A stretch of DNA of 64,000 nucleotides from contig CAVVUN010000015.1 of NCBI GenBank assembly GCA_963751455.1, positions 192,001-256,000 of the forward strand. The letters run 5' to 3'. The notes under the pieces are model-generated. The model had not been told where the DNA came from. It saw nothing but the letters and a program-made list of their open reading frames with translations, and did not search any database. Below are positions 1 to 64,000 of this stretch, one piece after another. Source of the stretch: Nitrospirota bacterium. Lineage in GTDB: Bacteria > Nitrospirota > UBA9217. The translations under genes and the position numbers were made by a program. Each line of letters begins with the position of its first letter. Positions within the stretch are counted from its first letter, which is position 1.

Positions 1-221
1 AACACCGACCTTTGAACTAACCATTCCGCAATTGAGTACTCCACACTCAGCACATGCAGCCTGTCCTCGACAGGAATTAATCGGGGAACGCTCAGCACGC
101 TATGCGCCATGCCCCATGTGCCATGCGCCTCACCCTTCCCACTCAACTCCTCAACCACTGAACAACTCAATTGGTCTCTATACCAGACGCTCTGCTCCAT
201 GCGCTATGCTCTTTGCGGAGG

Positions 222-416
222 TCAATCACCCAGGCATGTTTCCTCAATGATCGCATGCGCTTCATCCCGATTGAGCTCGTCCTGCTGATAATATATGTAG
301 TCGTCAACCATGCTGCAGACTTTTTCCCGCGGTGCATCGGGCATAATCTCGAGAACTTCCTCTTTAAATAACCTGGCAGCGTCAGGCGCCATTTCTTTTT
401 TTTCGATCCTGTTCAT
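222..416 (-). CDS. small hypothetical protein (64 aa, MNRIEKKEMAPD...)
   Basis: ORF 222..512; an internal ATG at 416 is preceded by a GGAGG RBS on the minus strand; no recognisable motif. Confidence 0.5.
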   Translation of the reverse strand: MNRIEKKEMAPDAARLFKEEVLEIMPDAPREKVCSMVDDYIYYQQDELNRDEAHAIIEETCLGD

Positions 417-766
417 AGTGCCTCCCTTCCCATTCCGGAATCGTCCCCTGTTCTTATCCAAAGTATACCAGAGGATTACGAATGAAAAGGCAGCGCTCTG
501 CTTCATAATCAAAGCTACCCATCAACGATAGCCCACCTCCCTTACCCATGATAGCAGCACTCAGTTTGCGTTTTATTTTTGCTTGAAAAGATTTAGGAAG
601 TAACGGGCAGCGTCACGTCTTAAAACTCCGAACGCTGCTTGCTCTAAAATCTTGTCCTCGAAGGATTCTATCGGGAAGCCTTTATCTGGGGAAACGCGCA
701 ACGTGGAACTATAGTAAATGATGTGCATCGTGTCTCTTCCTCAATCTTGAAAGTGCGACTCAATCA

Positions 767-878
767 ATACCCCGCAGCAAGCTGACGGGGTATAAAGGTA
801 AATTGTTCAACTGAGAAACCTGCGGTTTCTCTTACTCTTCCCTCTATACGGTGACCACGTAGCAAGCTACGTGGAATA
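767..878. mobile_element. non-autonomous mini-element with two IS200/IS605-like subterminal hairpins
   Basis: Hairpins ATACCCCGCAGC-AA-GCTGACGGGGTAT (767-793) and CCACGTAGC-AA-GCTACGTGG (855-874) share an AGCAAGCT core; a third hairpin GAGAAACC..GGTTTCTC lies between them; no transposase. Confidence 0.5.
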
Positions 879-917
879 GCAAGTTCAAATAATATTTCGA
901 AAAAAGAACAAACGTTA

Positions 918-1561
918 ATAGGTGAGACCTGACCCTAAGATTCTCCTAAGATTCTCTCTAAGATTCTCTACGATTCTCTCAAAACTAAAAACTAGCAACT
1001 GTATTAGACGGTGCATCGTGTCCTCTTTCATCATGCGTTAAAATTACCCGATTTACGATATCCAATAATAGCGATCCATTAAGCCTCTAGTGGAAAAATT
1101 CACGAGTAAAACTCTGAATGTTAATGGGTGAGGCCTGAACCTAAAGATTCTGGTAGATTAAGCCTCTGGCGGAAAAAATCTCCAGGTAAAATCCCGAATG
1201 TCAACAGATGAGACCTGACCCTAAAGATTCCTTTTCCTCGATGATAGAAACTTCCTGGCCAACGATAGCAATCGTCTTTTCCATTTTACTCTGAACTCAG
1301 AACTGAGAACTCCGAACTGTAATTCACGATAGCCTACTTTCTTTCCCACGATAGCAATTCTTTTTGACTTCTGAACGCAGCCTGCCCCGAGACAGTCTAT
1401 TCGGGGAACTAAGAACCGTGAACTGTAATTACTCACGTTCATCATGCGTTAAAATTACCCGATTTACGATATTCAATAATAGCGATCGATTAAGCTGTGG
1501 CGGGAAAAAATTCTCTGGTAAGACTCTGAATGTTAACAGGTGAGACCTGACCCTAAAGATT
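918..1561. repeat. four degenerate direct copies of a RAYT terminal motif (GAGACCTGACCCTAAAGATT) in ~75-125 bp units, plus a short (CTAAGATTCT)n run
   Basis: Motif near 924, 1130, 1210 and 1542; 1027-1150 is nearly identical to 1438-1561; the motif is the reverse complement of the sequence upstream of the RAYT genes at 20727 and 26021. Confidence 0.85.
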
Positions 1562-2485
1562 TTTTTTCTCGACACCCTGAAGCCGTACAAGGAGCAGATC
1601 GTCGGTATTGTTGTCGAATCTACATTCAACTGGTACTGGCTCGTGGATTTGCTTATGGATGCAGGTTACCGTGTTCATTTAGCCAATCCTGCAGAGATTC
1701 AAAAATATTCCGGGCTTAAGTACTCCGATGATCAGGACGACGCTTTCTGGCTGGCCGAGATGCTTCGCTTGGAAATCTTGCCTGTAGGATATATCTACCC
1801 GAAGGAGGATCGCCCTGTTCGGGATCTCTTTCGAAAAAGGGCGCATCTGGTGAGGGTCCGCACATCATTGATTCTGGGACTCCAAAATATCATCGCGCGC
1901 AATAACGGGATCAGGCTCAAACCAGATGATGTGAAAGCGTTACGAACAAATCGCATCGCTCCTTTGCTTGAGCACGACGAAGACCTGGCGCTGGCTGGTC
2001 AGGTGAGCAAGGATTCTATAGATTTTCTGACGCGCCAGATCAAAACAGTCGAACGGGTCCTCGAAAAAAAAATGGATCTCCGGGAAGGGTACGGCGAACT
2101 CCGCACCCTTCCCGGGGTAGGGAAAATCTTGGGCCTTACCATCATGCTGGAGACCATGCTGGAGACCGGCCCGATCAGCCGTTTTACCAAGGTCGGCAAC
2201 TACGCATCCTATTGCCGGAAGGTCTCCAGTAAATGGATCAGCAACGAGAAGCAAAAGGGCAAAGGGAACAAGAAGTGCGGCAACAAGTATTTGGCATGGG
2301 CCTTCTCCGAGGCGGCTGAAATTGGGCGCCGCGAGAATGAGGATGTACGGGCTTATTTCAACCGCAAGTCACAGAAGACGAACAGGATGGTGGCGCATAA
2401 CGCTCTTGCCCACAAATTAGCGAGAGCTGCCTATTACATCATGCGGGATGGAGTTTCATTCATGCCGCAGAAGTGTTTTGGATGA
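1562..2485 (+). pseudogene. IS110 family transposase, 5'-truncated
   Basis: The frame is open from 1562 (..IVVESTFNWYWLVDLLMDAGYRVHLANP..KYSDDQDDAFWLA..LPGVG..GNKYLAWAF). The N-terminal strand with the first DEDD Asp is missing, cut exactly at the repeat motif. A 12-bp tandem duplication gives MLETMLET. Confidence 0.85.
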
Positions 2486-2892
2486 AGGTTGGCTGGGACG
2501 GTGAACCAGTATTGGGGTTGGCAGAACCATGAGAAGTGATTGGTCAATCCGTCCCACCCCTTTTATATCGTTATCAGCGTCTTTACTGCCCGTGCCGCGA
2601 GCCTTCACCGGGTTGGCTTATAACCACGAGACGTGAAAAAACAATTTGGACGCGGCAAGGAGCCGAAGATTTTCTGGTCCCGCGATGCGGGAAAGGGTCA
2701 CGGATAAAGCCTTACCGATGACCGTGATCCTGATGGGTGACTGGTGCAGTGAAAAAACTGACGCCGAAACCTAAAGAAACTGCGGCAATGGTCAAGACTG
2801 ACGATGACGAAAAGGCTTGACGAGAAACGTTTCCGTTTCTCGTCACAAGATAGCTTTTTTCCCTTGACAGTGTCCTTTAAATGGGCGACCCC
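2486..2892 (+). ncRNA. long structured 3' non-coding end of IS110; candidate bridge/seek RNA
   Basis: ~400 bp non-coding tract with stems (GGGACGG..CCGTCCC; GGTCACGG..CCGTGATCC) ending in CTTGACAGTGTCCTTTAAATGGG; IS1111-type IS110 elements encode their guide RNA 3' of the transposase. Confidence 0.5.
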
Positions 2893-3129
2893 GATCGACG
2901 CCGAAGCGATTCCTATGGTATCCACTTGTTGTTGGTTTAACAATCTCCCTTATTTAGCCCTATAAAGATAGCCGCAAAATGGCATTTTTCCCGTCTCAGC
3001 GACCCGTGAATAGTTGAAATTGCGTTGCATTTGCATTACAAAGTATCTATTTCTGTTAGATCAGCACTTATGGCGTTATTCAATTATAGATTTTACTTTC
3101 AAAATCAAATAGTTTAAAAATTGCTAATT

Positions 3130-3145
3130 TGGCATTACACGTGCA
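3130..3145 (+). promoter_or_regulatory. sigma54 (-24/-12) promoter of operon 1
   Basis: TGGCATTACACGTGCA has GG-N10-GC spacing, 45 bp upstream of the ATG at 3191 (RBS AAGGAGG); IHF-like AATCAAATAGTT just upstream; a sigma54 activator is encoded in the same cluster. Confidence 0.75.
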
Positions 3146-3190
3146 TCATATAAAATAATTAAAATTTATGGCGGTTTAAGGAGGTTAAGC

Positions 3191-3865
3191 ATGGGCAACG
3201 AACTCTTATATGAATATCTAGCTGGAAAGATTCTCCAAGATCTGATTTCCTCTGTGCCATTGGATAATAATTTGGCAAAAGAACTGAATAAATATCCAGT
3301 AATCGATCACATAAGAGATCAGGTCCAAGACGTTCATTTTAGCACTATTTCAAAACTTATTGCTGCTAAGTCTTGCTCAAAAGAAGTGAAGCAGTTAGCA
3401 GTTGGTCTCTTGCACAAGTATATTAGGGCTGAAAGACATGGGACAGAAATTAAACTTTTACTGTCTGATCTCTGGGAAACAGGTGACATGGAAGAGAAGT
3501 TTCATGTTATGTGGCGATTGCTGGATTTCGGTGACCTTGAAGAAAGCTTCCATTATGAGATGTTTGCATTTTTAAAGAGCAATAAAGATTATATTCTGTC
3601 CAAAACATTAGGTTGGTGCGGCTCTGAAGCTAAAATTCTGGACTATGCTGCCTCAAGACTAACAAACAAGTCTTTTCCAAAAACAAAATCCTGGATTTAC
3701 TTATTTATTGCCTCTCTCAGTCCTGACAAAGAGAATGCAAAAAGTCTTATTTCAAAATATGCTGATGGCGCCCAGCCTGTCCTCCGCAGAGTTGCCGATG
3801 AAATTATAGACGAACTTGACTCTTCTGAATTACAAACCTTCAACGATCAAGTTTGTTTTTGTTGA
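3191..3865 (+). CDS. hypothetical protein (224 aa, probably all-helical)
   Basis: ORF with a strong RBS directly behind the sigma54 promoter; no recognised motif. Confidence 0.8.
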   Translation: MGNELLYEYLAGKILQDLISSVPLDNNLAKELNKYPVIDHIRDQVQDVHFSTISKLIAAKSCSKEVKQLAVGLLHKYIRAERHGTEIKLLLSDLWETGDMEEKFHVMWRLLDFGDLEESFHYEMFAFLKSNKDYILSKTLGWCGSEAKILDYAASRLTNKSFPKTKSWIYLFIASLSPDKENAKSLISKYADGAQPVLRRVADEIIDELDSSELQTFNDQVCFC

Positions 3866-4116
3866 AGTCCATAAAGGATCCCAATTGTTTTTAATTTAAG
3901 CGACTTTAAAAGCATTACTAAAGATAGGTCTGATTCATCAACAATAAATGATTAATATCCGAAGGCCAAATGATCAAAAGTGACTAAATTAAAGATCTTA
4001 TTTCTATCACAGAGGGGGGCCCTACTGATTAAAAGCTCATTGATGTGTCAAACGTTCTCACCATCAACGAATAAACGGATGAAGCAGAATATCTTTTGTG
4101 AAAGCGAATTAATCCG

Positions 4117-4812
4117 ATGACCTATGAGTTCCCTGCTCTCCTCCCAAAGCTTTATAGTTTCACAGAGCCGTTTATTTTTTCAAAAATACTTTCTGATTCA
4201 AGAGTATTGGACGTAGGTTGTGGAGATGGTTATCTCACTAAAAGAATAATAATGAATACTAAGGCAAAGCAGGTCGTGGCAGTAGATATAAATGGCGACA
4301 TATTAATGAAAGCTGAAAGAACTCAGGCGGATACCAGAATAGAATATGTTCTTGGAGATGGCGAAGATTCCGAGCTATTTAAAATAATTGGTGGATTTGA
4401 TTTTATACTTCTCAGAAACACATTTCATCATTTTGATGATAAGGAAAAATTTTTAACAAATTTCTACAATCTTCTCAACAAAAGTGGTGTACTTCTAATC
4501 CTCGATTTGGACAAAGAAGCGAACTATTCCTTGCTGGGATTGCCTATTCCTTTACTGGTGACATTCTGGCAATCAGTTAAGATTAACGGTTTAATAGAAA
4601 CAACAAAAATATTATGGAATACTAAATTCTTTTTAAATAACACATTCAGAATGCACCGACATGAAGACCGGCAAAAACTTAAGCTTAGCGGGTGGCTGAC
4701 ATTCCAAGAAGTTAGCGAGAAAGTCATGAAACTTCTTCCCGGATGTAAGGTAGCTCGTTTGGGCAGCGTGTGTGGCTATGGAGGTTGTTATTATGTACTG
4801 TATCAAAAATGA
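4117..4812 (+). CDS. class I SAM-dependent methyltransferase
   Basis: VLDVGCGDG (motif I), VAVDIN, FDFIL..FHHF, LNKSGVLLILD. Confidence 0.9.
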   Translation: MTYEFPALLPKLYSFTEPFIFSKILSDSRVLDVGCGDGYLTKRIIMNTKAKQVVAVDINGDILMKAERTQADTRIEYVLGDGEDSELFKIIGGFDFILLRNTFHHFDDKEKFLTNFYNLLNKSGVLLILDLDKEANYSLLGLPIPLLVTFWQSVKINGLIETTKILWNTKFFLNNTFRMHRHEDRQKLKLSGWLTFQEVSEKVMKLLPGCKVARLGSVCGYGGCYYVLYQK

Positions 4813-5601
4813 TAATATCGGTTTCTGCGCTGAAAATGTTTCCAAAACCTTCGATTCTAATAACCAGCAGGAAGTTGTTTTAAAGGGATTCGATATCACA
4901 ATTGATCGAGGCGAATTTATTTCTATTCTAGGCCTTTCCGGCATAGGGAAAAGCACCGTATTTAAAATTTTGAGCGGTCTTACAGAACCTACAGATGGTA
5001 ACGTTACTTACGGCGGTATCCCCGTTAAATGCGCATTATCGCAACGCAAATTCAGCTGTGTTTTTCAACGCCCTGTACTGGCTGATTGGAGAACCGTAAT
5101 AGAGAATGCCTTATTGCCGCTCGAAATCTTAAGACCCAAAGACAAGGCAAACATTGATATTGCAAATAACCTCCTTAAAGCAGTCGGTTTGGAGAATGAT
5201 TTGTCTAAATATCCGAGAGAATTGTCTGGGGGCATGCGGCAAAGATTGAGTCTTGCGATGGCCCTTTCATACGATCCAGAAGTTCTCTTTCTCGATGAAG
5301 CGTTTGGCGCTCTCGATGCAGTAACTCGGAGAAAGCTTCAATCTCTCCTACTAAATATCTGGAGTGTATCTAACAAGAAACAAACGGTCATTTTTATAAC
5401 ACATGATGTGAATGAAGCTTGTTTTATGGCAGATCGAATATTTATTCTGAACAGGAAACCAATTTCAGTAATAAAGGAATTGATGATCCCTTTTCCAAGA
5501 CCCGGGATTTTAGTTTATTATATTCACCAGAATTCAAGGACATTGCGGAAGAGGCGTATAAAAGCATTGAATGCAATGGAGTTGAGAAATGTGTACTGTG
5601 A
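4793..5601 (+). CDS. ABC transporter ATP-binding protein, nitrate/sulfonate/pyrimidine (TauB/ThiZ-like) type; 1-nt frameshift near 5501-5506
   Basis: GLSGIGKST, LSGGMRQR, LFLDEAF, ITHD. The family-typical C-terminus PFPRP-RDFSLLYSPEF continues in the frame of ORF 5419..5601. Confidence 0.88.
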
Positions 5602-6200
5602 TTTCTGAAAATTCGATGGGGATCGCCTGGTTGATGTGTTTGAAATGGATAATTGAAAACGGCGATCAAATATTGGATGAAGATGTTAAATTAAATGAAT
5701 ATATTTCCCTTGTGTTAGATGTCAATCAACCTGATCAACTTGATTCAATAACCGAATCATTTTGGGCTTTGAAGTTCTGCGATGTTCAGCCTAAAACAAA
5801 AAATATTTTCGATTATATGTCAAGACTTAACAATTATAACGGCGTTAATCAGATTGATGTTATTCGAGATCGACTGCTAAGTAAACCCGAGACAAAATCC
5901 GCGACTGTAATAACTCTAATGCCCAGCAGTGATATTCAGAGAGTGCCATGTTTGGTATCCGCTGATTTTAAAATAAGGGGAGGAAAGTTGATAACGCAAT
6001 CTTTTTTTAGAAGTCAGGATGTATGGAACAAACAACCTTTTAATTTATTACTTCTAAAAAACGTTGCATCATTCTTAGCTAATGACCTTAATGTGAGGCT
6101 TGGGTCAATTAAACTGTACATCGCGTCTGCTCACATTTACGAGAGTGACCTTCAAGAAGCGACAACTTTCATAAAGGCAAATCATAAACATGGAATTTAA
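5589..6200 (+). CDS. thymidylate synthase-family pyrimidine C5 (hydroxy)methylase, short archaeal-like form
   Basis: NQIDVIRDRL..P, catalytic VPCL, RSQD....PFN, SAHIYE. Confidence 0.88.
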   Translation: MCTVISENSMGIAWLMCLKWIIENGDQILDEDVKLNEYISLVLDVNQPDQLDSITESFWALKFCDVQPKTKNIFDYMSRLNNYNGVNQIDVIRDRLLSKPETKSATVITLMPSSDIQRVPCLVSADFKIRGGKLITQSFFRSQDVWNKQPFNLLLLKNVASFLANDLNVRLGSIKLYIASAHIYESDLQEATTFIKANHKHGI

Positions 6201-6753
6201 TACTGGCCAAGTAGCTGTACTGGGCAAGGAAAAGATTAATCCGGAAATTCCGGAGCACCTCTATGCAATGGAAGAAGGTTACTTATTAGGAAAAGCACTT
6301 GGTCGAAAAAAGATAGTGGTTATTACTGGCGGGTTGGGTGGAATAATGGAAGCAGTCTCAAAAGGTGTGGCTGAATCCGGAGGTGTCTGTGCTGGCATCA
6401 TCCCTGTTTTATCCGAAGAAGAAAAGGTATTGAGAAAGCCAAATAAATATTCAACAGTCAAGATTAATACAGGGATGGATCAGCGATTGAGAATTCCGTT
6501 ACTTATTCGTTCGAGTGACGCCATTATCGTGATTTCAGGAGGCATGGGTGCGTGGCTTGAAGCAGCTTTTGCTCTGGCAAACGGACTTCCAATCATAACC
6601 TTGCCAAAAACTGGGGGAACTGCTGCGAGATTAGTATCGGAAAATCCATTTAAAGACAAAGTCCTCATTGCAAAAGATGGACTACATGCTGCTGAAATTG
6701 TGACTAATTTATTTAAAAAGGGGAATAAAGATGAAAACATTGTTGAAAAGTAA
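6190..6753 (+). CDS. LOG family (TIGR00725-like) nucleotide phosphoribohydrolase
   Basis: ITGGLGGIMEAVSKG..GG...GIIP, TGMDQRLR, SDAIIVISGGMGAWLE. Confidence 0.88.
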   Translation: MEFNTGQVAVLGKEKINPEIPEHLYAMEEGYLLGKALGRKKIVVITGGLGGIMEAVSKGVAESGGVCAGIIPVLSEEEKVLRKPNKYSTVKINTGMDQRLRIPLLIRSSDAIIVISGGMGAWLEAAFALANGLPIITLPKTGGTAARLVSENPFKDKVLIAKDGLHAAEIVTNLFKKGNKDENIVEK

Positions 6754-7729
6754 ACAGCTATTTGCTATCCTCTTATTTGCATTCTTCCTGGCTCTCGTTA
6801 GTTCCAATGCAAAAGCAGAGAAGCTGTCAAAAGTCAAGATCATGCTCGATTGGAAGCCAGGAGCCGAGCATTCCTTTCTTTATTTAGGACAAGAAAAGAA
6901 TATTTTCAGGGACAATGGTATTGATTTAGAAATAGTTCCAGGACAAGGTTCATCATACTCCGTTAATATGGTTGATGCAAGAAATGTTGACTTCGCTCTT
7001 TGTGCTGGCGAGTCCGCGCTACAAGGACGCAGCAGTGAACCACAGCGGAGCATTAAGGTACTTGCTATTTTCTATCCCAATACGCCAGCATCCGTTTATT
7101 CTTTAAAATCAAAAAATATTAAGAAACCGACCGATCTTTACGGCAAGAAAGTCGGTGTAATGAAAGGATCCTCTGCTTATAAGCAGTATCTAGCTTTTGT
7201 TGAAAAAGAGAACCTTGATAAGAATAATATAATTGAAATACCCTCTGCTGGAAGTATTCAAGAAATATTATCGGGAGACCTTGATGCTATGGTCCATTTT
7301 TCATTTCAACATCCTTTGCAGGTGAAGTTGAAAGGATATGGGATAAATGAAATTTTATTTAAGGATTACGGCGTAAAAGTTTACGGTCAGGGACTGATAG
7401 CGAGTGATGATACCTACAACTACAAAAAGGACTTAGCGAAACGAGTAGTTAAATCTGTAATATTATCGCTTCAATACTCATTGCAGCATCCAGAAGAAGC
7501 TTTGGGCGTATTTTTCAAGCTTTTCCCTGAACAAGATAGAGAGTACTCGAAAGCAAAACTGAACTGGGTTAATAGCTTTATCGAGCAAGGACAACACAAA
7601 GGGCAGCCTCTTGGGTATCAGGACGAAGAAGGTTGGAAAGCAACTCAATCTTATCTGTTGAGTCAGGGCCTCATCGATAAGAGTATTTCTCTAAGAAGTC
7701 TTTATTCTAACGAGTTCCTTGTAAGATGA
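6731..7729 (+). CDS. ABC transporter substrate-binding protein, NMT1/THI5 (ThiY-like) family
   Basis: Signal peptide; LDWKPGAEH..LYLGQEKNIF..NGIDLEI; IKKPTDLYGKKVG; VYGQGLIA. Confidence 0.88.
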   Translation: MKTLLKSKQLFAILLFAFFLALVSSNAKAEKLSKVKIMLDWKPGAEHSFLYLGQEKNIFRDNGIDLEIVPGQGSSYSVNMVDARNVDFALCAGESALQGRSSEPQRSIKVLAIFYPNTPASVYSLKSKNIKKPTDLYGKKVGVMKGSSAYKQYLAFVEKENLDKNNIIEIPSAGSIQEILSGDLDAMVHFSFQHPLQVKLKGYGINEILFKDYGVKVYGQGLIASDDTYNYKKDLAKRVVKSVILSLQYSLQHPEEALGVFFKLFPEQDREYSKAKLNWVNSFIEQGQHKGQPLGYQDEEGWKATQSYLLSQGLIDKSISLRSLYSNEFLVR

Positions 7730-8512
7730 AAAATATTTCGGTTAAATATTTGCTTGCTTTGTCGTTAGCCATTTCCTTATTGTTATGGGAAGGAATCGTC
7801 AGACTCTTTAATGTTTCAGCGGGCATATTCCCACCCGTCTCGATTGTCCTGGTGAAGATTTATGTCAAAAGAAATCTTTTATTCACTCACTTATCTTATA
7901 CGTTACTCGAAGATCGTCCTCGGTTTTGTCATCGGATTTATGACGGGGATAGTGCTTGCATTGATTTGTGACAGAATCACGATTATAAAAAAGATCCTTT
8001 ATCCGATACTGGTCTCCTTCCAATCTGTCCCTAAAATAGCAGTCGCGCCTCTTTTTGTTATCTGGTTCGGCTATGGGTTATTACCGAAGGTTATGATGGC
8101 TGCTATGATTTCTTTTTTTCCAGTTCTAATAAGTACTATGGCAGGATTAAGCGCTTATGATGAAGAAGTTAAAATGTTTATGGATATGCTTAATACTTCA
8201 TGGTGCCAAAGAATGTGGAAAATAAAGCTCCCTTATGCGATACCCTACATACTGACTGGCAGTAAAGTATCGATAACATTTGCAGCTGTAGGCGCTATAT
8301 TGGGTGAATTTGTGAATCCTAGCAAGGGGCTCGGGTATCTGATAGACATTGGTAAGGAAAATTTCGATACATCTTTGCAGTTTGCAGCAATTCTGCTGGT
8401 AAGCATCATGGGTTGGATCCTTTTCGAGGCCATATCTTTAATCGAGCTATTCTTCTTTAAGAAATACTCAAGATCTGTGTCCCAAGAAGGAATCGATACT
8501 CGATATGTCTAA
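7726..8512 (+). CDS. ABC transporter permease (SsuC/ThiX-like); 1-nt frameshift at 7910-7911
   Basis: WEGIVR..IFPP..YTLLE joins IVLGF..QSVPKIAVAPLFVIWFGYG..KLPYAIP..GAILGEF if one A is removed from CTCGAAGATC. Confidence 0.88.
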
Positions 8513-10055
8513 TCCGAAATTAAATACAATCGCACATTGGAGGGATAAAATAAATTTTGCTTATTTGGCAAGCAGCGGCGTCGAAGACTGCGCCGAGCGA
8601 ATTACCGACATTATTGAAAGCCCTGATTTTTTGTCTTTTCTATGGAAAGAGTTTTCATATTGGCGAGCGAATATTTATACGTCAGATCCAGACGGACATT
8701 TTGAGTGCCTTCATAGGGGCATAGACAATAAGAGACTTGCTTTTCAGATCAGAGTGCCTTGGCTTTGTATTCACATGGACAATAATGGGACACTTTCGCC
8801 AAAACTAGAAAGAGCTTATAAAGTCATAAGAAACAGTGAAAAACCGCAATTAGCTGACGAGAATTTTCGAGATGAATATGAAGCAAAATTATTTGATAAG
8901 AGACAGAGAGAGGAGATTACAAGTTCAACACGGCTTTATCATTGGTACAAAAATCACTGCAAAGATATGCGCAGATTTAATGAACTTTGCATTGTAGTAA
9001 CCGAAGGGGAGATGCTCTTCTATCGACTGATGACTGATCTCGACTTTAGGGGCCAAATAACGGCGAGAGAAACGAATAAAGTGATTGAATGGATAAACGA
9101 CAATGCAAAAAATAACGATGTCATAAATCTCATATCTCCACTAAAAGTGGCCGACTTCATTAAAAGTCTTCATGGAAAAAAAATTACGTTAACTACAGAT
9201 CGGGTAGACTTAGCATGGGATACTACTAAAATTAACCCCAAACGCGAAATGACTATCTTGAAAAGCAGGAATATTGTTTTTTTCCCGTGTGGCAAATTTT
9301 ATTCGCATGACCACTTATCTGAGGTTTTTTTCTTAGGCAGCTTTTATGATACTAAAAAGATGTTGGATAATATATCTGCTATTATTGCATTGTTCTCGGA
9401 TTTAGCTTTCAAAGGAATTAGTTTATATGAGCAGAAGCTTGGTGAGGAAAAACTCATTTATGATAGGCATCATGAATTCGGCAATACCATTGCGCGGTTA
9501 CAAAGTACCTTTAATCGAAATTTATCTCCAAACCAAAAATTACGAGAAATACGAAAGAAAATAGCTCTGCTTAGGGAATGCTATTATGACTGGATAGACC
9601 CTAAGCGTCTTGAGTCAATTGAAAAGGTCGATATTTCTCAAATATTAAAAGAACTAAAGAATTTGTCGGAATCAACTCCGTATCCCAAGCATTTCAGCCA
9701 TCTCAAAAGCATTTATTATGTCAAAGCGAACAAGAGACTTCTTTCGAGTTCTATATTCGAACTTATACGTAACTCTATCAAACATACAAACGAAACACTC
9801 ATAGATAATTACCTTAAAATCAGTGCCAAGATAGAAAATAACAGAGTATTTATAACGATCTCAGATATGGCAAACAGTCTTACAGAAGAGATTTTCAAGG
9901 AATCTGCAAATAATCCTATTTTGAACCAGAACGGAGCGCATAAAGGTTTATATACTTCAAGAAAATATATCGAAAAACTTGGCGGCACTCTTTCGTTTCA
10001 TCCTAAACAGCCGAGAGGATCAATATTAATTATAACTCTTCCAGTGGAGCGATAA
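8505..10055 (+). CDS. soluble sensor histidine kinase with a large unrecognised N-terminal domain
   Basis: H-box HHEFGNTI, N-box ELIRNSIKH, degenerate G1 (ISDMAN), G2 HKGLYTSRKYIEKLGG; no obvious TM segment. Confidence 0.8.
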   Translation: MSNPKLNTIAHWRDKINFAYLASSGVEDCAERITDIIESPDFLSFLWKEFSYWRANIYTSDPDGHFECLHRGIDNKRLAFQIRVPWLCIHMDNNGTLSPKLERAYKVIRNSEKPQLADENFRDEYEAKLFDKRQREEITSSTRLYHWYKNHCKDMRRFNELCIVVTEGEMLFYRLMTDLDFRGQITARETNKVIEWINDNAKNNDVINLISPLKVADFIKSLHGKKITLTTDRVDLAWDTTKINPKREMTILKSRNIVFFPCGKFYSHDHLSEVFFLGSFYDTKKMLDNISAIIALFSDLAFKGISLYEQKLGEEKLIYDRHHEFGNTIARLQSTFNRNLSPNQKLREIRKKIALLRECYYDWIDPKRLESIEKVDISQILKELKNLSESTPYPKHFSHLKSIYYVKANKRLLSSSIFELIRNSIKHTNETLIDNYLKISAKIENNRVFITISDMANSLTEEIFKESANNPILNQNGAHKGLYTSRKYIEKLGGTLSFHPKQPRGSILIITLPVER

Positions 10056-10056
10056 A

Positions 10057-11580
10057 ATGAACTTTTACAGATTCCTTGTCGTTGATGATGAAAATGATAT
10101 TCGACATAGTCTGGAAATGCTTCTTAAAAAACATTATAAAAAGTCACAAGTCTTCACTGAAAGTAACGGTGTGGATGCAATTAAAACATTAAGACATAAT
10201 AAAGTTGATCTGATTATTTCGGATATGATAATGCCTGCTATGGATGGGATGGATTTACTGCATCAGGTGAAATCGGAAATGCCTGATATTCAGTTTATTA
10301 TGATAACCGGATATGCGACAGTTGAAAGCGGCGTACGCGCTATGAAAGAGGGGGCATCTGACTATATAACGAAACCTTTTGATGAAGATGCTGTCATACT
10401 TCAAGTATCAAGATGTCTCAAAATGAAAAAATTGCAGGAAATCGATCTTAGGAATTCGGCAGCTCTTGAGGGATTAATTTTTAAGAGTAAAAAGATGAAG
10501 GAATTAACAGATGAAATTGAAAAAATTTCTGCTGAAGAAGCAGAAGTTCTAATTACGGGAGAATCAGGCGTCGGTAAAGATTTGGTGGCAAGACTCATTC
10601 ACTACAATCATAAAAGTAAGCGTAAGACTTTGCCTTTTTTGAATCAAAATTGTGCTGCAATACCTGACAGCCTTTTAGAAAGTATATTATTCGGTCACAA
10701 AAAGGGTACTTTTACAGGAGCAACTGACGATGCGGATGGGCTTTTCAAAAAGGCAGACGGGGGAACAATATTTCTGAACGAGATAGGCGATATGCCTCTT
10801 CTATTACAAGCAAAAGTTCTGAATGTAATTGAGAGCCAAGATTTTAGACCGGTAGGTGGTACAGAGAACATAAAAGTGAATGTGAGATTAATTTCTGCAA
10901 CTAACAAGGACTTGAGTGAAGAAATCGAGAAAGGTACATTTAGAAGTGATCTTTACTGGAGGATTAGTACATATCCGATAAAAATCCCAGCTCTGAGGGA
11001 AAGAAGAGAAGATATCGCAGACTTGTCAAAGCATTTTATTAAAACTATTTCTATTAATAATGGGAAAGAAATTAAAGATATTTCTTCTAATGCTCTTTCG
11101 CTTCTTGAAGCATATCCTTTCCCAGGAAATGTAAGAGAATTACGAAGTATTATTTTGCGTGCTAGCATTTCATGCAATGGTGATATGATCGAACCCGCGC
11201 ATCTCCCAGAATATATCAAATCATATAAAGAAGGTAATGCAAGTAAAAAATTTACCGATCTCTCTAATATTGGATTGGCAGACGTAGTAAAGAGTTTTCG
11301 AGCTCACGGCTCTTTCGACAAGTCAGATAAACTGGGACAGCTAGTAGAAAATATAATTGACCAAAACAAGGGCAATGTTACTGAACTCTGTAGTAAATTG
11401 AAAACCACTTCTTTAAGCTGGCAAATCGGAACTACACCTGACAAAATAAATCGCGCAGTCAATCAAAGCAATGGGAAGCTTTTCTATGCTGTTGTTGATA
11501 ACGGAAAAGTCAAAAAATGCGAGCAGAAAAGAAAAACGAAGAATTGCTTTGTCTATGCAGCCAGCAAATTAAACGACTAG
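10057..11580 (+). CDS. sigma54-dependent response regulator (REC-AAA+, NtrC family)
   Basis: LVVDDE, ISDMIMP, YITKPF; GESGVGKD, GTFTGA, FLNEIGD, ATNKDL, FPGNVREL. Confidence 0.93.
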   Translation: MNFYRFLVVDDENDIRHSLEMLLKKHYKKSQVFTESNGVDAIKTLRHNKVDLIISDMIMPAMDGMDLLHQVKSEMPDIQFIMITGYATVESGVRAMKEGASDYITKPFDEDAVILQVSRCLKMKKLQEIDLRNSAALEGLIFKSKKMKELTDEIEKISAEEAEVLITGESGVGKDLVARLIHYNHKSKRKTLPFLNQNCAAIPDSLLESILFGHKKGTFTGATDDADGLFKKADGGTIFLNEIGDMPLLLQAKVLNVIESQDFRPVGGTENIKVNVRLISATNKDLSEEIEKGTFRSDLYWRISTYPIKIPALRERREDIADLSKHFIKTISINNGKEIKDISSNALSLLEAYPFPGNVRELRSIILRASISCNGDMIEPAHLPEYIKSYKEGNASKKFTDLSNIGLADVVKSFRAHGSFDKSDKLGQLVENIIDQNKGNVTELCSKLKTTSLSWQIGTTPDKINRAVNQSNGKLFYAVVDNGKVKKCEQKRKTKNCFVYAASKLND

Positions 11581-11726
11581 CAATACATTTATAATCCATT
11601 TGCTTCGCATTTGCCGCAGAAAGTTCGCTAGTAAAATAAAATAACTGCCTCTCGCACAAACCTCCATCCGCATAAGTCCTTATTTCAAAAACGATATCTC
11701 TATCCCCACTCCGATATGTTACCCCT

Positions 11727-11742
11727 TGGTACTAGCTTTGCA
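11727..11742 (+). promoter_or_regulatory. sigma54 (-24/-12) promoter of operon 2
   Basis: TGGTACTAGCTTTGCA, GG-N10-GC spacing. Confidence 0.75.
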
Positions 11743-11852
11743 TATAACTATGTAATTAAGTCTTCAGTTGATATTCACGTGAAGAAGTAGACTTTTTAAA
11801 AGGGGGTAAAACTAATGCATAAAATAAAAATTGATTATGGGTAGATAAAAGC

Positions 11853-11971
11853 GCTACCGACGGCCGTTCCAGCGGCCATCGGTAGCTGGGCAGGAAACCA
11901 TGCAGTCCCTTGTCGGTCCTACAATGAGCCCGCCGTACCGTAAATATAACATTTTTATAGTCGGCGGTCTC
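11853..11971 (+). ncRNA. structured GC-rich 5' leader (unidentified cis-regulatory RNA candidate)
   Basis: Long hairpin GCTACCGA-cGGCCG..CGGCC-aTCGGTAGC (11853-11886) and GAGcCCGCCG...CGGCGGtCTC (11926-11971) ending just before the AGGAGG RBS. Confidence 0.5.
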
Positions 11972-11990
11972 CAAAAAAGGAGGTTCACCC

Positions 11991-13268
11991 ATGGAACAGA
12001 TCGCTGACATTAGCAACCGGCGCATTATTAAACGGAATTCTGGACTTACCGCAACAGCAGCTGCTTTTTGCCTCGCTCCCTTCTTCTGTGATGGGGCAAT
12101 TCCAAAACGTATCGAGATCGAAGACATCGAAAAGATTTATTCCAGCCACACACCTCTCATTGTAAAACTCTTGACCGCAGATAGCGGTTGGTATGCCATC
12201 AGTGGCAAAGAATTATTCCTTACACACGAAGGCGATGCATCACAGCTGCATGTCGGCGAAATGACTTGGATGGCATCATCGCTGGCAGCAATGATGGACG
12301 GCGGGCGACATATGAAGGGAGTCATCGCCGCGAGCAAAATAATAGGGTCAGCAAGCACCTATACTCCATACCTGAAAGAAATTAAAACGATTCTCGACAG
12401 TGGCGGGATCACTCAACTGGTGGAAATCGGTCAAGGTTCCGGAGAGTGCATTTGCCAACTGCTTGCCTCGTACCCGACTGTCACTGGTTTAGCAATCGAT
12501 CTCGATCACGAAGCAGCAAAATTAACAAACAAGACCGCCAGCAAATTCGGCGTAAGTGACAGACTAACCGTAATTACCGGCGACGTGAATGACGGCTTGC
12601 CCGAGGATCACTTGTCCGGGAAGATGCTCATAATCGCGGGGTTCGTAATGCACGATTTTGTCGATATCGCCGCGGGAATCCAAACATTGAGTAGGGTAAT
12701 CCCGGTTGGCACGAGAGTCGTTCTTGCGGAGTTGGTCAGTAAGGTATCAGACGATCCGTTCGCAACCGCGATTATCGGGTTCCATTGTAAAAGTGGAAAA
12801 GATATTCCATCAACCGATCAGTGGAAGCAGATATTTCATGACGCCGGTCTTCATGTCGAAAATATCGAAAAGTACGCTGTAATGCCCGGGGCGGCAATAT
12901 TCAACCTGGTAAAATCTAATCCAACACCTCGTTTCATCCCAGCGGCGCAAAAGATATTTTCGAATCATGATGAGGAAGTTTTTACGCTAGATCTGGCCGC
13001 GCTCCAGCTACGGCACGCAGTAGAATCCGCCCTAGTGGATATGTCCCAATTTCCTGAAGGAATCAGTTCTGGTCACACTCACGACTGCGATGAGACGTAC
13101 ATCATTACTTCCGGCGTTGTCGATGTAATTGTTGATGGGGTGACCAAGCAGGTAACGGGGCCAATCGCGGTTTACATCCCTGCCGGATGCACCCATCATT
13201 GGAAGCCGGTTGATGTAAAAAAAGGCGATCATATAATCGGTTTTTTCACAAAGGGAGGTTCAAAATGA
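11991..13268 (+). CDS. MppJ/MrsA-like (2-oxo-acid C-methyltransferase-like) SAM methyltransferase fused to a C-terminal cupin
   Basis: EIGQGSGE..L..YP.VTGLAID, GFVMHDF and GFH...IPSTDQW..IF..AG resemble MppJ; cupin HTHDCDE...IPAGCTH. Confidence 0.7.
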   Translation: MEQIADISNRRIIKRNSGLTATAAAFCLAPFFCDGAIPKRIEIEDIEKIYSSHTPLIVKLLTADSGWYAISGKELFLTHEGDASQLHVGEMTWMASSLAAMMDGGRHMKGVIAASKIIGSASTYTPYLKEIKTILDSGGITQLVEIGQGSGECICQLLASYPTVTGLAIDLDHEAAKLTNKTASKFGVSDRLTVITGDVNDGLPEDHLSGKMLIIAGFVMHDFVDIAAGIQTLSRVIPVGTRVVLAELVSKVSDDPFATAIIGFHCKSGKDIPSTDQWKQIFHDAGLHVENIEKYAVMPGAAIFNLVKSNPTPRFIPAAQKIFSNHDEEVFTLDLAALQLRHAVESALVDMSQFPEGISSGHTHDCDETYIITSGVVDVIVDGVTKQVTGPIAVYIPAGCTHHWKPVDVKKGDHIIGFFTKGGSK

Positions 13269-14335
13269 TCAAGCATGCATTAAAAAAAGGGATCTTATTC
13301 AAACCTATAATCGGCGCGTCGATTCAGAATCCTTCGCTTGCGAAACTTTTTGCTCATATTTACGCGCTTGCCGGAGCTCTTCTTATAGATGTTCGAGGAG
13401 AAGCAAAAATGGTAAGGGCTGTCAGAGAGGGTATAAAGGAAGCAGGCGGATCCACAGCAGTAATAGCAAGCGTCAGCCCCATGCAGAACGATCCGCATTT
13501 TTTAAAGGCAGCCATCGACTGGATGGCTTGCGAAGGTTGCGGACAGTGTGAGGCTGTATGCCCACATGGCGCGATCAGCATTTTGGAAATCAATAAGGCG
13601 AGAGTTACAACGGAGAATTGTCGTGGTTGCGGTCATTGTTTGGACGTATGTCCGTCAACGGCCATTAAGCTGACCGATCCAGAACGTGCCGATTCGCTTC
13701 AAGGGATTGTGCGTGAATGCATGGACGCTGGAGCAGACAGTATTGAGTTTCACCTGAGCGGAATGAACGATAATGAAGTCCATTCTGTTATCAGCAGTCT
13801 GAAAGATGAAATCCGTACCATTAATAGCGGAGGTTATCCCGTTTCGATATGCGTTGGTAGCCTTCAATCTAGTCCTGCTGAGATACTCGAAGTAGTGAAA
13901 ATGCTGATCAGTCTTTTAGGAAGTGAAGGCTTCTTTATACAGGCTGACGGCGAGACAATGGCAGAGACAAAGCGTGGCTACGGTCTCCAAAGTTTAGCAC
14001 TTGTATCGCTCATTACCGGTGCTTATCCGAATGTAAGGGTTATTGCAAGCGGCGGGACGACTGAGAAGACCTGGGATGTAGCAAGAATGTTAAAGATACC
14101 GATCTCAGGCATTGGGATGGGGCTACGATCCTTTGAGGCCGTAAAACCTTACATTTTCGGTGACCAAATTTCAGATGTGACAGACGCTGTCAGCGCGGCA
14201 AGAACTCTATCGTGTCCGTTCGAATCAATGAACAATGACCACGACGAAACACTTTTCAAGGGCAGTGCGTGGCATACTTTGAATTCAAGGGAGGCATACA
14301 ATGAAACAATCATTACAGAATCCAAATGGTCTTAG
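13265..14335 (+). CDS. LdpA-like 2x[4Fe-4S] protein
   Basis: FKPIIGAS, YALAGA..IDV, DPHFLKA, two CxxCxxCxxxCP motifs, GADSIEFH, QADG, SGGT follow the cyanobacterial LdpA pattern. Confidence 0.8.
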   Translation: MIKHALKKGILFKPIIGASIQNPSLAKLFAHIYALAGALLIDVRGEAKMVRAVREGIKEAGGSTAVIASVSPMQNDPHFLKAAIDWMACEGCGQCEAVCPHGAISILEINKARVTTENCRGCGHCLDVCPSTAIKLTDPERADSLQGIVRECMDAGADSIEFHLSGMNDNEVHSVISSLKDEIRTINSGGYPVSICVGSLQSSPAEILEVVKMLISLLGSEGFFIQADGETMAETKRGYGLQSLALVSLITGAYPNVRVIASGGTTEKTWDVARMLKIPISGIGMGLRSFEAVKPYIFGDQISDVTDAVSAARTLSCPFESMNNDHDETLFKGSAWHTLNSREAYNETIITESKWS

Positions 14336-15074
14336 GATCTTTTTCGAGGAAGAGCTTTCGAAGTTCGTCACTTTCTTAAAGGTAGGCACTGAGTCTGAGG
14401 CTATGATGTTGCCATTCATAGCAATGCTGATAAACCTTGTGCGTAAGGAGAAGGTTGTTTGTAAAATTGGAGGACCTGATGCGCGCACAGACATTCATGA
14501 GATGTATCGGATCGGTATTCTTCGGTTTGTCGGTCCTATGATTGAGTCGCCCTTCGGTGTAAAAAAATTTATCGAGGCGATTACGAAAACCGTAGGATTG
14601 AGTTCAATTGAGGAGCTTACGATTAATGTCGAATCCATTACTGCATTCAACCAAATCGACGATATCCTTGCCGCTTCTAATGACCAGATCCATCGAATTA
14701 ATGTTGGCTTCAGCGATTTAGCAGCATCTGTTGGGGGCACAGTGACGGATCTGGAGCTGCTGAGAATGGCAAAAGAACTTCGAAATCGGTGCAAAATTAT
14801 CGGCAAGGAGTTCAGTTTTGGCGGAACGGTTACACCTGAGAATATTGAAAAGCGTCTTGAGTTCCTGGAACCGGATGGTTTTGAAACGAGGATGTTCGGA
14901 TTCTCTGGGACGATAGCTAATGCAGCCGTGGTGGTAAAAAAAGCTCTTGAGTTCGAGGCCGCTGTAGAAAGTTATTTCGCAGCCAATCAGCAGCGTCTCG
15001 TAAACGCAAGTATAAATCGTGCGGCATCCATTAACAAAAGATTGACAAGTGATTTTTTTACACTTGTCGCTTAA
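14301..15074 (+). CDS. HpcH/HpaI aldolase / citrate lyase beta family protein
   Basis: KIGGPDA, PMIES.F, INVES, G.SDLAAS, FETR. Confidence 0.8.
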   Translation: MKQSLQNPNGLRIFFEEELSKFVTFLKVGTESEAMMLPFIAMLINLVRKEKVVCKIGGPDARTDIHEMYRIGILRFVGPMIESPFGVKKFIEAITKTVGLSSIEELTINVESITAFNQIDDILAASNDQIHRINVGFSDLAASVGGTVTDLELLRMAKELRNRCKIIGKEFSFGGTVTPENIEKRLEFLEPDGFETRMFGFSGTIANAAVVVKKALEFEAAVESYFAANQQRLVNASINRAASINKRLTSDFFTLVA

Positions 15075-15126
15075 CACACAACGACGGGGGAGGTAACGCC
15101 TCCCCCAATTATAAAAGGAGATTATC

Positions 15127-15855
15127 ATGACAAACATACTTCACTATAACGCCCCTGATTTAATGGAATTTGATAGTGTAATAACCGGCATCCGCAGTGA
15201 TGGCAGCGAAGTAATATTGGCGGAAACCTGCTTCTATAGCGAAGGCGGCGGGCAACCGAGTGATTTTGGACAAATAGATGTCAACGGTACGATATACAAA
15301 GTTACTGCAGTAAGAACCCTCGGGGACACGGTTTACCATAGCGTCGACCGTAATGTTACGAGTGGAATCGTCGGTGCAACCGTCCACGGCAGTGTAGACA
15401 AGGGCAGAAGGAAGTATCATTCTCGGCATCATAGTGCCTTGCATTTGCTGAATGCGTTTATGTTTCAGAACTTTAACGTCCGTGTGACAGGCGGGCAGGT
15501 GGGAACCCCCGGCGAGTTCAGTCGGCACGACTTTGAGCTTGATCGGGGTCTTTCACTGGAAGAACGGAGTCGTTTGGAAACATGGGTAAATCAGATCATT
15601 GCAGAAGACCGGCCTGTCACGGCAAGAATCTTTTCCGAAGAAGAAGCAAAGCTCATTCCGGGTTTCTGCCGAACACGTAACGTTGATATCCGAAAAACCA
15701 ATGGCGGAATAAGAGGAATAGAAATAGCAGGAGTCGACATCCAGGCATGTGGAGGAACTCACGTGAGCCGCACCGGAGAAATCGGTAAGTTCAGGGTTCA
15801 GAAGATTGACAACAAAGGATCGAATTTACGGCGAATCAAGATTATGCTCGCCTGA
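15127..15855 (+). CDS. alaX: free-standing alanyl-tRNA editing protein (AlaX-M type)
   Basis: TCFYSEGGGQPSD.G, HSALH (HxxxH), CGGTH (CxxxH), TGEIG. Confidence 0.92.
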   Translation: MTNILHYNAPDLMEFDSVITGIRSDGSEVILAETCFYSEGGGQPSDFGQIDVNGTIYKVTAVRTLGDTVYHSVDRNVTSGIVGATVHGSVDKGRRKYHSRHHSALHLLNAFMFQNFNVRVTGGQVGTPGEFSRHDFELDRGLSLEERSRLETWVNQIIAEDRPVTARIFSEEEAKLIPGFCRTRNVDIRKTNGGIRGIEIAGVDIQACGGTHVSRTGEIGKFRVQKIDNKGSNLRRIKIMLA

Positions 15856-15871
15856 TTAAAATTAATTTCCT

Positions 15872-15912
15872 GGGAAAGGTGAGATGGGAAACCCACCTAT
15901 CTCACCTTTTTT
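15872..15912 (+). terminator. Rho-independent terminator ending operon 2
   Basis: AAAGGTGAGATGGG..CCTATCTCACCTTT followed by a T run. Confidence 0.8.
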
Positions 15913-16062
15913 CACATGACCAACATGATTTCAATATAACATTAATTTGCTTTTTCGAGATGTCAGAATGGAGAATTTCGATTATTCATTTGATTCGCAA
16001 AGGACGCCTTTAACCTGCCAATATATAAAAGCAACTTAACCTCTGAACACTTTAAATCTGGC

Positions 16063-16090
16063 TTGACAAAAAAATGCAAGTCTATATAAT
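16063..16090 (+). promoter_or_regulatory. sigma70-type promoter
   Basis: TTGACA-N16-TATAAT upstream of the DNA methyltransferase. Confidence 0.7.
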
Positions 16091-16224
16091 CGGAAATACC
16101 ATCCAAGATAGGCACTTTCCTCTCGGCCAATAACAATTAATGCGGCCACCTGTAAATGTTAAATCAGAACCTTACTGTTTATCTCAAGCATTTTAACAAG
16201 GAGAGTTGTTAAGAGAAGAGCACA

Positions 16225-17442
16225 ATGAAGAAACTCGAGAAATTACGGCCAATCCACCCGTTTCCGGCTAGAATGGCGCCGGGTATCGCCTTTGATGTTT
16301 TGGCTGAAGCAAAAAAGCCATTACGGGTTCTGGATCCCATGATGGGTTCTGGTACTGTGCTCGCTGTGGCCCGATCTAAAGGTCATCGCGCTATTGGTAT
16401 TGATATTGATCCGCTCGCTGTTCTTATTTCAAAAGTTTGGACAACTTCGGTAGATCCGGACGCTGTGCAGGACAAGGCAGTTGATGTTCTTGATCGAGCA
16501 GTAGATATCTTCGCAAGGTTACCAACCCGAAATGCATACCCTCGTGGGGCAGATCAACTGACGCGACAATTCATTACATACTGGTTTGATGATTATGCTC
16601 GGAGACAACTTACATCGCTAGTAATGGCAATAGAGCGAGTTAAGGATGATACTGTTCGCAACCTGCTCTGGTGCGCTTTCTCTCGGCTTATCATCACTAA
16701 GCAGTCGGGAGCTTCTCTCGCAATGGATCTATCTCATAGTCGGCCTCATAAGTCTTTTGCTCGTGCACCTGCTAAACCCTTCAGAAACTTTCTTGGCATG
16801 GTAAATCGCGTTGTTCCAAATTGCATCGATAAAAATTCTAAAAATCGAGGGCCAGCAACACAAACATATGAAGGGGACGCTCGCGCATTGCCGCTTGAAA
16901 GTCATTCAGTAGATTTGGTCTTGACATCTCCTCCTTATTTAAATGCATTAGATTACATCCGTTGCAGCAAATTTACATTAGTCTGGATGGGATACAGGAT
17001 TGAGGAGCTTCGACGTTTGCGAAGTCAGAGTGTCGGTACTGAATCATGCAGAGCGAAGATAGCTGACGATAAAGATATTGCTCATCTCATCACTGACTTA
17101 AAGTTACGGCCCGCTCTTGGGACAAAAGATAAAAGACCTCTTGCACGGTACATCTATGACATGCGTCTAGCCGTACACGAAGTTTCCCGCGTTCTTAAGC
17201 CGGGTGGCAGGGCCATCTATGTAATTGGTGAGAATACGATCAAGGGTACCTATATTAGAAATTCGCATATAGTGTCTGCCGTGGCAGAGCTTGCTGGGCT
17301 TAGTCTCATTGAGCGACGTGTACGAAGATTACCAGCAAATCGGCGTTACCTTCCGCCGCCGACGTCACGTCATAGCGTTGCTGCGCTAGATGCACGAATG
17401 CGAAGTGAAGTGATATTGTCATTTAAAGGAGTTGTGCCTTAG
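16225..17442 (+). CDS. DNA amino-methyltransferase (probably N4-cytosine, alpha motif order)
   Basis: HPFPARM, motif I LDPMMGSGT, motif IV LTSPPY, RVLKPGG. Confidence 0.88.
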   Translation: MKKLEKLRPIHPFPARMAPGIAFDVLAEAKKPLRVLDPMMGSGTVLAVARSKGHRAIGIDIDPLAVLISKVWTTSVDPDAVQDKAVDVLDRAVDIFARLPTRNAYPRGADQLTRQFITYWFDDYARRQLTSLVMAIERVKDDTVRNLLWCAFSRLIITKQSGASLAMDLSHSRPHKSFARAPAKPFRNFLGMVNRVVPNCIDKNSKNRGPATQTYEGDARALPLESHSVDLVLTSPPYLNALDYIRCSKFTLVWMGYRIEELRRLRSQSVGTESCRAKIADDKDIAHLITDLKLRPALGTKDKRPLARYIYDMRLAVHEVSRVLKPGGRAIYVIGENTIKGTYIRNSHIVSAVAELAGLSLIERRVRRLPANRRYLPPPTSRHSVAALDARMRSEVILSFKGVVP

Positions 17443-17492
17443 AAAATTATTAACAAGACCTAGGGCAATAAGCACGTATCTATCATGAGTTT

Positions 17493-19370
17493 ATGATGGA
17501 GAATATAAAAATGGATTTTAACTTAAATAGCTTAAAACAAGAAACAGAAATTGGTCATCGCTACGAAAAGCGGATTGCTTATCTTGTCAATAATGGGCAA
17601 GAAGTCGAAAGAATTAAAATCGTTGTTGAAACGGCAATAGATAATATCAAAAAAGGTCAAAAATCATTCGTTATCTACGGTGAACCTCAAAGTGGAAAGA
17701 CAGAAATGATGATTGCCCTGACAGCAAAGTTACTTGATGAAGGGCATAAAATCATTCTCGTCTTACTTAATGATAGTGTTCAATTACTGGGTCAGAACCT
17801 CGAACGTTTTCAACGCTCTGGCCTGTCACCATCACCTAAGAAATTCAGTGAAATATTAACTCCAGAAGTAAAGATTGGAGATAGACAGTGGATTATATTT
17901 TGTAAAAAAAATGCCAAAGATTTATATAAGCTAATTCTGAAAATTGAAGGTCGTAAAAGTCGTGTCGTTGTGGACGATGAGGCTGATTATGCAACGCCAA
18001 ACTCAAAAATTAACAAAAAAGAGAAAAGTAAAATAAACGAATTGACGGAGTCGTTAATTGGAAATGAAGGTATATACATTGGGGTCACAGCGACTCCGGC
18101 TAGACTTGATTTGAACAGAACTCATAAAAACCAAAATGAATATTGGATAGATTTTCCGCCACACTCTAATTATGTAGGGCAGGATATATTTTTCCCTGTG
18201 TCTGTTGAGAATCCAAAGTTCGGCCTATCATTTCTTTCCGATACGGGCGATCTTCCAAGACATCTTCGAGAATCGTTATTCCGCTTTGTTGTGGATGTGG
18301 CATACTTGAACATCGAGGTAAACGAGCGTGAGAAAAATTATTCTATGTTAATTCACACAAGCGGTAAAAAAAATGATCACATTGTGGATTATAAGCAAGT
18401 AATTAAAATATTTGAAACACTTCGTGATGACAAAAATAATAATCACGAATCGTATTATAAAAAAATATGGGAAACAGCAGCCTCAATATATCCAGAAAAG
18501 AAAAGCGAAATCGTAAAGTATATTATCGCTAATTGTGACCGCAATAACGTTGTGGTGATGAATAGCGATAAAGAGGTGAATGCTGCAGATAATAGAACCG
18601 CGACCGATCCTTCGGCTCCTTTTACGATAATCATAGGAGGAAATATTGTATCACGCGGTGTGACGTTTAATAATTTACTTTTAATGTTCTTTACGAGAGA
18701 TGTTAAGCATAAGCTCCAACAAGACACGTATATTCAGAGAGCAAGAATGTTTGGATCTCGCAAATCCTACCTAGGCTATTTTACATTAGTGATTCCGAAA
18801 ACATTATTCCTCGATTGGCAGCGATGCTTTATTTTTCACAGACTATCGCTCGAGGCAAGAAAACAAAATAATAGATCGCCAGTATGGCTTGATGGTGAAA
18901 GAATCACGGCCGCTGCAAGCACAAGTATTGATAAAACAAATATCGTTATAGACAAGGGTGAGATGAGTTTTGATTTATTCGATTATGACGAGGTCGGAAT
19001 TGCTCACATTTTAGATGAGAATATGTCAGCGTTAGGGAAGATAAAAGCTCTGAATGGACTGCTCGGCAAGCCGTGTTTGCCTGATTATTTAGTAAACTAC
19101 ATGGAAAGTTTTTGTCCCTCAGGAGATGACTCGATCGCTGTACATCATCCGAAAAGCATTGCGGGCTACGCTGACAAAAAAGGGGAAATTGATAAGGCAA
19201 CAATTACACGTACAAAGGGTTTTATCGGGGACAATCAACTTGAGCTTGGGAAGTATCCGAATGCGATTCATCATATTAACATTCTTTTTAATAACATAGG
19301 TAAAGCGCGTATTTTCTACAAATATCAGGGCAATATAAGATTTTTAAAGACCGCAAAGAAAAATGATTAG
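17493..19370 (+). CDS. Z1-domain SF2 helicase-like protein
   Basis: GEPQSGKT, DDEAD, TATP, SMLIHTS, IGGNIVSRGVT, DTYIQRARMFG. Confidence 0.88.
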   Translation: MMENIKMDFNLNSLKQETEIGHRYEKRIAYLVNNGQEVERIKIVVETAIDNIKKGQKSFVIYGEPQSGKTEMMIALTAKLLDEGHKIILVLLNDSVQLLGQNLERFQRSGLSPSPKKFSEILTPEVKIGDRQWIIFCKKNAKDLYKLILKIEGRKSRVVVDDEADYATPNSKINKKEKSKINELTESLIGNEGIYIGVTATPARLDLNRTHKNQNEYWIDFPPHSNYVGQDIFFPVSVENPKFGLSFLSDTGDLPRHLRESLFRFVVDVAYLNIEVNEREKNYSMLIHTSGKKNDHIVDYKQVIKIFETLRDDKNNNHESYYKKIWETAASIYPEKKSEIVKYIIANCDRNNVVVMNSDKEVNAADNRTATDPSAPFTIIIGGNIVSRGVTFNNLLLMFFTRDVKHKLQQDTYIQRARMFGSRKSYLGYFTLVIPKTLFLDWQRCFIFHRLSLEARKQNNRSPVWLDGERITAAASTSIDKTNIVIDKGEMSFDLFDYDEVGIAHILDENMSALGKIKALNGLLGKPCLPDYLVNYMESFCPSGDDSIAVHHPKSIAGYADKKGEIDKATITRTKGFIGDNQLELGKYPNAIHHINILFNNIGKARIFYKYQGNIRFLKTAKKND

Positions 19371-19878
19371 AGAGTTCGAATTTTATCATGGCGCCGTTTT
19401 TACATGTCTCTTGCATGGAATGCCGAGAGAGGTGTCCATACAATTGTTTCCTACTCAGGATAACGCATCTTATGTGATAGACAATAAAATAGGAATATAT
19501 ATTAAATACTCTTCCAAACGACTCTCGCCGTGGACCTTTTCATTCCAAAGCAGACACCAAGATGAAATTGCAGAGATGAAAAATAAAATAGGATTTGCTT
19601 TCGTACTTTTAGTTTGCAATGATGATGGCGTTGTTGTGTTAAGTTTTGAAGAGCTTAAACAGATTTTAGATCAATCTAATGGTGGGACAGAGTGGATCAG
19701 TGTTGCAAGGAACCGAAGGGAAATGTATTCCGTCAAAGGCTCAAATGGTAAATTGCAATTCAAAATTGGCAAAAATGATTTTCCCAGTAAAATATTTAAT
19801 CGCATCAATCAATCGCCGACAAAAAAAGAACAAGAAAGTGCTCATCTCAGAAGTGAGGGCAATATTCTTGTACCGTGA
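19363..19878 (+). CDS. hypothetical protein overlapping the Z1 gene; possible restriction-endonuclease-like fold
   Basis: Overlaps the Z1 stop; YIKYS..WTFSF..E pattern; fold assignment is a guess. Confidence 0.65.
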   Translation: MIREFEFYHGAVFTCLLHGMPREVSIQLFPTQDNASYVIDNKIGIYIKYSSKRLSPWTFSFQSRHQDEIAEMKNKIGFAFVLLVCNDDGVVVLSFEELKQILDQSNGGTEWISVARNRREMYSVKGSNGKLQFKIGKNDFPSKIFNRINQSPTKKEQESAHLRSEGNILVP

Positions 19879-20224
19879 AACATCCTCCAGCACATAAATA
19901 GCGATACAACTAGATCTGCCATGCTTACTGCCTCATGACCAATCATTACCACCTCCTGATCGAAACGCCTGATGGAAATCTCTCCCTCGGCATGCGCCAG
20001 TTGAATGGCATCTACACACAGCTCTTTAACAAACTGCACGGAAGGGTCGGTCACCTGTTTCAGGGAAGGTTCAAGGCGATACTGATCCAGAAAGATGGAA
20101 GCTCCCTGAACCGGCATGGAGCTTCGATTCACAATGTGAAATACGATCGTATTCGCTCTCTCCGATCACTCCAGAATTCTCATCTCCTCGAAGTTTGCCG
20201 GTATACGGTCTTAAATCCCGTCCG
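19871..20224 (+). pseudogene. RAYT (REP-associated tyrosine transposase) remnant, copy 1
   Basis: YCLMTNHYHLLIET..GHLFQGRFK..LNPVR; 5' end degenerate, 3' end cut by IS66. Confidence 0.85.
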
Positions 20225-20726
20225 GTAACAGTTTAGCCCTTTCTCAATTGATAGAACCACACGGCCTAAAGAGAGCACCCCGCTCTTCACCCGGACCCGG
20301 AATGCAGAATTGCCCTGATTGTATTCTCGATTGGATTTCTTTTCAACTTGAATTGTTATACAAGGCGGCCTGTGCTGTTACGGTATCGGCCGTATGGAGG
20401 GTATGTAGGAATTCCCTTGGATGGACGCCCTGTCGTCGGGCGGTCTGTATGAGCGTGGGGATGATGCTGTGAGTTTTGAGCCCGCTGTCTGAACGGGTGC
20501 CGAAACAAACCTTCCTGAAGATCACCATTTTTCGCAGGGATTGTTCAGCGTGATTATTCGTAGGCGGTACGCCGGGAATCCGCAGGAACGTGAAAAGATG
20601 TTTTTGCTCAGGTCCGATCAGAAACGTCCGCAGAGTATCGGCAGGCTTGAACCGCAGCGGGTGTTTGCATATTTTCTTCAACTCCCGGACGAGCTTTTTC
20701 TCGATGCCCGCCGTCTCCTCCCGAAG
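20225..20726 (-). mobile_element. IS66 family remnant (transposase C-terminus plus terminal GTAA end)
   Basis: PPTNNHAEQSLR..VIFRKVCFGTRS..G in ORF 20343..20681; GTAAC terminus at 20225; cut off at the RAYT end motif at 20727. Confidence 0.85.
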
Positions 20727-20781
20727 AATCTTTAGGGTCAGGTCTTGTATATTGACATTTGCTTATTCTTTGTGCTATCGT
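20727..20781 (+). promoter_or_regulatory. RAYT 5' end motif with embedded promoter
   Basis: AATCTTTAGGGTCAGGTCT followed by TTGACA-N18-TATCGT; repeated at 26021-26075. Confidence 0.7.
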
Positions 20782-20786
20782 AGCTC

Positions 20787-21866
20787 ATGTCCCGCCCCCT
20801 TCGCATAGAGTACGCTGGCGCAGTCTACCACGTAACATCTCGCGGCAATGAAAAGAAATCCGTATTCAGGACCGACCGGGACCGCGAGAACTTTTTGAAT
20901 ACCCTCCAGCATGTGACAAAAAAGTACAATTGGATCTGCCACGCTTATTGCCTCATGACCAATCATTACCACCTCTTGATCGAAACTCCAGATGGCAACT
21001 TATCCCTCGGTATGCGCCAGTTGAATGGGGTCTATACACAGCTTTTTAACAAATTGCACGGTCGGATCGGCCATCTTTTTCAAGGCCGGTTCAAGTTCTC
21101 AGATTGAAGCTCCCTGAATCAGCATGGAGCTTCGATTCTCAATGTGAAATACGATCGTATTCGCTCACTCCGTTCACTCCAGAATTCTCATCTCCTTGAA
21201 GTCTGTCGATATACGGTTCTCAATCCGATCCGGGCCAGGATGGTGCAAAGACCGTATGACTGGGCATGGTCCAGTTACCTGGCAACAGTCGGGAAAGTGA
21301 AGCCCCATGCCTGCCTGACCACGGACTGGGTTCTCGGTCAGTTTAGCGGGAAAAGGGGGAAGGCGGAGAAGGAGTATCGGAACTTCGTTCAATGGGGAAT
21401 CGGGAAGAAGACGATCTGGACGGAGGTCCGGGGACAGGCTCTCCTGGGCGAGGATGCCTTTGTGGATAAGCTTGTTGATCACCTAAAAAAACACAAGAAC
21501 ATTCCTGAAATTCCGAGAAGCCAGCGGTTTTCTACGAGACCCCCACTTGAAAAGATCTTCCCGGAGAGTGTCAGAAGAAAGAAGGGACCCATCCCCACAC
21601 CCTACACTCGCGCTTGCGCACTCGTAGCCGCTGGGCGCAAGTCCCCAGCCCTCCCGCTAACAACCCACCCTCATCCCGTCCTTCCCCCTGAGGTGGAAGG
21701 AGTGGCGGACAAGGATAATTCTATCGGGAGGGAGAAGCAGAAGCGGGATATGAAGATCGCTGAAGCCGTTCAAAAGCACGGGTATATGCAGAGCGAAGTA
21801 GCCCGGCATCTCAGTCTGCATACGGCAACTGTAAGCAGGCTGGTGTGGCTAGGGAAGAACAAGTAA
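20787..21866 (+). pseudogene. RAYT copy 2: one reading frame with an in-frame TGA at 21105 and two palindromic inserts
   Basis: MSRPLR..YHVTSRGN, HUH motif NHYHLL, LNPIRA..WSSY, C-terminal HTH. Confidence 0.9.
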
Positions 21867-21954
21867 TAAATAGGGAGGAAGAGGAATGCCCGGTAATGTT
21901 CGCGGCGTGATTGGCGCTTGTTTTTTTTAAAGAACTTTGCTATTCTATCACAGT

Positions 21955-22263
21955 ATGAAGATCACTTTGCCGAAAGAGAAACTCGCCGAGTTCTGTAGTC
22001 GCTGGAAAATCACCGAATTTGCCCTTTTCGGATCGGTGCTTCGAGATGATTTCGGGCCTACGAGCGACGTGGATGTGCTCGTGACGTTCGCTTCAGATGC
22101 TCATTGGAGCCTGCTCGACCATGTGAATATGCAGGACGAACTGAAGGCGCTGTTCGGCAGAAACGTCGATCTGGTCAACCGCCGCGGCATAGAGCGGAGC
22201 CGCAACCCCATTCGTCGCAGAGATATCCTCGATTCCGCCGAGGTCATCTATGCAGCAGCGTGA
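21955..22263 (+). CDS. mntA: MNT nucleotidyltransferase antitoxin
   Basis: LFGSVLRDDFGPTSDVDVLV (GS-X10-DXD). Confidence 0.9.
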   Translation: MKITLPKEKLAEFCSRWKITEFALFGSVLRDDFGPTSDVDVLVTFASDAHWSLLDHVNMQDELKALFGRNVDLVNRRGIERSRNPIRRRDILDSAEVIYAAA

Positions 22264-22591
22264 CCCCAGCCATCTCACCGATATCCTTCAAGCTGCAAAA
22301 CAGATACAGAATTTCCTTCAGGGCATTGATAAAGAACAGTTTGACGGCAGTGCGTTGATACAATCGGCCGTCATACGGCAGATTGAGATCATTGGTGAGG
22401 CGTCAAAGCGGCTCTCTGAACCATTCCGCTCGGCCAATCCGCATATACCGTGGAGACAGATCGCGGGAATGCGGGACCTGCTTATTCATGCCTATGACCA
22501 CGTGGACATCGATGAGGTCTGGAATGCGGCCCGGTCCGATATCCCTTCTTTGATATCCTGGATAGAACCTCTTATCAATAAATCCGTTTGA
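22250..22591 (+). CDS. hepT: HEPN (DUF86) ribonuclease toxin
   Basis: EIIGEA, IPWRQIAGMRDLLIHAY (RX4HXY); overlaps mntA. Confidence 0.9.
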   Translation: MQQRDPSHLTDILQAAKQIQNFLQGIDKEQFDGSALIQSAVIRQIEIIGEASKRLSEPFRSANPHIPWRQIAGMRDLLIHAYDHVDIDEVWNAARSDIPSLISWIEPLINKSV

Positions 22592-22639
22592 GATCACATC
22601 CACTTAACCTCTTTCAGGGCAGGTTTAAGGCCAGCCTAT

Positions 22640-23334
22640 TGAAGCTCCATGAAGCAACACGGAGCTTCGATTCCTAATGTGAAATTCGATCGTATCCGCT
22701 CGTTCCACTCGCTCCAGAATGGAGCGCCCCTTCAACATTGGGAGCTCGATTCTCAGAGTGTTAATCATTGTCGTATTCGTTCGCTCTGCTTACTCCAGAA
22801 TTCAGAAATCATTTTCTGGAAGTCTGCCGCTATACGGTCTTAAATCCTGTCCGGGCGAGGATGGTGCAAAGACCGGAAGACTGGGCATGTTCCAGTTACC
22901 TGGCAACAGCAGGGAAATCGAAGCCCCATGCTTGCCTGACCACGGACTGGGTTCTCGGTCAGTTTGGCGGGAAAAGAGGGAAGGCAGAGAAGGACTATCG
23001 TCAATTCGTTCAGTGGGGGATCGGAAAGAAGACAATCTGGCAGAAGTCCGGGGCCAGGCGCTTTTAGGCGAGGATGACTTTGTTGACAAACTCGTCGATC
23101 ACCTCAAGGCACAAGCATATCCCCGAGATCCCGAGAAGCCAGCGGTTTTCTACGAGACCCCCACTTGAAAAGATCTTCCCGGAGAGTGTCACGAGCAACA
23201 AGCGCAAACGGGATAAGAAGATCGCTGCAGCAGTTCAAAAGCACGGGTATATGCAAAGTGAGATCGCCCGGCACCTCGGTTTGCATGTGGGCACGATAAG
23301 CAAGCTGCTGCGGGCGAAGAAAAGTGAGCAGTGA
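22640..23334 (+). pseudogene. RAYT copy 3, 5'-truncated and frameshifted, starting with two tandem 81-bp inserts
   Basis: LEVCRYTVLNPVRA..SSY, HTH at the end; high DNA similarity to copies 2 and 4. Confidence 0.85.
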
Positions 23335-23341
23335 AGCATAA

Positions 23342-25300
23342 ATGAGAAGCGGTAAAAAACGGGGTCAGGCGCGCCGGGTGCATGCAAGAAAAAAATTTCG
23401 TGAACTCACATGGGCACACCTTGAAGACTGGGCCGGACAAAAGATCGTATCCCGCGGGATGTCCTATCATAAGGGCGGGTCAGTGCGGGATTTGGCCGAA
23501 ACCTCCGAGGGCAGCATTATCGCCTGGGTGCAGGGGTCGGAAAACTACGCGACAAAGGTTTCGCGTGAACAGGGACGGCTTTCATCAGAATGCACCTGTC
23601 CCTACGGCGGAACCTGCAAGCATGCTGTCTCGGTCGTCCTCGAATACCTTGACCGGATTAAAAATAACGTTGAAATGCCTTTGGCAGGCGAAGATGACGA
23701 GCGGCTCAATCTCCTCGAGGATGAGCCGCCGGTAGGGGAGGACTATGATGACGACATAGAAACAGATGGGGGAGAGGACGATGAATTGATCGAAGAGGCC
23801 GAGCTTGCGCTTGCCGGCATTGATTCAGCCCTCAAGAAGAAGTCCAGGAAGGAATTGCAGTCAATGCTGGCCGGAATCCTCAAAGACCACCCTGAAATAA
23901 CGAAAGAACGGGGACTTGCGACAGCATCTCCCGGGAAAAAAGGCTGTCCCGCTTTGGTTAAGGCTGTGACCAGGGCCATTATCATCGTCAGCAGCGAACC
24001 GGGATGGCGAAACTACTGGAAGCACGAAGGCCATACACCCGATTATTCTCCTGTGCGCGAAGGCCTGCAGCAGCTTCTCGATGAAGCATGCGCGGATGAC
24101 GTTGTACGGTTGGGAGAAAAGCTGTTTGAAAGAGGGATAGCACAAATCGAACAGTCTCATGATGAAGGCGAGACCGCGGAAGAGATAGCCGAGACCATGC
24201 CGATCCTCTTCAAGGCCCTTGCCAAATGTTCCTTGTCCGATCCGGACAAACTGGAACGCGCCGTCGATTTCGGTTTGCGGGATGACTACGACCTCTGCCG
24301 TGGCCTTGAAGAGTTTATGGGGCGCAGGTTCGGGAAAAAGGCATGGAGCAGCCTGGCAGACCGTCTTCTTGCAAGGCTGCACCACATGAAACAGGAAAGG
24401 CAGGAAGACTCATTCTCGCGGAATTATAAGCGTGACCGCTTGTCTGATGAAATCATCCGGGCGTTGGAAAATGCGGATAGAGAAGAGGAAGCCGTTGCTG
24501 TCTGTTTTCAAGAAGCGGAAGCGTCCGGCAGCTTTGAGCGTCTGGTAAAGAAGCTGCGGGGCGCCGGCCGGGTGGCTGAGGCGGAAGAGTGGATCCGAAA
24601 AGGAGTGAAGGCAACACAGGACAGATGGCCGGGGATTGCATCCGCTTTGAAAAAAGAACTGCTGGATATCCGGCAGCGGAAGAGGGATTGGCTGTTTGTT
24701 GCAGCCCTCCGTGCCGATGATTTCTTAGATAATCCATGCCTGAAAACCTTCAAGGACCTTCAAACCGCTTCCGAAAAGTCGAAGGTTTGGCGGGAGGTCC
24801 GTGATGCAAGCCTGAAATTTCTCGAGACGGGCGAATGTCCTGTTGGAAAGCCCGGATGGCCCCTGCCCGGTACGGGCATCGGGAATATTCAAAAGACCCG
24901 GATGGGAAAGCCGCCGTTTACCGATAGCCTGATCGATATTGCTATTGAAGAGAAGCGGGTTGACGATATCGTACGGTGGCATGACGTCAAGCAAGAAAAA
25001 AAGGCATGGTCCAATAGATATCGAGACGACACGGTGGCAACCGCTATCGCTCATAAATATCCGGACAGAGCAATCGCAATCTGGAAGGATATCGCCGAGG
25101 GGCTTATTGCACAAACCAATGTCAACATTTACGGCGAGGCCGTGTCCTATATCAGGAAAGTTCAAAAAGCTCTGGACGGGCTTAACAGATCGGGCGAGTG
25201 GGCTGCCTATCTGAATGATCTGACCGAGACACACCGGAGAAAATCGCGGTTTATTCAAAAGCTGAACGTCCTTACAGGGAAACCGATTGTTTCGAAATAA
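23342..25300 (+). CDS. SWIM zinc-finger protein with a helical C-terminal region
   Basis: RG..Y...G.V, AWVQGSENY, CTCPYGGTCKH. Confidence 0.85.
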   Translation: MRSGKKRGQARRVHARKKFRELTWAHLEDWAGQKIVSRGMSYHKGGSVRDLAETSEGSIIAWVQGSENYATKVSREQGRLSSECTCPYGGTCKHAVSVVLEYLDRIKNNVEMPLAGEDDERLNLLEDEPPVGEDYDDDIETDGGEDDELIEEAELALAGIDSALKKKSRKELQSMLAGILKDHPEITKERGLATASPGKKGCPALVKAVTRAIIIVSSEPGWRNYWKHEGHTPDYSPVREGLQQLLDEACADDVVRLGEKLFERGIAQIEQSHDEGETAEEIAETMPILFKALAKCSLSDPDKLERAVDFGLRDDYDLCRGLEEFMGRRFGKKAWSSLADRLLARLHHMKQERQEDSFSRNYKRDRLSDEIIRALENADREEEAVAVCFQEAEASGSFERLVKKLRGAGRVAEAEEWIRKGVKATQDRWPGIASALKKELLDIRQRKRDWLFVAALRADDFLDNPCLKTFKDLQTASEKSKVWREVRDASLKFLETGECPVGKPGWPLPGTGIGNIQKTRMGKPPFTDSLIDIAIEEKRVDDIVRWHDVKQEKKAWSNRYRDDTVATAIAHKYPDRAIAIWKDIAEGLIAQTNVNIYGEAVSYIRKVQKALDGLNRSGEWAAYLNDLTETHRRKSRFIQKLNVLTGKPIVSK

Positions 25301-25492
25301 ATATGGAGAATCCGGCTAGACCTCAAGAATCGGTCTTGTGGCCAAAGCATAATCCTGAATCTCCTTTACAATTAAACCGGTTTATTGTACTTTTATGACA
25401 GATGATACAATCTATAGACGCATACGAGAAATGCCATGAGTCCAAAAATTCAGATGTAAACAGGTCTAGAGCGAAAATAAGAAGATCAAAAA

Positions 25493-25753
25493 ATGAATTT
25501 TAAGTTCACCCGGCATGCAGAAGAGGAAATGCAACGGCGACAAATTCCGCACTCAGTCGTCCAAGCCTTGTTGGAAAAGCCTGATGAGATAGTGGACGAA
25601 TACGGCAATAAGAAAGCTTATCAGTCGCAAATCGATATGGGAAGCGGTAAAATATATCTTGTTCGCGTGATTGTGGATGACATGGCAGAACCGAAAAGGG
25701 TTGTTACAGTTTATCGAACGAGCAAGATCGCAAGATATTGGAGGAAATCATGA
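25493..25753 (+). CDS. DUF4258 family putative toxin
   Basis: FTRHAEEEMQRR, VVTVY; ATGA overlap with the DUF2283 gene. Confidence 0.8.
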   Translation: MNFKFTRHAEEEMQRRQIPHSVVQALLEKPDEIVDEYGNKKAYQSQIDMGSGKIYLVRVIVDDMAEPKRVVTVYRTSKIARYWRKS

Positions 25754-25947
25754 AAATTACATATGATCCCGATGTCGATATTCTTCGCATTGTTTTCAGC
25801 GACGCGCCGGTTGAAGAGAGCGACGAGGAAAAACCGGGTGTAATTCTCGATTTTGATAAGAGCGGCAATGTGATTGGTCTGGAGATCCTCGATGCCTCCC
25901 GCCGCATGGAAAATCCGAGGTCCGTGGAATACGCGGTGTCCGGGTGA
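25750..25947 (+). CDS. DUF2283 family putative antitoxin
   Basis: MKITYDPDVDILRI..GVILDFD..G.VIGLEILDAS. Confidence 0.88.
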   Translation: MKITYDPDVDILRIVFSDAPVEESDEEKPGVILDFDKSGNVIGLEILDASRRMENPRSVEYAVSG

Positions 25948-25957
25948 TCCCATCCTG

Positions 25958-26029
25958 ATGGAATACCTGCTCCTTATCATGATCGGAATCTACTCGATCG
26001 TGTCCATGTCCTTGAACGAGAGTCTTTAG
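25958..26029 (+). pseudogene. N-terminal fragment of a LivM-like branched-chain amino acid permease
   Basis: MEYLLLIMIGIYSIVSMSLN resembles LivM-type N-termini (..GIY.I...SLN); ends at the RAYT end motif. Confidence 0.5.
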
Positions 26030-26080
26030 GGTCAGGTCTTGCCTGTTGACATTTGCTTATTTTATGTGCTATCGTAGCTT

Positions 26081-27129
26081 ATGTCCCGCCCCCTTCGTAT
26101 TGAATATGCCGGTGCTGTCTACCATGTAACCTCCCGCGGAAACGAAAAGAAACCCGTCTTCAGGTCAGATCAGGACCGCGAAAACTTTCTCAACACCCTT
26201 CAGCACGTTAACAAGCGCTACAACTGGATCTGTCACACTTACTGTCTCATGACGAATCATTACCACCTTCTGATCGAGACGCCAGATGGCAACCTGTCCC
26301 TTGGAATGCGCCAACTGAACGGGGTCTACACGCAGCTCTTTAACAAGCTGCATGGAAGGACCGGCCACCTGTTTCAAGGCAGGTTCAAGGCCATCCTGAT
26401 CCAGAAAGATGGAAGCTCCCTGAACCGGCATGGAGCTTCGATTCACAATGTGAAATACGATCGTATTCGCTCACTCCGTTCACTCCAGAATTCTCATCTC
26501 CTCGAAGTCTGCCGGTATACGGTCCTCAATCCAGTCAGGGCAAAAAAGGTGCAAAGACCCGAAGACTGGGCATGGTCCAGTTGCCTGGCAACAGCAGGGA
26601 AAGCGAAGCCCCATGCCTGCCTGACCACGGACTGGGTTCTCGGTCAGTTTGGCGGGAAAAGGAGTAAGGCGGAGAAAGAGTATCGCAAGTTGGTTCACCC
26701 CGTTAGAGAAAGCCACCGATTTGTATCAGCGGTTATTATCTTATAGTTACAGTATTGTTAAAGCTATTATCTGCTAACGATAACTTGTTGTTCTCTAACG
26801 GGGTAAAGTGGGGAATCGGAAAGAAGACGATCTGGACCGAGGTTCGGGGACAGACGCTTTTGGGCGAGGATGACTTCATTGATAAGCTTGTCGATCACCT
26901 CAAGAAACACAAGAACATCCCCGATATCCCGAGGAGCCAGCGGTTCGCGACAAGACCTTCTCTTGAAAAGATCTTTCCGGAGAGCGTCACGAGCAACAAG
27001 CGCAAACGGGATATGAAGATCGCTGAAGCCGTTCAAAAGCACGGGTATATGCAGAGTGAAGTTGCCAGGCATCTGGGGTTGCATTATGGGACGATAAGCA
27101 GGCTGGTTCGGACCGTTAAGAAGGAGTAA
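26081..27129 (+). pseudogene. RAYT copy 4, interrupted by a MITE
   Basis: Full HUH N-terminus; 81-bp insert at 26411-26491; MITE at 26697-26804; WSSC where the other copies have SSY. Confidence 0.9.
26697..26804. mobile_element. 108-bp MITE with terminal inverted repeats
   Basis: ACCCCGTTAGAGAA ... TTCTCTAACGGGGT; absent from the matching position in RAYT copies 2 and 3. Confidence 0.85.
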
Positions 27130-27252
27130 CATTTCGAGTGCGGATTGCGGAATTAAAAGCCTGCATGCCTGGCAATGTAATCAGACTTCGAGAAGCAGTT
27201 GAATGTTAGAAGTAAGAGGGGGGGGTGAGGCGATGCTATCGGGGAAAAGGGT

Positions 27253-27618
27253 TCAGTCTATCGGCAGGGGGCACCGCCTGATGCGGGTTTTATCCACAAC
27301 GGTTATCGCGTGTTCGAGTTTCTCTTCGGTTTGCCGTTCAAGTACACGTTGGAGCAGAGAAAGCATCTCCTGCTCGCTGTAGTTCCCGCCCCGAAATAGT
27401 ATGATCCCCGGATCAGCGGCATGGCTTCGGGCGAGAAGTTGAGGAAAATCGAGGTCAGCAGTAATGATGATGCGACTTTGTTTTCTTGCGATTTCGGCGA
27501 TGTCTTTATCCTTTGCTTTATGGAGACCTATTTCCGAGGCATGAACCGCATCATGGCCCTCTTGCTTGAGCCATGCGGAAAGTTGAGGAGAGACAGGCAT
27601 GTCAACGAGGAAGTTCAT
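27253..27618 (-). CDS. DUF5615 PIN-like toxin (VapC45-like)
   Basis: FLVDMPVSP..GHDAVH..D..I..RIIITADLDF. Confidence 0.88.
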   Translation of the reverse strand: MNFLVDMPVSPQLSAWLKQEGHDAVHASEIGLHKAKDKDIAEIARKQSRIIITADLDFPQLLARSHAADPGIILFRGGNYSEQEMLSLLQRVLERQTEEKLEHAITVVDKTRIRRCPLPID

Positions 27619-27836
27619 GCGAACTCCACTATCTCCTCGTTGGCGAACGCGGCTGCATACGCTAGTGATTCATCAATGTCCTCAGGTTCGAGATAGGGGT
27701 AGGCTTTCAGGATGGACTCCTTGGTTTCACCGGCCGAAAGCAGTCCAAGGATCCGGGACACAGGGAACCTCAATCCTCTTATGCAGGGTTTGCCAAAAAA
27801 CACTTCAGAGTCAACCGTTATTCTTTTAAACTTCAT
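27615..27836 (-). CDS. DUF433 antitoxin (VapB45-like)
   Basis: RITVD..FGKPCIRGLR.PV..IL..YPYLE.EDI...L.YAA. Confidence 0.9.
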   Translation of the reverse strand: MKFKRITVDSEVFFGKPCIRGLRFPVSRILGLLSAGETKESILKAYPYLEPEDIDESLAYAAAFANEEIVEFA

Positions 27837-28024
27837 GGTATTCTCCTTTTGCTCCAGCGCATTAATAATAAGTTAACAAAGAATGGCTTTATTTGCAAAT
27901 GAAAAAGCGCGGACCTTAAAACCCAAAAAAGTGGCCGCGCGCGGAAACGATCTTAAGCCCTTGGTCCGATCTCATCCCGAAGGATTTTTTGCGGAAGATC
28001 TCCATTGCCTGGAATGCGGAATTG

Positions 28025-28135
28025 GGAAGACATTGAAGCCTTGTTGAGGTTGAAGGGCTACGACGTTGTGAGCGCTCACGAAGTCCAGAAACAAAGCCTT
28101 TTAGATCATCAGCAACTGACCTTTGCTGTTTCTCA
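28025..28135 (+). pseudogene. fragment of a second DUF5615 PIN-like gene
   Basis: LLRLKGYDVVSAHEV....LLDHQQLTFA resembles the DUF5615 N-terminal half. Confidence 0.4.
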
Positions 28136-28140
28136 CTCTC

Positions 28141-28815
28141 TTACGTCCTTCCTGATTTTATCTTCACGAAATCGTCAATCTCCTTTATTTCATCAGGGGA
28201 AATCCTGTTGAACTTCATACCGTACTGCTTCATACCCGGTTGTTCCCCATCGGTCATGCGCACGATTTCACCGGGGAGCGAGACCTGCTTGTTGCCCGGA
28301 AGGAAGAACGAGCACTGCAGCCTGACTCCAAGAGCAAGATCTCGGTCTGTTTCGAGCAGCAGGCCGGCTGCGCTGATGTTTTTCAATCTGCAGAAAAAAG
28401 GCCGTTCAGTGCTGCCTTCGAATGCGGCGCTGATAAGGACTTTGTAGGTTCCGCGCAATGGAGTGCTCAGGAAAAAACGTGCTTTTTCGAACAGGAGTGT
28501 TCTGTTCACCGGCAGGGTCATGATCACATTCGGCCGACATTGTTCAGCGCGCAGCTTTTCGTCCGTCAGGTCATTGCAGAAGAGGATCAGTGAAACCTCC
28601 CGGAGCGCGGCGTCATTCCTGATCTCGGCAAACAAACGCTCACTCTGCATGCCGGGCGCATCCAGCCGGGATATGATGACGTTTACATTTTCCGCTCGGT
28701 GCAGGGAAAGCAGTTCATCATTCGTCCCAGCAACAAACAATTGCAGGTCCGGTTGCTGCCTCACCCACGCGTCCAGCATGGTTTCGAGTGTTTTATCGAC
28801 CAGGATCTTTTTCAT
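28141..28815 (-). CDS. degenerate receiver domain plus PilZ domain protein
   Basis: MKKILVD..; C-terminal NISAAGLLLE, GEIVR, YGMKF. Confidence 0.75.
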   Translation of the reverse strand: MKKILVDKTLETMLDAWVRQQPDLQLFVAGTNDELLSLHRAENVNVIISRLDAPGMQSERLFAEIRNDAALREVSLILFCNDLTDEKLRAEQCRPNVIMTLPVNRTLLFEKARFFLSTPLRGTYKVLISAAFEGSTERPFFCRLKNISAAGLLLETDRDLALGVRLQCSFFLPGNKQVSLPGEIVRMTDGEQPGMKQYGMKFNRISPDEIKEIDDFVKIKSGRT

Positions 28816-28948
28816 GGCTTTTCCCAGCGCTCTTGAACGGAATTAGTATAGCATATCGGATATATTTCCGAAAGCAGATCGTGCGAATTGTTGCAGACGG
28901 CAACCGCACGTGGTATAATCGTTGGAAATAAAGTTCAGGAGAGAATCT

Positions 28949-29836
28949 ATGAGACTGGTGACGCGGGGGGACCTTGACGGCCTGGTGGCAGCTGTTCTGA
29001 TCACCACGATGGAGCAGGTCCACGAGGTGGAGTTGCTTCATCCCCAGGAAATTACGGACGGCAAGTTCGACATCAGGGAGGACGATATCCTTTCCAATCT
29101 GCCGTATCATCCTGCCTGTGGGATGTGGTTCGATCACCATGAACTCACCGAGAGCAACAGGAAGCCGCCCGAGACTTTCCGCGGTAAGCACGCTCTCCTG
29201 CCGAGCGTGGCCCGTGTGGTGTACGATTACTACGCATCCGAAAAGCTTTCGCGCTATGAACCACTCGTAGCCGAGACTGACCGGTTCGACTCCGCGCAGC
29301 TTTCGGTCCAGGATATTTCGGACCCGCAGGGCGCAATTCTCCTCGGCTTCGCAATCGATCCGCGGACCGGGCTTGGATTCAACAAAAGCTTGTTCAGAGA
29401 ACTCATAGAACTGCTGAAGACCGCGGACATGGACAAGGTCCTGGCAATGCCCGAGATTGTGCGACGGGTCGCCCTCTGCAGGGAAAACGACCTGTTGGCC
29501 GTGCGGGCACTCCAAAGGTATTCCCGGATCGACGGCAATGTCATCATTACCGATTTCCGAAATGCCGCAAAACCGCCCGTGGGCAACCGCTTTCTGATCT
29601 ATCTCATTTACCCGCAGGGAAATGTATCGGTACGTGTTCAGTGGGGACCGCGGAAGGAAAACGTTGCTGTGACCCTGGGACACAGCATTATAAACCGGAC
29701 GTGCACGACCCATATCGGCCACCTCTGCAGCGACTACGGAGGAGGCGGGCATCGCGGGGCAGGCGCCTGCACCTTGACACTTAAAGAGGCTGACCGGAGC
29801 ATCAGCGACATCGTGCGGATATTAAAGGAAGGATGA
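28949..29836 (+). CDS. DHH/DHHA1-like phosphoesterase
   Basis: RLVTRGDLDG, WFDHH, GGGH; RBS AGGAG before 28949. Confidence 0.88.
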   Translation: MRLVTRGDLDGLVAAVLITTMEQVHEVELLHPQEITDGKFDIREDDILSNLPYHPACGMWFDHHELTESNRKPPETFRGKHALLPSVARVVYDYYASEKLSRYEPLVAETDRFDSAQLSVQDISDPQGAILLGFAIDPRTGLGFNKSLFRELIELLKTADMDKVLAMPEIVRRVALCRENDLLAVRALQRYSRIDGNVIITDFRNAAKPPVGNRFLIYLIYPQGNVSVRVQWGPRKENVAVTLGHSIINRTCTTHIGHLCSDYGGGGHRGAGACTLTLKEADRSISDIVRILKEG

Positions 29837-29948
29837 AAGGACGATCAGATAGCGGCTCATTTGAATTTGCATTATTCAACGATCAGCAATCTGATTAGAG
29901 GGAAGCGTACACCAGACCTGACACTTATGGCGCTTCGGGGGTGGAAAA

Positions 29949-30023
29949 ATGAACGCAGTGCTCGATGCGATCAAGAAGAGACGCGCTATCCGGGCCTATG
30001 AGGCAAAGCCGGTACCCCGTTAA
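29949..30023 (+). pseudogene. nitroreductase N-terminal fragment
   Basis: MNAVLDAIKKRRAIRAYEAKPVP, then a stop inside ACCCCGTTAAAG (MITE-end-like). Confidence 0.6.
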
Positions 30024-30526
30024 AGATCCCGTCTTTGTTCAAATCGTCTGCAACAGCCACATAGACTGTGCTCGCCGTATTGACGCCGAAGTTCTGCGCC
30101 CCGATAATTGCCGACAGCAACGGCTTATGTGATGACAAGGACCTTCAGGCCCTCGGGATCGCTTCCAATATCGAGAAGGCGGATTTTTTCATCAATGGTC
30201 CGATCGATTTTACAGGAATTCCGGTCGTCCACTAATAATAAGATCCCGTTAGAGAAAGAATCCTCTAGCGGGATCCTCCGCTTGATCGTTGATCCCTGAG
30301 TGCCTGTCATGCCGCTTGCTCCGCCGCCCGTTTGTCCGCCACCGCCCGCAGTGCTTCCTGCCGTACCCTCGGTTCCGCCTCCGGGTTGACCGGCCCCGCC
30401 CGTCATATCTTGTGCTGTTTCCTTTTCGGTTAATCTCTCCACCAATCGGCAAGCAGGAGATTGCGACCTGTCTCGAGCTTCACTATTCATCTATCAGCAT
30501 GATCTTTAAGTGACGGGTAGTGTTAA

Positions 30527-32044
30527 CCTTGTAGTTGCATAAACATTTCTTGAAAATATGCAGAAACCTCTGGAAACAGGCTTCATTATTGGATATAGTG
30601 CTCCTGCGATATCATTATTTCACTCAAGCAGGAGGCCACTGAAAGTGAAGTCCAGTAAAGCACAGGTTCTAAGCCGCGTTCACAAAATACCGGAACTGAA
30701 GTTCGAGGATCAACAGCTCACTTCCTACGCGGGCCTTGCTATCATTCAGGCATTCTTCACGAAGCTGAATCTGAAAGCCCGCTTGAAAAGCTGCTTTGAT
30801 CATCTACCGTCGAGCGCCATCTTCGGCAATCACGTCATTACGCTCGTGCTGATCGTGCATCTGATGCTGGGTTATCGGAAACTCCGCGACATCGAATACT
30901 ATCAGGACGACCTTATGGCGCTTCGTCTTCTGGGCCTCCGAAAAATGCCGGACGTTTCCACGATCAGCCGGGCATTGATGACGGTCGACGCAAAGGACAT
31001 TTTGAATCTTCGTCGGTTCTGCCGGGAAATGTCGCTCTCCCGCATACAGGGTTTGAAGCTTCGTCGCGTGACGCTTGATTTCGACGGCTCTGTGCTCTCG
31101 ACCTCCCGATGGGCTGAGGGTGCCGCCGTAGGCTTCAACAAAAAGAAAAAAGGGCAGAGAAGCTATTATCCGCTTTTCTGCATGATCGCTCAGTTGGGCA
31201 TGGTCCTTGACGTCCTGCCCCGTTCGGGTAACGTACATGATTCCAACGGCGCCCGGGCGTTCATCCTTGCGTGCATCGAACAGGTGCGTGCAACCTGTTC
31301 GGATATCGTCATCGAAGTGCGCATGGACAGCGCTTTCTTCAGCGATGAAATCGTCGGCGCGCTGGAGCGCGACGGAATTGAGTTCACCATCTCGGTCCCC
31401 TTTGAGCGGTTCTCCGAACTCAAACACATGATCGAAGCCAAAAAACGCTGGAGGCGTTACGATTCCGTTGTTTCCTATTTCGACACACCCTGGAAGCCGA
31501 AAAGCTGGGACAGCCGGTTCCGCTTTCTTTTTATTCGTCAAAAAGCCAAAAAGCAGTCAAAAGAGCCGGTGCAGCTTGATATGTTCACGCCGCACGAATA
31601 CGGGTTTGACTTCAAGGTGATCGTTACAAACAAAACAACGACGGTGAAGAAAGTCCTGAACTTCCATCAGGGCCGCGGTTCTCAGGAAAACATCCTTGGA
31701 GAGCTAAAGTCCCAGTGCAATATGGATTACGTGGCTGTGAGAAGATTGCACGGAAATCAGCTATACATGATGTCGGCGATCATCTCGCACAATCTCCTGA
31801 AGGAACTTCACATGGTCGCGCATGAACCCGACCGGGGCACCACCGAAAAACGGGCCGCTCTTTGGGAGTTCACGGAGCCCAATACCCTGCGAAGAACACT
31901 TATACAGCGTGCCGGCCGCCTGACACAGCCCGGCGGCAAGCTAACTCTGACAATGAACGCCAATCCACGAGTCAAAAAGGGGTTGTTGCATTATCTCGAC
32001 CGATTGCAACGGGCCGCATAGCGATTTTTTATGCAACGTTAAGG
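30527..32044 (+). mobile_element. IS1380 family element, complete
   Basis: IRs CCTTgtaGTTGCATAAA / TTTATGCAACgttAAGG; TTAA target duplication at 30523-30526 and 32045-32048. Confidence 0.92.
30645..32021 (+). CDS. IS1380 family DDE transposase
   Basis: LTSYAGL, TLDFDGS, VRMDSAF, RGSQEN..GELK; GTG start after GGAGG. Confidence 0.9.
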   Translation: MKSSKAQVLSRVHKIPELKFEDQQLTSYAGLAIIQAFFTKLNLKARLKSCFDHLPSSAIFGNHVITLVLIVHLMLGYRKLRDIEYYQDDLMALRLLGLRKMPDVSTISRALMTVDAKDILNLRRFCREMSLSRIQGLKLRRVTLDFDGSVLSTSRWAEGAAVGFNKKKKGQRSYYPLFCMIAQLGMVLDVLPRSGNVHDSNGARAFILACIEQVRATCSDIVIEVRMDSAFFSDEIVGALERDGIEFTISVPFERFSELKHMIEAKKRWRRYDSVVSYFDTPWKPKSWDSRFRFLFIRQKAKKQSKEPVQLDMFTPHEYGFDFKVIVTNKTTTVKKVLNFHQGRGSQENILGELKSQCNMDYVAVRRLHGNQLYMMSAIISHNLLKELHMVAHEPDRGTTEKRAALWEFTEPNTLRRTLIQRAGRLTQPGGKLTLTMNANPRVKKGLLHYLDRLQRAA

Positions 32045-32243
32045 TTAAGCTGCAAGACGTACCCTCAAGGCCCTTTTGTGCTCTCCCAACCCATCCCGAA
32101 AATCTCTTGAAAATTTATTCATCATGTGCAATACTTTTTAGATTCAGGCAGAAAAAGTTGTAGAAAGTGGAGCATTACTTCTTACCCGGGAAAAGACGGC
32201 GTAATGCAGGAAAAAGAAGACTACCTAGTCAGGATGGGGATCC

Positions 32244-34826
32244 ATGCTGCCACACTGGCCTGAGGCCCCTTTTATCAGCCCGCTTGAGATCCACACATCT
32301 GCGGTAGCGCTGGTGATCGCTCTTCTCGGAATCATTGCACTGATCCGGGACCGGGGAAGCCGCGTGAGCGCGGCTTTTTTCGTGCTCGCACTATGCATGG
32401 CCGAATGGCTCTTCGCCTTCTCGCGGATGTACGGCGCAATTGACGAGCGTCAGGCGATCCAGTGGGCGAAGATCGGATATATCGGCATCAGTTGCCTGCC
32501 CGCAGCAGTCTACCACTTCTGCTCGCTGGTTCTCCAGGACCGTGAACGGCGGAGAAAGCCGGTACTGATCATCTGGGCGCTTTCGGCTCTCTTCATCATC
32601 CTCTCCACGACCACTGATCTGGTTATTTCTTCCCTCTACTACTACCGGTGGGGTATTTACCCGCGGCTGGGTCCGGCCGGCATCCCATTTCTCCTTTACT
32701 TCTTCGGCGTCATGGTTCTGGCGCTCCACAGGTACGTCGGGCGGCACCGCGCAATTGCTGAAGGCGCCCCGCGCAAGGACTCGGCTCAACTGCGGCGCTC
32801 GCGCATATTGTTGATAGCGTTTGGCATCGGCTATTTAGCGGCCTTCGATTTTGTGGCGGGGTTCGGCATTCCGTGGTACCCTTTCGGCTACTGCCCGATC
32901 TTTTTATTTGCGATGATAGGGGGCTACTCGATCTTGCGTTACCGGTTCACGCCGATTTCGCGCGCCTTTGCCGCCGGACAGATACTGGATACCATGAACG
33001 AGGCGCTTCTCGTACTCGACCAGGACAACATTGTGGTGCTGGTCAACCATGCGACCTGCAGTCTGTTCAACTGCCGTGAACGGGATTTAGTGGGGAAACG
33101 GCTGAGCAGCAGTATGGACGGTAACCGTTCATTTGCCGAAGTGCTCGAATCGGCGATCCGAAGCGGCCCTGTCCGGAACGTCGAGGTGGAATACCATGCC
33201 AGTGAAGACCGCACCTTCATGCTCAGCCTGTCCGTTTCGATCATGCGAAACCCCCTGGGTGAGCCGCTGGCTACCGTCTGCCTTCTGAACGACATTACCA
33301 GCTGCAAGCGTTCCGAGGAGTCTCTGCTGCTGTTCAGGAACCTGCTGAACGAGACGAATGACGCGATATTTGTGAACGATCCGGCCACAGGGCGTTTTCT
33401 TATGGTGAACAACAAGGCATGCAGCAATCTGGGATACACGGGCACGGAGCTGCTTTCCCTCAGAACAATCGACATTGAGACAAATTACCCGGACCAGCGC
33501 TCATGGAATGCCCACGTCGACGAAGTGAGAACCAGGGGATCCTTGACAGTTGACGGAGTGCACAAGCGCAATGACGGCACGCCGCTGCCCGTGGAAGTGA
33601 ATGTGACGTACATGACTTCCGGCGATAAGGATTACATGGTCGCTCTGGCCCGCGACATTACAGAGCGTAAATTGTCGGAGCGGGCGCTTCGAACGAGCGA
33701 GGAACGCCTGTCCAAAGCGCAGAGAATGGCCCACGTCGGGAACTGGGAATGGGACTTGGTCACGAATCAGCTCTGGTGGTCCGAGGAAGTGTACCGGATT
33801 TATGGGGTGGACCCGGCCCGCTTTGCTCCGACTTTTGAAGCGGTCGGGAACGCCATGCATCCTGACGATCTGCAGCCCTTTCTCGCGGCGGTGAACGCGG
33901 CCATCTACGAACGCAAACCCTTTGAGTTGGATTACCGGCTGATCCGTCCTGACAACTCTGTGCGGACGGTGCATACCATCGGGGAGGTAACCTATGACGC
34001 GTCCGGCAAACCGGTGAGCAAATCGGGCACGGTCCAGGATGTCTCCGAAGCCAAACGAGCCGAGGAGGAACGGGAGCAGCTCATTGCAAAGCTGCGCGAG
34101 GCGAACGAGAAACTGAAGTCGATCGATAACATGAAAACAAACTTTATCTCGATGGTTTCCCACGAGCTGCGCACGCCGCTTACGACCATAAAAGCGTTCG
34201 TGGAGCTGCTTATCATGAAGCAGCGCATGCCCGAAGAGCAGAAGTTCCAGCTGATGACCACCATCAATGTCGAGGCTGACCGCCTGTCGCGCCTCATAAC
34301 CGACCTGCTTAATCTGGCCAGGATTGAAGCAGGATCCATGAAATGGCAGATTGAGGAGATCTCCATTGAAGAACTGATCCAAAATGTGATCGCGAGTCTG
34401 GAGTTGCTGTTCGAAAACAAGCAACTGCACGTGACCACTGCATTCGGCTCACCGCTCCCTTGTCTCTCCGGCGACCGGGACCGCCTCGTTCAGGTCGTTA
34501 CCAATATCCTCTCAAACGCAGCCAAGTTCACGCCCGCAGGAGGCACGATCCATGTCGCGGTGCACCACGACCAGGGGCCGCCGGAGCAGATCGCTGTTGC
34601 GGTCTCGGATACGGGCATGGGCATACCCGCGCGCGAGCTTGAACTGATATTCGATAAATTCCGCAGGTCGGACGACAAAGCCGTTTCCGCCATCGAAGGC
34701 ACCGGCCTCGGTCTTGCCATAAGCCGCCAGATCGTGGAGCACCACTGCGGCATGATCTGGGCCGACAGTACGCATGGCAAAGGGAGCACTTTCACTTTCA
34801 CGCTGCCCGTTCGGGGCCCGGCGTAG
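32244..34826 (+). CDS. membrane sensor histidine kinase (7TM N-terminus, 3 PAS, HisKA, HATPase)
   Basis: Hydrophobic N-terminus; SHELRTPLT, NAAKFT, DTGMGI, GTGLGL. Confidence 0.95.
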   Translation: MLPHWPEAPFISPLEIHTSAVALVIALLGIIALIRDRGSRVSAAFFVLALCMAEWLFAFSRMYGAIDERQAIQWAKIGYIGISCLPAAVYHFCSLVLQDRERRRKPVLIIWALSALFIILSTTTDLVISSLYYYRWGIYPRLGPAGIPFLLYFFGVMVLALHRYVGRHRAIAEGAPRKDSAQLRRSRILLIAFGIGYLAAFDFVAGFGIPWYPFGYCPIFLFAMIGGYSILRYRFTPISRAFAAGQILDTMNEALLVLDQDNIVVLVNHATCSLFNCRERDLVGKRLSSSMDGNRSFAEVLESAIRSGPVRNVEVEYHASEDRTFMLSLSVSIMRNPLGEPLATVCLLNDITSCKRSEESLLLFRNLLNETNDAIFVNDPATGRFLMVNNKACSNLGYTGTELLSLRTIDIETNYPDQRSWNAHVDEVRTRGSLTVDGVHKRNDGTPLPVEVNVTYMTSGDKDYMVALARDITERKLSERALRTSEERLSKAQRMAHVGNWEWDLVTNQLWWSEEVYRIYGVDPARFAPTFEAVGNAMHPDDLQPFLAAVNAAIYERKPFELDYRLIRPDNSVRTVHTIGEVTYDASGKPVSKSGTVQDVSEAKRAEEEREQLIAKLREANEKLKSIDNMKTNFISMVSHELRTPLTTIKAFVELLIMKQRMPEEQKFQLMTTINVEADRLSRLITDLLNLARIEAGSMKWQIEEISIEELIQNVIASLELLFENKQLHVTTAFGSPLPCLSGDRDRLVQVVTNILSNAAKFTPAGGTIHVAVHHDQGPPEQIAVAVSDTGMGIPARELELIFDKFRRSDDKAVSAIEGTGLGLAISRQIVEHHCGMIWADSTHGKGSTFTFTLPVRGPA

Positions 34827-34890
34827 CTCTTTCAGGGATGACCCTTTGCCCCGCTCGAAGCAATTCGGGTTGTTCGGATGTTGCTATCTG

Positions 34891-35457
34891 CTACCGTCCC
34901 CCGGATCCGCCGCTCGATCCTCCCTGTGCAGTTCCAGCCGTGCCGGCTGTTCCAGCTCCGGATTGACCGGTTCCGCCAGCCGCGCTTCCTGCTGCGCCGA
35001 GCGATTCTGCAATGGCCAGCTCGATGCTGTTATGGGCATCATCCTCTATCCTGCTGACCGTTACAGCCACATCACTGACATTAATATTGTATCTATTCAC
35101 AAGGATGGCTGCTGCCTGGTCCCATTGAACCCCGCGTTCACGCAAGATTGTAACTTCATTGATGCTGTCGTTGCTCAATCCGCCCGGCAGGGTCTCGGCA
35201 AAGGCGAGGATCGCTGCTATATCTCCATATTTCATGTTCCTGACGATAAGAGACGTGATCGTGTCCGTCGTGATGTTAAAATCATCGAGCAGGCGGTTCG
35301 TGATGATCTTCTCAGCCTGGGGCAATTCCGATTCAATATTCAACATCGCAACATCTGCGCCGAGTTTATTGGCATCCGAGACCTGTGCAGCTGAAAGACC
35401 GGCCAGGAACAATACAAGGGCTGCAGTCATAAGTATCTGTAAAAAAGGCTTTTTCAT
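34891..35457 (-). CDS. exported hypothetical protein with a Gly/Ala/Thr-rich tail
   Basis: Signal peptide MKKPFLQ..SAA; RBS GGAGG. Confidence 0.8.
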   Translation of the reverse strand: MKKPFLQILMTAALVLFLAGLSAAQVSDANKLGADVAMLNIESELPQAEKIITNRLLDDFNITTDTITSLIVRNMKYGDIAAILAFAETLPGGLSNDSINEVTILRERGVQWDQAAAILVNRYNINVSDVAVTVSRIEDDAHNSIELAIAESLGAAGSAAGGTGQSGAGTAGTAGTAQGGSSGGSGGR

Positions 35458-35623
35458 AACCGTTTTCCTCCGCGAAAGAATATCGTCGGCTTTCTCGCAA
35501 TTAGCACATCAAATTATAATTAATATATCTATTATTATATTTAATTTTACCATGGCGCACTTTCATGCTATAGTTATACTCCTCGAATCATAGTTCTGCA
35601 TTCTTTACATAAAAGGCGCAATC

Positions 35624-35923
35624 ATGAAAAAACTTAACTGCTGGGAACATAATAAATGCGGCCTGGGACTTGCCAGCATAAAAAACGGTCAAACCTGCCC
35701 TGTGGTGCTGGAAACTAAACTGAACAAAGTTCACGATGGCCATAACGCAGGAAGAGCTTGCTGGGTGGTAGCAGGAACCTATTGCCGCGGCGAGATCCAG
35801 GGGACCTTTGCGAAGAAATATGCGAACTGTGAAAAGTGCGATTTTTATCAAAAGGTAAGGCAGGAGGAAGGTCCGAAATTCAAGTTGTCTATCGTCCTCC
35901 TTAATCAACTTAAGACCCCGTGA
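35624..35923 (+). CDS. small Cys-rich 'two-CW' domain protein
   Basis: NCWE..KCG, CP, GRACW.VAGTYC, CEKCDFY. Confidence 0.8.
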   Translation: MKKLNCWEHNKCGLGLASIKNGQTCPVVLETKLNKVHDGHNAGRACWVVAGTYCRGEIQGTFAKKYANCEKCDFYQKVRQEEGPKFKLSIVLLNQLKTP

Positions 35924-35979
35924 TCCTTGCCGGACTTCAGTAACGTAGATGCCCATTTACGCCCAAGCAGAGGCCCAAC

Positions 35980-36981
35980 ATGGAAAATGATCGTATTACA
36001 AAAATGCTCGCCGGCAGCACTCCCTTAAAGGCGATTATCAGCGGAATGGGCTATGCCATAAGCATTCAAGACGCCGACCTAAAAGTCGCTTATCAAAACG
36101 ATGCTCACAAGAATCTCTTCGGCAGCCATATCGGTGATTTTTGCTATAAGGGATTTCTCGGCAGGAACAGCATATGTGAAGAGTGCCCGGTCGTTACGTC
36201 TCTTCAGGACGGCGCAGTCCATTCCGCGATATATAAGCGTATTACCGAAAAGGGCGTACTGTATACGGAATTGACGGCATCTCCGGTAACAGATGCAGAC
36301 GGCAAAATAACAGGCGGCGTGGAAGTTGCGCGGGACATTACCTATCGCATCAGAGCAGATGAAGTGAGCCGGGAGACAATGCAGATGCTCGAGGACATAA
36401 CCCAGGGCATTACCGAAAGCATCCTGCTTCTTTCAACGGATTATACGGTCCTCTGGGCCAATAAAGCGGCACTGGAGCAGACCGGGCTGGCGAAGAATGA
36501 ACTGTTAGGTAATTACTGCTATGCCGCTACCCACGACCGCGACTGCCACTGTGAACCTCCGAATGAACCCTGTCCTGTTCGCGATTTGCTTGAAACAGGA
36601 AAGCCAAAAGCCGCAGAGCATGAGCATCATGATAAAAACGGCAAAAAAGTCTATGCCGAAGTAAGCGCGTATCCTATAAAAGACGATTTCGGAAAGATCG
36701 TCAGGTTCGTTCATATATCAAAAAACATAAGCGAGCGTAAAAATCTTGAACAGGAAAGGGAAAAACTTATCCTTGATCTTCAGGAAGCGCTGGCGGAAAT
36801 CAGGACATTAAAAGGCATAATTCCCATCTGCTCTTCCTGTAAAAAAATCAGGAACGACAGCGGGTACTGGGAACAGATGGAAGAATATATACGGAAGAAT
36901 TCAGACGCTGAATTCACGCATGGCATCTGTCCGAGCTGCGCCAGAAAACTGTATTCAGGCATATTAGAAGATCAAGTATAG
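35980..36981 (+). CDS. tandem PAS protein with a C-terminal Cys-rich (ICSSCKKIR..HGICPSC) domain
   Basis: Two PAS domains with CY..C..CPV motifs; conserved C-terminal zinc-ribbon-like motif. Confidence 0.85.
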   Translation: MENDRITKMLAGSTPLKAIISGMGYAISIQDADLKVAYQNDAHKNLFGSHIGDFCYKGFLGRNSICEECPVVTSLQDGAVHSAIYKRITEKGVLYTELTASPVTDADGKITGGVEVARDITYRIRADEVSRETMQMLEDITQGITESILLLSTDYTVLWANKAALEQTGLAKNELLGNYCYAATHDRDCHCEPPNEPCPVRDLLETGKPKAAEHEHHDKNGKKVYAEVSAYPIKDDFGKIVRFVHISKNISERKNLEQEREKLILDLQEALAEIRTLKGIIPICSSCKKIRNDSGYWEQMEEYIRKNSDAEFTHGICPSCARKLYSGILEDQV

Positions 36982-37035
36982 CTGAAAGATAATCGGGGTG
37001 CGCTCGCGCATCTCCTGAAGGCCGCTGCCCGGTGC

Positions 37036-37494
37036 TCACCCTTGATCGGTATATCGTTCAAATTTTTTCCCGATCTTCGAAAGCTGGTCGGCCAGCCAGA
37101 TCATCTGCCTCGTATGCTCTACCGTGATCCTGTCGCGCTCTTCGCCCACAGACAGAGACGTGCCATTCAGAAGTTCGCTTGCGCTCATCAGCTTTACTCC
37201 CCGGGTGTAGATCTCATCTATGTAAGCGGCAATATGCGTGTCGAAAAGAAGCGACGCGTCCTGGGTGCGCGACCGAAAGTCCACGAGGTCTTCCTTTCTC
37301 ATTTCACCGGTATGACCCAGCATTGTGAGTATCTTCTTCACGTCGTTATAAACATCCTGCCTCCTCGAAGAAAGGGATTTTCTGGTTCCAGCCTTTGCGG
37401 GTCGGGAAGACCGGTAGACAAGATAACCGGTGCCCGTTGCTATCACCAGGAGCAGTCCGGTCTGGAGCATATTTAAAAGCAGCAGCCTGTCCAT
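37036..37494 (-). CDS. hypothetical protein with an N-terminal TM helix
   Basis: ATG at 37494 after AAAGGAGG. Confidence 0.7.
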   Translation of the reverse strand: MDRLLLLNMLQTGLLLVIATGTGYLVYRSSRPAKAGTRKSLSSRRQDVYNDVKKILTMLGHTGEMRKEDLVDFRSRTQDASLLFDTHIAAYIDEIYTRGVKLMSASELLNGTSLSVGEERDRITVEHTRQMIWLADQLSKIGKKFERYTDQG

Positions 37495-37734
37495 ATTAAT
37501 TCCTCCTTTGAGTATCATACATAAATTTGAATGATTTTAGAAGGAGAATGGCAGAAGCGACAACTCAATCATGCATGGACAGAAAATATTCGTCGTGCGA
37601 TGCGGGGACGGGATGGCTATTGAAAAATGCGAAATGCAAATTTGTTTTCTTATTTCTTTTCAAAAGCCCCTCGTGCATCCCGGTCATGAACAAATTCTAA
37701 TATCGATAAAAATCGTAATCAGTTTAGTAATGAT

Positions 37735-38005
37735 ATTCGCGGCATGTCTGCGCGGCGCTGCCGATGTAGCCCCCCACCCGGTCCCTCTCCCTGGAAGGGA
37801 GAAGGGCTAGTGGATACCCATCACTCCCCGCTGCCGCAGTCGTAACCGACCGGGTGCAGGCAAAGATAATTCTATGGGCGGTGCAGAAAAAAGAAAAAAT
37901 CTTGCCTGCGGCCAGTGGTTATAAGTGCATAGCGTAGCCTGCTCTAACGAAAACGCGGCCATAAACGAATACAGGCTGAACTTCATGGCATGAAGTTCAG
38001 GCCTT
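37735..38005. repeat. mosaic palindromic intergenic repeat, copy A
   Basis: Reverse complement of modules in 57120-57800. Confidence 0.8.
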
Positions 38006-38012
38006 TTTGCAT

Positions 38013-38510
38013 CTATTCCACTACCTCGAACGTTCCTTTCATGCCCTTTTCTTTATGGGTTTTACCGAGAGGCGCTTTCTTATCACAATAAAATTCATAC
38101 GTGCCGGTTTTTGTGGGTGTAAATTTGATCGATTTCGGCTCCTTCTTCAGGTCGACGCTGAAATCTATACCAGCTTCCGGCGCCTTGGCAGTAATGTTGT
38201 GAGGGATAATCCCTGACGACTTGTCCGTTTTCCTGACGAGGAGTTCCACGGGCTTATTCATGCGTATCACGATCATGTTCGGTTCAAAAAAATATTCACC
38301 GGCATTGATCTCGACACGCTGTACACCGTCAGGATCGACTCCAACAATGAGCTTTTTTCCCCCGGGACTCTCCTGTACCTGATTCGGCGTCGACGTGTTC
38401 TGCGAAAGGAATAACGGCTTGTTTTCCCCTTTGCGGTCCCCGGCATCGATAGAATAGCCCGAGGATAAAACAAGTACTGAAACCATAAATGCGATTGCGC
38501 GGTAATCCAT
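38013..38510 (-). CDS. exported cupredoxin-domain protein
   Basis: F.PN.I, PHN, GTYEFYCDK....H...GMKG (type-1 Cu ligands). Confidence 0.88.
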   Translation of the reverse strand: MDYRAIAFMVSVLVLSSGYSIDAGDRKGENKPLFLSQNTSTPNQVQESPGGKKLIVGVDPDGVQRVEINAGEYFFEPNMIVIRMNKPVELLVRKTDKSSGIIPHNITAKAPEAGIDFSVDLKKEPKSIKFTPTKTGTYEFYCDKKAPLGKTHKEKGMKGTFEVVE

Positions 38511-38608
38511 AGTGCACCTCCATGTGGCTGCTGCCTGATAAAAACAATGGCATAGGATGATGCTTCCGTTGTAAAGCCCTATCGCGAAATTCAATATCCA
38601 AGCATAAG

Positions 38609-38637
38609 AAAGCCCACTCGCCTAGGAGTGGGCTTTT
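38609..38637. terminator. terminator-like hairpin
   Basis: AAAGCCCACTC-gcctag-GAGTGGGCTTTT. Confidence 0.75.
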
Positions 38638-38666
38638 GTCCGGCAGGAAAATAAAAATCGATAGAG

Positions 38667-39209
38667 TTAGTATTTGCTGCCGCCTTGCTGATCACTCGTG
38701 CTCTTTTGCTGTTCATTGGCGCCGCTCTGCCGGTCCATGCTGCCCTGTCCTCCTGCGCCGCTTTGCTGATCACTCATGTCTCCCTGCTGTCCACCGGCAC
38801 CGCTCGGCTGATCCATGCTGCCTTCCTGACCGCCCGCGCCCGCAGCTGCCCCTGAAGGCGAAACGCCCAATGCGGTTATTACCTCTTGATTGAGCTGCCC
38901 AGTCGGCTCCATACCTTTAGCTTGCTGGAATTGCTTCAAGGCTTGCTGTGATTTAGCTCCCCACTTGCCGTCGGCTTTGCCTGCCTTGTACCCCTGGTCG
39001 TTCAATGCCTGTTGGACCTGACGCACTGTCTGCTTGTCCTGCATCAGCGAAGACGAAGTTTGGTCTTGCTGCTGCATTTGCTGACTGCTCTGGTCTGACT
39101 TCTGCATGCCTGGATCGCTCTGGCTTCCGCCCTGCTGCGCGTATGCAAAGGCAACGAAAAGACCGAATGCCGCGATCACGCTTATCACTCCCGTATTGAG
39201 TTTCATCAT
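38667..39209 (-). CDS. exported peptidoglycan-binding (PG_binding_1) protein with Gln/Gly-rich repeats
   Basis: VRQVQQALNDQGY..G.ADG.WG..SQQALKQFQ..KGM..TG. Confidence 0.88.
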   Translation of the reverse strand: MMKLNTGVISVIAAFGLFVAFAYAQQGGSQSDPGMQKSDQSSQQMQQQDQTSSSLMQDKQTVRQVQQALNDQGYKAGKADGKWGAKSQQALKQFQQAKGMEPTGQLNQEVITALGVSPSGAAAGAGGQEGSMDQPSGAGGQQGDMSDQQSGAGGQGSMDRQSGANEQQKSTSDQQGGSKY

Positions 39210-39438
39210 TGACCTCCTTAAAAGCTGTTTATCGTTCAAAACCTGTCACCTTTCCTGTTATTGAATGTAGCTCGTAAAGCAGGCAGGTCAAGAGAACGAA
39301 CGTATGAAGTGAATACTTTAGACAGCGATAATGCCCGATTGTTACCAATATTAGGAGCATTATGGTCCTTTTTATCTATACGATGCTTTATATTTGTTGT
39401 AATATAATGTAATATTATATTTAGGAGGAGATGATTTT

Positions 39439-39642
39439 ATGAAAGTTGAGTTGGACACAAAAGAAATACAATTGCTCATTGGCGAGCTTGAAACTGTTAT
39501 CCGGGAACTGCGCGGCCTGATCGCGTCCGGAATGCGGAAAGAAATGCGTGATGACATCAGGAAGGACAAGATGATGCTCATTGACATCCTGGAGAAAGTA
39601 AAAATGGCCGGGAGGGTCAAGGAACATCATGCCGCTGCGTGA
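39439..39642 (+). CDS. small hypothetical protein
   Basis: RBS AGGAGG; followed by a terminator. Confidence 0.65.
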   Translation: MKVELDTKEIQLLIGELETVIRELRGLIASGMRKEMRDDIRKDKMMLIDILEKVKMAGRVKEHHAAA

Positions 39643-39694
39643 TGGCGACGGCCGTCTAAGACTGTAAACCAGATAACGGAATCAAGAACAATAG

Positions 39695-39725
39695 AAAAGC
39701 CCACTCAGATATGAGTGGGCTTTTT
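39695..39725 (+). terminator. Rho-independent terminator
   Basis: AAAAGCCCACTCA-gata-TGAGTGGGCTTTTT. Confidence 0.8.
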
Positions 39726-39789
39726 GCTGTGTATACTGACGATGAATCGGCATGCAAAGCAGATCATTGAGTTGCCCACATAAACCGCC

Positions 39790-39940
39790 CAAAAAACCAA
39801 GGATCCTGAACGTCATGCCGAGAAGTTCAGTCGGTATTCGTTTATGGCCGGGTTTTCGTTAGAGCAGGCTACGCTACGCACAAGGCTTAGACTCATTGTC
39901 GTACCATCTCGCTGAAAAGCGCGAGACGGGAATCAGGGGT
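39790..39940. repeat. mosaic palindromic intergenic repeat, copy B
   Basis: Close match to 57120-57270. Confidence 0.85.
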
Positions 39941-40162
39941 AACCTACGCACATGGCCATAGGTCACGGCGTTCACTTCAGAGCAGCCTTGGGCCTGCCAA
40001 GGAAGGACTGCATGTTTATCAAGGAGTGATAGACTATGAAAAAGGGGCTCAACACATTGAGAGACATTGAAATGAAAATTGTAAAGCACATTAATTGTCT
40101 TTATTTTTTATCCAGAAACCCATAGGTGTGCGTTCTGACCAATTCAACGGAGGAGGTATCCT

Positions 40163-40936
40163 ATGATACGAGAAAAACTGCTGAAGGACCGTCACATAGC
40201 CGTACTTGCAGCGGACGGCTTCGAAAGAATGGAACTTACAATGCCCGTTAAAGCGCTCCGGGCAGCGGGAGCCCAGGTAGAGATTGTCTCTCTGCGCCGC
40301 GGCCGCATTCGCGGGGTAAACCTGCATGAACCGGCAAGCAAGGTGCGCGTTTCCATAACAGTGGACGAAGCCCATCCGGCAGATTACGACGGTTTGTTCA
40401 TTCCGGGCGGACTTATCAGCCCGGATCTTCTGCGCCAGTCCGCTGCCGCACGAAGCTTCGTTAGTGCGTTCGATGAAATCCGAAAACCGATTGCAAGCAT
40501 CTGTCACGGCCCCTGGGTGCTCATATCCGCAGGGCTTACCAAAGGCAGGACCATGACGGCATGGCCCGGTATACGGGACGATGTCGTAAATGCCGGAGCA
40601 ACCTGGCTCGACGAGGAGGTGGTTCGTGACGGAAACTGGATCACCAGCCGAGGCCCTCAGGATATGGCAGCGTTCGTGCGCGCAATGACAGAACTGTTTA
40701 CTGAGTCGGCGCCCATCGAGTTGACAGCGCGGCAGCAAATTCGGTCCTCACCCCAGCGCGACATGCCTCCCCGGGCAATGATCGCGGCAATGAGGTGGAT
40801 GCCCAGGCCCTCATTCCGAACAGCAGCGGGCCTTGCACTGTTGGCAGGAGGATGGCTGCTTGCAAAGCAGCGCCGTTCAGCGCCGCGCACGCGTTTTGAA
40901 TCTTTTGCACGGCAACCTGTAGAAACGCCGATGTAA
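40163..40936 (+). CDS. PfpI/DJ-1 family (type 1 glutamine amidotransferase-like) protein
   Basis: ADGFE..E, IPGG, SICHGPW, DGNWITSRGP.D. Confidence 0.92.
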   Translation: MIREKLLKDRHIAVLAADGFERMELTMPVKALRAAGAQVEIVSLRRGRIRGVNLHEPASKVRVSITVDEAHPADYDGLFIPGGLISPDLLRQSAAARSFVSAFDEIRKPIASICHGPWVLISAGLTKGRTMTAWPGIRDDVVNAGATWLDEEVVRDGNWITSRGPQDMAAFVRAMTELFTESAPIELTARQQIRSSPQRDMPPRAMIAAMRWMPRPSFRTAAGLALLAGGWLLAKQRRSAPRTRFESFARQPVETPM

Positions 40937-41094
40937 GAGCCGACGGGGTGATGAGTGGCATGACAGAGAGGCGACTGGGAGACAAAGGCGACGGGCGTGG
41001 AATGCCGACATAGAAGGGGCAGGCGAGGCGCTATTGGGTAACGACAGGGCAATTCAAACCGTTACACGCAATCCTTTATGACGTCATACTTCCT

Positions 41095-41123
41095 TTGACA
41101 ATAAAGAAAGGGACTGCTATCCT
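41095..41123 (+). promoter_or_regulatory. sigma70-type promoter upstream of the riboswitch
   Basis: TTGACA-N17-TATCCT. Confidence 0.6.
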
Positions 41124-41135
41124 TTAAACAAGATA

Positions 41136-41228
41136 GATATAGTCCTGATAAAGCCGAACCCTTTGCAAGGAGGGGGCGGAAAGTAACGGGTCTCTCCAAA
41201 CGGAGACAGCCGAGCTGCCGGGAATATC
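41136..41228 (+). ncRNA. cyclic dinucleotide riboswitch (c-di-GMP-I / GEMM)
   Basis: GCCGAACC-CTTT-GCAA-GGAG-GGGGCGGAAAG-TAACGGGTCTC..GAGACAGCCGAGCTGCCG matches the GEMM layout (GNRA tetraloop, receptor, P1 GATAT/ATATC); a terminator-like hairpin follows at 41218-41260. Confidence 0.88.
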
Positions 41229-41360
41229 GCTGATTTGTTGCGGCGGCCCGGTTATTTTATTTGGAGAAGTGGAAATTTTGATACATTCGTAAAAAGCCAG
41301 TCTCATTCGGAAAAAATATTATTTATTCGGCTGTCAGTAACAGGCCGGAAGGAGGATCAA

Positions 41361-42245
41361 ATGGACAAAATAAAAGATATAATCCTGGTGACAGGAGCCA
41401 CCGGAAAACAGGGTGGTGCAGTGGCTCGTCATCTTCTCAAAACCGGCTATAAAGTAAAGGCAATGACGCGGCGTCCGGAAAGTGATAATGCAAGGCTTTT
41501 GAAAGACCTGGGCGCTGATATTGTCAGGGGCGACTATGATGACCCGCCTTCCCTGGAGCGGGCGTTGGACGGCGTCTGGGGCGTATTCGCTGTACAGAAC
41601 ACGTGGGAAGCCGGCGTCGAGCGTGAAGAGGAACAGGGAAAGCGCTTTGCCGAGCTTGCAAAGAAAAAGGGTATTTCCCATTACGTGTATTCGTCTGTGG
41701 GCTCCGCCCATCGCGGCACGGGTATTCCGCATTTCGAGAACAAATGGCGCATTGAGCAGACGGTCAGGGGTCTGAAGTTTCCCTCCTACACTATTTTGCG
41801 GCCTGTCTTCTTCATGGAAAACTTCCTGTCCCCGACGTCCCTTCCAGGATTATTGCAGGGAAAGCTCCAGTTCGGACTCAAGCCGGAAACCAGACTTCAG
41901 ATGGTCGCTGTTGACGACATCGGAAGATTCGGCCTCATGGTTTTCGAGCAGCACGAGAAGATGAACGGAGTGGAGATCGACTTTGCCGGCGACCAGCGGA
42001 CAATTCTGGAAACAGCTGACATCCTCGGAGCTGCGATGGGCAGGAAAATCGAATTCGTGGAAGCGGCCAAAGAGGACATCCGTAAGGCGAGCGAAGATTA
42101 CGCAATCATGCTGGAATGGTTCGAACGGGTGGGGTACAACGTGGATATCCCGTCGCTTAAAAGTAAATACGGGATCGATGTTGCCGGGCTCGAGAAATGG
42201 GCACGGAAGATAGATTGGGCAGTGAAGCTGAAACAGGCGGCATAA
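41361..42245 (+). CDS. NmrA/HSCARG family NAD(P)-binding protein
   Basis: LVTGATGKQGG, YSSVG, PHFENK, RPVFFMEN. Confidence 0.92.
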   Translation: MDKIKDIILVTGATGKQGGAVARHLLKTGYKVKAMTRRPESDNARLLKDLGADIVRGDYDDPPSLERALDGVWGVFAVQNTWEAGVEREEEQGKRFAELAKKKGISHYVYSSVGSAHRGTGIPHFENKWRIEQTVRGLKFPSYTILRPVFFMENFLSPTSLPGLLQGKLQFGLKPETRLQMVAVDDIGRFGLMVFEQHEKMNGVEIDFAGDQRTILETADILGAAMGRKIEFVEAAKEDIRKASEDYAIMLEWFERVGYNVDIPSLKSKYGIDVAGLEKWARKIDWAVKLKQAA

Positions 42246-42569
42246 GAATGCGGAGGATATTCTCCTGAACCAATCCTCTCTCTCATGCGTGAGAGGATTG
42301 GTAAGGGGCGAGTAAAGACGGGACGCAAGTGCAGTCCGCTCTCACTGCGTGCATGCGTGCCAGTTTTGCTTGAATTGCGTAGCAAATGGAACCACCTACC
42401 GGAGCACTCACGCTTCGCTGTAACTTCGCTTCGCTGTGCTGTTTGACTGATTGATTTGATTACCCTTTTTCAAGCATGGCAAAGCACGGTCAGTGCTCGC
42501 GGACCGCAGGGGCCCTGAGAACTGCAACTGCTTAACGTGTAGTTAGTTTGTCTTTATATTGTTTTTTCG

Positions 42570-42935
42570 GAAGCCCTGCATCCCGTGAACACGCCCTACT
42601 CTCGCGCTTGCGCACACCCCATACTCGCGGTTCCACTCGTAATCACCGGGTGCAGGCGCGAAGGCGTTGGATGTTTATGGCATGATCTTTTCCACTTTTC
42701 CAGAACTTTTATTCTGCTTTTCCAGACACCCCTGCATCCCGTGAACAGCGTCCGCGCTTTACATGACCGGGTCTCAAGTCGGCAAATCACAAATCATGCA
42801 TGCGCGTGCGAAGCTCAGCGCTATGGGCGGATCCACTAGCCTGTAAAACTGAAGATAATCTGGCATGTCTGCGCGGTGCTGTGAATGGTGGTGCAGAAAA
42901 AAAACAAGGATCTTGCACTTCCTGCCATGACGTCC
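42570..42935. repeat. mosaic palindromic intergenic repeat, copy C
   Basis: Shares modules with 47165-47350, 53215-53650 and 57480-57800. Confidence 0.8.
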
Positions 42936-43044
42936 GCGATTATCAGTTTGAATGATATTTTGCACTTTTCAGACACTTCCCTCACCTCTTCACTTCGTGT
43001 ATACTCCAACACACCCAGCCAACCACTTCTATGAAGGAGTTTCC

Positions 43045-43530
43045 ATGAAGCAGATCGATACGGCATTATTGCACTCACTTACCCAAAAGGCAAAGAAATC
43101 CCCGCGTAAGAGAATGAATCACAATCTCCATCCGCGGCCCGAGGACGCTGTCCAGCGCCTCTGCAACGCGATTGAGCCGGGAACATACATTAGGCCGCAC
43201 CGGCATGCCGATCCGGAAACATTCGAGGTCTTTATCATGCTGAAGGGTTCTGCTGTGCTTCTTTATTTTGACGACGCCGGAAAAGTGATTGAGCGGGCCG
43301 AGCTTTCGGCTGCAGGGCCGGTGGTTGCAGTTGAAATACCGCCGAAGATTTGGCACACCATGGCGTCGCTGGAAAGCGGCACCGTATTTTTCGAGGTCAA
43401 GCAGGGGCCGTACGTTCCGGCTTCAGGTCGGAATTTGGCGGAATGGGCGCCTATGGAAGGGGAGCGCGAAGCCTCCGATCTGGCTGCATGGTATATCCTC
43501 GCCGGGGTGGGAGATAAAGTTCCTCGATGA
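43045..43530 (+). CDS. WbuC family cupin-fold metalloprotein
   Basis: SPRKRMNHNLH, QRLCNAIEPGTYIRPHRH, EVKQGPY. Confidence 0.88.
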   Translation: MKQIDTALLHSLTQKAKKSPRKRMNHNLHPRPEDAVQRLCNAIEPGTYIRPHRHADPETFEVFIMLKGSAVLLYFDDAGKVIERAELSAAGPVVAVEIPPKIWHTMASLESGTVFFEVKQGPYVPASGRNLAEWAPMEGEREASDLAAWYILAGVGDKVPR

Positions 43531-43562
43531 TTTTCGGGTTGATGCGGCTTATTTCGCTTTGA

Positions 43563-44333
43563 TCAGCCGACCGGCTTCTCCAGCTTCTGCAGAAATGTCC
43601 TGATCCGTTTTGCATTCGTCCCCACGTCGCCCTTGCCTACCCGCGAGACCGATCTTACATCGATCCTGCTTCCTTCCTTCGCGTGCGATACCCGCACGAC
43701 AACGTCATCCTTGAACCCGAACCAGAAGGTGGTCGCGACAGCTTCGATGCGACCGTCCCGCGCGCTGCTGCTTACGACATTCCAGCCCATTTCCCCGGCT
43801 GCTCTGAGCGCGCGGTCAAAAGCCTCTGCCGGTTTAACCGGCAGGACCAGCGGCTGGATATCGGGATAGGAAGCCCGCTGCTGTGCGGCCACAACGGGAC
43901 CGCCGTAGCCGGCCGGGTTTTCGGCATGCGCTCGCATCGGCATGATTGCGACGAATTGCGGAGGGTTTTCGGTGTCTGTCGAGATGTCGTGGATTTTCGG
44001 CAGATGCTGCCCGGCCCTCGACCAAGACCATGGTATCCCGGTTACGGTCAAGCCAATCACGATTCCGGCGGCAGCCATTCGATAGGCGGCGCGATTCCGT
44101 CCGGATAAAATGCCTCCGATCAGAGATATAATTGCAGCTACTGCACCGGCGATTGCTGCTGCGCCCAATATCCCAAGACCTGTCCTGTAATACCACAGGC
44201 CCAGGCGGGTGCCGACTCCGGAAAGAGCCTCTACCGCTGCTGCAAGCAGCGCCAGGATCAGGCCCGCGCCGGCAAGACGGCCTGTCAGCCGGACAAGAAG
44301 AGATGAACGGTCCGTTGCGTGCCTAGCTTTCAT
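43563..44333 (-). CDS. DUF1499 domain membrane protein
   Basis: IHDISTD..NPP.F, FGFKDDVVVRV, DVRSVSRVGKGD.G.NAKRI. Confidence 0.88.
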   Translation of the reverse strand: MKARHATDRSSLLVRLTGRLAGAGLILALLAAAVEALSGVGTRLGLWYYRTGLGILGAAAIAGAVAAIISLIGGILSGRNRAAYRMAAAGIVIGLTVTGIPWSWSRAGQHLPKIHDISTDTENPPQFVAIMPMRAHAENPAGYGGPVVAAQQRASYPDIQPLVLPVKPAEAFDRALRAAGEMGWNVVSSSARDGRIEAVATTFWFGFKDDVVVRVSHAKEGSRIDVRSVSRVGKGDVGTNAKRIRTFLQKLEKPVG

Positions 44334-44629
44334 AGGACCTCAGAGGCGCAGTATCGAATTTTTTGTCACAGAGCTCACAGTACACTGTGCAATAATACTT
44401 TTCAAATTCAAACAGTCAGGTTGCTGCTGTATGATTATATTCTAGCATTGCCGAGGCAGCCGCCTGGTTCGGCTGTTTTCGGACTGTTGGACAGTTCCTC
44501 TAACCGGTCGTGGCAACATCAATGTGTGGTTCGCGTATAAAGGATTATTCCGGGAGGGACAGGATTACTATTTTTAGCCTCTGATACAATTTATTAGGAG
44601 AAGATATCGCATCGGGAGACACATGCAGA

Positions 44630-47107
44630 ATGGATCGTCGAAGCGTTGATCAACCTTTGTCTGATAACAGGAATGTTCTGGGGGAGGTGCTCGCGGAGCA
44701 GGTGAGGCAGATCTATGCGCTTTCAATGTACGGAAGCATTGCGACGATCTTTAATTCTTTGATCGTTTTTTTCATCCTGCAGAACGTGATGCCGAAGTGG
44801 ATCTTGATCACCTGGCTTACAGTGATCTTAACGGTTACTGCGTACAGAATTGCCCTCGTCGTGTCCTACCGGCGGTTCCAGCCAGGGCCGGATACGGCAC
44901 GTACCTGGAAAATCAGGTTCCTTGTTGAATTATCCGTGATTGGCTTTATATGGGGGAGCCTCGCGTTTTTTCCTTTTTCAAGCCTCTCCATCACTCACGA
45001 GGTGTTTATCGCCTTCGTGCTGGGCGGCATGGCAGCAGGCGCGGCTGCCACGTTCTCGGTATTAAAAGAGGGGTATCTCGCCTACAGTATTCCGGCTGCG
45101 GCGCCGCTCGCTGTCAGGTTCTTTCTCGAGGGTGACGTTATCCATTACGCGATGGCAGCCATGCTCTCTTTTTACGGTCTCCTGCTCTGGAGAATATCCA
45201 AGCGCCATTACCTTGTCAACAGGACGTCGCTGCTGCTTCGGTTCGAGAACAGGGGCATGATAGAAAGCCTCAAGGGAGCCCGGGAGAAGCTTCTCGAAGA
45301 GATCAATGCGAAACTCAAGGCGGAGGCGGAGCTGAGGGCCCACCAGGAACGCCTTGAGAAGACCGTTGAGGACCGGACGAACGAGCTCCTCCAGGCGAAC
45401 GAGAAGCTCAAAGATGAGATCGAGGAGCGGAAGCAGGCTGAAGAGCGCCTGGCCCTGGCACAGAAAGCGGGCGGTGTGGGCGTTTTCGACGTGGACCTCA
45501 TCACCCGTAGGGGGGTCTGGACCGAGCAGATGGAAGAACTGTTCGGACTTCCCCCCGGCGGTTTCGAAGGAGGGTACGAGGACTGGGCAAAGAGGGTGCA
45601 TCCCGACGACCTCCCGGTCGTTGAAGACCAATTCCGGAAATGGCTGGGCGAGGGCCGCAAGCAGGTGGCGCTCGAGTACCGGTGCATTCGGGCCGACGGA
45701 GAGACGCGCTGGATGGCGGTTACAGCCCGGTTCAGTTACCTGGCTGCCGGGAGGCCCTCCCGAATGATCGGCACGGCCGTGGACATCACCGACCGGAAAA
45801 GACTGGAGGAGGGAATCCTGCATCTGGCCCAGCACGATATCCTTACCGGCCTGCCCAACAGGCGCCTTTTTACCGAAATCATCAATCATGAACTCGCTCA
45901 GGCGCGTCGGACCCGGCATAAAGTCGCTCTCCTTTTCCTGGACCTTGACCGCTTTAAGGAGATCAACGATACCTTCGGCCATGAGACCGGAGACGAACTG
46001 CTCAGGGAGGTTTCCAAAAGGATCAAGGCTGGAATCAGAGAAACGGATGCCGCGGCCCGTATGGGGGGCGATGAATTCAACATCGTCCTGGCGGATCTCG
46101 TCCGCACGGAAGACATCACGCCCATCGCCCGAAAAATCATGGACTCGTTCAAAAAAACATTTACTGTTGCGGGGTATCATCTCCAGGTAACGGCCAGCAT
46201 CGGGATCAGCGTCTTTCCCGACGACGCCGAAGATATCACCGTCCTGTTCAGGTACGCGGATATCGCGATGTACCATGCAAAAGAGCGCGGCAGAAACGCG
46301 TTCCAGTTCTATAATACCGACATCAATATCCGATCGATCGAGAGATTGCGTTTTGAAAACTATCTGCGCCAGGCGCTTGCCCGCGGCGAATTTCTCGTGC
46401 ACTATCAGCCCCAGGTCGTTGTGCGCACCGGGCGGATCGTAGCCGCCGAGGCGCTCGTACGGTGGAGACATCCGGATTACGGACTGCTGGATTCGAAGGA
46501 CTTTGTTCCCGCCGCAGAATCCATAGGATTCATAGCAGCGATTGACATATGGGTTCTTAAAACCGCCTGCACTCAATTCAAGGCATGGATGGACAAAGGA
46601 TATATTTCCCTTCTGGTTGCCGTAAACCTGTCCTCGAGGATATTCCAGGACCCGGACTTTGTAGAAACGGTTTTAGGAATACTGGATGAAACAGGCCTTC
46701 CGCCGGACCGCTTGGAGGTCGAGATCACGGAAAGCATTGCCATGGACGACATCGAACGCACCATCATGGTCCTGAACCAGCTGGCCGCAAGGAGAATAGG
46801 CGTCACTATCGACGATTTCGGCACCGGGTATTCGTCGCTGAACTATTTGAAGAGACTGCCTATTAAGAGAGTCAAGATCGACCAGTCTTTTGTGAAAGAT
46901 ATTGCGACTGACCCTGATGACAGGGCCATCATTCAGGCTGTGACGGCAATGGCGCACACTATGAAGCTTTCCGTTGTTGCGGAGGGAGTCGAAACCGAGG
47001 ACCAGCTCTCTTTCCTGCGCTCGGCCGGATGCGATGAGGCGCAGGGGTATTTATTCGGCAAATCGCTGCCTCCGGAAGAGTTCAGAGAATTAATGACGGC
47101 GGCATGA
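44630..47107 (+). CDS. membrane PAS-GGDEF-EAL diguanylate cyclase/phosphodiesterase
   Basis: TM N-terminus, HDILTGLPNR, GGDEF, EAL, DDFGTGYSSL. Confidence 0.95.
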   Translation: MDRRSVDQPLSDNRNVLGEVLAEQVRQIYALSMYGSIATIFNSLIVFFILQNVMPKWILITWLTVILTVTAYRIALVVSYRRFQPGPDTARTWKIRFLVELSVIGFIWGSLAFFPFSSLSITHEVFIAFVLGGMAAGAAATFSVLKEGYLAYSIPAAAPLAVRFFLEGDVIHYAMAAMLSFYGLLLWRISKRHYLVNRTSLLLRFENRGMIESLKGAREKLLEEINAKLKAEAELRAHQERLEKTVEDRTNELLQANEKLKDEIEERKQAEERLALAQKAGGVGVFDVDLITRRGVWTEQMEELFGLPPGGFEGGYEDWAKRVHPDDLPVVEDQFRKWLGEGRKQVALEYRCIRADGETRWMAVTARFSYLAAGRPSRMIGTAVDITDRKRLEEGILHLAQHDILTGLPNRRLFTEIINHELAQARRTRHKVALLFLDLDRFKEINDTFGHETGDELLREVSKRIKAGIRETDAAARMGGDEFNIVLADLVRTEDITPIARKIMDSFKKTFTVAGYHLQVTASIGISVFPDDAEDITVLFRYADIAMYHAKERGRNAFQFYNTDINIRSIERLRFENYLRQALARGEFLVHYQPQVVVRTGRIVAAEALVRWRHPDYGLLDSKDFVPAAESIGFIAAIDIWVLKTACTQFKAWMDKGYISLLVAVNLSSRIFQDPDFVETVLGILDETGLPPDRLEVEITESIAMDDIERTIMVLNQLAARRIGVTIDDFGTGYSSLNYLKRLPIKRVKIDQSFVKDIATDPDDRAIIQAVTAMAHTMKLSVVAEGVETEDQLSFLRSAGCDEAQGYLFGKSLPPEEFRELMTAA

Positions 47108-47164
47108 CGCTTAGAGCGGCATAGGAGGCATTGCAAATTGCCAAGTGCAAAGTGCAAATTTGTT

Positions 47165-47350
47165 ATTTTCATTCTGCTTTTCCAGACACCCCTGCATCCC
47201 GTGAACACGCCCTACTCTCGCGCATCGCACTCGTAGACGCTGGGTGCAGGCTGGACGGCTGTGTTGATAGGTAAAATTGAAGACACTATGGCATGTCTGC
47301 GCGGCGTGAATGGCGGCGCAGAAAAAAAACAAGGATCTCGAACTTCCTGA
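47165..47350. repeat. mosaic palindromic intergenic repeat, copy D
   Basis: Reverse complement of part of 53330-53470; direct match to 42710-42750 and 42860-42925. Confidence 0.8.
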
Positions 47351-47390
47351 TAACCTTTTGGTTCAAGATCCGTTTTTTAGGTAGCTTAAA

Positions 47391-49589
47391 TCAGATCAAT
47401 AACAAGCCTTTTTCCCTCAAGGCTTTCCATTCCTTCGACCGCAGGAAAGTTTGAAAAGAAGTAGAAAAGCGGGTTTCGTAATGGTTCTTCAATTTCTCGA
47501 GCGACAGTAATTCCGCATTCGAAACGGAAAATCTAGGGAATAACGCATTCAACCATTCCCCTGTTTCGACAGGAGTCGTCAGCGTAAAAATATCCGTTTT
47601 GTTATTAAATATGAACCTGCTCCTTCCTGCCTGTTTTCCCTTCCCGGACAATTCGTCTTTTTCGTATTGAGGCAGGTTCTTGAGCCAGAGCAGTCTGGAT
47701 TTCATTTGTTGATTGTCAGGGGCCGGGCTGTCACTGGTTGCCTGTTCAACGTAGTTTCTTTTTGCAGAAACAGGAGGAACCTTAAAGTCGAACCAGTTCT
47801 TTACCGGAAAATCAGCACCGATGCCGTGCATGAAGTTATAAACCGCTTTGTTCAAGCCCGGGGCAAAAGCATGATGGTCGCAGCCCGAAAGGTCTTCATG
47901 CGCCAAATCATTTTTGGCAAATCCTCCGCTCGGAGAAGCGATAATCCTGATATGGTATTTTTGCGGATTTCGCCCCACGTCGCTGTGGACCGTTGCGGTG
48001 AAGAGATGCCAGAAAGCAGATTGTATGAGTCCTGCTTTGAAGAACTGGCGTACGATCTCGAGCGAATCGATCGTTTCCTCTGCGGTCTGGGTCGGGAACC
48101 CGTACATCAGGTACGCGTGAACCATGATGCCGGCTTGCCGGAAATTGCCACAGACCCTGGCAGCCTGACGAACAGTCACGCCTTTATTCATCAGTTTCAA
48201 CAGCCTGTCGGATGCCGTCTCAAGTCCTCCGGTGGCCGCAATGCAGCCCGATGCAGCCAGCAGGCGGCAAAGATCTTCGGTAAAAACGTTTTCGAACCGG
48301 ATATTCGCCCACCACGAAATGGAAATCCTTCTTCTCAACAATTCAAGAGCGAGCTCCTTCAGAACAGCCGGCGGCGCGGCCTCGTCAATAAAATGAAAGC
48401 CTGTCTGTCCTGTCTGGGCGATTACCTGATCGATCCTATCGACCAGCATTGGCGCGGGTACGCTATCGTACCGGCATATGTAATCGAGAAACGTATCGCA
48501 GAACGAACATTTATGCCAGTAGCAGCCGTGGGCAACTGCAAGCTTGTTCCATCTCCCGTCCGACCAGAGACGGTGCATGGGGTTCGCTATTTCGATGAGA
48601 GACAGATATTCGCCAGAGCTCAGGTCCGAATAATCAGGGCAACCGGTCTCCGCATGCGCAAAATCCTGTTCGACGGCATCATTTCGGTACTGCACTTTTC
48701 CTTCGGATCTTACGAATGTTCTCTTGAGATCAAATTCGTTCTTTTCACCTTCGAGAGATTTCAATATATTCAAAAAAGGGCGTTCCCCGTCGTCAAGTGT
48801 GATGAAGTCCAGGTAGTTAAAGACAGCAGGCTCTGAAAGCTCACGCAGCTCGGTATTTACAAATCCGCCGCCCGCGATTACTTTGATATGCTCATAATTA
48901 TTCTTGATGAAGCGGCCGCATTTCAAGGCGGAATAGAGATTCCCGGGAAAGGGAATTGTAATTCCCACAACATCGGGACGATTACCTTCGAGGTGCTTTT
49001 TCAGTAATTCGAGCAGCCACGCGTCGATGACATTGTCGGGCTGATCAAGAGCTTCATCGATCGGAGAAAAAGAATGCGCGGACATGCCGAGTTTTTCGGC
49101 ATACCTGCTGAAACCGAACCAGGGTGTGACTGCATCTTTAATGAGATCGCCGATGTCCTCGATATAGAGCGTTGCGAGAAACCGGGCCTTATCATTCAGG
49201 CCGATGCCTCCGAACGACCATTCCAGGTCCGGCAGTTGATCGAACCGGGACGCCTTCGGTAAAAAATTGTCGCTGCAGAGAAGCCCGGCAAGCGTATTGT
49301 CCCGGTATTGCAGAAAATTCATTATTGGCTCTATAGTTTGCAGATAATATTGCTCATTCTTTATGATCCGCAGTGAATTGGCGGAAATGGCAGCCTGGTC
49401 CTTTTTGACAAGTTCGAACAGCGTTTGAAACCCCGACCGGGAAAAAATCCTGTTGATCAGTTCGATGCCTAAATCAGCCTGGAATATGTCATAGCCATGC
49501 TGTTTCAAAAACCCCTTCAAATGCGGCGTTGCCGGATAGGGAGTATTGAGCTGTGTAAAGGGCGGAGTTATGAGCAGAATTTTAAGCAT
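47391..49589 (-). CDS. B12-binding radical SAM protein
   Basis: PPFTQLNTPYPA, GCYWHKCSFC (CxxxCxxC), GGLE, HAYLMYGFP. Confidence 0.88.
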   Translation of the reverse strand: MLKILLITPPFTQLNTPYPATPHLKGFLKQHGYDIFQADLGIELINRIFSRSGFQTLFELVKKDQAAISANSLRIIKNEQYYLQTIEPIMNFLQYRDNTLAGLLCSDNFLPKASRFDQLPDLEWSFGGIGLNDKARFLATLYIEDIGDLIKDAVTPWFGFSRYAEKLGMSAHSFSPIDEALDQPDNVIDAWLLELLKKHLEGNRPDVVGITIPFPGNLYSALKCGRFIKNNYEHIKVIAGGGFVNTELRELSEPAVFNYLDFITLDDGERPFLNILKSLEGEKNEFDLKRTFVRSEGKVQYRNDAVEQDFAHAETGCPDYSDLSSGEYLSLIEIANPMHRLWSDGRWNKLAVAHGCYWHKCSFCDTFLDYICRYDSVPAPMLVDRIDQVIAQTGQTGFHFIDEAAPPAVLKELALELLRRRISISWWANIRFENVFTEDLCRLLAASGCIAATGGLETASDRLLKLMNKGVTVRQAARVCGNFRQAGIMVHAYLMYGFPTQTAEETIDSLEIVRQFFKAGLIQSAFWHLFTATVHSDVGRNPQKYHIRIIASPSGGFAKNDLAHEDLSGCDHHAFAPGLNKAVYNFMHGIGADFPVKNWFDFKVPPVSAKRNYVEQATSDSPAPDNQQMKSRLLWLKNLPQYEKDELSGKGKQAGRSRFIFNNKTDIFTLTTPVETGEWLNALFPRFSVSNAELLSLEKLKNHYETRFSTSFQTFLRSKEWKALREKGLLLI

Positions 49590-49802
49590 TATTATTCGGC
49601 GGCCTTTGTTTTTCAGCAAGTAAAGGTACTCTGTACCTGCTCTGTGCAATCTTACTGGAGTCCGCACACTTTGGCAAGCTTCTTCCAGCGAAACGCCGAA
49701 CGGACTCTTTTTGAATTGTAAATTGTTTTTTGGCATGGCATAATCACAAACACATCATCGATGGAATCCTTCGAATGCACTGTTTCTCCATTTTCAAAGC
49801 TT

Positions 49803-51641
<1,839 letters not shown>

Positions 51642-51942
51642 CCAGGCTTTTTACAGAAAACGACAATTGGACAGTGATCACGTGAAGCTTGTTTTTATTA
51701 CTCAACGATTGATTGTTTGTCTTAATCCGCGTTTATCCGATTTTATCTGCGTCCAAGAGATCTTATCAGGATTTTGGATTCAAGGCGCAGGCACTTTAAC
51801 GTAAATACGGCATTTGGACCACTGATAAAAAGTTGAAAAGCAAAAATCAATGGCGATACAGAATGTTGTATCCGTGTTCATCCATGGTTAATTGCTTTTT
51901 ACAAATCTGCGAAATCTACGGACTCTTTCAAAGGAGTGCCAC

Positions 51943-53184
51943 ATGCATTTTCAGCCTTTTCTCGGCATTATCGTATTTCTCGGCATTGCCTGGATCATCA
52001 GCGAGAACCGGAGGGGAGTCAGGTACACGATCGCGTTGACCGGTGTTATTGTGCAGTTCTGCATTGCGGCGATCCTGCTCTATGTTCCGTTCTTTAAAAA
52101 ATTCTTTCTGTTTCTGAACAACGTCGTTCTCGCCCTCGAATCGGCGACTCGGGCGGGAACCTCTTTCGTATTCGGTTATGTCGGAGGAGGGACACCGCCT
52201 TTCCTGCTGGAAAACCCGGGAGCCAGCTTCATTCTTGCCTTCCAGGCCTTGCCGCTCGTCCTCGTCATCGGCGCCCTGTCGGCGCTCTTGTTCTACTGGA
52301 GGATCCTTCCTTATATCGTGAAGGGCTTTTCTTTTGTGCTGCAGAAGACGATGAACATCGGAGGCGCACTCGGCGTGGGCGCATCTACAACGATCTTCCT
52401 CGGCATGGTGGAGGCCCCGCTCGTGGTCAAACCGTATCTTAAAACCATGACCAGAAGTGAGCTCTTCTCGCTCATGACGGTCGGCATGGCGTGCATCGCC
52501 GGTACTGTCATGATCCTGTATGCCACTTTCCTGAACGGCGTGATCCCGGACCCGCTCGGCCATATCCTGATCGCATCTTTTATCCATGTAGCTGCCGCGA
52601 TCACGATTGCCCGGATCATGGTGCCGGAAACAGGAGAAGAGACATCAGGAAGCTTCATACCGCAAAGAACCGCGACAAGTTCCATGGACGCTGTTGTCAA
52701 GGGGACCATGGACGGCCTGCATCTCCTGCTGAACATCATCGCGATGCTTGTCGTGATGGTCGCCCTTGTGCACCTCGCCAACCTGCTGATCGGCCTGATG
52801 CCTGACGTCGGAGGCAGGTCACTCACCCTCCAGCGCATTCTCGGGTTCATCATGGCCCCGGTTGTATGGCTCTTCGGTATTCCCTGGGCCGAGGCGCAGA
52901 CAGCGGGCTACCTCATGGGAACCAAGACTATTCTGAACGAACTGCTGGCGTTCCTTGAGCTTGCGAAACTTCCGCCCGGTTCTCTCGATCCCCGGAGCAG
53001 GCTGATCATGACGTATGCGCTCTCTAGCTTCGCAAATTTCGGGAGTCTCGGAATCCTCATCGGCGGCCTCGGCAGCCTGGCGCCGGAACGGCGAGACGAA
53101 GTTGTGTCGCTGGGCATGAAGGCCCTGGTCAGCGGCACCCTCGCCACTTGCATGACGGGCGCCGTGATCGGAATATTTACATAA
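51943..53184 (+). CDS. nupC: concentrative nucleoside transporter (NupC/CNT family)
   Basis: FLGMVEAP, MACIAG, K..LNE, FANFGS.GI. Confidence 0.9.
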   Translation: MHFQPFLGIIVFLGIAWIISENRRGVRYTIALTGVIVQFCIAAILLYVPFFKKFFLFLNNVVLALESATRAGTSFVFGYVGGGTPPFLLENPGASFILAFQALPLVLVIGALSALLFYWRILPYIVKGFSFVLQKTMNIGGALGVGASTTIFLGMVEAPLVVKPYLKTMTRSELFSLMTVGMACIAGTVMILYATFLNGVIPDPLGHILIASFIHVAAAITIARIMVPETGEETSGSFIPQRTATSSMDAVVKGTMDGLHLLLNIIAMLVVMVALVHLANLLIGLMPDVGGRSLTLQRILGFIMAPVVWLFGIPWAEAQTAGYLMGTKTILNELLAFLELAKLPPGSLDPRSRLIMTYALSSFANFGSLGILIGGLGSLAPERRDEVVSLGMKALVSGTLATCMTGAVIGIFT

Positions 53185-53214
53185 CCATGGATTGTTTTTT
53201 TGTATTATATAGCC

Positions 53215-53650
53215 ACAAAAACAAGGATCTGAACATCATGCCATGAAGTTCAGCCTGTATTCGCGCTATGCACTCATAACCACGCCCTGTACTCGCGCTG
53301 TGCGCTCGTGGCACTGGGTGCAGGCTGGCCGCAGGCAAGATCCTTGTTTTTTTCTGCACCGCCATTCGCACTGCCGCGCAGACATGCCAGAATGTCTTTA
53401 ATTTTACCTTTCAATACAGCCGTCCAGCCTGCGCCCAGCGTTTACGAGTGCGATGCGCGAGTGCAGGGTGAGCGCTGAGCTTCGCACGCGCATGCATGAT
53501 TTGTGATTTGCCGACTCGAGTTCGGTCATGTAAAGCGCGGTCGGTGCTCATGGGATGCAGGGGTGTCTGCGAAAAAGAAAAAGGCCCTAAGCGACGAGCT
53601 GCCTAAATGCGGAATCCTAAACGTCCTGCCAGGATGTTCGAGATTTTTTA
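53215..53650. repeat. mosaic palindromic intergenic repeat, copy E
   Basis: Begins AAGGATCTGAACATCATGCCATGAAGTTCAG and ends with a related palindrome. Confidence 0.85.
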
Positions 53651-53776
53651 TTTTTTAGCACCGTCGTAGATATCGCCGCTAAAGCCCCTGTTGAGCACAT
53701 CGCCTTACACCAGCACCACCGAAGACGGCTGCTGTAAACCGTATTCTTTCCCGAATCAATCTGATATAATGTCAGC

Positions 53777-55399
53777 ATGCGGTTTTTTCATTACAGGTTT
53801 TTTCAAGGGGTTGCAGTGTTCCTGCGGGTGCTTCTGAGCTACAAGCTGCTGGGAATCCGGAACGCTTTTGCCCCGCCCCCGCTCCGGCAGGAACGCCTGA
53901 AAAGACTCCATGCTGCGAACGCGCGCATGCTGCGCGAACGCATGGTGGAGATGCGAGGTGTCCTTATCAAGATAGGGCAGTTCATGTCCTCCCGCGTCGA
54001 CGTTCTTCCCGAAGAATATACCGATGAACTCTCGAAGCTGCAGGACCAGGTCCCGCCGGCCCCCTTTTCCGACATTGTACGACGCGTGACCGACGAGCTC
54101 GGTCCCATCGACCAGGTCTTTTCATCCTTCGATGAGAAGCCTATTGCTTCGGCGTCCCTCGGACAGGTACACTATGCCTGCCTCAAAGACGGGGACTGCA
54201 TCGTCGTCAAGGTGCAGTATCCCGGGATCGAGGACGTGATCGCGGCGGACATGAAGACGCTCAAGTTCGTGATCCGCATCCTTCGCGTCCTGTACCCGCA
54301 GATAAACCTCGATGTTATCTATTCCGAGTTTTCCCGGATCGTGCAGGAGGAGCTGGACTATATTCATGAAGCGAAGAACGCGGAGACCTTCGCCCGGAAT
54401 TTCTCCAAGAACGAGCGGATCAAGATACCGATCGTCTACTGGCCGTTCACGACGTCAAAGGTGCTTACGCTCGAGTATCTCGAAGGAATCAAGATCACGG
54501 ACTTCGACGAGATCGACAGACAGGGGATCGATCGCAAAGAGATCGCCCGCATCCTGGCCGAGGCGTATGCACAGATGTTTTTTCTCGATGGCCTCTTCCA
54601 CGGCGATCCGCACCCCGGAAATCTTTTTGTGCGGCCCGGACCGGAAGTCATACTGGTGGACTTCGGCATGGTCGACCGCATCTCGTCGCTGCGGCGGGAA
54701 GCGCTGCGCCGGGGCTTTACGGCTGTCGTGGATCGCGACAGCCTCGGGCTCGTCCGGTCTCTCGTGGATATGGGTTTTATCCCGCTGACCAAGGACATCC
54801 AGCCTATCGTCCAGTTCGTGGAGCGCATCATCGAGAAATACCGGGACATGTCGCCGAGCGAGTTCAAGAGCATGGACATCAACGATATCGGCCGCGATAT
54901 ACAGGAGGCCCTGCAGCTCAATCCGGCAATCCAGATTCCGAACGATTTCATCCTTTTCGGAAGGGTGATCGGCATGCTGAACGGCCTGGGATTGCAGCTG
55001 GACTCAGAGACCAACATCATCGAGATCGCTGCGCCGTTTGCACGCCGGTTCATTCGGGCCGAAGAGTTCTCGGCCGGCCGCCTGCTGCAAAATGCCGGCA
55101 CATCGGCCCGTGCCGCCCTGAAATTGCCGCGGCAATTGAGCGATTTTCTGGTAACCACGAGCAGGGGCGAGACCCGCGTCGAGATTACGTCGCAGCATAT
55201 CGCAGACGAGTTGAGAAACATCTCCCGCATCGGAAAGGGCTTTATCTTCGCCGTTTTGAGCGCCGCGTTCGCTCTTGGATCGATCTTTCTGCATATCAAT
55301 CATTTTGATGCGGAAAGTTGGTGGGCAGCTGCTGCTGCAGCCGTATTTTTTCTCTGGGTGGTTCATGTTCTGAGGAAAACGCCCGGCCGTTCCGGCTAG
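53777..55399 (+). CDS. AarF/ABC1/UbiB family kinase
   Basis: IKIGQ, IASASLGQVH, VKVQYP, FHGDPHPGN, DFGM. Confidence 0.93.
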   Translation: MRFFHYRFFQGVAVFLRVLLSYKLLGIRNAFAPPPLRQERLKRLHAANARMLRERMVEMRGVLIKIGQFMSSRVDVLPEEYTDELSKLQDQVPPAPFSDIVRRVTDELGPIDQVFSSFDEKPIASASLGQVHYACLKDGDCIVVKVQYPGIEDVIAADMKTLKFVIRILRVLYPQINLDVIYSEFSRIVQEELDYIHEAKNAETFARNFSKNERIKIPIVYWPFTTSKVLTLEYLEGIKITDFDEIDRQGIDRKEIARILAEAYAQMFFLDGLFHGDPHPGNLFVRPGPEVILVDFGMVDRISSLRREALRRGFTAVVDRDSLGLVRSLVDMGFIPLTKDIQPIVQFVERIIEKYRDMSPSEFKSMDINDIGRDIQEALQLNPAIQIPNDFILFGRVIGMLNGLGLQLDSETNIIEIAAPFARRFIRAEEFSAGRLLQNAGTSARAALKLPRQLSDFLVTTSRGETRVEITSQHIADELRNISRIGKGFIFAVLSAAFALGSIFLHINHFDAESWWAAAAAAVFFLWVVHVLRKTPGRSG

Positions 55400-55584
55400 A
55401 CCGCTCTTGCCGAAGCAGTTCTCCTTCTTTAATCCGATACAATTTTCCCCTCTTGCTGGTTATACCAGTTATCCTTTCATCACATTGACTCTGCCGCTCC
55501 TGCTGATAGACTTAAACAAGAAGCTTACAGTCCGCTCGGGCAGAGCAATCTCGGATAGATACACTGCTCTGATGGCGACCGCTC

Positions 55585-56676
55585 ATGACCGCTTTTATTC
55601 AAACGCTTTTCACCTGGCTGGAACTCGTATCGCTTGCTTTCTGCATAGCTGTCCTCGTATTCCGGATTCCCGGATTCATCCCGTTATCTCCGGTTCTTTC
55701 CGATCGTGATGATGTATTCACCCCGGGTTTGTGGCGTATATTCGGAACAGCAGTTGCCGCGATCATCGTGGTGAGCTGCAGCGAACTGCTGCTGCATGCA
55801 GGGGACATGAATGCGGGGCAGGGACGGTATTTTGTGACTCCGATTTCCCCTATCCTGCTTGGCACCGATTACCGCGCCGTATGGCTCATCCGGATCGCCG
55901 CTGCGCTCCTGTTGTTCATCGTCATAATTACGGACCGGAGGCAGAATGATTCCTCCGCCATGCGCTACTTTATGCTCGGTCTCAGCCTCGTCCTCGCCTG
56001 GACTCAAAGCTCTTCCGGCCATGATGCCGTTGAAGGGAATTTTACTTCGAAGAAAATCATAGACATGCTCCATCTCCTGGCCGCTTCTGTCTGGGGCGGA
56101 GGACTTCTCGTTCTGTCGGTTGTCGTCCTGCCGTCGCTCGTTAAAAGGGGCGACCTGGTAATGATGGCCCGGATCAGCCGAAGATTTTCGCGTGTATCGG
56201 GCCTCGCCATAATCCTCATTCTGGTGACGGCCGTCTTTCACCTCTGGCACTCGGTGGGAAGCCTTCAGGCTCTCTGGAAAACAAGCTATGGGCTGACAGT
56301 ATTTGCGAAAATCGGACTACTGTATTTTCTGATTCTTCTCTACGCATTCAACCGGTTCGTGAGCGTACCGGTCCTGGAACAATTGACAGGAGTGCAGGTG
56401 TACGGCCCCGGTGTGATCGGCCAATATGTTTCAACGGCATTCGACCGTTTTCGCGACTATCTGTCCGTGCACATCGCGTACGTGTTCGTCAAGGTTGTGC
56501 TTGCCGAGGCGGTGCTTATGATCGCGGTTTTTCTTTGCTCGGCACTGCTCCGGCATGAAACTCCCGCTGTTAAACTCGAGCGTCTGGAGCACCTTCAGAA
56601 TACTATCACCGCCGGTTACACTATTATGCTTGGGGACATCGCGGTGTCAAACGGGGACAAGCCGGAAAAGCTTTAA
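55585..56676 (+). CDS. CopD family copper-resistance membrane protein
   Basis: SGH, LHLLAASVWGGGL, RFS, T.YG..K. Confidence 0.8.
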   Translation: MTAFIQTLFTWLELVSLAFCIAVLVFRIPGFIPLSPVLSDRDDVFTPGLWRIFGTAVAAIIVVSCSELLLHAGDMNAGQGRYFVTPISPILLGTDYRAVWLIRIAAALLLFIVIITDRRQNDSSAMRYFMLGLSLVLAWTQSSSGHDAVEGNFTSKKIIDMLHLLAASVWGGGLLVLSVVVLPSLVKRGDLVMMARISRRFSRVSGLAIILILVTAVFHLWHSVGSLQALWKTSYGLTVFAKIGLLYFLILLYAFNRFVSVPVLEQLTGVQVYGPGVIGQYVSTAFDRFRDYLSVHIAYVFVKVVLAEAVLMIAVFLCSALLRHETPAVKLERLEHLQNTITAGYTIMLGDIAVSNGDKPEKL

Positions 56677-56713
56677 CCACAGATTGATCAACTTCAGCGA
56701 CAGGAGGGATGAT

Positions 56714-57118
56714 ATGAAAGGATACGTGGTTGATATTGAAAAGGCGACAAAGCAAAACAATTACTTCCGGAAGGTGCTTTATACCGGGAAAAACAGCCAG
56801 CTCGTGCTGATGTCCCTGAAGCCCGGAGAAGACATCGGCGAGGAAGTACATCATCTCGACCAGTTTATCCGCATTGAAGAAGGAACAGGAAAGGCCGTTC
56901 TGGACGGGGTGGAGCATGCCATTGAAGATGATTACGCAGTAGTCATCCCGGCAGGCACAAAACACAATATCGTGAACAGTTCGAAGGATACGGAAATGAA
57001 GCTCTATTCCGTTTATTCACCGCCCGAACACAGGGACGGCGTGGTGCATAAAACGAAACCCGAAGCGATGGCCGACGATGAGGAGTTTGACGGCAACACT
57101 ACCGAAAAGGCGGCTTAA
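56714..57118 (+). CDS. cupin domain protein
   Basis: QLVLMSL.PGEDIGEEVH..DQF, IPAGTKHN, PPEH. Confidence 0.9.
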   Translation: MKGYVVDIEKATKQNNYFRKVLYTGKNSQLVLMSLKPGEDIGEEVHHLDQFIRIEEGTGKAVLDGVEHAIEDDYAVVIPAGTKHNIVNSSKDTEMKLYSVYSPPEHRDGVVHKTKPEAMADDEEFDGNTTEKAA

Positions 57119-57119
57119 C

Positions 57120-57800
57120 AAAAACAAAGGATCATGGACTTCATGCCAGGAAGTTCAGCCTGTATTCGTTTATGGCCGCGCTTTCGCTAGAGCAGGCTAC
57201 GTTGCGCACAATGCTTAGACTCGTTGTCGTACCATCTCGCTGAGAACCGCGAGACGGGAATCAAGGGCCTCATAACCACGCCCTGTACTCGCGCTGTGCA
57301 CTCGTGGCACTGGGTGCAGGCTGGCCGCAGGCACGATCTTTTTCTGCACCGCCCATAGAATTATCTTTGCCTGCACCCGGTCGGTTACGACTGCGGCAGC
57401 GGGGAGTGACGGGTGTCCACTAGCCCCTCTCCTTCCGGGAGAGGGACCGGGTGAGGGGCTACATCTGCAGCACCGCGCAGACATGACAGGATGTTTTCAG
57501 TTTTACCTGTCAGCCGCCCATTGCGCTGAGTATCGCTGCGCTTCGCACGCGCATGCACGATTTCTGATTTACCGACTCTGCTACCGGTCCTGTAAAGCGC
57601 GGACGACTTGCACCCAACGATTTCGAGCCTGCACCCGGTTATTACGAGTGGTACCGCGAGTATGGGGTGTGCGCAAGCGCGAGAGTAGGGGTGCTCGCGG
57701 GATGCAGGGTGGCATGGGAAAGCATGACAGAGGCGGCCAAGCGATGAGCTGCCCAAAAAAACAAAAGACCATGAACGGCCTGGCATGAAGTTTAAATCTT
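57120..57800. repeat. mosaic palindromic intergenic repeat, longest copy F
   Basis: Contains most modules seen in copies A-E; related palindromes at both ends. Confidence 0.85.
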
Positions 57801-57823
57801 TTTACGGTCTGCATTAGACAAAT

Positions 57824-57857
57824 AAAAAAGGGCTGCGGGAACTCCCGCAGCCCTTTC
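57824..57857 (-). terminator. Rho-independent terminator
   Basis: AAAAAAGGGCTGCGGGA-ac-TCCCGCAGCCCTTT. Confidence 0.85.
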
Positions 57858-57880
57858 TGGTTCAGGTTTTCGAAATAATA

Positions 57881-59668
57881 TCACTCCGCTCTTACCAGGT
57901 CCTCGAACCTGATGTCAACCCCGAATACGCCTATTATCTCCTCGCCTCCCGAAACGATGGGCGCAGAGACGGTTATGCAGAGAGCACCGGTAATTTTCGA
58001 AGTATAAAAATCGGACACGAAGCTCTTTCCCGTTTTCATCGGATTGATGAACCAGGGCCGGTCCGAGAAGTTGTCGCCGAGGCCAGAATGCTCGTACTTG
58101 GCTTTGTTTTCTATGTCTGTGACGTTCTTCGTGATCTTTCTCCCTTCGGGATTGACCACGTACGCGAACTGGATGTAGGGGTCCTCCCGCTGGAGTTTTT
58201 CCATGACCGTTTCCTGGACTGCTGAATCCATCGAGCGCATTTCGGCTTTCGCGACGAAGTCTTCCACGATGTGGCGGGCAAGTTCGGACGCCTTTTTTTT
58301 CAGCCGGTCGAGGTCTGACATGAAGTATTCAGGCAGATACTTTTTTGCCCGCTCGAGCAGCTCGTCGTGCGACATGCTGGTCGTTCGACCCTGCTCGTAC
58401 AGTTCCATGACCCATTTATTTATTTTCGCAAGCCCGGGGTGCCGTTTGTCGATCTTTCTATCGGAGTCGAGATGCAGGTGACTGTTTACCCAGTGCGCGA
58501 TACCCGCTACACCGGACTTGTCGGTGATGATTACGCCCATCGGCCGCTTCAGGATCTTCGAGGTATCGAAGATATTGTAGATCTCCTCATTCTTCATCAT
58601 GCCGTCGGCGTGGATGCCCGCGCTCGTTGAGTTGAACTCCGAGCCCACAAAGGGGTAGTTCGAGGGGATCGGAAACATCATTTCCTTCCGGAAATACTCC
58701 GCCATCTCGGTGATGGCAGTTGTATCGATCCCTGCGTCGTCTCCCATCAGACTGATATAATCGATCAGCATTGCCTCGACCGGGGTGTTTCCAGTCCGCT
58801 CCCCGAAGCCGAGCAGGGCGCCGTTTACGGCCGAGCAGCCGTACAGCCAGGCAGCCACACCGTTGATGAGACCCTTGTGGAAGTCATTATGACCATGCCA
58901 CTCCAACTGCTCGGACGGCACGCCGCCGTCGTGAATGAGCGAGTAAAAAATTTCGGGAACCCCGCGCGGCAGCGCTGTGCCGGGGAAGGGGAACCCGTAC
59001 CCCATTGTGTCGCAGGCCCTGATCTTGACCGGAATTTTCGCGGCCTCAGAGAGCTTCATCAATTCCTGGGCAAACGGTACCACAAAGCCGTAGAAATCTG
59101 CGCGGGTAATGTCCTCCAGGTGGCAGCGGGGAATGATGCCTTGATCAAGCGAAGTCCGGACGATGTCCAGGTACGCCTTCAACGCGTCTTTCCGGCTCAT
59201 GTTGAGCTTCAGGAATATATGATAATCGGAGCACGAGGTGAGGATGCCGGTTTCCTTGAGGCCGATTTCTTTCACGAGTTTGAAGTCGTTCTTGTTGGCC
59301 CGGATCCAGCCCGTAATTTCGGGATATTGATAGCCGCGCTCGATGCAGAGCCGGACTGCCTCGCGGTCCTTCTCCGAATACAGAAAGAACTCGGTCTGGC
59401 GGATTACGCCATTCGGTCCGCTCATGCGATGAAGGAAGTCGAAGATGTCGGAAATTTGTTTCGGAGTGTACGGCGGCCGTGACTGCTGTCCGTCCCGAAA
59501 CGTGGTGTCCGTAATCCAGATGTCCTGCGGGATGTTCGTCTGGATAAGCCGCTCTTCAAGCACCACGCGGGGAATACTTGAGTAGGGGAAGCTGTCGCGG
59601 TACAGGACAGGCTCTTTTACGTCCTTGAGTTCGAAGGGTGTTTTTGTTGTCTTTTTTCGGATGGGCAC
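57881..59668 (-). CDS. Re-citrate synthase-like DRE-TIM enzyme with a C-terminal Cache/PDC domain
   Basis: ITDTTFRDGQQS, HGHNDF, GERTGN, AGIHADG; tail SDRPWF..SDFYTS..TGALCITVSAPI..GVFGVD. Confidence 0.82.
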   Translation of the reverse strand: MPIRKKTTKTPFELKDVKEPVLYRDSFPYSSIPRVVLEERLIQTNIPQDIWITDTTFRDGQQSRPPYTPKQISDIFDFLHRMSGPNGVIRQTEFFLYSEKDREAVRLCIERGYQYPEITGWIRANKNDFKLVKEIGLKETGILTSCSDYHIFLKLNMSRKDALKAYLDIVRTSLDQGIIPRCHLEDITRADFYGFVVPFAQELMKLSEAAKIPVKIRACDTMGYGFPFPGTALPRGVPEIFYSLIHDGGVPSEQLEWHGHNDFHKGLINGVAAWLYGCSAVNGALLGFGERTGNTPVEAMLIDYISLMGDDAGIDTTAITEMAEYFRKEMMFPIPSNYPFVGSEFNSTSAGIHADGMMKNEEIYNIFDTSKILKRPMGVIITDKSGVAGIAHWVNSHLHLDSDRKIDKRHPGLAKINKWVMELYEQGRTTSMSHDELLERAKKYLPEYFMSDLDRLKKKASELARHIVEDFVAKAEMRSMDSAVQETVMEKLQREDPYIQFAYVVNPEGRKITKNVTDIENKAKYEHSGLGDNFSDRPWFINPMKTGKSFVSDFYTSKITGALCITVSAPIVSGGEEIIGVFGVDIRFEDLVRAE

Positions 59669-59779
59669 AACAACCTCCAGAGACGAAATAATTTATTGTA
59701 AATTGTAAAGTTCAAATTTTAAATTGCAAAAATGACGGCTCAAGATCAAATGATATTCACTTTGCATCTTACAATGCCA

Positions 59780-60436
59780 TTACGCTCCTCTGATTGCCCG
59801 GATCGCCCCTGCATAATCTTTTTGACCGAAGATCGCAGAACCGGCTACCAGTACATCGGCGCCCGCGCGAATTATCTTTGCAGCATTTTCCGGCTTTACT
59901 CCACCGTCAACCTCAATCTCGGTTTTGAGGGCCAAATCATTAATCCGCTTCCGAAGCGCTGTGATCTTGTCCAGGGCCGAATGGATAAACGCCTGGCCCC
60001 CGAAGCCCGGGTTCACAGACATGATCAGCACTATGTCCACGTCCTGAAGGACATAATCGAGGCTTGAGAGCGGCGTTGCCGGGTTGAGTGAAACGCCTGC
60101 TTTCACTTTCTGCTCTTTGATGGACTGAACCAGCCGGTTCAAGTGAAATCCTGTTTCCACGTGGACTGTGATCGAGTCAGCCCCGGCTTTTGCAAAATCG
60201 GCCACGTAAAGCTCCGGGTTCGTGATCATCAGATGGACGTCGAGCGGCAGCTTCGTTGACCGGCGGGCAGCTTCCACGATAAGGGGGCCGATGGTTATGT
60301 TCGGAACAAAATGACCGTCCATGACGTCAATGTGAATTATGTCGGCGCCCGCCGCCTCTACCGACCTGATTTCCTCGCCCAGACGGGAGAAGTCGGCCGA
60401 GAGAATGGAAGGAGCTATCTTGATTTTTATCGTCAT
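59780..60436 (-). CDS. rpe: ribulose-phosphate 3-epimerase
   Basis: [37 protein letters not shown]. Confidence 0.97.
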
Positions 60437-60463
60437 AGTTTCCTCGGGGAAGAATGCACTTTT

Positions 60464-60531
60464 GTCATTCCGAGCGGAGCGAGGAATCTCGCTTTCGCAT
60501 GTAATAGACCCTTCGCTTCGCTCAGGGTGAC
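60464..60531. repeat. REP-like inverted doublet
   Basis: GTCATTCCGAGCGGAGCGAGGAATCT ... AGACCCTTCGCTTCGCTCAGGGTGAC. Confidence 0.8.
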
Positions 60532-60580
60532 GGGTTCTAAGCCATGAACCCGTCAATTTGCATTTTACATTTGAAATAAA

Positions 60581-61294
60581 TTATTTATTTACGACGATCT
60601 CCACGCTGCTGTCCGTTGCCACGGGCGAACCGGTCGCCGGCTTCTGATTGATGACCGCCCGCTCCCGCTCCGGCTTGCCTCCGGGGCCGGCATAGGCCAG
60701 CCGGTGACGGAGGCCCATCCTTTCCAAGATCTTTACGGCCTGTTCCGGCTTTTTCCCGACCAGGTCAGGCATGACCATGAGTGCCGTTTTTCTGCCGGAG
60801 CTGACCAGCAGGCTTATCCTGCCTCCCCTGTCGAGCGGGGTGTCCGGCGGCGGAGATTGTGCGATCACAACGTCGCGGTCCACGCTGTCGGAGGATATTC
60901 TGGCGAACGCGGCAGGCAAAAATCCGGCCTGCCGGATCACGGCGTCCGCTTTGCGATACAGCTGTCCCGCAAGCTTCGGCGCCAGCAGATCGCTCGGCCC
61001 CTGGCTCAAGACGATGCGGACCTGGCGGCCTTTTTTTATGCCGGTTCCTGGAGGAGGCGACTGGGAGATAACAACGTCGCGGGGAAGCGCGGGGCTCGGT
61101 TCCCGCCGGTCAACCTTGAGTTGAAGGCCCTGCTGCCTCACGATTTCGATCACGGTGACTATGTCCTGCCCGATGAGATCGGGGGTGCGCACCTCTTCCT
61201 GCTGCAGCAGCAGCGCTACTACTGCGAAAGCGCTGATGATGCCGACGCCGCCCAGAGCGAAGAATATTCCCAAACCTCTTAAAAAACGTTTCAT
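60581..61294 (-). CDS. PASTA-domain protein (3 repeats, N-terminal TM)
   Basis: PDLIG, VISQSP, MPDLVG, VINQKP. Confidence 0.9.
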   Translation of the reverse strand: MKRFLRGLGIFFALGGVGIISAFAVVALLLQQEEVRTPDLIGQDIVTVIEIVRQQGLQLKVDRREPSPALPRDVVISQSPPPGTGIKKGRQVRIVLSQGPSDLLAPKLAGQLYRKADAVIRQAGFLPAAFARISSDSVDRDVVIAQSPPPDTPLDRGGRISLLVSSGRKTALMVMPDLVGKKPEQAVKILERMGLRHRLAYAGPGGKPERERAVINQKPATGSPVATDSSVEIVVNK

Positions 61295-61433
61295 GATACA
61301 GGGACCTATTGTACAGGCAATTTGTTGAAGAATCAAGAATAAGATAAGTGAGTGTAATTTCAGGATGCAGGATGCACGAGGCACGATAAATGAGTAATAA
61401 TATCCAGACTGAGCCTGCATCCTGGATCGTGGA

Positions 61434-62759
61434 TCATTTGTTTTTTATCAGCCTTACCGCAAAAAACCCGTCCATGACCGGTTCTTTCGGGAAGGTGCGA
61501 AAAAATCCCTGGCTATCGACGAGCGAAGCTGCTTCACGCGGAAGAAACGGCCTCGAATCATCGATCCGGAAGGCCTCCGGCCGGTCAAGGAAAGAGAATA
61601 TTACGTCTTCATTTTCTTCAGGTTCCGTGGTGCAAGTCGCGTAGACCAGGGCGCCACCCGGTTTCAGCAGCGAGGCGCAATTACCGAGTATTCTTGCCTG
61701 GAGCTGAGCGCGCTCCCTGATGACCTGCTCGGATTTGTTCCAGCGTCCGTCGGGATGTCTTCTCAGCACTCCCAGTCCTGAGCAGGGCGCATCGATCAGT
61801 ATTTTATCGAACAAGCCGCCTTCCCTGTATCGAGCAGCATCTCCCCTCACCGTCGTGATTATGGTAACGCCCAGTCTCGCGCTGTTTTCGTTGATTTTGG
61901 CGATGCGATCGGCTTCAATGTCGAGGGCCGTGACGCTGCCTTTATTCTCCATAAGCTCGGCCAGGTGGGTTGCTTTGCCGCCGGGCGCCGAGCACGCATC
62001 CAGGACCTTTTCGCCGGGGTGAGGATCGAGTATCAGGCTGACGAGTTGGGCGGCCTGGTCCTGCACCATGAACAGTCCATTCTGATATGATCCAAGCGAG
62101 CGCAAGCCGGATGAAGAAAGAATGTCGATGCCGGATTCGGACCATCGTGTCTCAACCGCTTCCGACCCTTCGGACCGCAGCTTGCTCAACAGATCCTGCC
62201 TTGTGGTCCTGAGCGTATTTGTCCTGACCGTGAGAGGCGCAGGTTCGTTATTCCCCCGAAGAATTATTTCCGCTGTTTTCAGGCCGAGCCGGGCGGTCCA
62301 GCGCCGTACCAGCCACGCGGGATGGGAATAGAGAATGGAAAGGTTCTCGACGGGGTCTTCTGAAATCGTCGAGGGCAGGGAAACGCGCTTCCGGTCAAGG
62401 TTCCTGAGCAGGCCGTTGACGAAGCCGCTTTTCTTCCCATGCTCCTTGGCCAACTCGGCTGCCGTGTTCACCGCTGCGCTGACGGGCACCTTGTCCAGGA
62501 AGAGCATCTGGTAGGCGGCGAGGCGCAGAACGTTTCTGGTCCACCCATCGGTCTGAGAAATAGGCTGGGCTGAAAAGCGATTGAGGGTCCAATCGAGACG
62601 GGCGCGGTTCCTGAGGACCCCGTAGACGATTTCCGTAACAAAGGCCCTGTCGCGAGGGTCAAATTTCTGCCTTGCCTCATCAAGCAGCATGTCCGCAAAG
62701 GCGCCTTCCTCTGCCCGTTTGAGAATCTGGAGCGCCTTTTCGCGTGGTTTATCTTTCAT
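61434..62759 (-). CDS. rsmB: 16S rRNA m5C967 methyltransferase
   Basis: NusB-like N-terminus, SHP.W, LDACSAPGGKA, DAPCSG, YATCT. Confidence 0.95.
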   Translation of the reverse strand: MKDKPREKALQILKRAEEGAFADMLLDEARQKFDPRDRAFVTEIVYGVLRNRARLDWTLNRFSAQPISQTDGWTRNVLRLAAYQMLFLDKVPVSAAVNTAAELAKEHGKKSGFVNGLLRNLDRKRVSLPSTISEDPVENLSILYSHPAWLVRRWTARLGLKTAEIILRGNNEPAPLTVRTNTLRTTRQDLLSKLRSEGSEAVETRWSESGIDILSSSGLRSLGSYQNGLFMVQDQAAQLVSLILDPHPGEKVLDACSAPGGKATHLAELMENKGSVTALDIEADRIAKINENSARLGVTIITTVRGDAARYREGGLFDKILIDAPCSGLGVLRRHPDGRWNKSEQVIRERAQLQARILGNCASLLKPGGALVYATCTTEPEENEDVIFSFLDRPEAFRIDDSRPFLPREAASLVDSQGFFRTFPKEPVMDGFFAVRLIKNK

Positions 62760-62820
62760 GGGTTCAGGAACGAAGAAATAAACTGCCGGTTGAGAGAAGC
62801 AATCGTGAACATCATTGCGG

Positions 62821-63594
62821 CTAATCGTCTTGGGAGCGAGGGTGACCGTTCGCGAGAAAGTCGAGCGCATCGGACACCTTCCCGATGTCCACGCTTGTAT
62901 TGAAGCACGGCCCATACGGCCGTTCGTTCAGAATGCCGATGACCGGCAGGGGGTAGGCGTCCTGGATGCCGCTCGTCAGGTCCCGTTCACAGGCTACCGC
63001 GATGATCGCCTGCGGTTTCGCCTCGGCAACTCGCCGGCGGGCGAGGGTCCCGCCGGTTGCGACCGAGAGATGCACATCGTGTTTTTTCGCCAGCATCACC
63101 AGATCCTTGATTTTGCATTTGCCGCACGCCTGGCATTTGTACGCGTCCGTCGTGATCTTTATAGCGCAGTCGTTGAGCTGGAGGCAATGCGGCATGAGAA
63201 GCAGCACGCGCTTCGGTTTTATGTCGCGGCATTTCGCCTTGACCAGGAGATTGTTCACCTCGACAAAGGACTGCTGTATTTTTTCCTTGGAAATGCCCAG
63301 GAGTTTGCCCACCCCGATCATAATCGGAAAGAGAACCTCGATGACGACGCCCCGCAGACGAGACGCAAGAAAAATTTCCCTGCCCCTGATGAGGGTCAGG
63401 ATCAGCAGTCCCACGCCCAGGATGAGAACGCCGAGGACCGCGCCCATGGTATAGCAGACAAGCCGGGGAGCAAGCGGGTGGATATTCTTCAGCCCGATGT
63501 AGGGTATGAGGTAGAGCCCTACGGTGATCGCCGTGATTAGAAACACGGTAAATACGATCAGGCCGATGAATATGCGTTTTTTGGGTTCAGACAT
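62821..63594 (-). CDS. DUF116 domain protein
   Basis: LMPHCLQ, CQACGKC, VATGGT, AVACERDL. Confidence 0.88.
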   Translation of the reverse strand: MSEPKKRIFIGLIVFTVFLITAITVGLYLIPYIGLKNIHPLAPRLVCYTMGAVLGVLILGVGLLILTLIRGREIFLASRLRGVVIEVLFPIMIGVGKLLGISKEKIQQSFVEVNNLLVKAKCRDIKPKRVLLLMPHCLQLNDCAIKITTDAYKCQACGKCKIKDLVMLAKKHDVHLSVATGGTLARRRVAEAKPQAIIAVACERDLTSGIQDAYPLPVIGILNERPYGPCFNTSVDIGKVSDALDFLANGHPRSQDD

Positions 63595-63632
63595 TTGATT
63601 AAAGGATTAGTGCAAACGTCAAATTGCAAATT

Positions 63633-64000
63633 TCAAATTGATTTTTGTGAATTTTCGAATTTCTTCCCTATTATTCCCCGGTGTCCCCGGAGAAATTCAG
63701 GTCCGGACATGACTTTTCCGCCGGCGGGCTGTACCTTGAGCAATCGCAGGCGGCCTCTGCCTGCGCCGACCTCGGGCGTCTCTCCGCTTCCACGGTAGAC
63801 AAGAGCCGGCTCGGCTTCTTCCGCAAGTACCTCTGCTTCCTGTATCTTCACGAGGCCTCCTTCGAGGAATGAATATGCGCCGGGCCACGGGAAAAGGCCC
63901 CTGATGCGGTACTCTATCTCGGCTGCCGGAACGGTCCAGTCGATAAGACCATTCTCTTTTTTCAAGGGCGGAGCCGATGTTGCCTTCGAACCGTCCTGGG
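63633..64000 (-). CDS. fmt: methionyl-tRNA formyltransferase, C-terminal part (runs off the window)
   Basis: APPLKKENGLIDW, IRGLFPWPGAY, VQPAGGKVM..EF.RG; synteny fmt-DUF116-rsmB. Confidence 0.92.
   Translation of the reverse strand, partial: QDGSKATSAPPLKKENGLIDWTVPAAEIEYRIRGLFPWPGAYSFLEGGLVKIQEAEVLAEEAEPALVYRGSGETPEVGAGRGRLRLLKVQPAGGKVMSGPEFLRGHRGIIGKKFENSQKSI

Follow-up and report, generated by a model that had tools for sequence, protein, structure and literature searches.

Do the two adjoining gene units at this locus of a Nitrospirota bacterium form one system, or are they separate modules that lie side by side? The first-pass annotation of the window (the whole stretch analysed, 64,000 nucleotides of contig CAVVUN010000015.1) proposed a self-inducing circuit: unit 1 would make a modified pyrimidine, which would leave the cell, be taken up again and act on a soluble kinase as its sensor, and a sigma54 activator would switch on both units, the second making an unusual amino acid. 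The reading that we favour, with somewhat more confidence than doubt, is a composite island of two rare modules, each of which also occurs without the other in other microbes. In it, a four-gene cassette that likely makes a beta-methyl amino acid, and likely guards translation by AlaX, lies behind a probably separate module with a thymidylate-synthase (TS)-like enzyme and a kinase, whose activator may drive both promoters.

Layout and genomic setting of the block

The 13 co-oriented genes, present as 14 ORFs, occupy the + strand from 3191 to 15855 in two units, as first annotated. Domain searches also agreed with the earlier domain calls, apart from a 'LOG' label. Unit 1 contains:

3191..3865, +: g1, family-less protein of 224 aa, possibly with HEAT-like helical repeats (atlas lead)
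4117..4812, +: g2, class I SAM methyltransferase (PF08241, E=2e-15)
4793..5608, +: g3, NitT/TauT-type ABC ATPase (domain searches)
5589..6200, +: g4, TS-like enzyme (domain match and residue alignment)
6190..6753, +: g5, SLOG cluster4/TIGR00725 nucleotide-binding protein (domain searches)
6731..7729, +: g6, NMT1/THI5-like solute-binding protein (domain search and structure match)
7726..8512, +: g7, ABC permease (two overlapping ORFs)
8505..10055, +: g8, soluble histidine kinase, possibly with a GAF-like N-terminus (domain and residue comparison)
10057..11580, +: g9, receiver and sigma54 AAA+ activator with a GTFTGA motif (domain searches)

Unit 2 contains:

11991..13268, +: g10, predicted SgvM/MppJ-type 2-oxo-acid C3-methyltransferase fused to a MarH/StnK3-like cupin (sequence, fold and residues)
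13265..14335, +: g11, LdpA-like protein; a 2x[4Fe-4S] domain interrupts its predicted TIM barrel (domains and predicted fold)
14301..15074, +: g12, HpcH/HpaI-like metal aldolase fold (Glu111 and Asp139 retained)
15127..15855, +: g13, stand-alone AlaX tRNA deacylase (HxxxH at 102-106, CxxxH at 208-212)

The block had been called AT-rich, which holds for unit 1 (37.7% GC, the lowest 0.14% of 1422 genome windows) and not for unit 2 (47.2%, the lowest 10%), a gap of 9.5 points. It was missing from 40/40 relatives, short generic activator-gene matches apart. A broken IS110 lies on its left, and restriction-modification-like genes with transposase fragments on its right. A known defence system was rejected, as all PADLOC matches of the block genes were generic (methyltransferase, AAA+, receiver or ferredoxin).

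The flanks, the absence from relatives and two damaged transporter genes would also fit an insertion hotspot in which decaying modules came to lie side by side by chance and no longer work as a unit. However, all frames of unit 2 and those of the unit 1 enzymes, kinase and activator are open and retain their key residues, and sigma54 sites are well placed at both units. We consider decay an unlikely explanation.

Unit 2 probably makes a beta-methyl amino acid

The methyltransferase part of g10 had SgvM and MppJ as its best sequence and fold matches; among the fold matches listed, ranks 1-18 were all one or the other, at a low identity to these characterised enzymes (17-20% in the fold search). 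Its His221 and His265 align to His244 and His296 of SgvM, described as metal ligands in PMC10502145, and both are kept in the methyltransferases of two other loci, L007 (Nannocystaceae) and L081 (a metagenome contig). These matches and residues predict that g10 is a 2-oxo-acid C3-methyltransferase of the SgvM/MppJ type. MrsA 2-ketoarginine methyltransferase was rejected as an identity (TIGR04543, 28 bits vs. the 425-bit equivalog cut-off).

The g10 cupin searched alone gave a generic Cupin_2 score only. A two-sequence profile of the g10 and L081 cupins matched 7EQK (E=3e-19) and 6J4B (E=7e-18), which we take to be StnK3/MarH epimerases, and the HxH..E..H metal site of g10 is formed by His362, His364, Glu368 and His402. 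None of 8000 scored candidates was homologous to the fused protein.

The last gene, g13, encodes a stand-alone editing domain with both the HxxxH and CxxxH motifs, as in AlaX trans-editing deacylases; against the AlaX-M model NF040865 it scored 194 bits, below the cut-off of 300. Because the metal histidines are kept and the cupin matches StnK3/MarH-type entries, unit 2 likely yields a non-canonical amino acid methylated at the beta position, against which AlaX likely protects the cell. This supports and sharpens the first-pass reading of unit 2 as a pathway for an unusual amino acid with tRNA-editing immunity, now with an SgvM/MppJ-like methyltransferase, a conserved cassette and the AlaX marker.

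Pathways of this kind are known (Millar 2026). In PMC4742848, a methyltransferase, a cupin epimerase and an aminotransferase make up a beta-methyl-amino-acid cassette. With marI-marH-marG and stnQ1-stnK3-stnR (PMC4742848), and with SgvM, MppJ and MrsA (PMC10502145), unit 2 shares a 2-oxo-acid C3-methyltransferase with two His ligands and a small epimerase-type cupin. In contrast to the beta-methyltryptophan cassettes, the methyltransferase and cupin are fused here and the NRPS is absent, and the block adds the LdpA-like Fe-S barrel, the aldolase and AlaX. Domain searches found no aminotransferase in the block, whereas the MarG/H/I cassette co-encodes one. Moreover, AlaX genes are a published marker of such pathways, since those that lie in biosynthetic clusters serve to edit non-canonical amino acids (PMC13149037); the BesG, AlfB and FuzB clusters given there likewise have a stand-alone AlaX ending a small free-enzyme cluster, with predicted self-resistance. 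What is new in unit 2 is its two partners, the LdpA-like Fe-S TIM barrel and the HpcH-like aldolase.

For g11, the circadian LdpA model NF045992 gave 90 bits, below its cut-off of 450, and the predicted fold resembled many TIM barrels at Z of about 18, none standing out. With cyanobacterial LdpA (PMC5520375) it shares an N-terminal barrel and two 4Fe-4S motifs, and its homologues in L007 and L011 match LdpA_C. LdpA is reported there as restricted to cyanobacteria, whereas g11 lies in a biosynthetic cassette outside them. At 1e-40, the LdpA-like profile found 0/300 other genomes of the L007 phylum, and a plasmid search with g11 was without match. The aldolase family of g12 is mostly found in neighbourhoods of another kind; judged from ORF starts, several of these are loci for sugars or polysaccharides.

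The proposed route would start with g12 coupling pyruvate, or another 2-oxo acid, with an aldehyde into a 4-hydroxy-2-oxo acid. The weakest step is g11, whose Fe-S barrel might supply or modify this substrate. The His-metal methyltransferase of g10 would then place a methyl group on C3, and its cupin would invert that centre. C2 could be aminated by a host aminotransferase, or by a dehydrogenase as in L081, and g13 would clear tRNA that had been mischarged with the product. Our single best guess for this product, and a long shot, is a compound like 4-hydroxyisoleucine.

Unit 2 is a conserved cassette

The unit 2 domains occur together in L007 as AlaX, methyltransferase, separate cupin, LdpA-like protein and aldolase, at 24-37% identity. 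They recur in L081 in the gene order seen here and with the methyltransferase-cupin fused; a Leu/Phe/Val dehydrogenase gene follows there, overlapping the AlaX stop. Unit 2 is thus a conserved cassette, present in two other lineages, and the deacylase is co-conserved with the biosynthetic enzymes in the window, L007 and L081. The LdpA-like and aldolase genes lacked a methyltransferase, cupin or AlaX in four of the five GTDB loci that have both, so this pair may act independently of methylation. The earlier statement that no cluster with such a gene combination had been described stands for the listings of open-access literature that were searched, where the cassette was found nowhere.

Unit 1 enzymes

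By its residues (Cys121, Ser142 and Asn153, with Lys103 and Ser104 replacing the two trans arginines), g4 is a uracil-type TS-like enzyme. Lys103, at the Arg126' position, was invariant in 22/22 aligned sequences, the register being set by an RR-type viral TS. A housekeeping ThyA was rejected on the Lys/Ser in place of the trans phosphate-binding arginine pair and on TIGR03283 (113 vs. a 175-bit cut-off); the genome encodes ThyX, which by gene content covers housekeeping dTMP synthesis.

A rival reading of these enzymes is a bacimethrin-like pyrimidine antimetabolite or antivitamin, formed by TS-like hydroxymethylation, base release and methylation, in a two-product antimetabolite island regulated by the kinase pair. 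The three enzyme roles match the bacimethrin path (bioRxiv 10.1101/2025.04.17.649140), and the Bcm and mildiomycin MilA pathways likewise hold a TS-fold enzyme, a base-releasing enzyme and a methyltransferase in one neighbourhood. The THI5/ThiY-like binding protein and the role of ThyX fit too. The markers of MilA and BcmA are Asp (cytosine), Ala (ribose) and Lys at the Arg126' position (PMC5175136 and the same preprint). Here the Lys is shared, but Asn153 and Ser142 replace Asp and Ala, so by those markers g4 was rejected as a CMP hydroxymethylase. Besides, an SLOG protein stands in for the known releasing enzymes, a kinase and a sigma54 activator are linked, and domain searches of the block revealed neither a ThiD kinase nor a thiaminase. 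A bacimethrin-like product therefore seems improbable to us.

The 'LOG' enzyme of the first-pass annotation did not hold up, as the best match of g5 was SLOG cluster4/TIGR00725 and the LOG model NF058542 gave 20 bits vs. a 300-bit cut-off. Pfam and NCBIfam searches with g1 were without match, and its HEAT-like lead, at an atlas score of 0.92-0.94 with a low recognition score, is a lead only. In the composite island, unit 1 would modify a uracil nucleotide at C5, release and methylate the base, and bind a pyrimidine-like ligand.

Importer, kinase and activator

The importer genes were present as claimed (ATPase, binding protein and permease), but two are damaged. The permease g7 is split into ORFs 7726-7971 and 7862-8512, the second beginning at model position 59, and this split probably impairs uptake in the strain. 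The ATPase g3 (start candidates 4772, 4778 or 4793) appears frameshifted in its tail, where the reading changes near 5505; an identical 271-aa product was found on a separate 4337-bp Logan contig, and the coverage of other ABC ATPases aligned to g3 stopped short of the ~5505 site. The binding protein g6 has an N-terminal hydrophobic stretch and matches the pyrimidine-binding protein 3IX1 (E=2e-17).

As first annotated, the kinase g8 is predicted to be soluble: its hydropathy peaks at 1.52 and reveals no membrane-spanning segment. It retains His323 and has lost its G1-box glycines, and a plasmid search with its N-terminus was without match. For g9, the receiver and the AAA+ core with GTFTGA confirmed a sigma54 activator, but a Fis-type HTH_8 match was absent.

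Promoters and leader

The following regulatory features were located:

3020..3034, +: 15-mer copy 1, 109 bp above the -24 box, which may be an activator site
3129..3145, +: sigma54-type -24/-12 site 1 (motif scan)
11600..11614, +: 15-mer copy 2, 126 bp above the -24 box
11726..11742, +: sigma54-type -24/-12 site 2 (motif scan)
11752..11990, +: structured leader of unit 2 (folding z=-3.6)
15875..15913, +: terminator-like hairpin and T run (hairpin scan)

A sigma54 promoter had been placed before each unit, and both -24/-12 sites were recovered; the bare GG-N10-GC motif offered as evidence is uninformative, with 38 matches on the + strand and 22 on the - strand of the block. Genome-wide (5.72 Mb), the strict pattern TTGGYA-N7-TGCW has 38 instances, two of them inside the block and both intergenic (about P=0.001 per block site in base shuffles, for a pattern picked after the sites were seen). 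A looser consensus had 40 matches in the window vs. 55 expected. The genome carries rpoN and encodes 30 sigma54 AAA+ cores, any of which could drive either promoter.

Within the leader of unit 2, a mini-ORF of nine codons (11816-11845) precedes a hairpin of 14 bp (11853-11886). Rfam matched nothing in positions 1-20000 of the window or in this leader, and its one match in the L081 leader was judged chance; thus, no known riboswitch was found. The terminator announced after unit 2 corresponds to a real hairpin of 14 bp (15875-15909) with a T run behind it, though absent from the terminator-scan list.

Do the two units form one circuit?

Autoinducer loops such as Lsr/AI-2 and Agr have a synthase, an importer and a sensor. 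The block resembles them in having enzymes, an ABC importer, a kinase and an activator in one gene run. It differs in that no known synthase family is present, the importer is damaged, and signal and feedback are hypothetical. Such a loop would be expected to have an intact importer, whereas the permease here is split.

A self-inducing circuit would gain from a pyrimidine-binding-like g6, a soluble kinase with a GAF-like lead, the sigma54 sites at both promoters and the two 15-mers, which agree at 13/15 positions. However, that 15-mer agreement is weak (P=0.09, 1000 dinucleotide shuffles), the DNA upstream of the L007 and L081 cassettes has no sigma54 site, and site 1 precedes the family-less g1, with a 251-bp gap from g1 to the enzyme genes. 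The degenerate G1 box and the missing HTH_8 match also count against it. Adjacency, the two sigma54 sites and this one 15-mer are the links between the units, and there are no others.

The co-occurrence check found the two units together nowhere else: of the enzymes, the transport proteins (binding protein and permease) and the kinase of unit 1, none adjoins any of 75 aldolase loci (0/75) or either of two metagenome loci (0/2). In the L007 genome, which has the full unit 2 cassette, searches for the TS-like gene and the kinase were without match. The TS-like profile found 1/400 own-phylum genomes (a different RR-type fusion), 0/5, 0/401 and 0/301 in further sets, and 5/301 in a Chloroflexi-centred set, all distant (28-33%) and in settings not like unit 1. 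Viral loci (4/10 examined) held no other block gene, three of the four being RR-type TS, and five plasmid matches reached 25-29% identity.

P0010 and P0013, the TS-like homologues closest to g4, probably travel together with P0072 and P0073, which are the closest to the kinase, as read from contig metadata, not DNA: the longest contigs are 15,136 bp for P0010/P0072 and 11,700 bp for P0013/P0073, and contig counts are also equal. This probable co-travel would suit a circuit as well. Because these homologues map to equal-sized contigs in two other datasets, unit 1 is probably a module separate from unit 2.

With the joint occurrence absent, the L007 search negative, the GC gap and the damaged importer, the proposed circuit coupling both units is unsupported; we regard it as possible, with a low probability. 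The composite island remains our preferred reading. A bolder version of it, which we hold to be quite improbable, takes unit 1 as a signalling module not described before: a GAF-like soluble kinase would sense a modified uracil from a non-canonical TS. It would have captured an amino-acid antimetabolite cassette, and the LdpA-like barrel would be biosynthetic, hinting at an enzymatic ancestry of LdpA.

Significance

Unit 2 is a small free-standing four-gene pathway, predicted to make a new branched amino acid, and offers predicted new SgvM-type alkylation catalysts. The LdpA family, so far a cyanobacterial clock input without known chemistry, is here represented by a predicted Fe-S TIM barrel among biosynthetic genes. 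Finally, if the kinase does sense the unit 1 product, it would respond to a new nucleobase-derived signal.

Organization of the block and its flanks

The 13 co-oriented genes proposed in the first-pass annotation are present as 14 ORFs (3191-15855), and the block is real and unusual. Unit 1 (g1-g9) and unit 2 (g10-g13) contain, in order:

g1, no family
g2, SAM methyltransferase
g3, ABC ATPase
g4, thymidylate-synthase-like (TS-like) protein
g5, SLOG cluster4 protein
g6, NMT1/THI5 binding protein
g7, permease
g8, histidine kinase
g9, receiver with sigma54 AAA+ domain
g10, methyltransferase with cupin
g11, LdpA-like Fe-S protein
g12, HpcH-like aldolase
g13, AlaX

From g2 through g9, neighbours abut or overlap; 251 bp separate g1 from the downstream genes and 410 bp separate g9 from g10. 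The GC content differs between unit 1 (37.7%), unit 2 (47.2%), and the genome mean (51.4%), which suggests separate origins for the two units. The importer genes are damaged: the g7 permease is in two pieces in this assembly, and the g3 ATPase has an apparent frame change near 5505, judged against the tail typical of its family. A separate Logan contig carries the identical g3 product, which suggests that the frame change is not peculiar to one assembly.

A sigma54 promoter had been claimed ahead of each unit. Both sites are real, intergenic motifs and are among the 38 strict-pattern matches genome-wide. The bare GG-N10-GC pattern is uninformative (60 matches in the block). The genome contains rpoN. 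None of 200 shuffles folds as well as the unit 2 leader (11752-11990; z=-3.6). Inside it, a ribosome-binding-like site accompanies a mini-ORF of nine codons, and a 14-bp hairpin follows. The leader is a possible attenuator or cis-regulatory RNA; an Rfam search of the leader gave no match.

Upstream, at about 1540-2485, lies an IS110-family transposase with an apparently broken 5′ part and related copies elsewhere in the genome. Downstream, a perfect sigma70 consensus (16063-16090) precedes a restriction-modification-like block (16225-19878, 40% GC), which encodes a DNA methyltransferase, an ATPase with a Z1 domain, and a protein of 171 aa that matches RecU weakly. Several fragmented, near-repeated ORFs follow at 19935-23168 and 26081-27129, which resemble REP-associated tyrosine transposases.

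Unit 2 as a rare cassette

The whole block was found in none of 40 relatives. The g12 aldolase had six homologues besides itself among 1219 candidates, and the methyltransferase-cupin had none among 8000 scored candidates. In a scan of GTDB, the aldolase was found at 75 loci; five have an LdpA-like neighbour and one has AlaX and a methyltransferase. The two units were not seen together there: g1, g4, g5, g6, g7, and g8 were absent from all 75 loci, which showed a weak g2 match (one locus), generic ABC matches (eight), and regulator matches (eight, seven of them receiver-only).

Two loci have the full cassette. L007 (Nannocystaceae) contains AlaX, methyltransferase, separate cupin, LdpA-like gene, and aldolase, and its contig stops just beyond. 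L081, one of two loci from the metagenome scan, has methyltransferase-cupin, LdpA-like gene, aldolase, and AlaX ordered as in the window, followed by a Leu/Phe/Val dehydrogenase. No sigma54 site was found in the 700 bp upstream of either cassette, and no TS-like or kinase match in the L007 genome (incomplete assemblies searched). Judged by gene neighbourhoods, unit 2 is thus a conserved rare cassette that can do without an adjacent unit 1.

Four of the five loci with LdpA-like gene and aldolase lack the other cassette genes; thus, this pair may have a function of its own. In these four (L021, L024, L075, and L011), which lie outside typical cyanobacteria, the LdpA-like gene adjoins the HpcH-like aldolase. 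A class I/II aminotransferase follows the pair in L075, and patatin-like genes flank it in L011; L082, the second metagenome locus, has the same setting as L011.

Predicted chemistry of unit 2

In g12, the metal-site Glu and Asp known from HpcH-type pyruvate aldolases are conserved. Those aldolases yield 4-hydroxy-2-oxo acids, and such an acid would be a plausible substrate of the methyltransferase. The best PDB matches of the g10 methyltransferase, by sequence and predicted fold (model pLDDT 67), are SgvM and MppJ. SgvM methylates C3 of alpha-ketoleucine and holds its metal by His244 and His296 (PMC10502145). These residues align with g10 His221 and His265, both kept in the L007 and L081 homologues. 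The cupin profile (window and L081) matches 7EQK (E=3e-19) and 6J4B (E=7e-18), presumably StnK3 and MarH, with the metal residues kept; their lengths, 131 and 126 aa, are compatible with the published StnK3 length of 129 aa. Beta-methyltryptophan is made by a methyltransferase, a cupin epimerase, and an aminotransferase together (PMC4742848), and the sbz cluster has an MppJ-like gene for beta-methylphenylalanine (PMC13518217). The missing amination would be supplied by the dehydrogenase in L081 and would have to come from a host enzyme in the window genome.

AlaX keeps both zinc motifs. According to PMC13149037, AlaX genes of small clusters edit the pathway's own amino acid, and the authors put the share of the family that marks such clusters at about 11%; marker terms of the window's cassette are absent from that paper's searchable text and eight supplements. 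A tblastn of the genome with the AlaX protein (1e-4) returned only itself and no alanyl-tRNA synthetase editing domain.

The model of g11 (pLDDT 75) shows a TIM barrel into which a ferredoxin domain with two clusters is inserted. Flavin barrels topped the Foldseek matches weakly, and a wide fold search gave Z of about 18 to many barrels, none standing out.

Unit 1 and its link to unit 2

The g4 subfamily comprises 61 proteins, g4 counted. Among 22 aligned g4-type proteins, an invariant Lys and a near-invariant Ser occupy the two-arginine positions of RR-type thymidylate synthases; the catalytic Cys is conserved in g4, as are Ser142 and Asn153. Measured against the marker residues of PMC5175136, g4 has the Lys of MilA but not its Ala or Asp and is a predicted uracil-type enzyme, so these residues rule out both ThyA and a CMP hydroxymethylase of the bacimethrin type. 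Because the genome also encodes ThyX, dTMP synthesis does not require g4. The two ThyX matches lie at C3:6045-6638 and C15:1683-2252, and a stop codon interrupts one of them. A stand-alone TS-like group that is more distant (L101-L105; five genomes, Chloroflexi-centred search; 28-33% identity) also misses the usual arginine pair.

The N-terminal part of the g8 kinase, which is predicted to be soluble, has nine homologues in 1.84 billion representatives, and its GAF-like lead scores 0.90 or less. His323 is invariant, and the G1-box glycines are lost in g8 and in P0072, one of its two closest homologues. Of the four TS-like homologues nearest to g4, two agree with these kinase homologues in longest contig and contig count (15,136 bp with one contig; 11,700 bp with three), from which we infer that TS-like and kinase homologues share contigs. 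Neither length occurs among the six aldolase homologues.

The first-pass annotation had described a self-inducing circuit in which a modified pyrimidine is made, imported, and sensed, switching on unit 2. What survives is a plausible pyrimidine-making module tied to a sensor, because g4 appears uracil-type, TS-like and kinase homologues seem co-located, and g6 resembles a pyrimidine-binding protein. Autoinduction is one possibility, and no description of such a linked autoinduction/amino-acid system was found in the open-access literature.

What links the units is their adjacency, the sigma54 site ahead of each, and an upstream 15-mer shared at 13/15 positions, which lies 109 bp above the first site and 126 bp above the second. 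Shuffles reach this match 9% of the time; the other 36 strict sites reach at most 11/15 to a motif defined from the block's own two sites. The genome has 30 sigma54 AAA+ cores, and g9 gave no HTH_8 match. Shared control of both units by g9 is reasonable. We consider it improbable that unit 1 is an undescribed modified-uracil signalling module that captured unit 2, with the LdpA-like protein a biosynthetic enzyme hinting at the enzymatic ancestry of LdpA. From its gene content, unit 2 is best read as a variant of the beta-methyl amino-acid pathways that are protected by a tRNA deacylase; in this genome it has been joined with unit 1, another rare module.

Follow-up and report, generated by a model that had tools for sequence, protein, structure and literature searches.

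The window analysed here, a stretch of 64,000 nucleotides from a Nitrospirota bacterium (GCA_963751455.1 CAVVUN010000015.1:192001-256000), carries an operon in which genes for a thymidylate synthase (TS)-like protein and a LOG/SLOG protein are interleaved with those of an ABC importer (Table 1).

Table 1. Features of the operon and its upstream region, numbered from the first letter of the window
Feature	Position	Strand	Remark
Candidate sigma-54-type -24/-12 promoter-like site	3129..3145	+	46 nt before first ATG
Helical-protein gene, 224 aa	3191-3865	+	upstream of operon
SAM methyltransferase gene	4117-4812	+	
NitT/TauT-type ABC ATPase gene	4793 (ATG)/4772 (GTG)-5608	+	
TS-like gene	5589-6200	+	
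LOG/SLOG gene	6190-6753	+	
NMT1/THI5 binding-protein gene	6731-7729	+	
ABC permease gene	7726-8512	+	split by frameshift near 7910
Histidine kinase gene	8505-10055	+	coupled continuation of operon
Sigma-54 response regulator gene	10057-11580	+	receiver + AAA+

Organization and distribution of the operon

The original prediction placed six genes, from the methyltransferase to the permease, in one run with overlapping starts and stops, the TS-like and LOG genes lying between those of the ATPase and the binding protein. All six were confirmed on the + strand in that order, with successive overlaps of 20, 20, 11, 23 and 4 nt. The operon is nevertheless longer than was proposed, since the histidine kinase and sigma-54 regulator genes had been missed, as had the upstream gene with its candidate sigma-54-like promoter. 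The transporter genes are likewise present, but their frameshifts had been overlooked. The ATPase tail switches frame near 5500, where the alternative frame, ending at the stop codon 5599-5601, encodes RDFSLLYSPEFK and resembles the tail found at locus L026; the permease reading frames 7726-7971 and 7862-8512 correspond to consecutive parts of the intact permeases of L026 and L027. These frameshifts may represent error or decay. The transporter genes span 4.4 kb and contain two of them, more than expected from a background rate of 14 per 83,332 aligned residues, so the window copy may be decaying.

The original prediction had also called for a survey of TS-LOG-binding-protein neighbourhoods, and the same gene set was indeed found again, at 30-60% identity, in L026, where the kinase and regulator are included, and in L027/L030, where they are not. 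Since the same genes occur together at these loci, their clustering is not attributable to chance; the DNA context comes from these three lineages only (the window, L026 and L027/L030). The cluster is rare, with relatives in two other metagenomic lineages. A scan of 300 further genomes from the phylum gave no close homologue, and the binding-protein subfamily was found in none of 63 genomes of the family. Relatives were absent from all 301 genomes of another phylum in a scan run without a positive control, and in one actinobacterial class 3 of 401 genomes gave TS-domain matches lacking the LOG half, one of the three having been inspected. A single genome-collection scan relied on motifs of the wider clade and so under-samples the LOG-linked branch. 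Among viral contigs, neither the binding protein nor that branch had a relative, and plasmids gave distant matches only, the nearest binding-protein locus (31%) having no TS or LOG gene annotated. The GC content of the operon is 38-39%, against 51% for the genome. With the 2023 PADLOC anti-phage models, five of six window proteins tested had no match, and the match of the methyltransferase was confined to the generic SAM domain of mad2. In a search of titles and abstract openings, mostly in non-subscription literature, no publication on such a cluster was found.

The TS-like protein and its LOG partner

By sequence comparison, the TS-like protein is a divergent archaeal-type thymidylate synthase homologue, belonging to a 'KS' clade and, within it, to a LOG-linked branch. 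Among family models it fits the methanogen-type TS (TIGR03283) best, with 112.7 bits, under the cut-off of 174.55. It shares with that family its length, the catalytic Cys and the RS-D-N and SAHIY motifs, and alignments show C121, R141, S142, D144, N152, H182 and Y184 to be retained; it differs in carrying K103-S104 in place of the RR phosphate clamp, in its separate tree branch and in being accessory to ThyX. In addition, Leu is replaced by R118 and Gly by K148, so that Lys stands where a Gly near C5 is expected, one phosphate-binding Arg is Ser, and another seems absent. Given the altered phosphate-binding arginines and the Gly-to-Lys change, the substrate or the cofactor may differ from a plain nucleoside monophosphate plus folate. 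DHFR is encoded in the genome, and because an intact ThyX lies elsewhere in it (at C3), the TS-like protein is judged to be an accessory and not a housekeeping enzyme.

Two characterized enzymes help to frame its specificity. In MilA, D186 is described as specifying cytosine, and Lys133 and Ala176 as determinants for ribose (PMC5175136). The D186 position is occupied here by N152, an Asn shared by all 13 branch members, which supports the original idea of a uracil-type base and makes that specificity the predicted one. K103 aligns with MilA K133 and is invariant in all 51 aligned rows, and the Ala176 position is the invariant S142, so that one of the two ribose determinants is present. The structure model (pLDDT 91.7) was matched to AfhB (9iqc; VIA Z 20.8, rmsd 2.5, 190 residues aligned) and to MilA (5jnh; VIA Z 19.3, rmsd 2.4, 192 aligned), which are the closest solved structures and are effectively tied. 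Since AfhB is a flavin-dependent dCMP hydroxylase, the methyl or hydroxymethyl chemistry first proposed is not established. With AfhB, its best fold match, and RB69 gp48, both flavin-dependent dCMP 5-hydroxylases, the protein shares a compact architecture, an RSQ motif and a non-Gly residue at the Gly173 position. D169N plus N177D has been given as the mark of flavin-dependent 5-hydroxy-dCMP synthases (PMC13326640); the window protein retains the Asp at the first position (D144) and has Asn (N152) where the base is specified, in place of the Asp of those enzymes. Moreover, its gene belongs to a cellular operon, whereas those enzymes serve phage DNA modification.

The LOG/SLOG protein falls in LDcluster4 and scores 107.5 bits with TIGR00725, above the cut-off of 106.9; it is predicted to be a nucleotide 5'-monophosphate nucleosidase. 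The phosphoribohydrolase signature of LOG proteins comprises a catalytic Arg, a Glu and the PGGxGTxxE motif (PMC6864091). Here R101 and E124 are invariant in seven of seven aligned rows, and the motif reads SGGMGAWLE, with Ala for the Thr present in the other six. A LOG-fold enzyme that prefers UMP, NmYgdH, has been reported (PMC12500856).

Several observations tie the two proteins together. TS-SLOG fusions made up four of the 30 long matches scanned, a fifth being partial, and they carry the RSQDxxx(K/R)QPxN signature of the window protein, with which they form one branch of 13 rows (support 98/95). The same LOG accompanies all eight branch members of known context, five of them as fusions, the remaining five of the 13 rows having no context. 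Across the 52 loci scanned, LOG relatives occurred in three (L026, L027 and L030), and no LOG was found beside TS-like genes of other branches (0 of 25 genome loci); those branches of the 'KS' clade are paired with Ham1, NUDIX or HAD hydrolases. The earlier suggestion that a LOG replaces the MilB/BcmB hydrolase fits the five TS-LOG fusion proteins. A scheme in which a nucleotide would be modified and its base then released is well supported by gene context. The TS-like and LOG proteins would likely act in sequence and, if they do, the strong expectation is that the base is of the uracil type.

Importer, methyltransferase and regulatory genes

The binding protein is periplasmic, has the NMT1/THI5 fold (Pfam NMT1, 1e-34) and belongs to a subfamily of 21 proteins (E <= 1e-60, query included) marked by the motifs DWxxGxEH, GE..Q and HFxFQHP. 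Its nearest structures are PDB 4nmy and ThiY 3ix1, and with the NitT/TauT-type ATPase and permease it resembles the ThiXYZ importer of HMP/FAMP. We take D38, W39, Y188 and E192 to be the ligand residues of ThiY, the Glu being the one that binds HMP. The N-terminal Asp-Trp is kept as D40 and W41, but no Glu or Tyr clearly aligns with the others; in the E192 region the two alignments disagree, giving Pro or Gln, neither of them Glu. The residues E46, E94, Q98 and Q193 are specific to the subfamily. The protein is distant from ThiY (67 bits), no TPP riboswitch was matched in the window, L026, L027 or L030 (L026 lacking its upstream end), no thiamin genes were present among the neighbours scanned, and the host has ThiC-family genes. 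The shared fold predicted by calling this a ThiY-type importer stands, but on these grounds orthology to ThiY carries low weight.

The methyltransferase, a class I SAM enzyme (Pfam Methyltransf_11), contains an amphipathic insert and a motif, RNTFHHF, that is conserved. Its model (pLDDT 73) lies nearest to Coq5, CouO and NovO at TM 0.58-0.64, a generic class I likeness from which the fold search yielded no substrate assignment; a PDB profile search was dominated by the ATPase half. In two other lineages a methyltransferase is fused to an ABC ATPase (L027:1644-3170 and P0062), and the window protein shares 32% and 48% identity, respectively, with their N-terminal domains. This fusion assigns the methyltransferase to the importer and hints at modification coupled to uptake. 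A tailoring enzyme like BcmC, as had been suggested, remains one option, but the fusion partner is the ATPase and not TS or LOG.

The histidine kinase (HATPase_c, His324) has no clear membrane helix, its peak 19-residue hydropathy being 1.5. Its N-terminal sensor region is conserved and, on a weak lead, GAF-like (Atlas GAF matches of 0.90-0.91). The L026 kinase is 34% identical to it over 518 aa and is likewise followed on its 3' side by a receiver/AAA+ gene, so that the pair is present in two of the three lineages; the G1 box is degenerate in the window (DMANS versus DTGNG in L026). The original idea had the transporter recapturing the product; this pair suggests that more than recapture is involved, namely sensing.

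RpoN is encoded in the genome. The sigma-54-type site is the sole match in the window, where 0.52 were expected and 38 of 100 shuffles gave at least one; for a match in the shuffled 241-nt upstream stretch P was 3.5e-4, with a pattern picked after the site had been seen. The 224-aa protein had no Pfam, NCBIfam or PADLOC match and is perhaps HEAT-like, on an Atlas lead of low recognition value. Its gene is absent upstream in L027 (L026 ends before that region), and its membership in the module is uncertain. An IHF-like site at 3103 was rejected (P 0.5), sigma-70 promoters and terminators at the locus were at chance level, and upstream repeats gave nothing convincing.

A possible module for making, importing and sensing a modified uracil

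Taken together, the genes suggest a module that makes, imports and senses a modified uracil, a reading whose chances we consider evenly balanced. A mobile operon would carry the whole module; the TS-like enzyme would modify C5 of a uridine nucleotide, either UMP or dUMP, and the LOG protein would cut the modified uracil free as a base. Positioned at the membrane next to the ABC importer, the methyltransferase would then methylate the freed base, the importer would take it up, and the kinase and sigma-54 regulator would sense it. As a first guess, a C5 hydroxymethyl or hydroxyl group, subsequently capped by methyl, is ranked ahead of a plain methyl, since a basic residue here takes the place of the Leu associated with methylation. 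It is rather probable that the importer carries the modified uracil or a precursor, and that the methyltransferase acts on the same compound is slightly less so; that the compound is the signal read by the kinase is a tentative proposal, more doubtful than not.

A bolder version draws on two known circuits. Cytokinin arises when IPT modifies AMP and LOG frees the base, which is then perceived by a histidine kinase; the AI-2 Lsr system is an import-modify-sense circuit. The operon would share with them, by analogy, nucleotide modification, LOG release, uptake, two-component sensing and an ABC importer to which a modifying enzyme is coupled. It would differ in using a pyrimidine instead of a purine, TS instead of IPT and, for the proposed sensing, a kinase that is cytoplasmic and paired with a sigma-54 activator. 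Pyrimidine signalling of this cytokinin-like kind, in which non-standard C5 chemistry on a TS fold and a LOG would make the modified uracil, a methyltransferase tethered to the importer would trap or switch the compound as it enters, and the kinase and activator would feed back on the operon promoter, is conceivable but rather unlikely.

Other readings were weighed against the module. In a version near the original prediction, the operon could make a toxic uracil analogue in the fashion of bacimethrin, with the importer recapturing it and the kinase pair being merely a neighbouring regulator. The enzyme logic is shared with bacimethrin, whose clusters also include ABC transporter genes (PMC12345177, PMC5627462), and the core in L027/L030 lacks the kinase pair. 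The bacimethrin (BcmA, BcmB, BcmC) and mildiomycin (MilA/MilB) systems likewise cluster a TS-fold enzyme, a base-releasing hydrolase, a SAM methyltransferase and ABC genes; moreover, the K133 equivalent is present and MilA, a top fold match, is one of the two nearest. However, Asn replaces Asp186 and Ser replaces Ala176, the hydrolase has a LOG fold in place of the nucleoside 2-deoxyribosyltransferase type, the methyltransferase of the relatives is fused to the ATPase and not to TS or LOG, and a kinase/regulator pair occurs in two lineages. A periplasmic binding protein implies import, which would be costly for a toxin producer. The scanned genes of the window, L026 and L027 included no MilB/BcmB-type N-glycosidase, thiaminase I or ThiD, and the three loci had no ThiD-type kinase, thiaminase or exporter. 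With the Asp186 equivalent, the MilB/BcmB-type hydrolase, thiaminase and ThiD all missing, a bacimethrin cluster proper was rejected, and an antimetabolite pathway in general is improbable.

Uptake and disposal, in which an imported foreign or damaged pyrimidine (or nucleotide) would be neutralized by the methyltransferase while the TS-like and LOG proteins purge the corresponding nucleotide from the pool, is no likelier. It would account for a methyltransferase sitting on the importer and for the altered cofactor-site residues, and the Ham1, NUDIX and HAD partners of the sister branches fit house-cleaning equally well. Overexpression of LOG1 is reported to shield yeast from 5-fluorouracil and HAP, and degradation of non-canonical nucleotides has been proposed as the original role of LOGs (PMC5940212). 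Yet it would be odd for a cell to import a poison only to detoxify it, the operon has no ring-degrading or salvage enzyme, and the characterized TS homologues considered here add groups at C5 and do not remove them. Least probable of all is ordinary chemistry, with a second thymidylate synthase making dTMP or ribo-TMP and the LOG freeing plain thymine, or with the enzymes and the transporter as co-transferred cargo. The kept residues C121, D144, N152, H182, Y184 and S142, the DHFR gene and the family model favour it, but the sub-threshold score, the changes at RR, Leu and Gly, the presence of ThyX and the recurrence across lineages of the interleaved order and of two kinds of fusion argue against it.

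If the kinase did read the product of the make-import-sense module, this would represent a new class of nucleobase signal. In the wider 'KS' clade, specificity residues vary with the gene neighbours, which offers a map of unassayed pyrimidine chemistry.

Gene layout and recurrence of the module

Genes of the module and the gene preceding it, in window coordinates
Gene	Position	Strand	Remark
224-aa protein, no assigned function	3191-3865	+	upstream of the six-gene run
SAM methyltransferase	4117-4812	+	
ABC ATPase	4793-5608	+	
TS-like	5589-6200	+	
LOG	6190-6753	+	
NMT1 binding protein	6731-7729	+	
Permease	7726-8512	+	split near 7910
Histidine kinase	8505-10055	+	start overlaps permease stop
Sigma-54 response regulator	10057-11580	+	after kinase

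The six genes from methyltransferase to permease were found where the original prediction had placed them and in the same order, with every start overlapping the preceding stop. The block has a GC content of 38-39%, versus 51% for the genome, and an IS110 transposase lies immediately upstream. A candidate -24/-12 site at 3129-3145, the sole match in the window, stands 46 nt before the first ATG (local shuffle P 3.5e-4, for a pattern chosen after the site was seen), RpoN is present in the host genome, and no terminator-like site was detected on the + strand between the 224-aa gene and the methyltransferase gene. By sequence comparison, the alternative frames at the permease break and at a frame switch near 5500 in the ATPase tail both resemble the related locus L026. 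Since a paralogue test gave a genome-wide background of 14 frameshift-like junctions per 83,332 aligned residues, about 1 per 18 kb, two frameshifts in 4.4 kb exceed expectation (Poisson P about 0.03, our own arithmetic); they represent either error or gene decay.

A metagenome scan for relatives reduced 192 pattern matches to 7 loci, and the survey of TS-LOG-NMT1 neighbourhoods proposed at the outset recovered the set in L026 and L027/L030, whose proteins are 30-60% identical to those of the window. L026, cut off at its upstream end, keeps the window order (ATPase, TS, LOG, NMT1, permease, kinase, regulator). In L027 the methyltransferase and ATPase are fused into one 508-aa protein, and NMT1, permease, TS and a broken LOG are also present; the kinase/regulator pair was not found there. 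The L027 LOG gene (L027:5542-5950) lacks an internal stretch present in the intact copy of L030, a locus with almost identical flanks, and is either an assembly artefact or a strain variant. Among 1736 candidates, 21 clusters fall into the binding-protein subfamily at E <= 1e-60, and the module was not found in the 300 other phylum genomes or the 63 family genomes searched. The module is real, rare and conserved.

Another methyltransferase-ATPase fusion, P0062, was the sole match among 985 longer candidates; 10 of the 15 members of its cluster are 634-649 aa long and represent one lineage. The longest contig is 57,555 bases for both one P0062-cluster member and the binding protein P0082, and this shared figure suggests that they lie in the same operon. 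Because the methyltransferase and ATPase genes of the window, each read in its own frame, overlap at an A5 run, a fusion hidden by assembly error is possible, although the ATPase ATG is preceded by a GGAGG site. The methyltransferase carries a conserved amphipathic insert, and its likeness to Coq5, CouO and NovO is generic only.

The TS-like protein and its LOG partner

The TS profile was searched against 1.84 billion representatives; among the 150 matches listed, 30 longer ones were scanned, yielding four TS-SLOG fusions, three with a methyltransferase, one with Ham1 and one with NUDIX; a fifth TS-LOG fusion, P0187, is partial. Two trees were built, a quick one of 178 rows and a careful one of 59 (13 branch members and 46 hand-picked outgroup rows), and L026, L027 and the fusions fell together with the query on one side of a branch with support 98/95. 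The same LOG accompanies all 8 branch members of known context, 5 further members being without context. With flanks up to 8 kb, a LOG profile matched only L026, L027 and L030 across L001-L052, and LOG was absent from 25/25 genome loci of other branches. The catalytic Arg and Glu are kept as R101 and E124, the motif Thr being replaced by Ala in the window copy only (reference residues and motif from PMC6864091, in part), and a UMP-preferring nucleosidase of LOG fold exists according to part of PMC12500856.

The host genome encodes an intact ThyX and DHFR and no further ThyA-family gene besides the TS-like one, and a separate ThyA or ThyX occurs in 6/8 other wider-clade genomes, the remaining 2 having been checked for one family only. 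A housekeeping TS identity was rejected. A second host ThyX copy (G000:C15:1683-2252) carries an in-frame TGA.

The predicted TS-like structure (pLDDT 91.7) best matches the folds of the flavin-dependent dCMP hydroxylase AfhB (Z 20.8) and the CMP hydroxymethylase MilA (Z 19.3), ordinary ThyA structures matching at Z 18.9 and below. In the alignment, C121 occupies the nucleophile position, D144 corresponds to Asp169, H182/Y184 form the sugar-binding pair and K103 aligns with MilA K133, the ribose determinant; S142 stands where MilA has Ala176, Ser replaces the second clamp Arg and Lys occupies the Gly173 position. N152 aligns with the base-specifying residue, at which Asn denotes uracil and Asp cytosine (PMC5175136, in part). 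According to part of PMC13326640, Leu143 is tied to methylation, an acid at the same position is linked with hydroxymethylation, and flavin hydroxylation goes with D169N. Here Arg stands at the Leu143 position, where close relatives have Gln or Lys, and the protein matches no signature of the three. Given these aligned residues, the base handled is probably uracil, as originally proposed; the methyl or hydroxymethyl group of that proposal is a candidate modification at C5. An AfhB-type assignment was rejected by the D169N rule, as D144 keeps the Asp.

Importer, proposed pathway and alternatives

The binding protein, with an N-terminus that reads like a signal peptide, has the ThiY/THI5 fold and keeps the Asp-Trp pair, and the predicted ThiY-type importer is a possible reading. 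In two alignments that differ in this region, no Glu aligns with E192, a ligand residue of ThiY; the protein has invariant polar residues of its own, and no TPP riboswitch match was found in the window. As the host also encodes two ThiC-family genes, HMP salvage is unlikely; fold and context point to a putative pyrimidine-like ligand. A c-di-GMP-I-GGC riboswitch above gathering score lies at window 41144-41223. The kinase, 34% identical over its full length to its L026 counterpart, lacks a clear membrane helix and shows weak GAF leads in its N-terminal region.

In the proposed pathway, the TS-like protein would modify C5 of UMP or dUMP, LOG would then release the modified base, the importer-linked methyltransferase would cap it, the importer would take up the base or a precursor, and the kinase pair, where present, would sense the compound. 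The whole scheme, whose enzymatic activities are predicted, has about an even chance of being correct. A pyrimidine signalling circuit, paralleled by cytokinin and AI-2 circuits, is a tentative reading of its role.

A bacimethrin-like antimetabolite (PMC12345177 and PMC5627462, each in part) is unlikely. The proposed pathway resembles the bacimethrin/mildiomycin route of the original analogy in modifying the NMP and then releasing the base, but the module does not belong to that group, being without Asp186, Ala176 and a MilB-type hydrolase. Disposal of a foreign pyrimidine after its uptake (PMC5940212, in part) is similarly improbable, and ordinary thymine chemistry, or co-transferred cargo, is very unlikely. 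The module is not a PADLOC system. Within the literature covered, no paper listed by searches that paired the components describes such a cluster in its title or the opening of its abstract; supplements may hold neighbourhood tables.

Other KS-clade branches and neighbouring genes

Other branches of the KS clade, in which Lys-Ser replaces the RR of ordinary TS, are paired with different genes and show different residue signatures. An AIRS/ThiL-like gene directly precedes TS in 9 loci (L001, L003, L005, L007, L008, L011, L012, L016 and L021), in 8/9 of which a Schlafen/AlbA-NACHT gene faces the pair; this TS carries RSQN (D169N) with Asn177 and, by the D169N rule, may hydroxylate a uracil nucleotide. 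In 9 archaeal loci (L002, L004, L006, L009, L017, L018, L020, L022 and L025) the partner is a pyruvate-kinase-like protein, accompanied by an unannotated family in 9/9, a QueC-like protein in 7/9 and Ham1 in 4/9. An unannotated family, partly with HAD, is the partner in 5 loci. At L015:5835-9854 (Wukongibacter baidiensis), a 708-aa unannotated protein, a KS-clade TS, a HAD phosphatase and a PycTM-like 2TM effector form one run; the 708-aa protein, without a Pfam match, has a cyclase-like N-terminus by our own motif reading, and its relatives are paired with TS in L010, L013, L019 and L024. The L015 run may be a Pycsar-like system that includes a TS homologue.

Two fusions of TS with a methyltransferase, P0112 and P0160, fall outside the LOG-linked branch. 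In P0121, P0183 and P0199 a KS-clade TS follows an N-terminal region of ~200 aa that contains hydrophobic stretches resembling membrane helices and gave no Pfam match; P0121 gave no PADLOC match either. MtrA-TS-DUF4346 fusions (P0138, P0171, P0175 and others among the long matches) belong to the RR clade where checked.

Downstream in the window, 11991-15855 holds a separate higher-GC operon with a methyltransferase-cupin fusion and LdpA-like 4Fe-4S, HpcH/HpaI-like and AlaXM-like editing proteins. Three AT-rich genes at 16225-19878 resemble those of a DNA methyltransferase (by its TSPPY motif), a helicase and a small nuclease.
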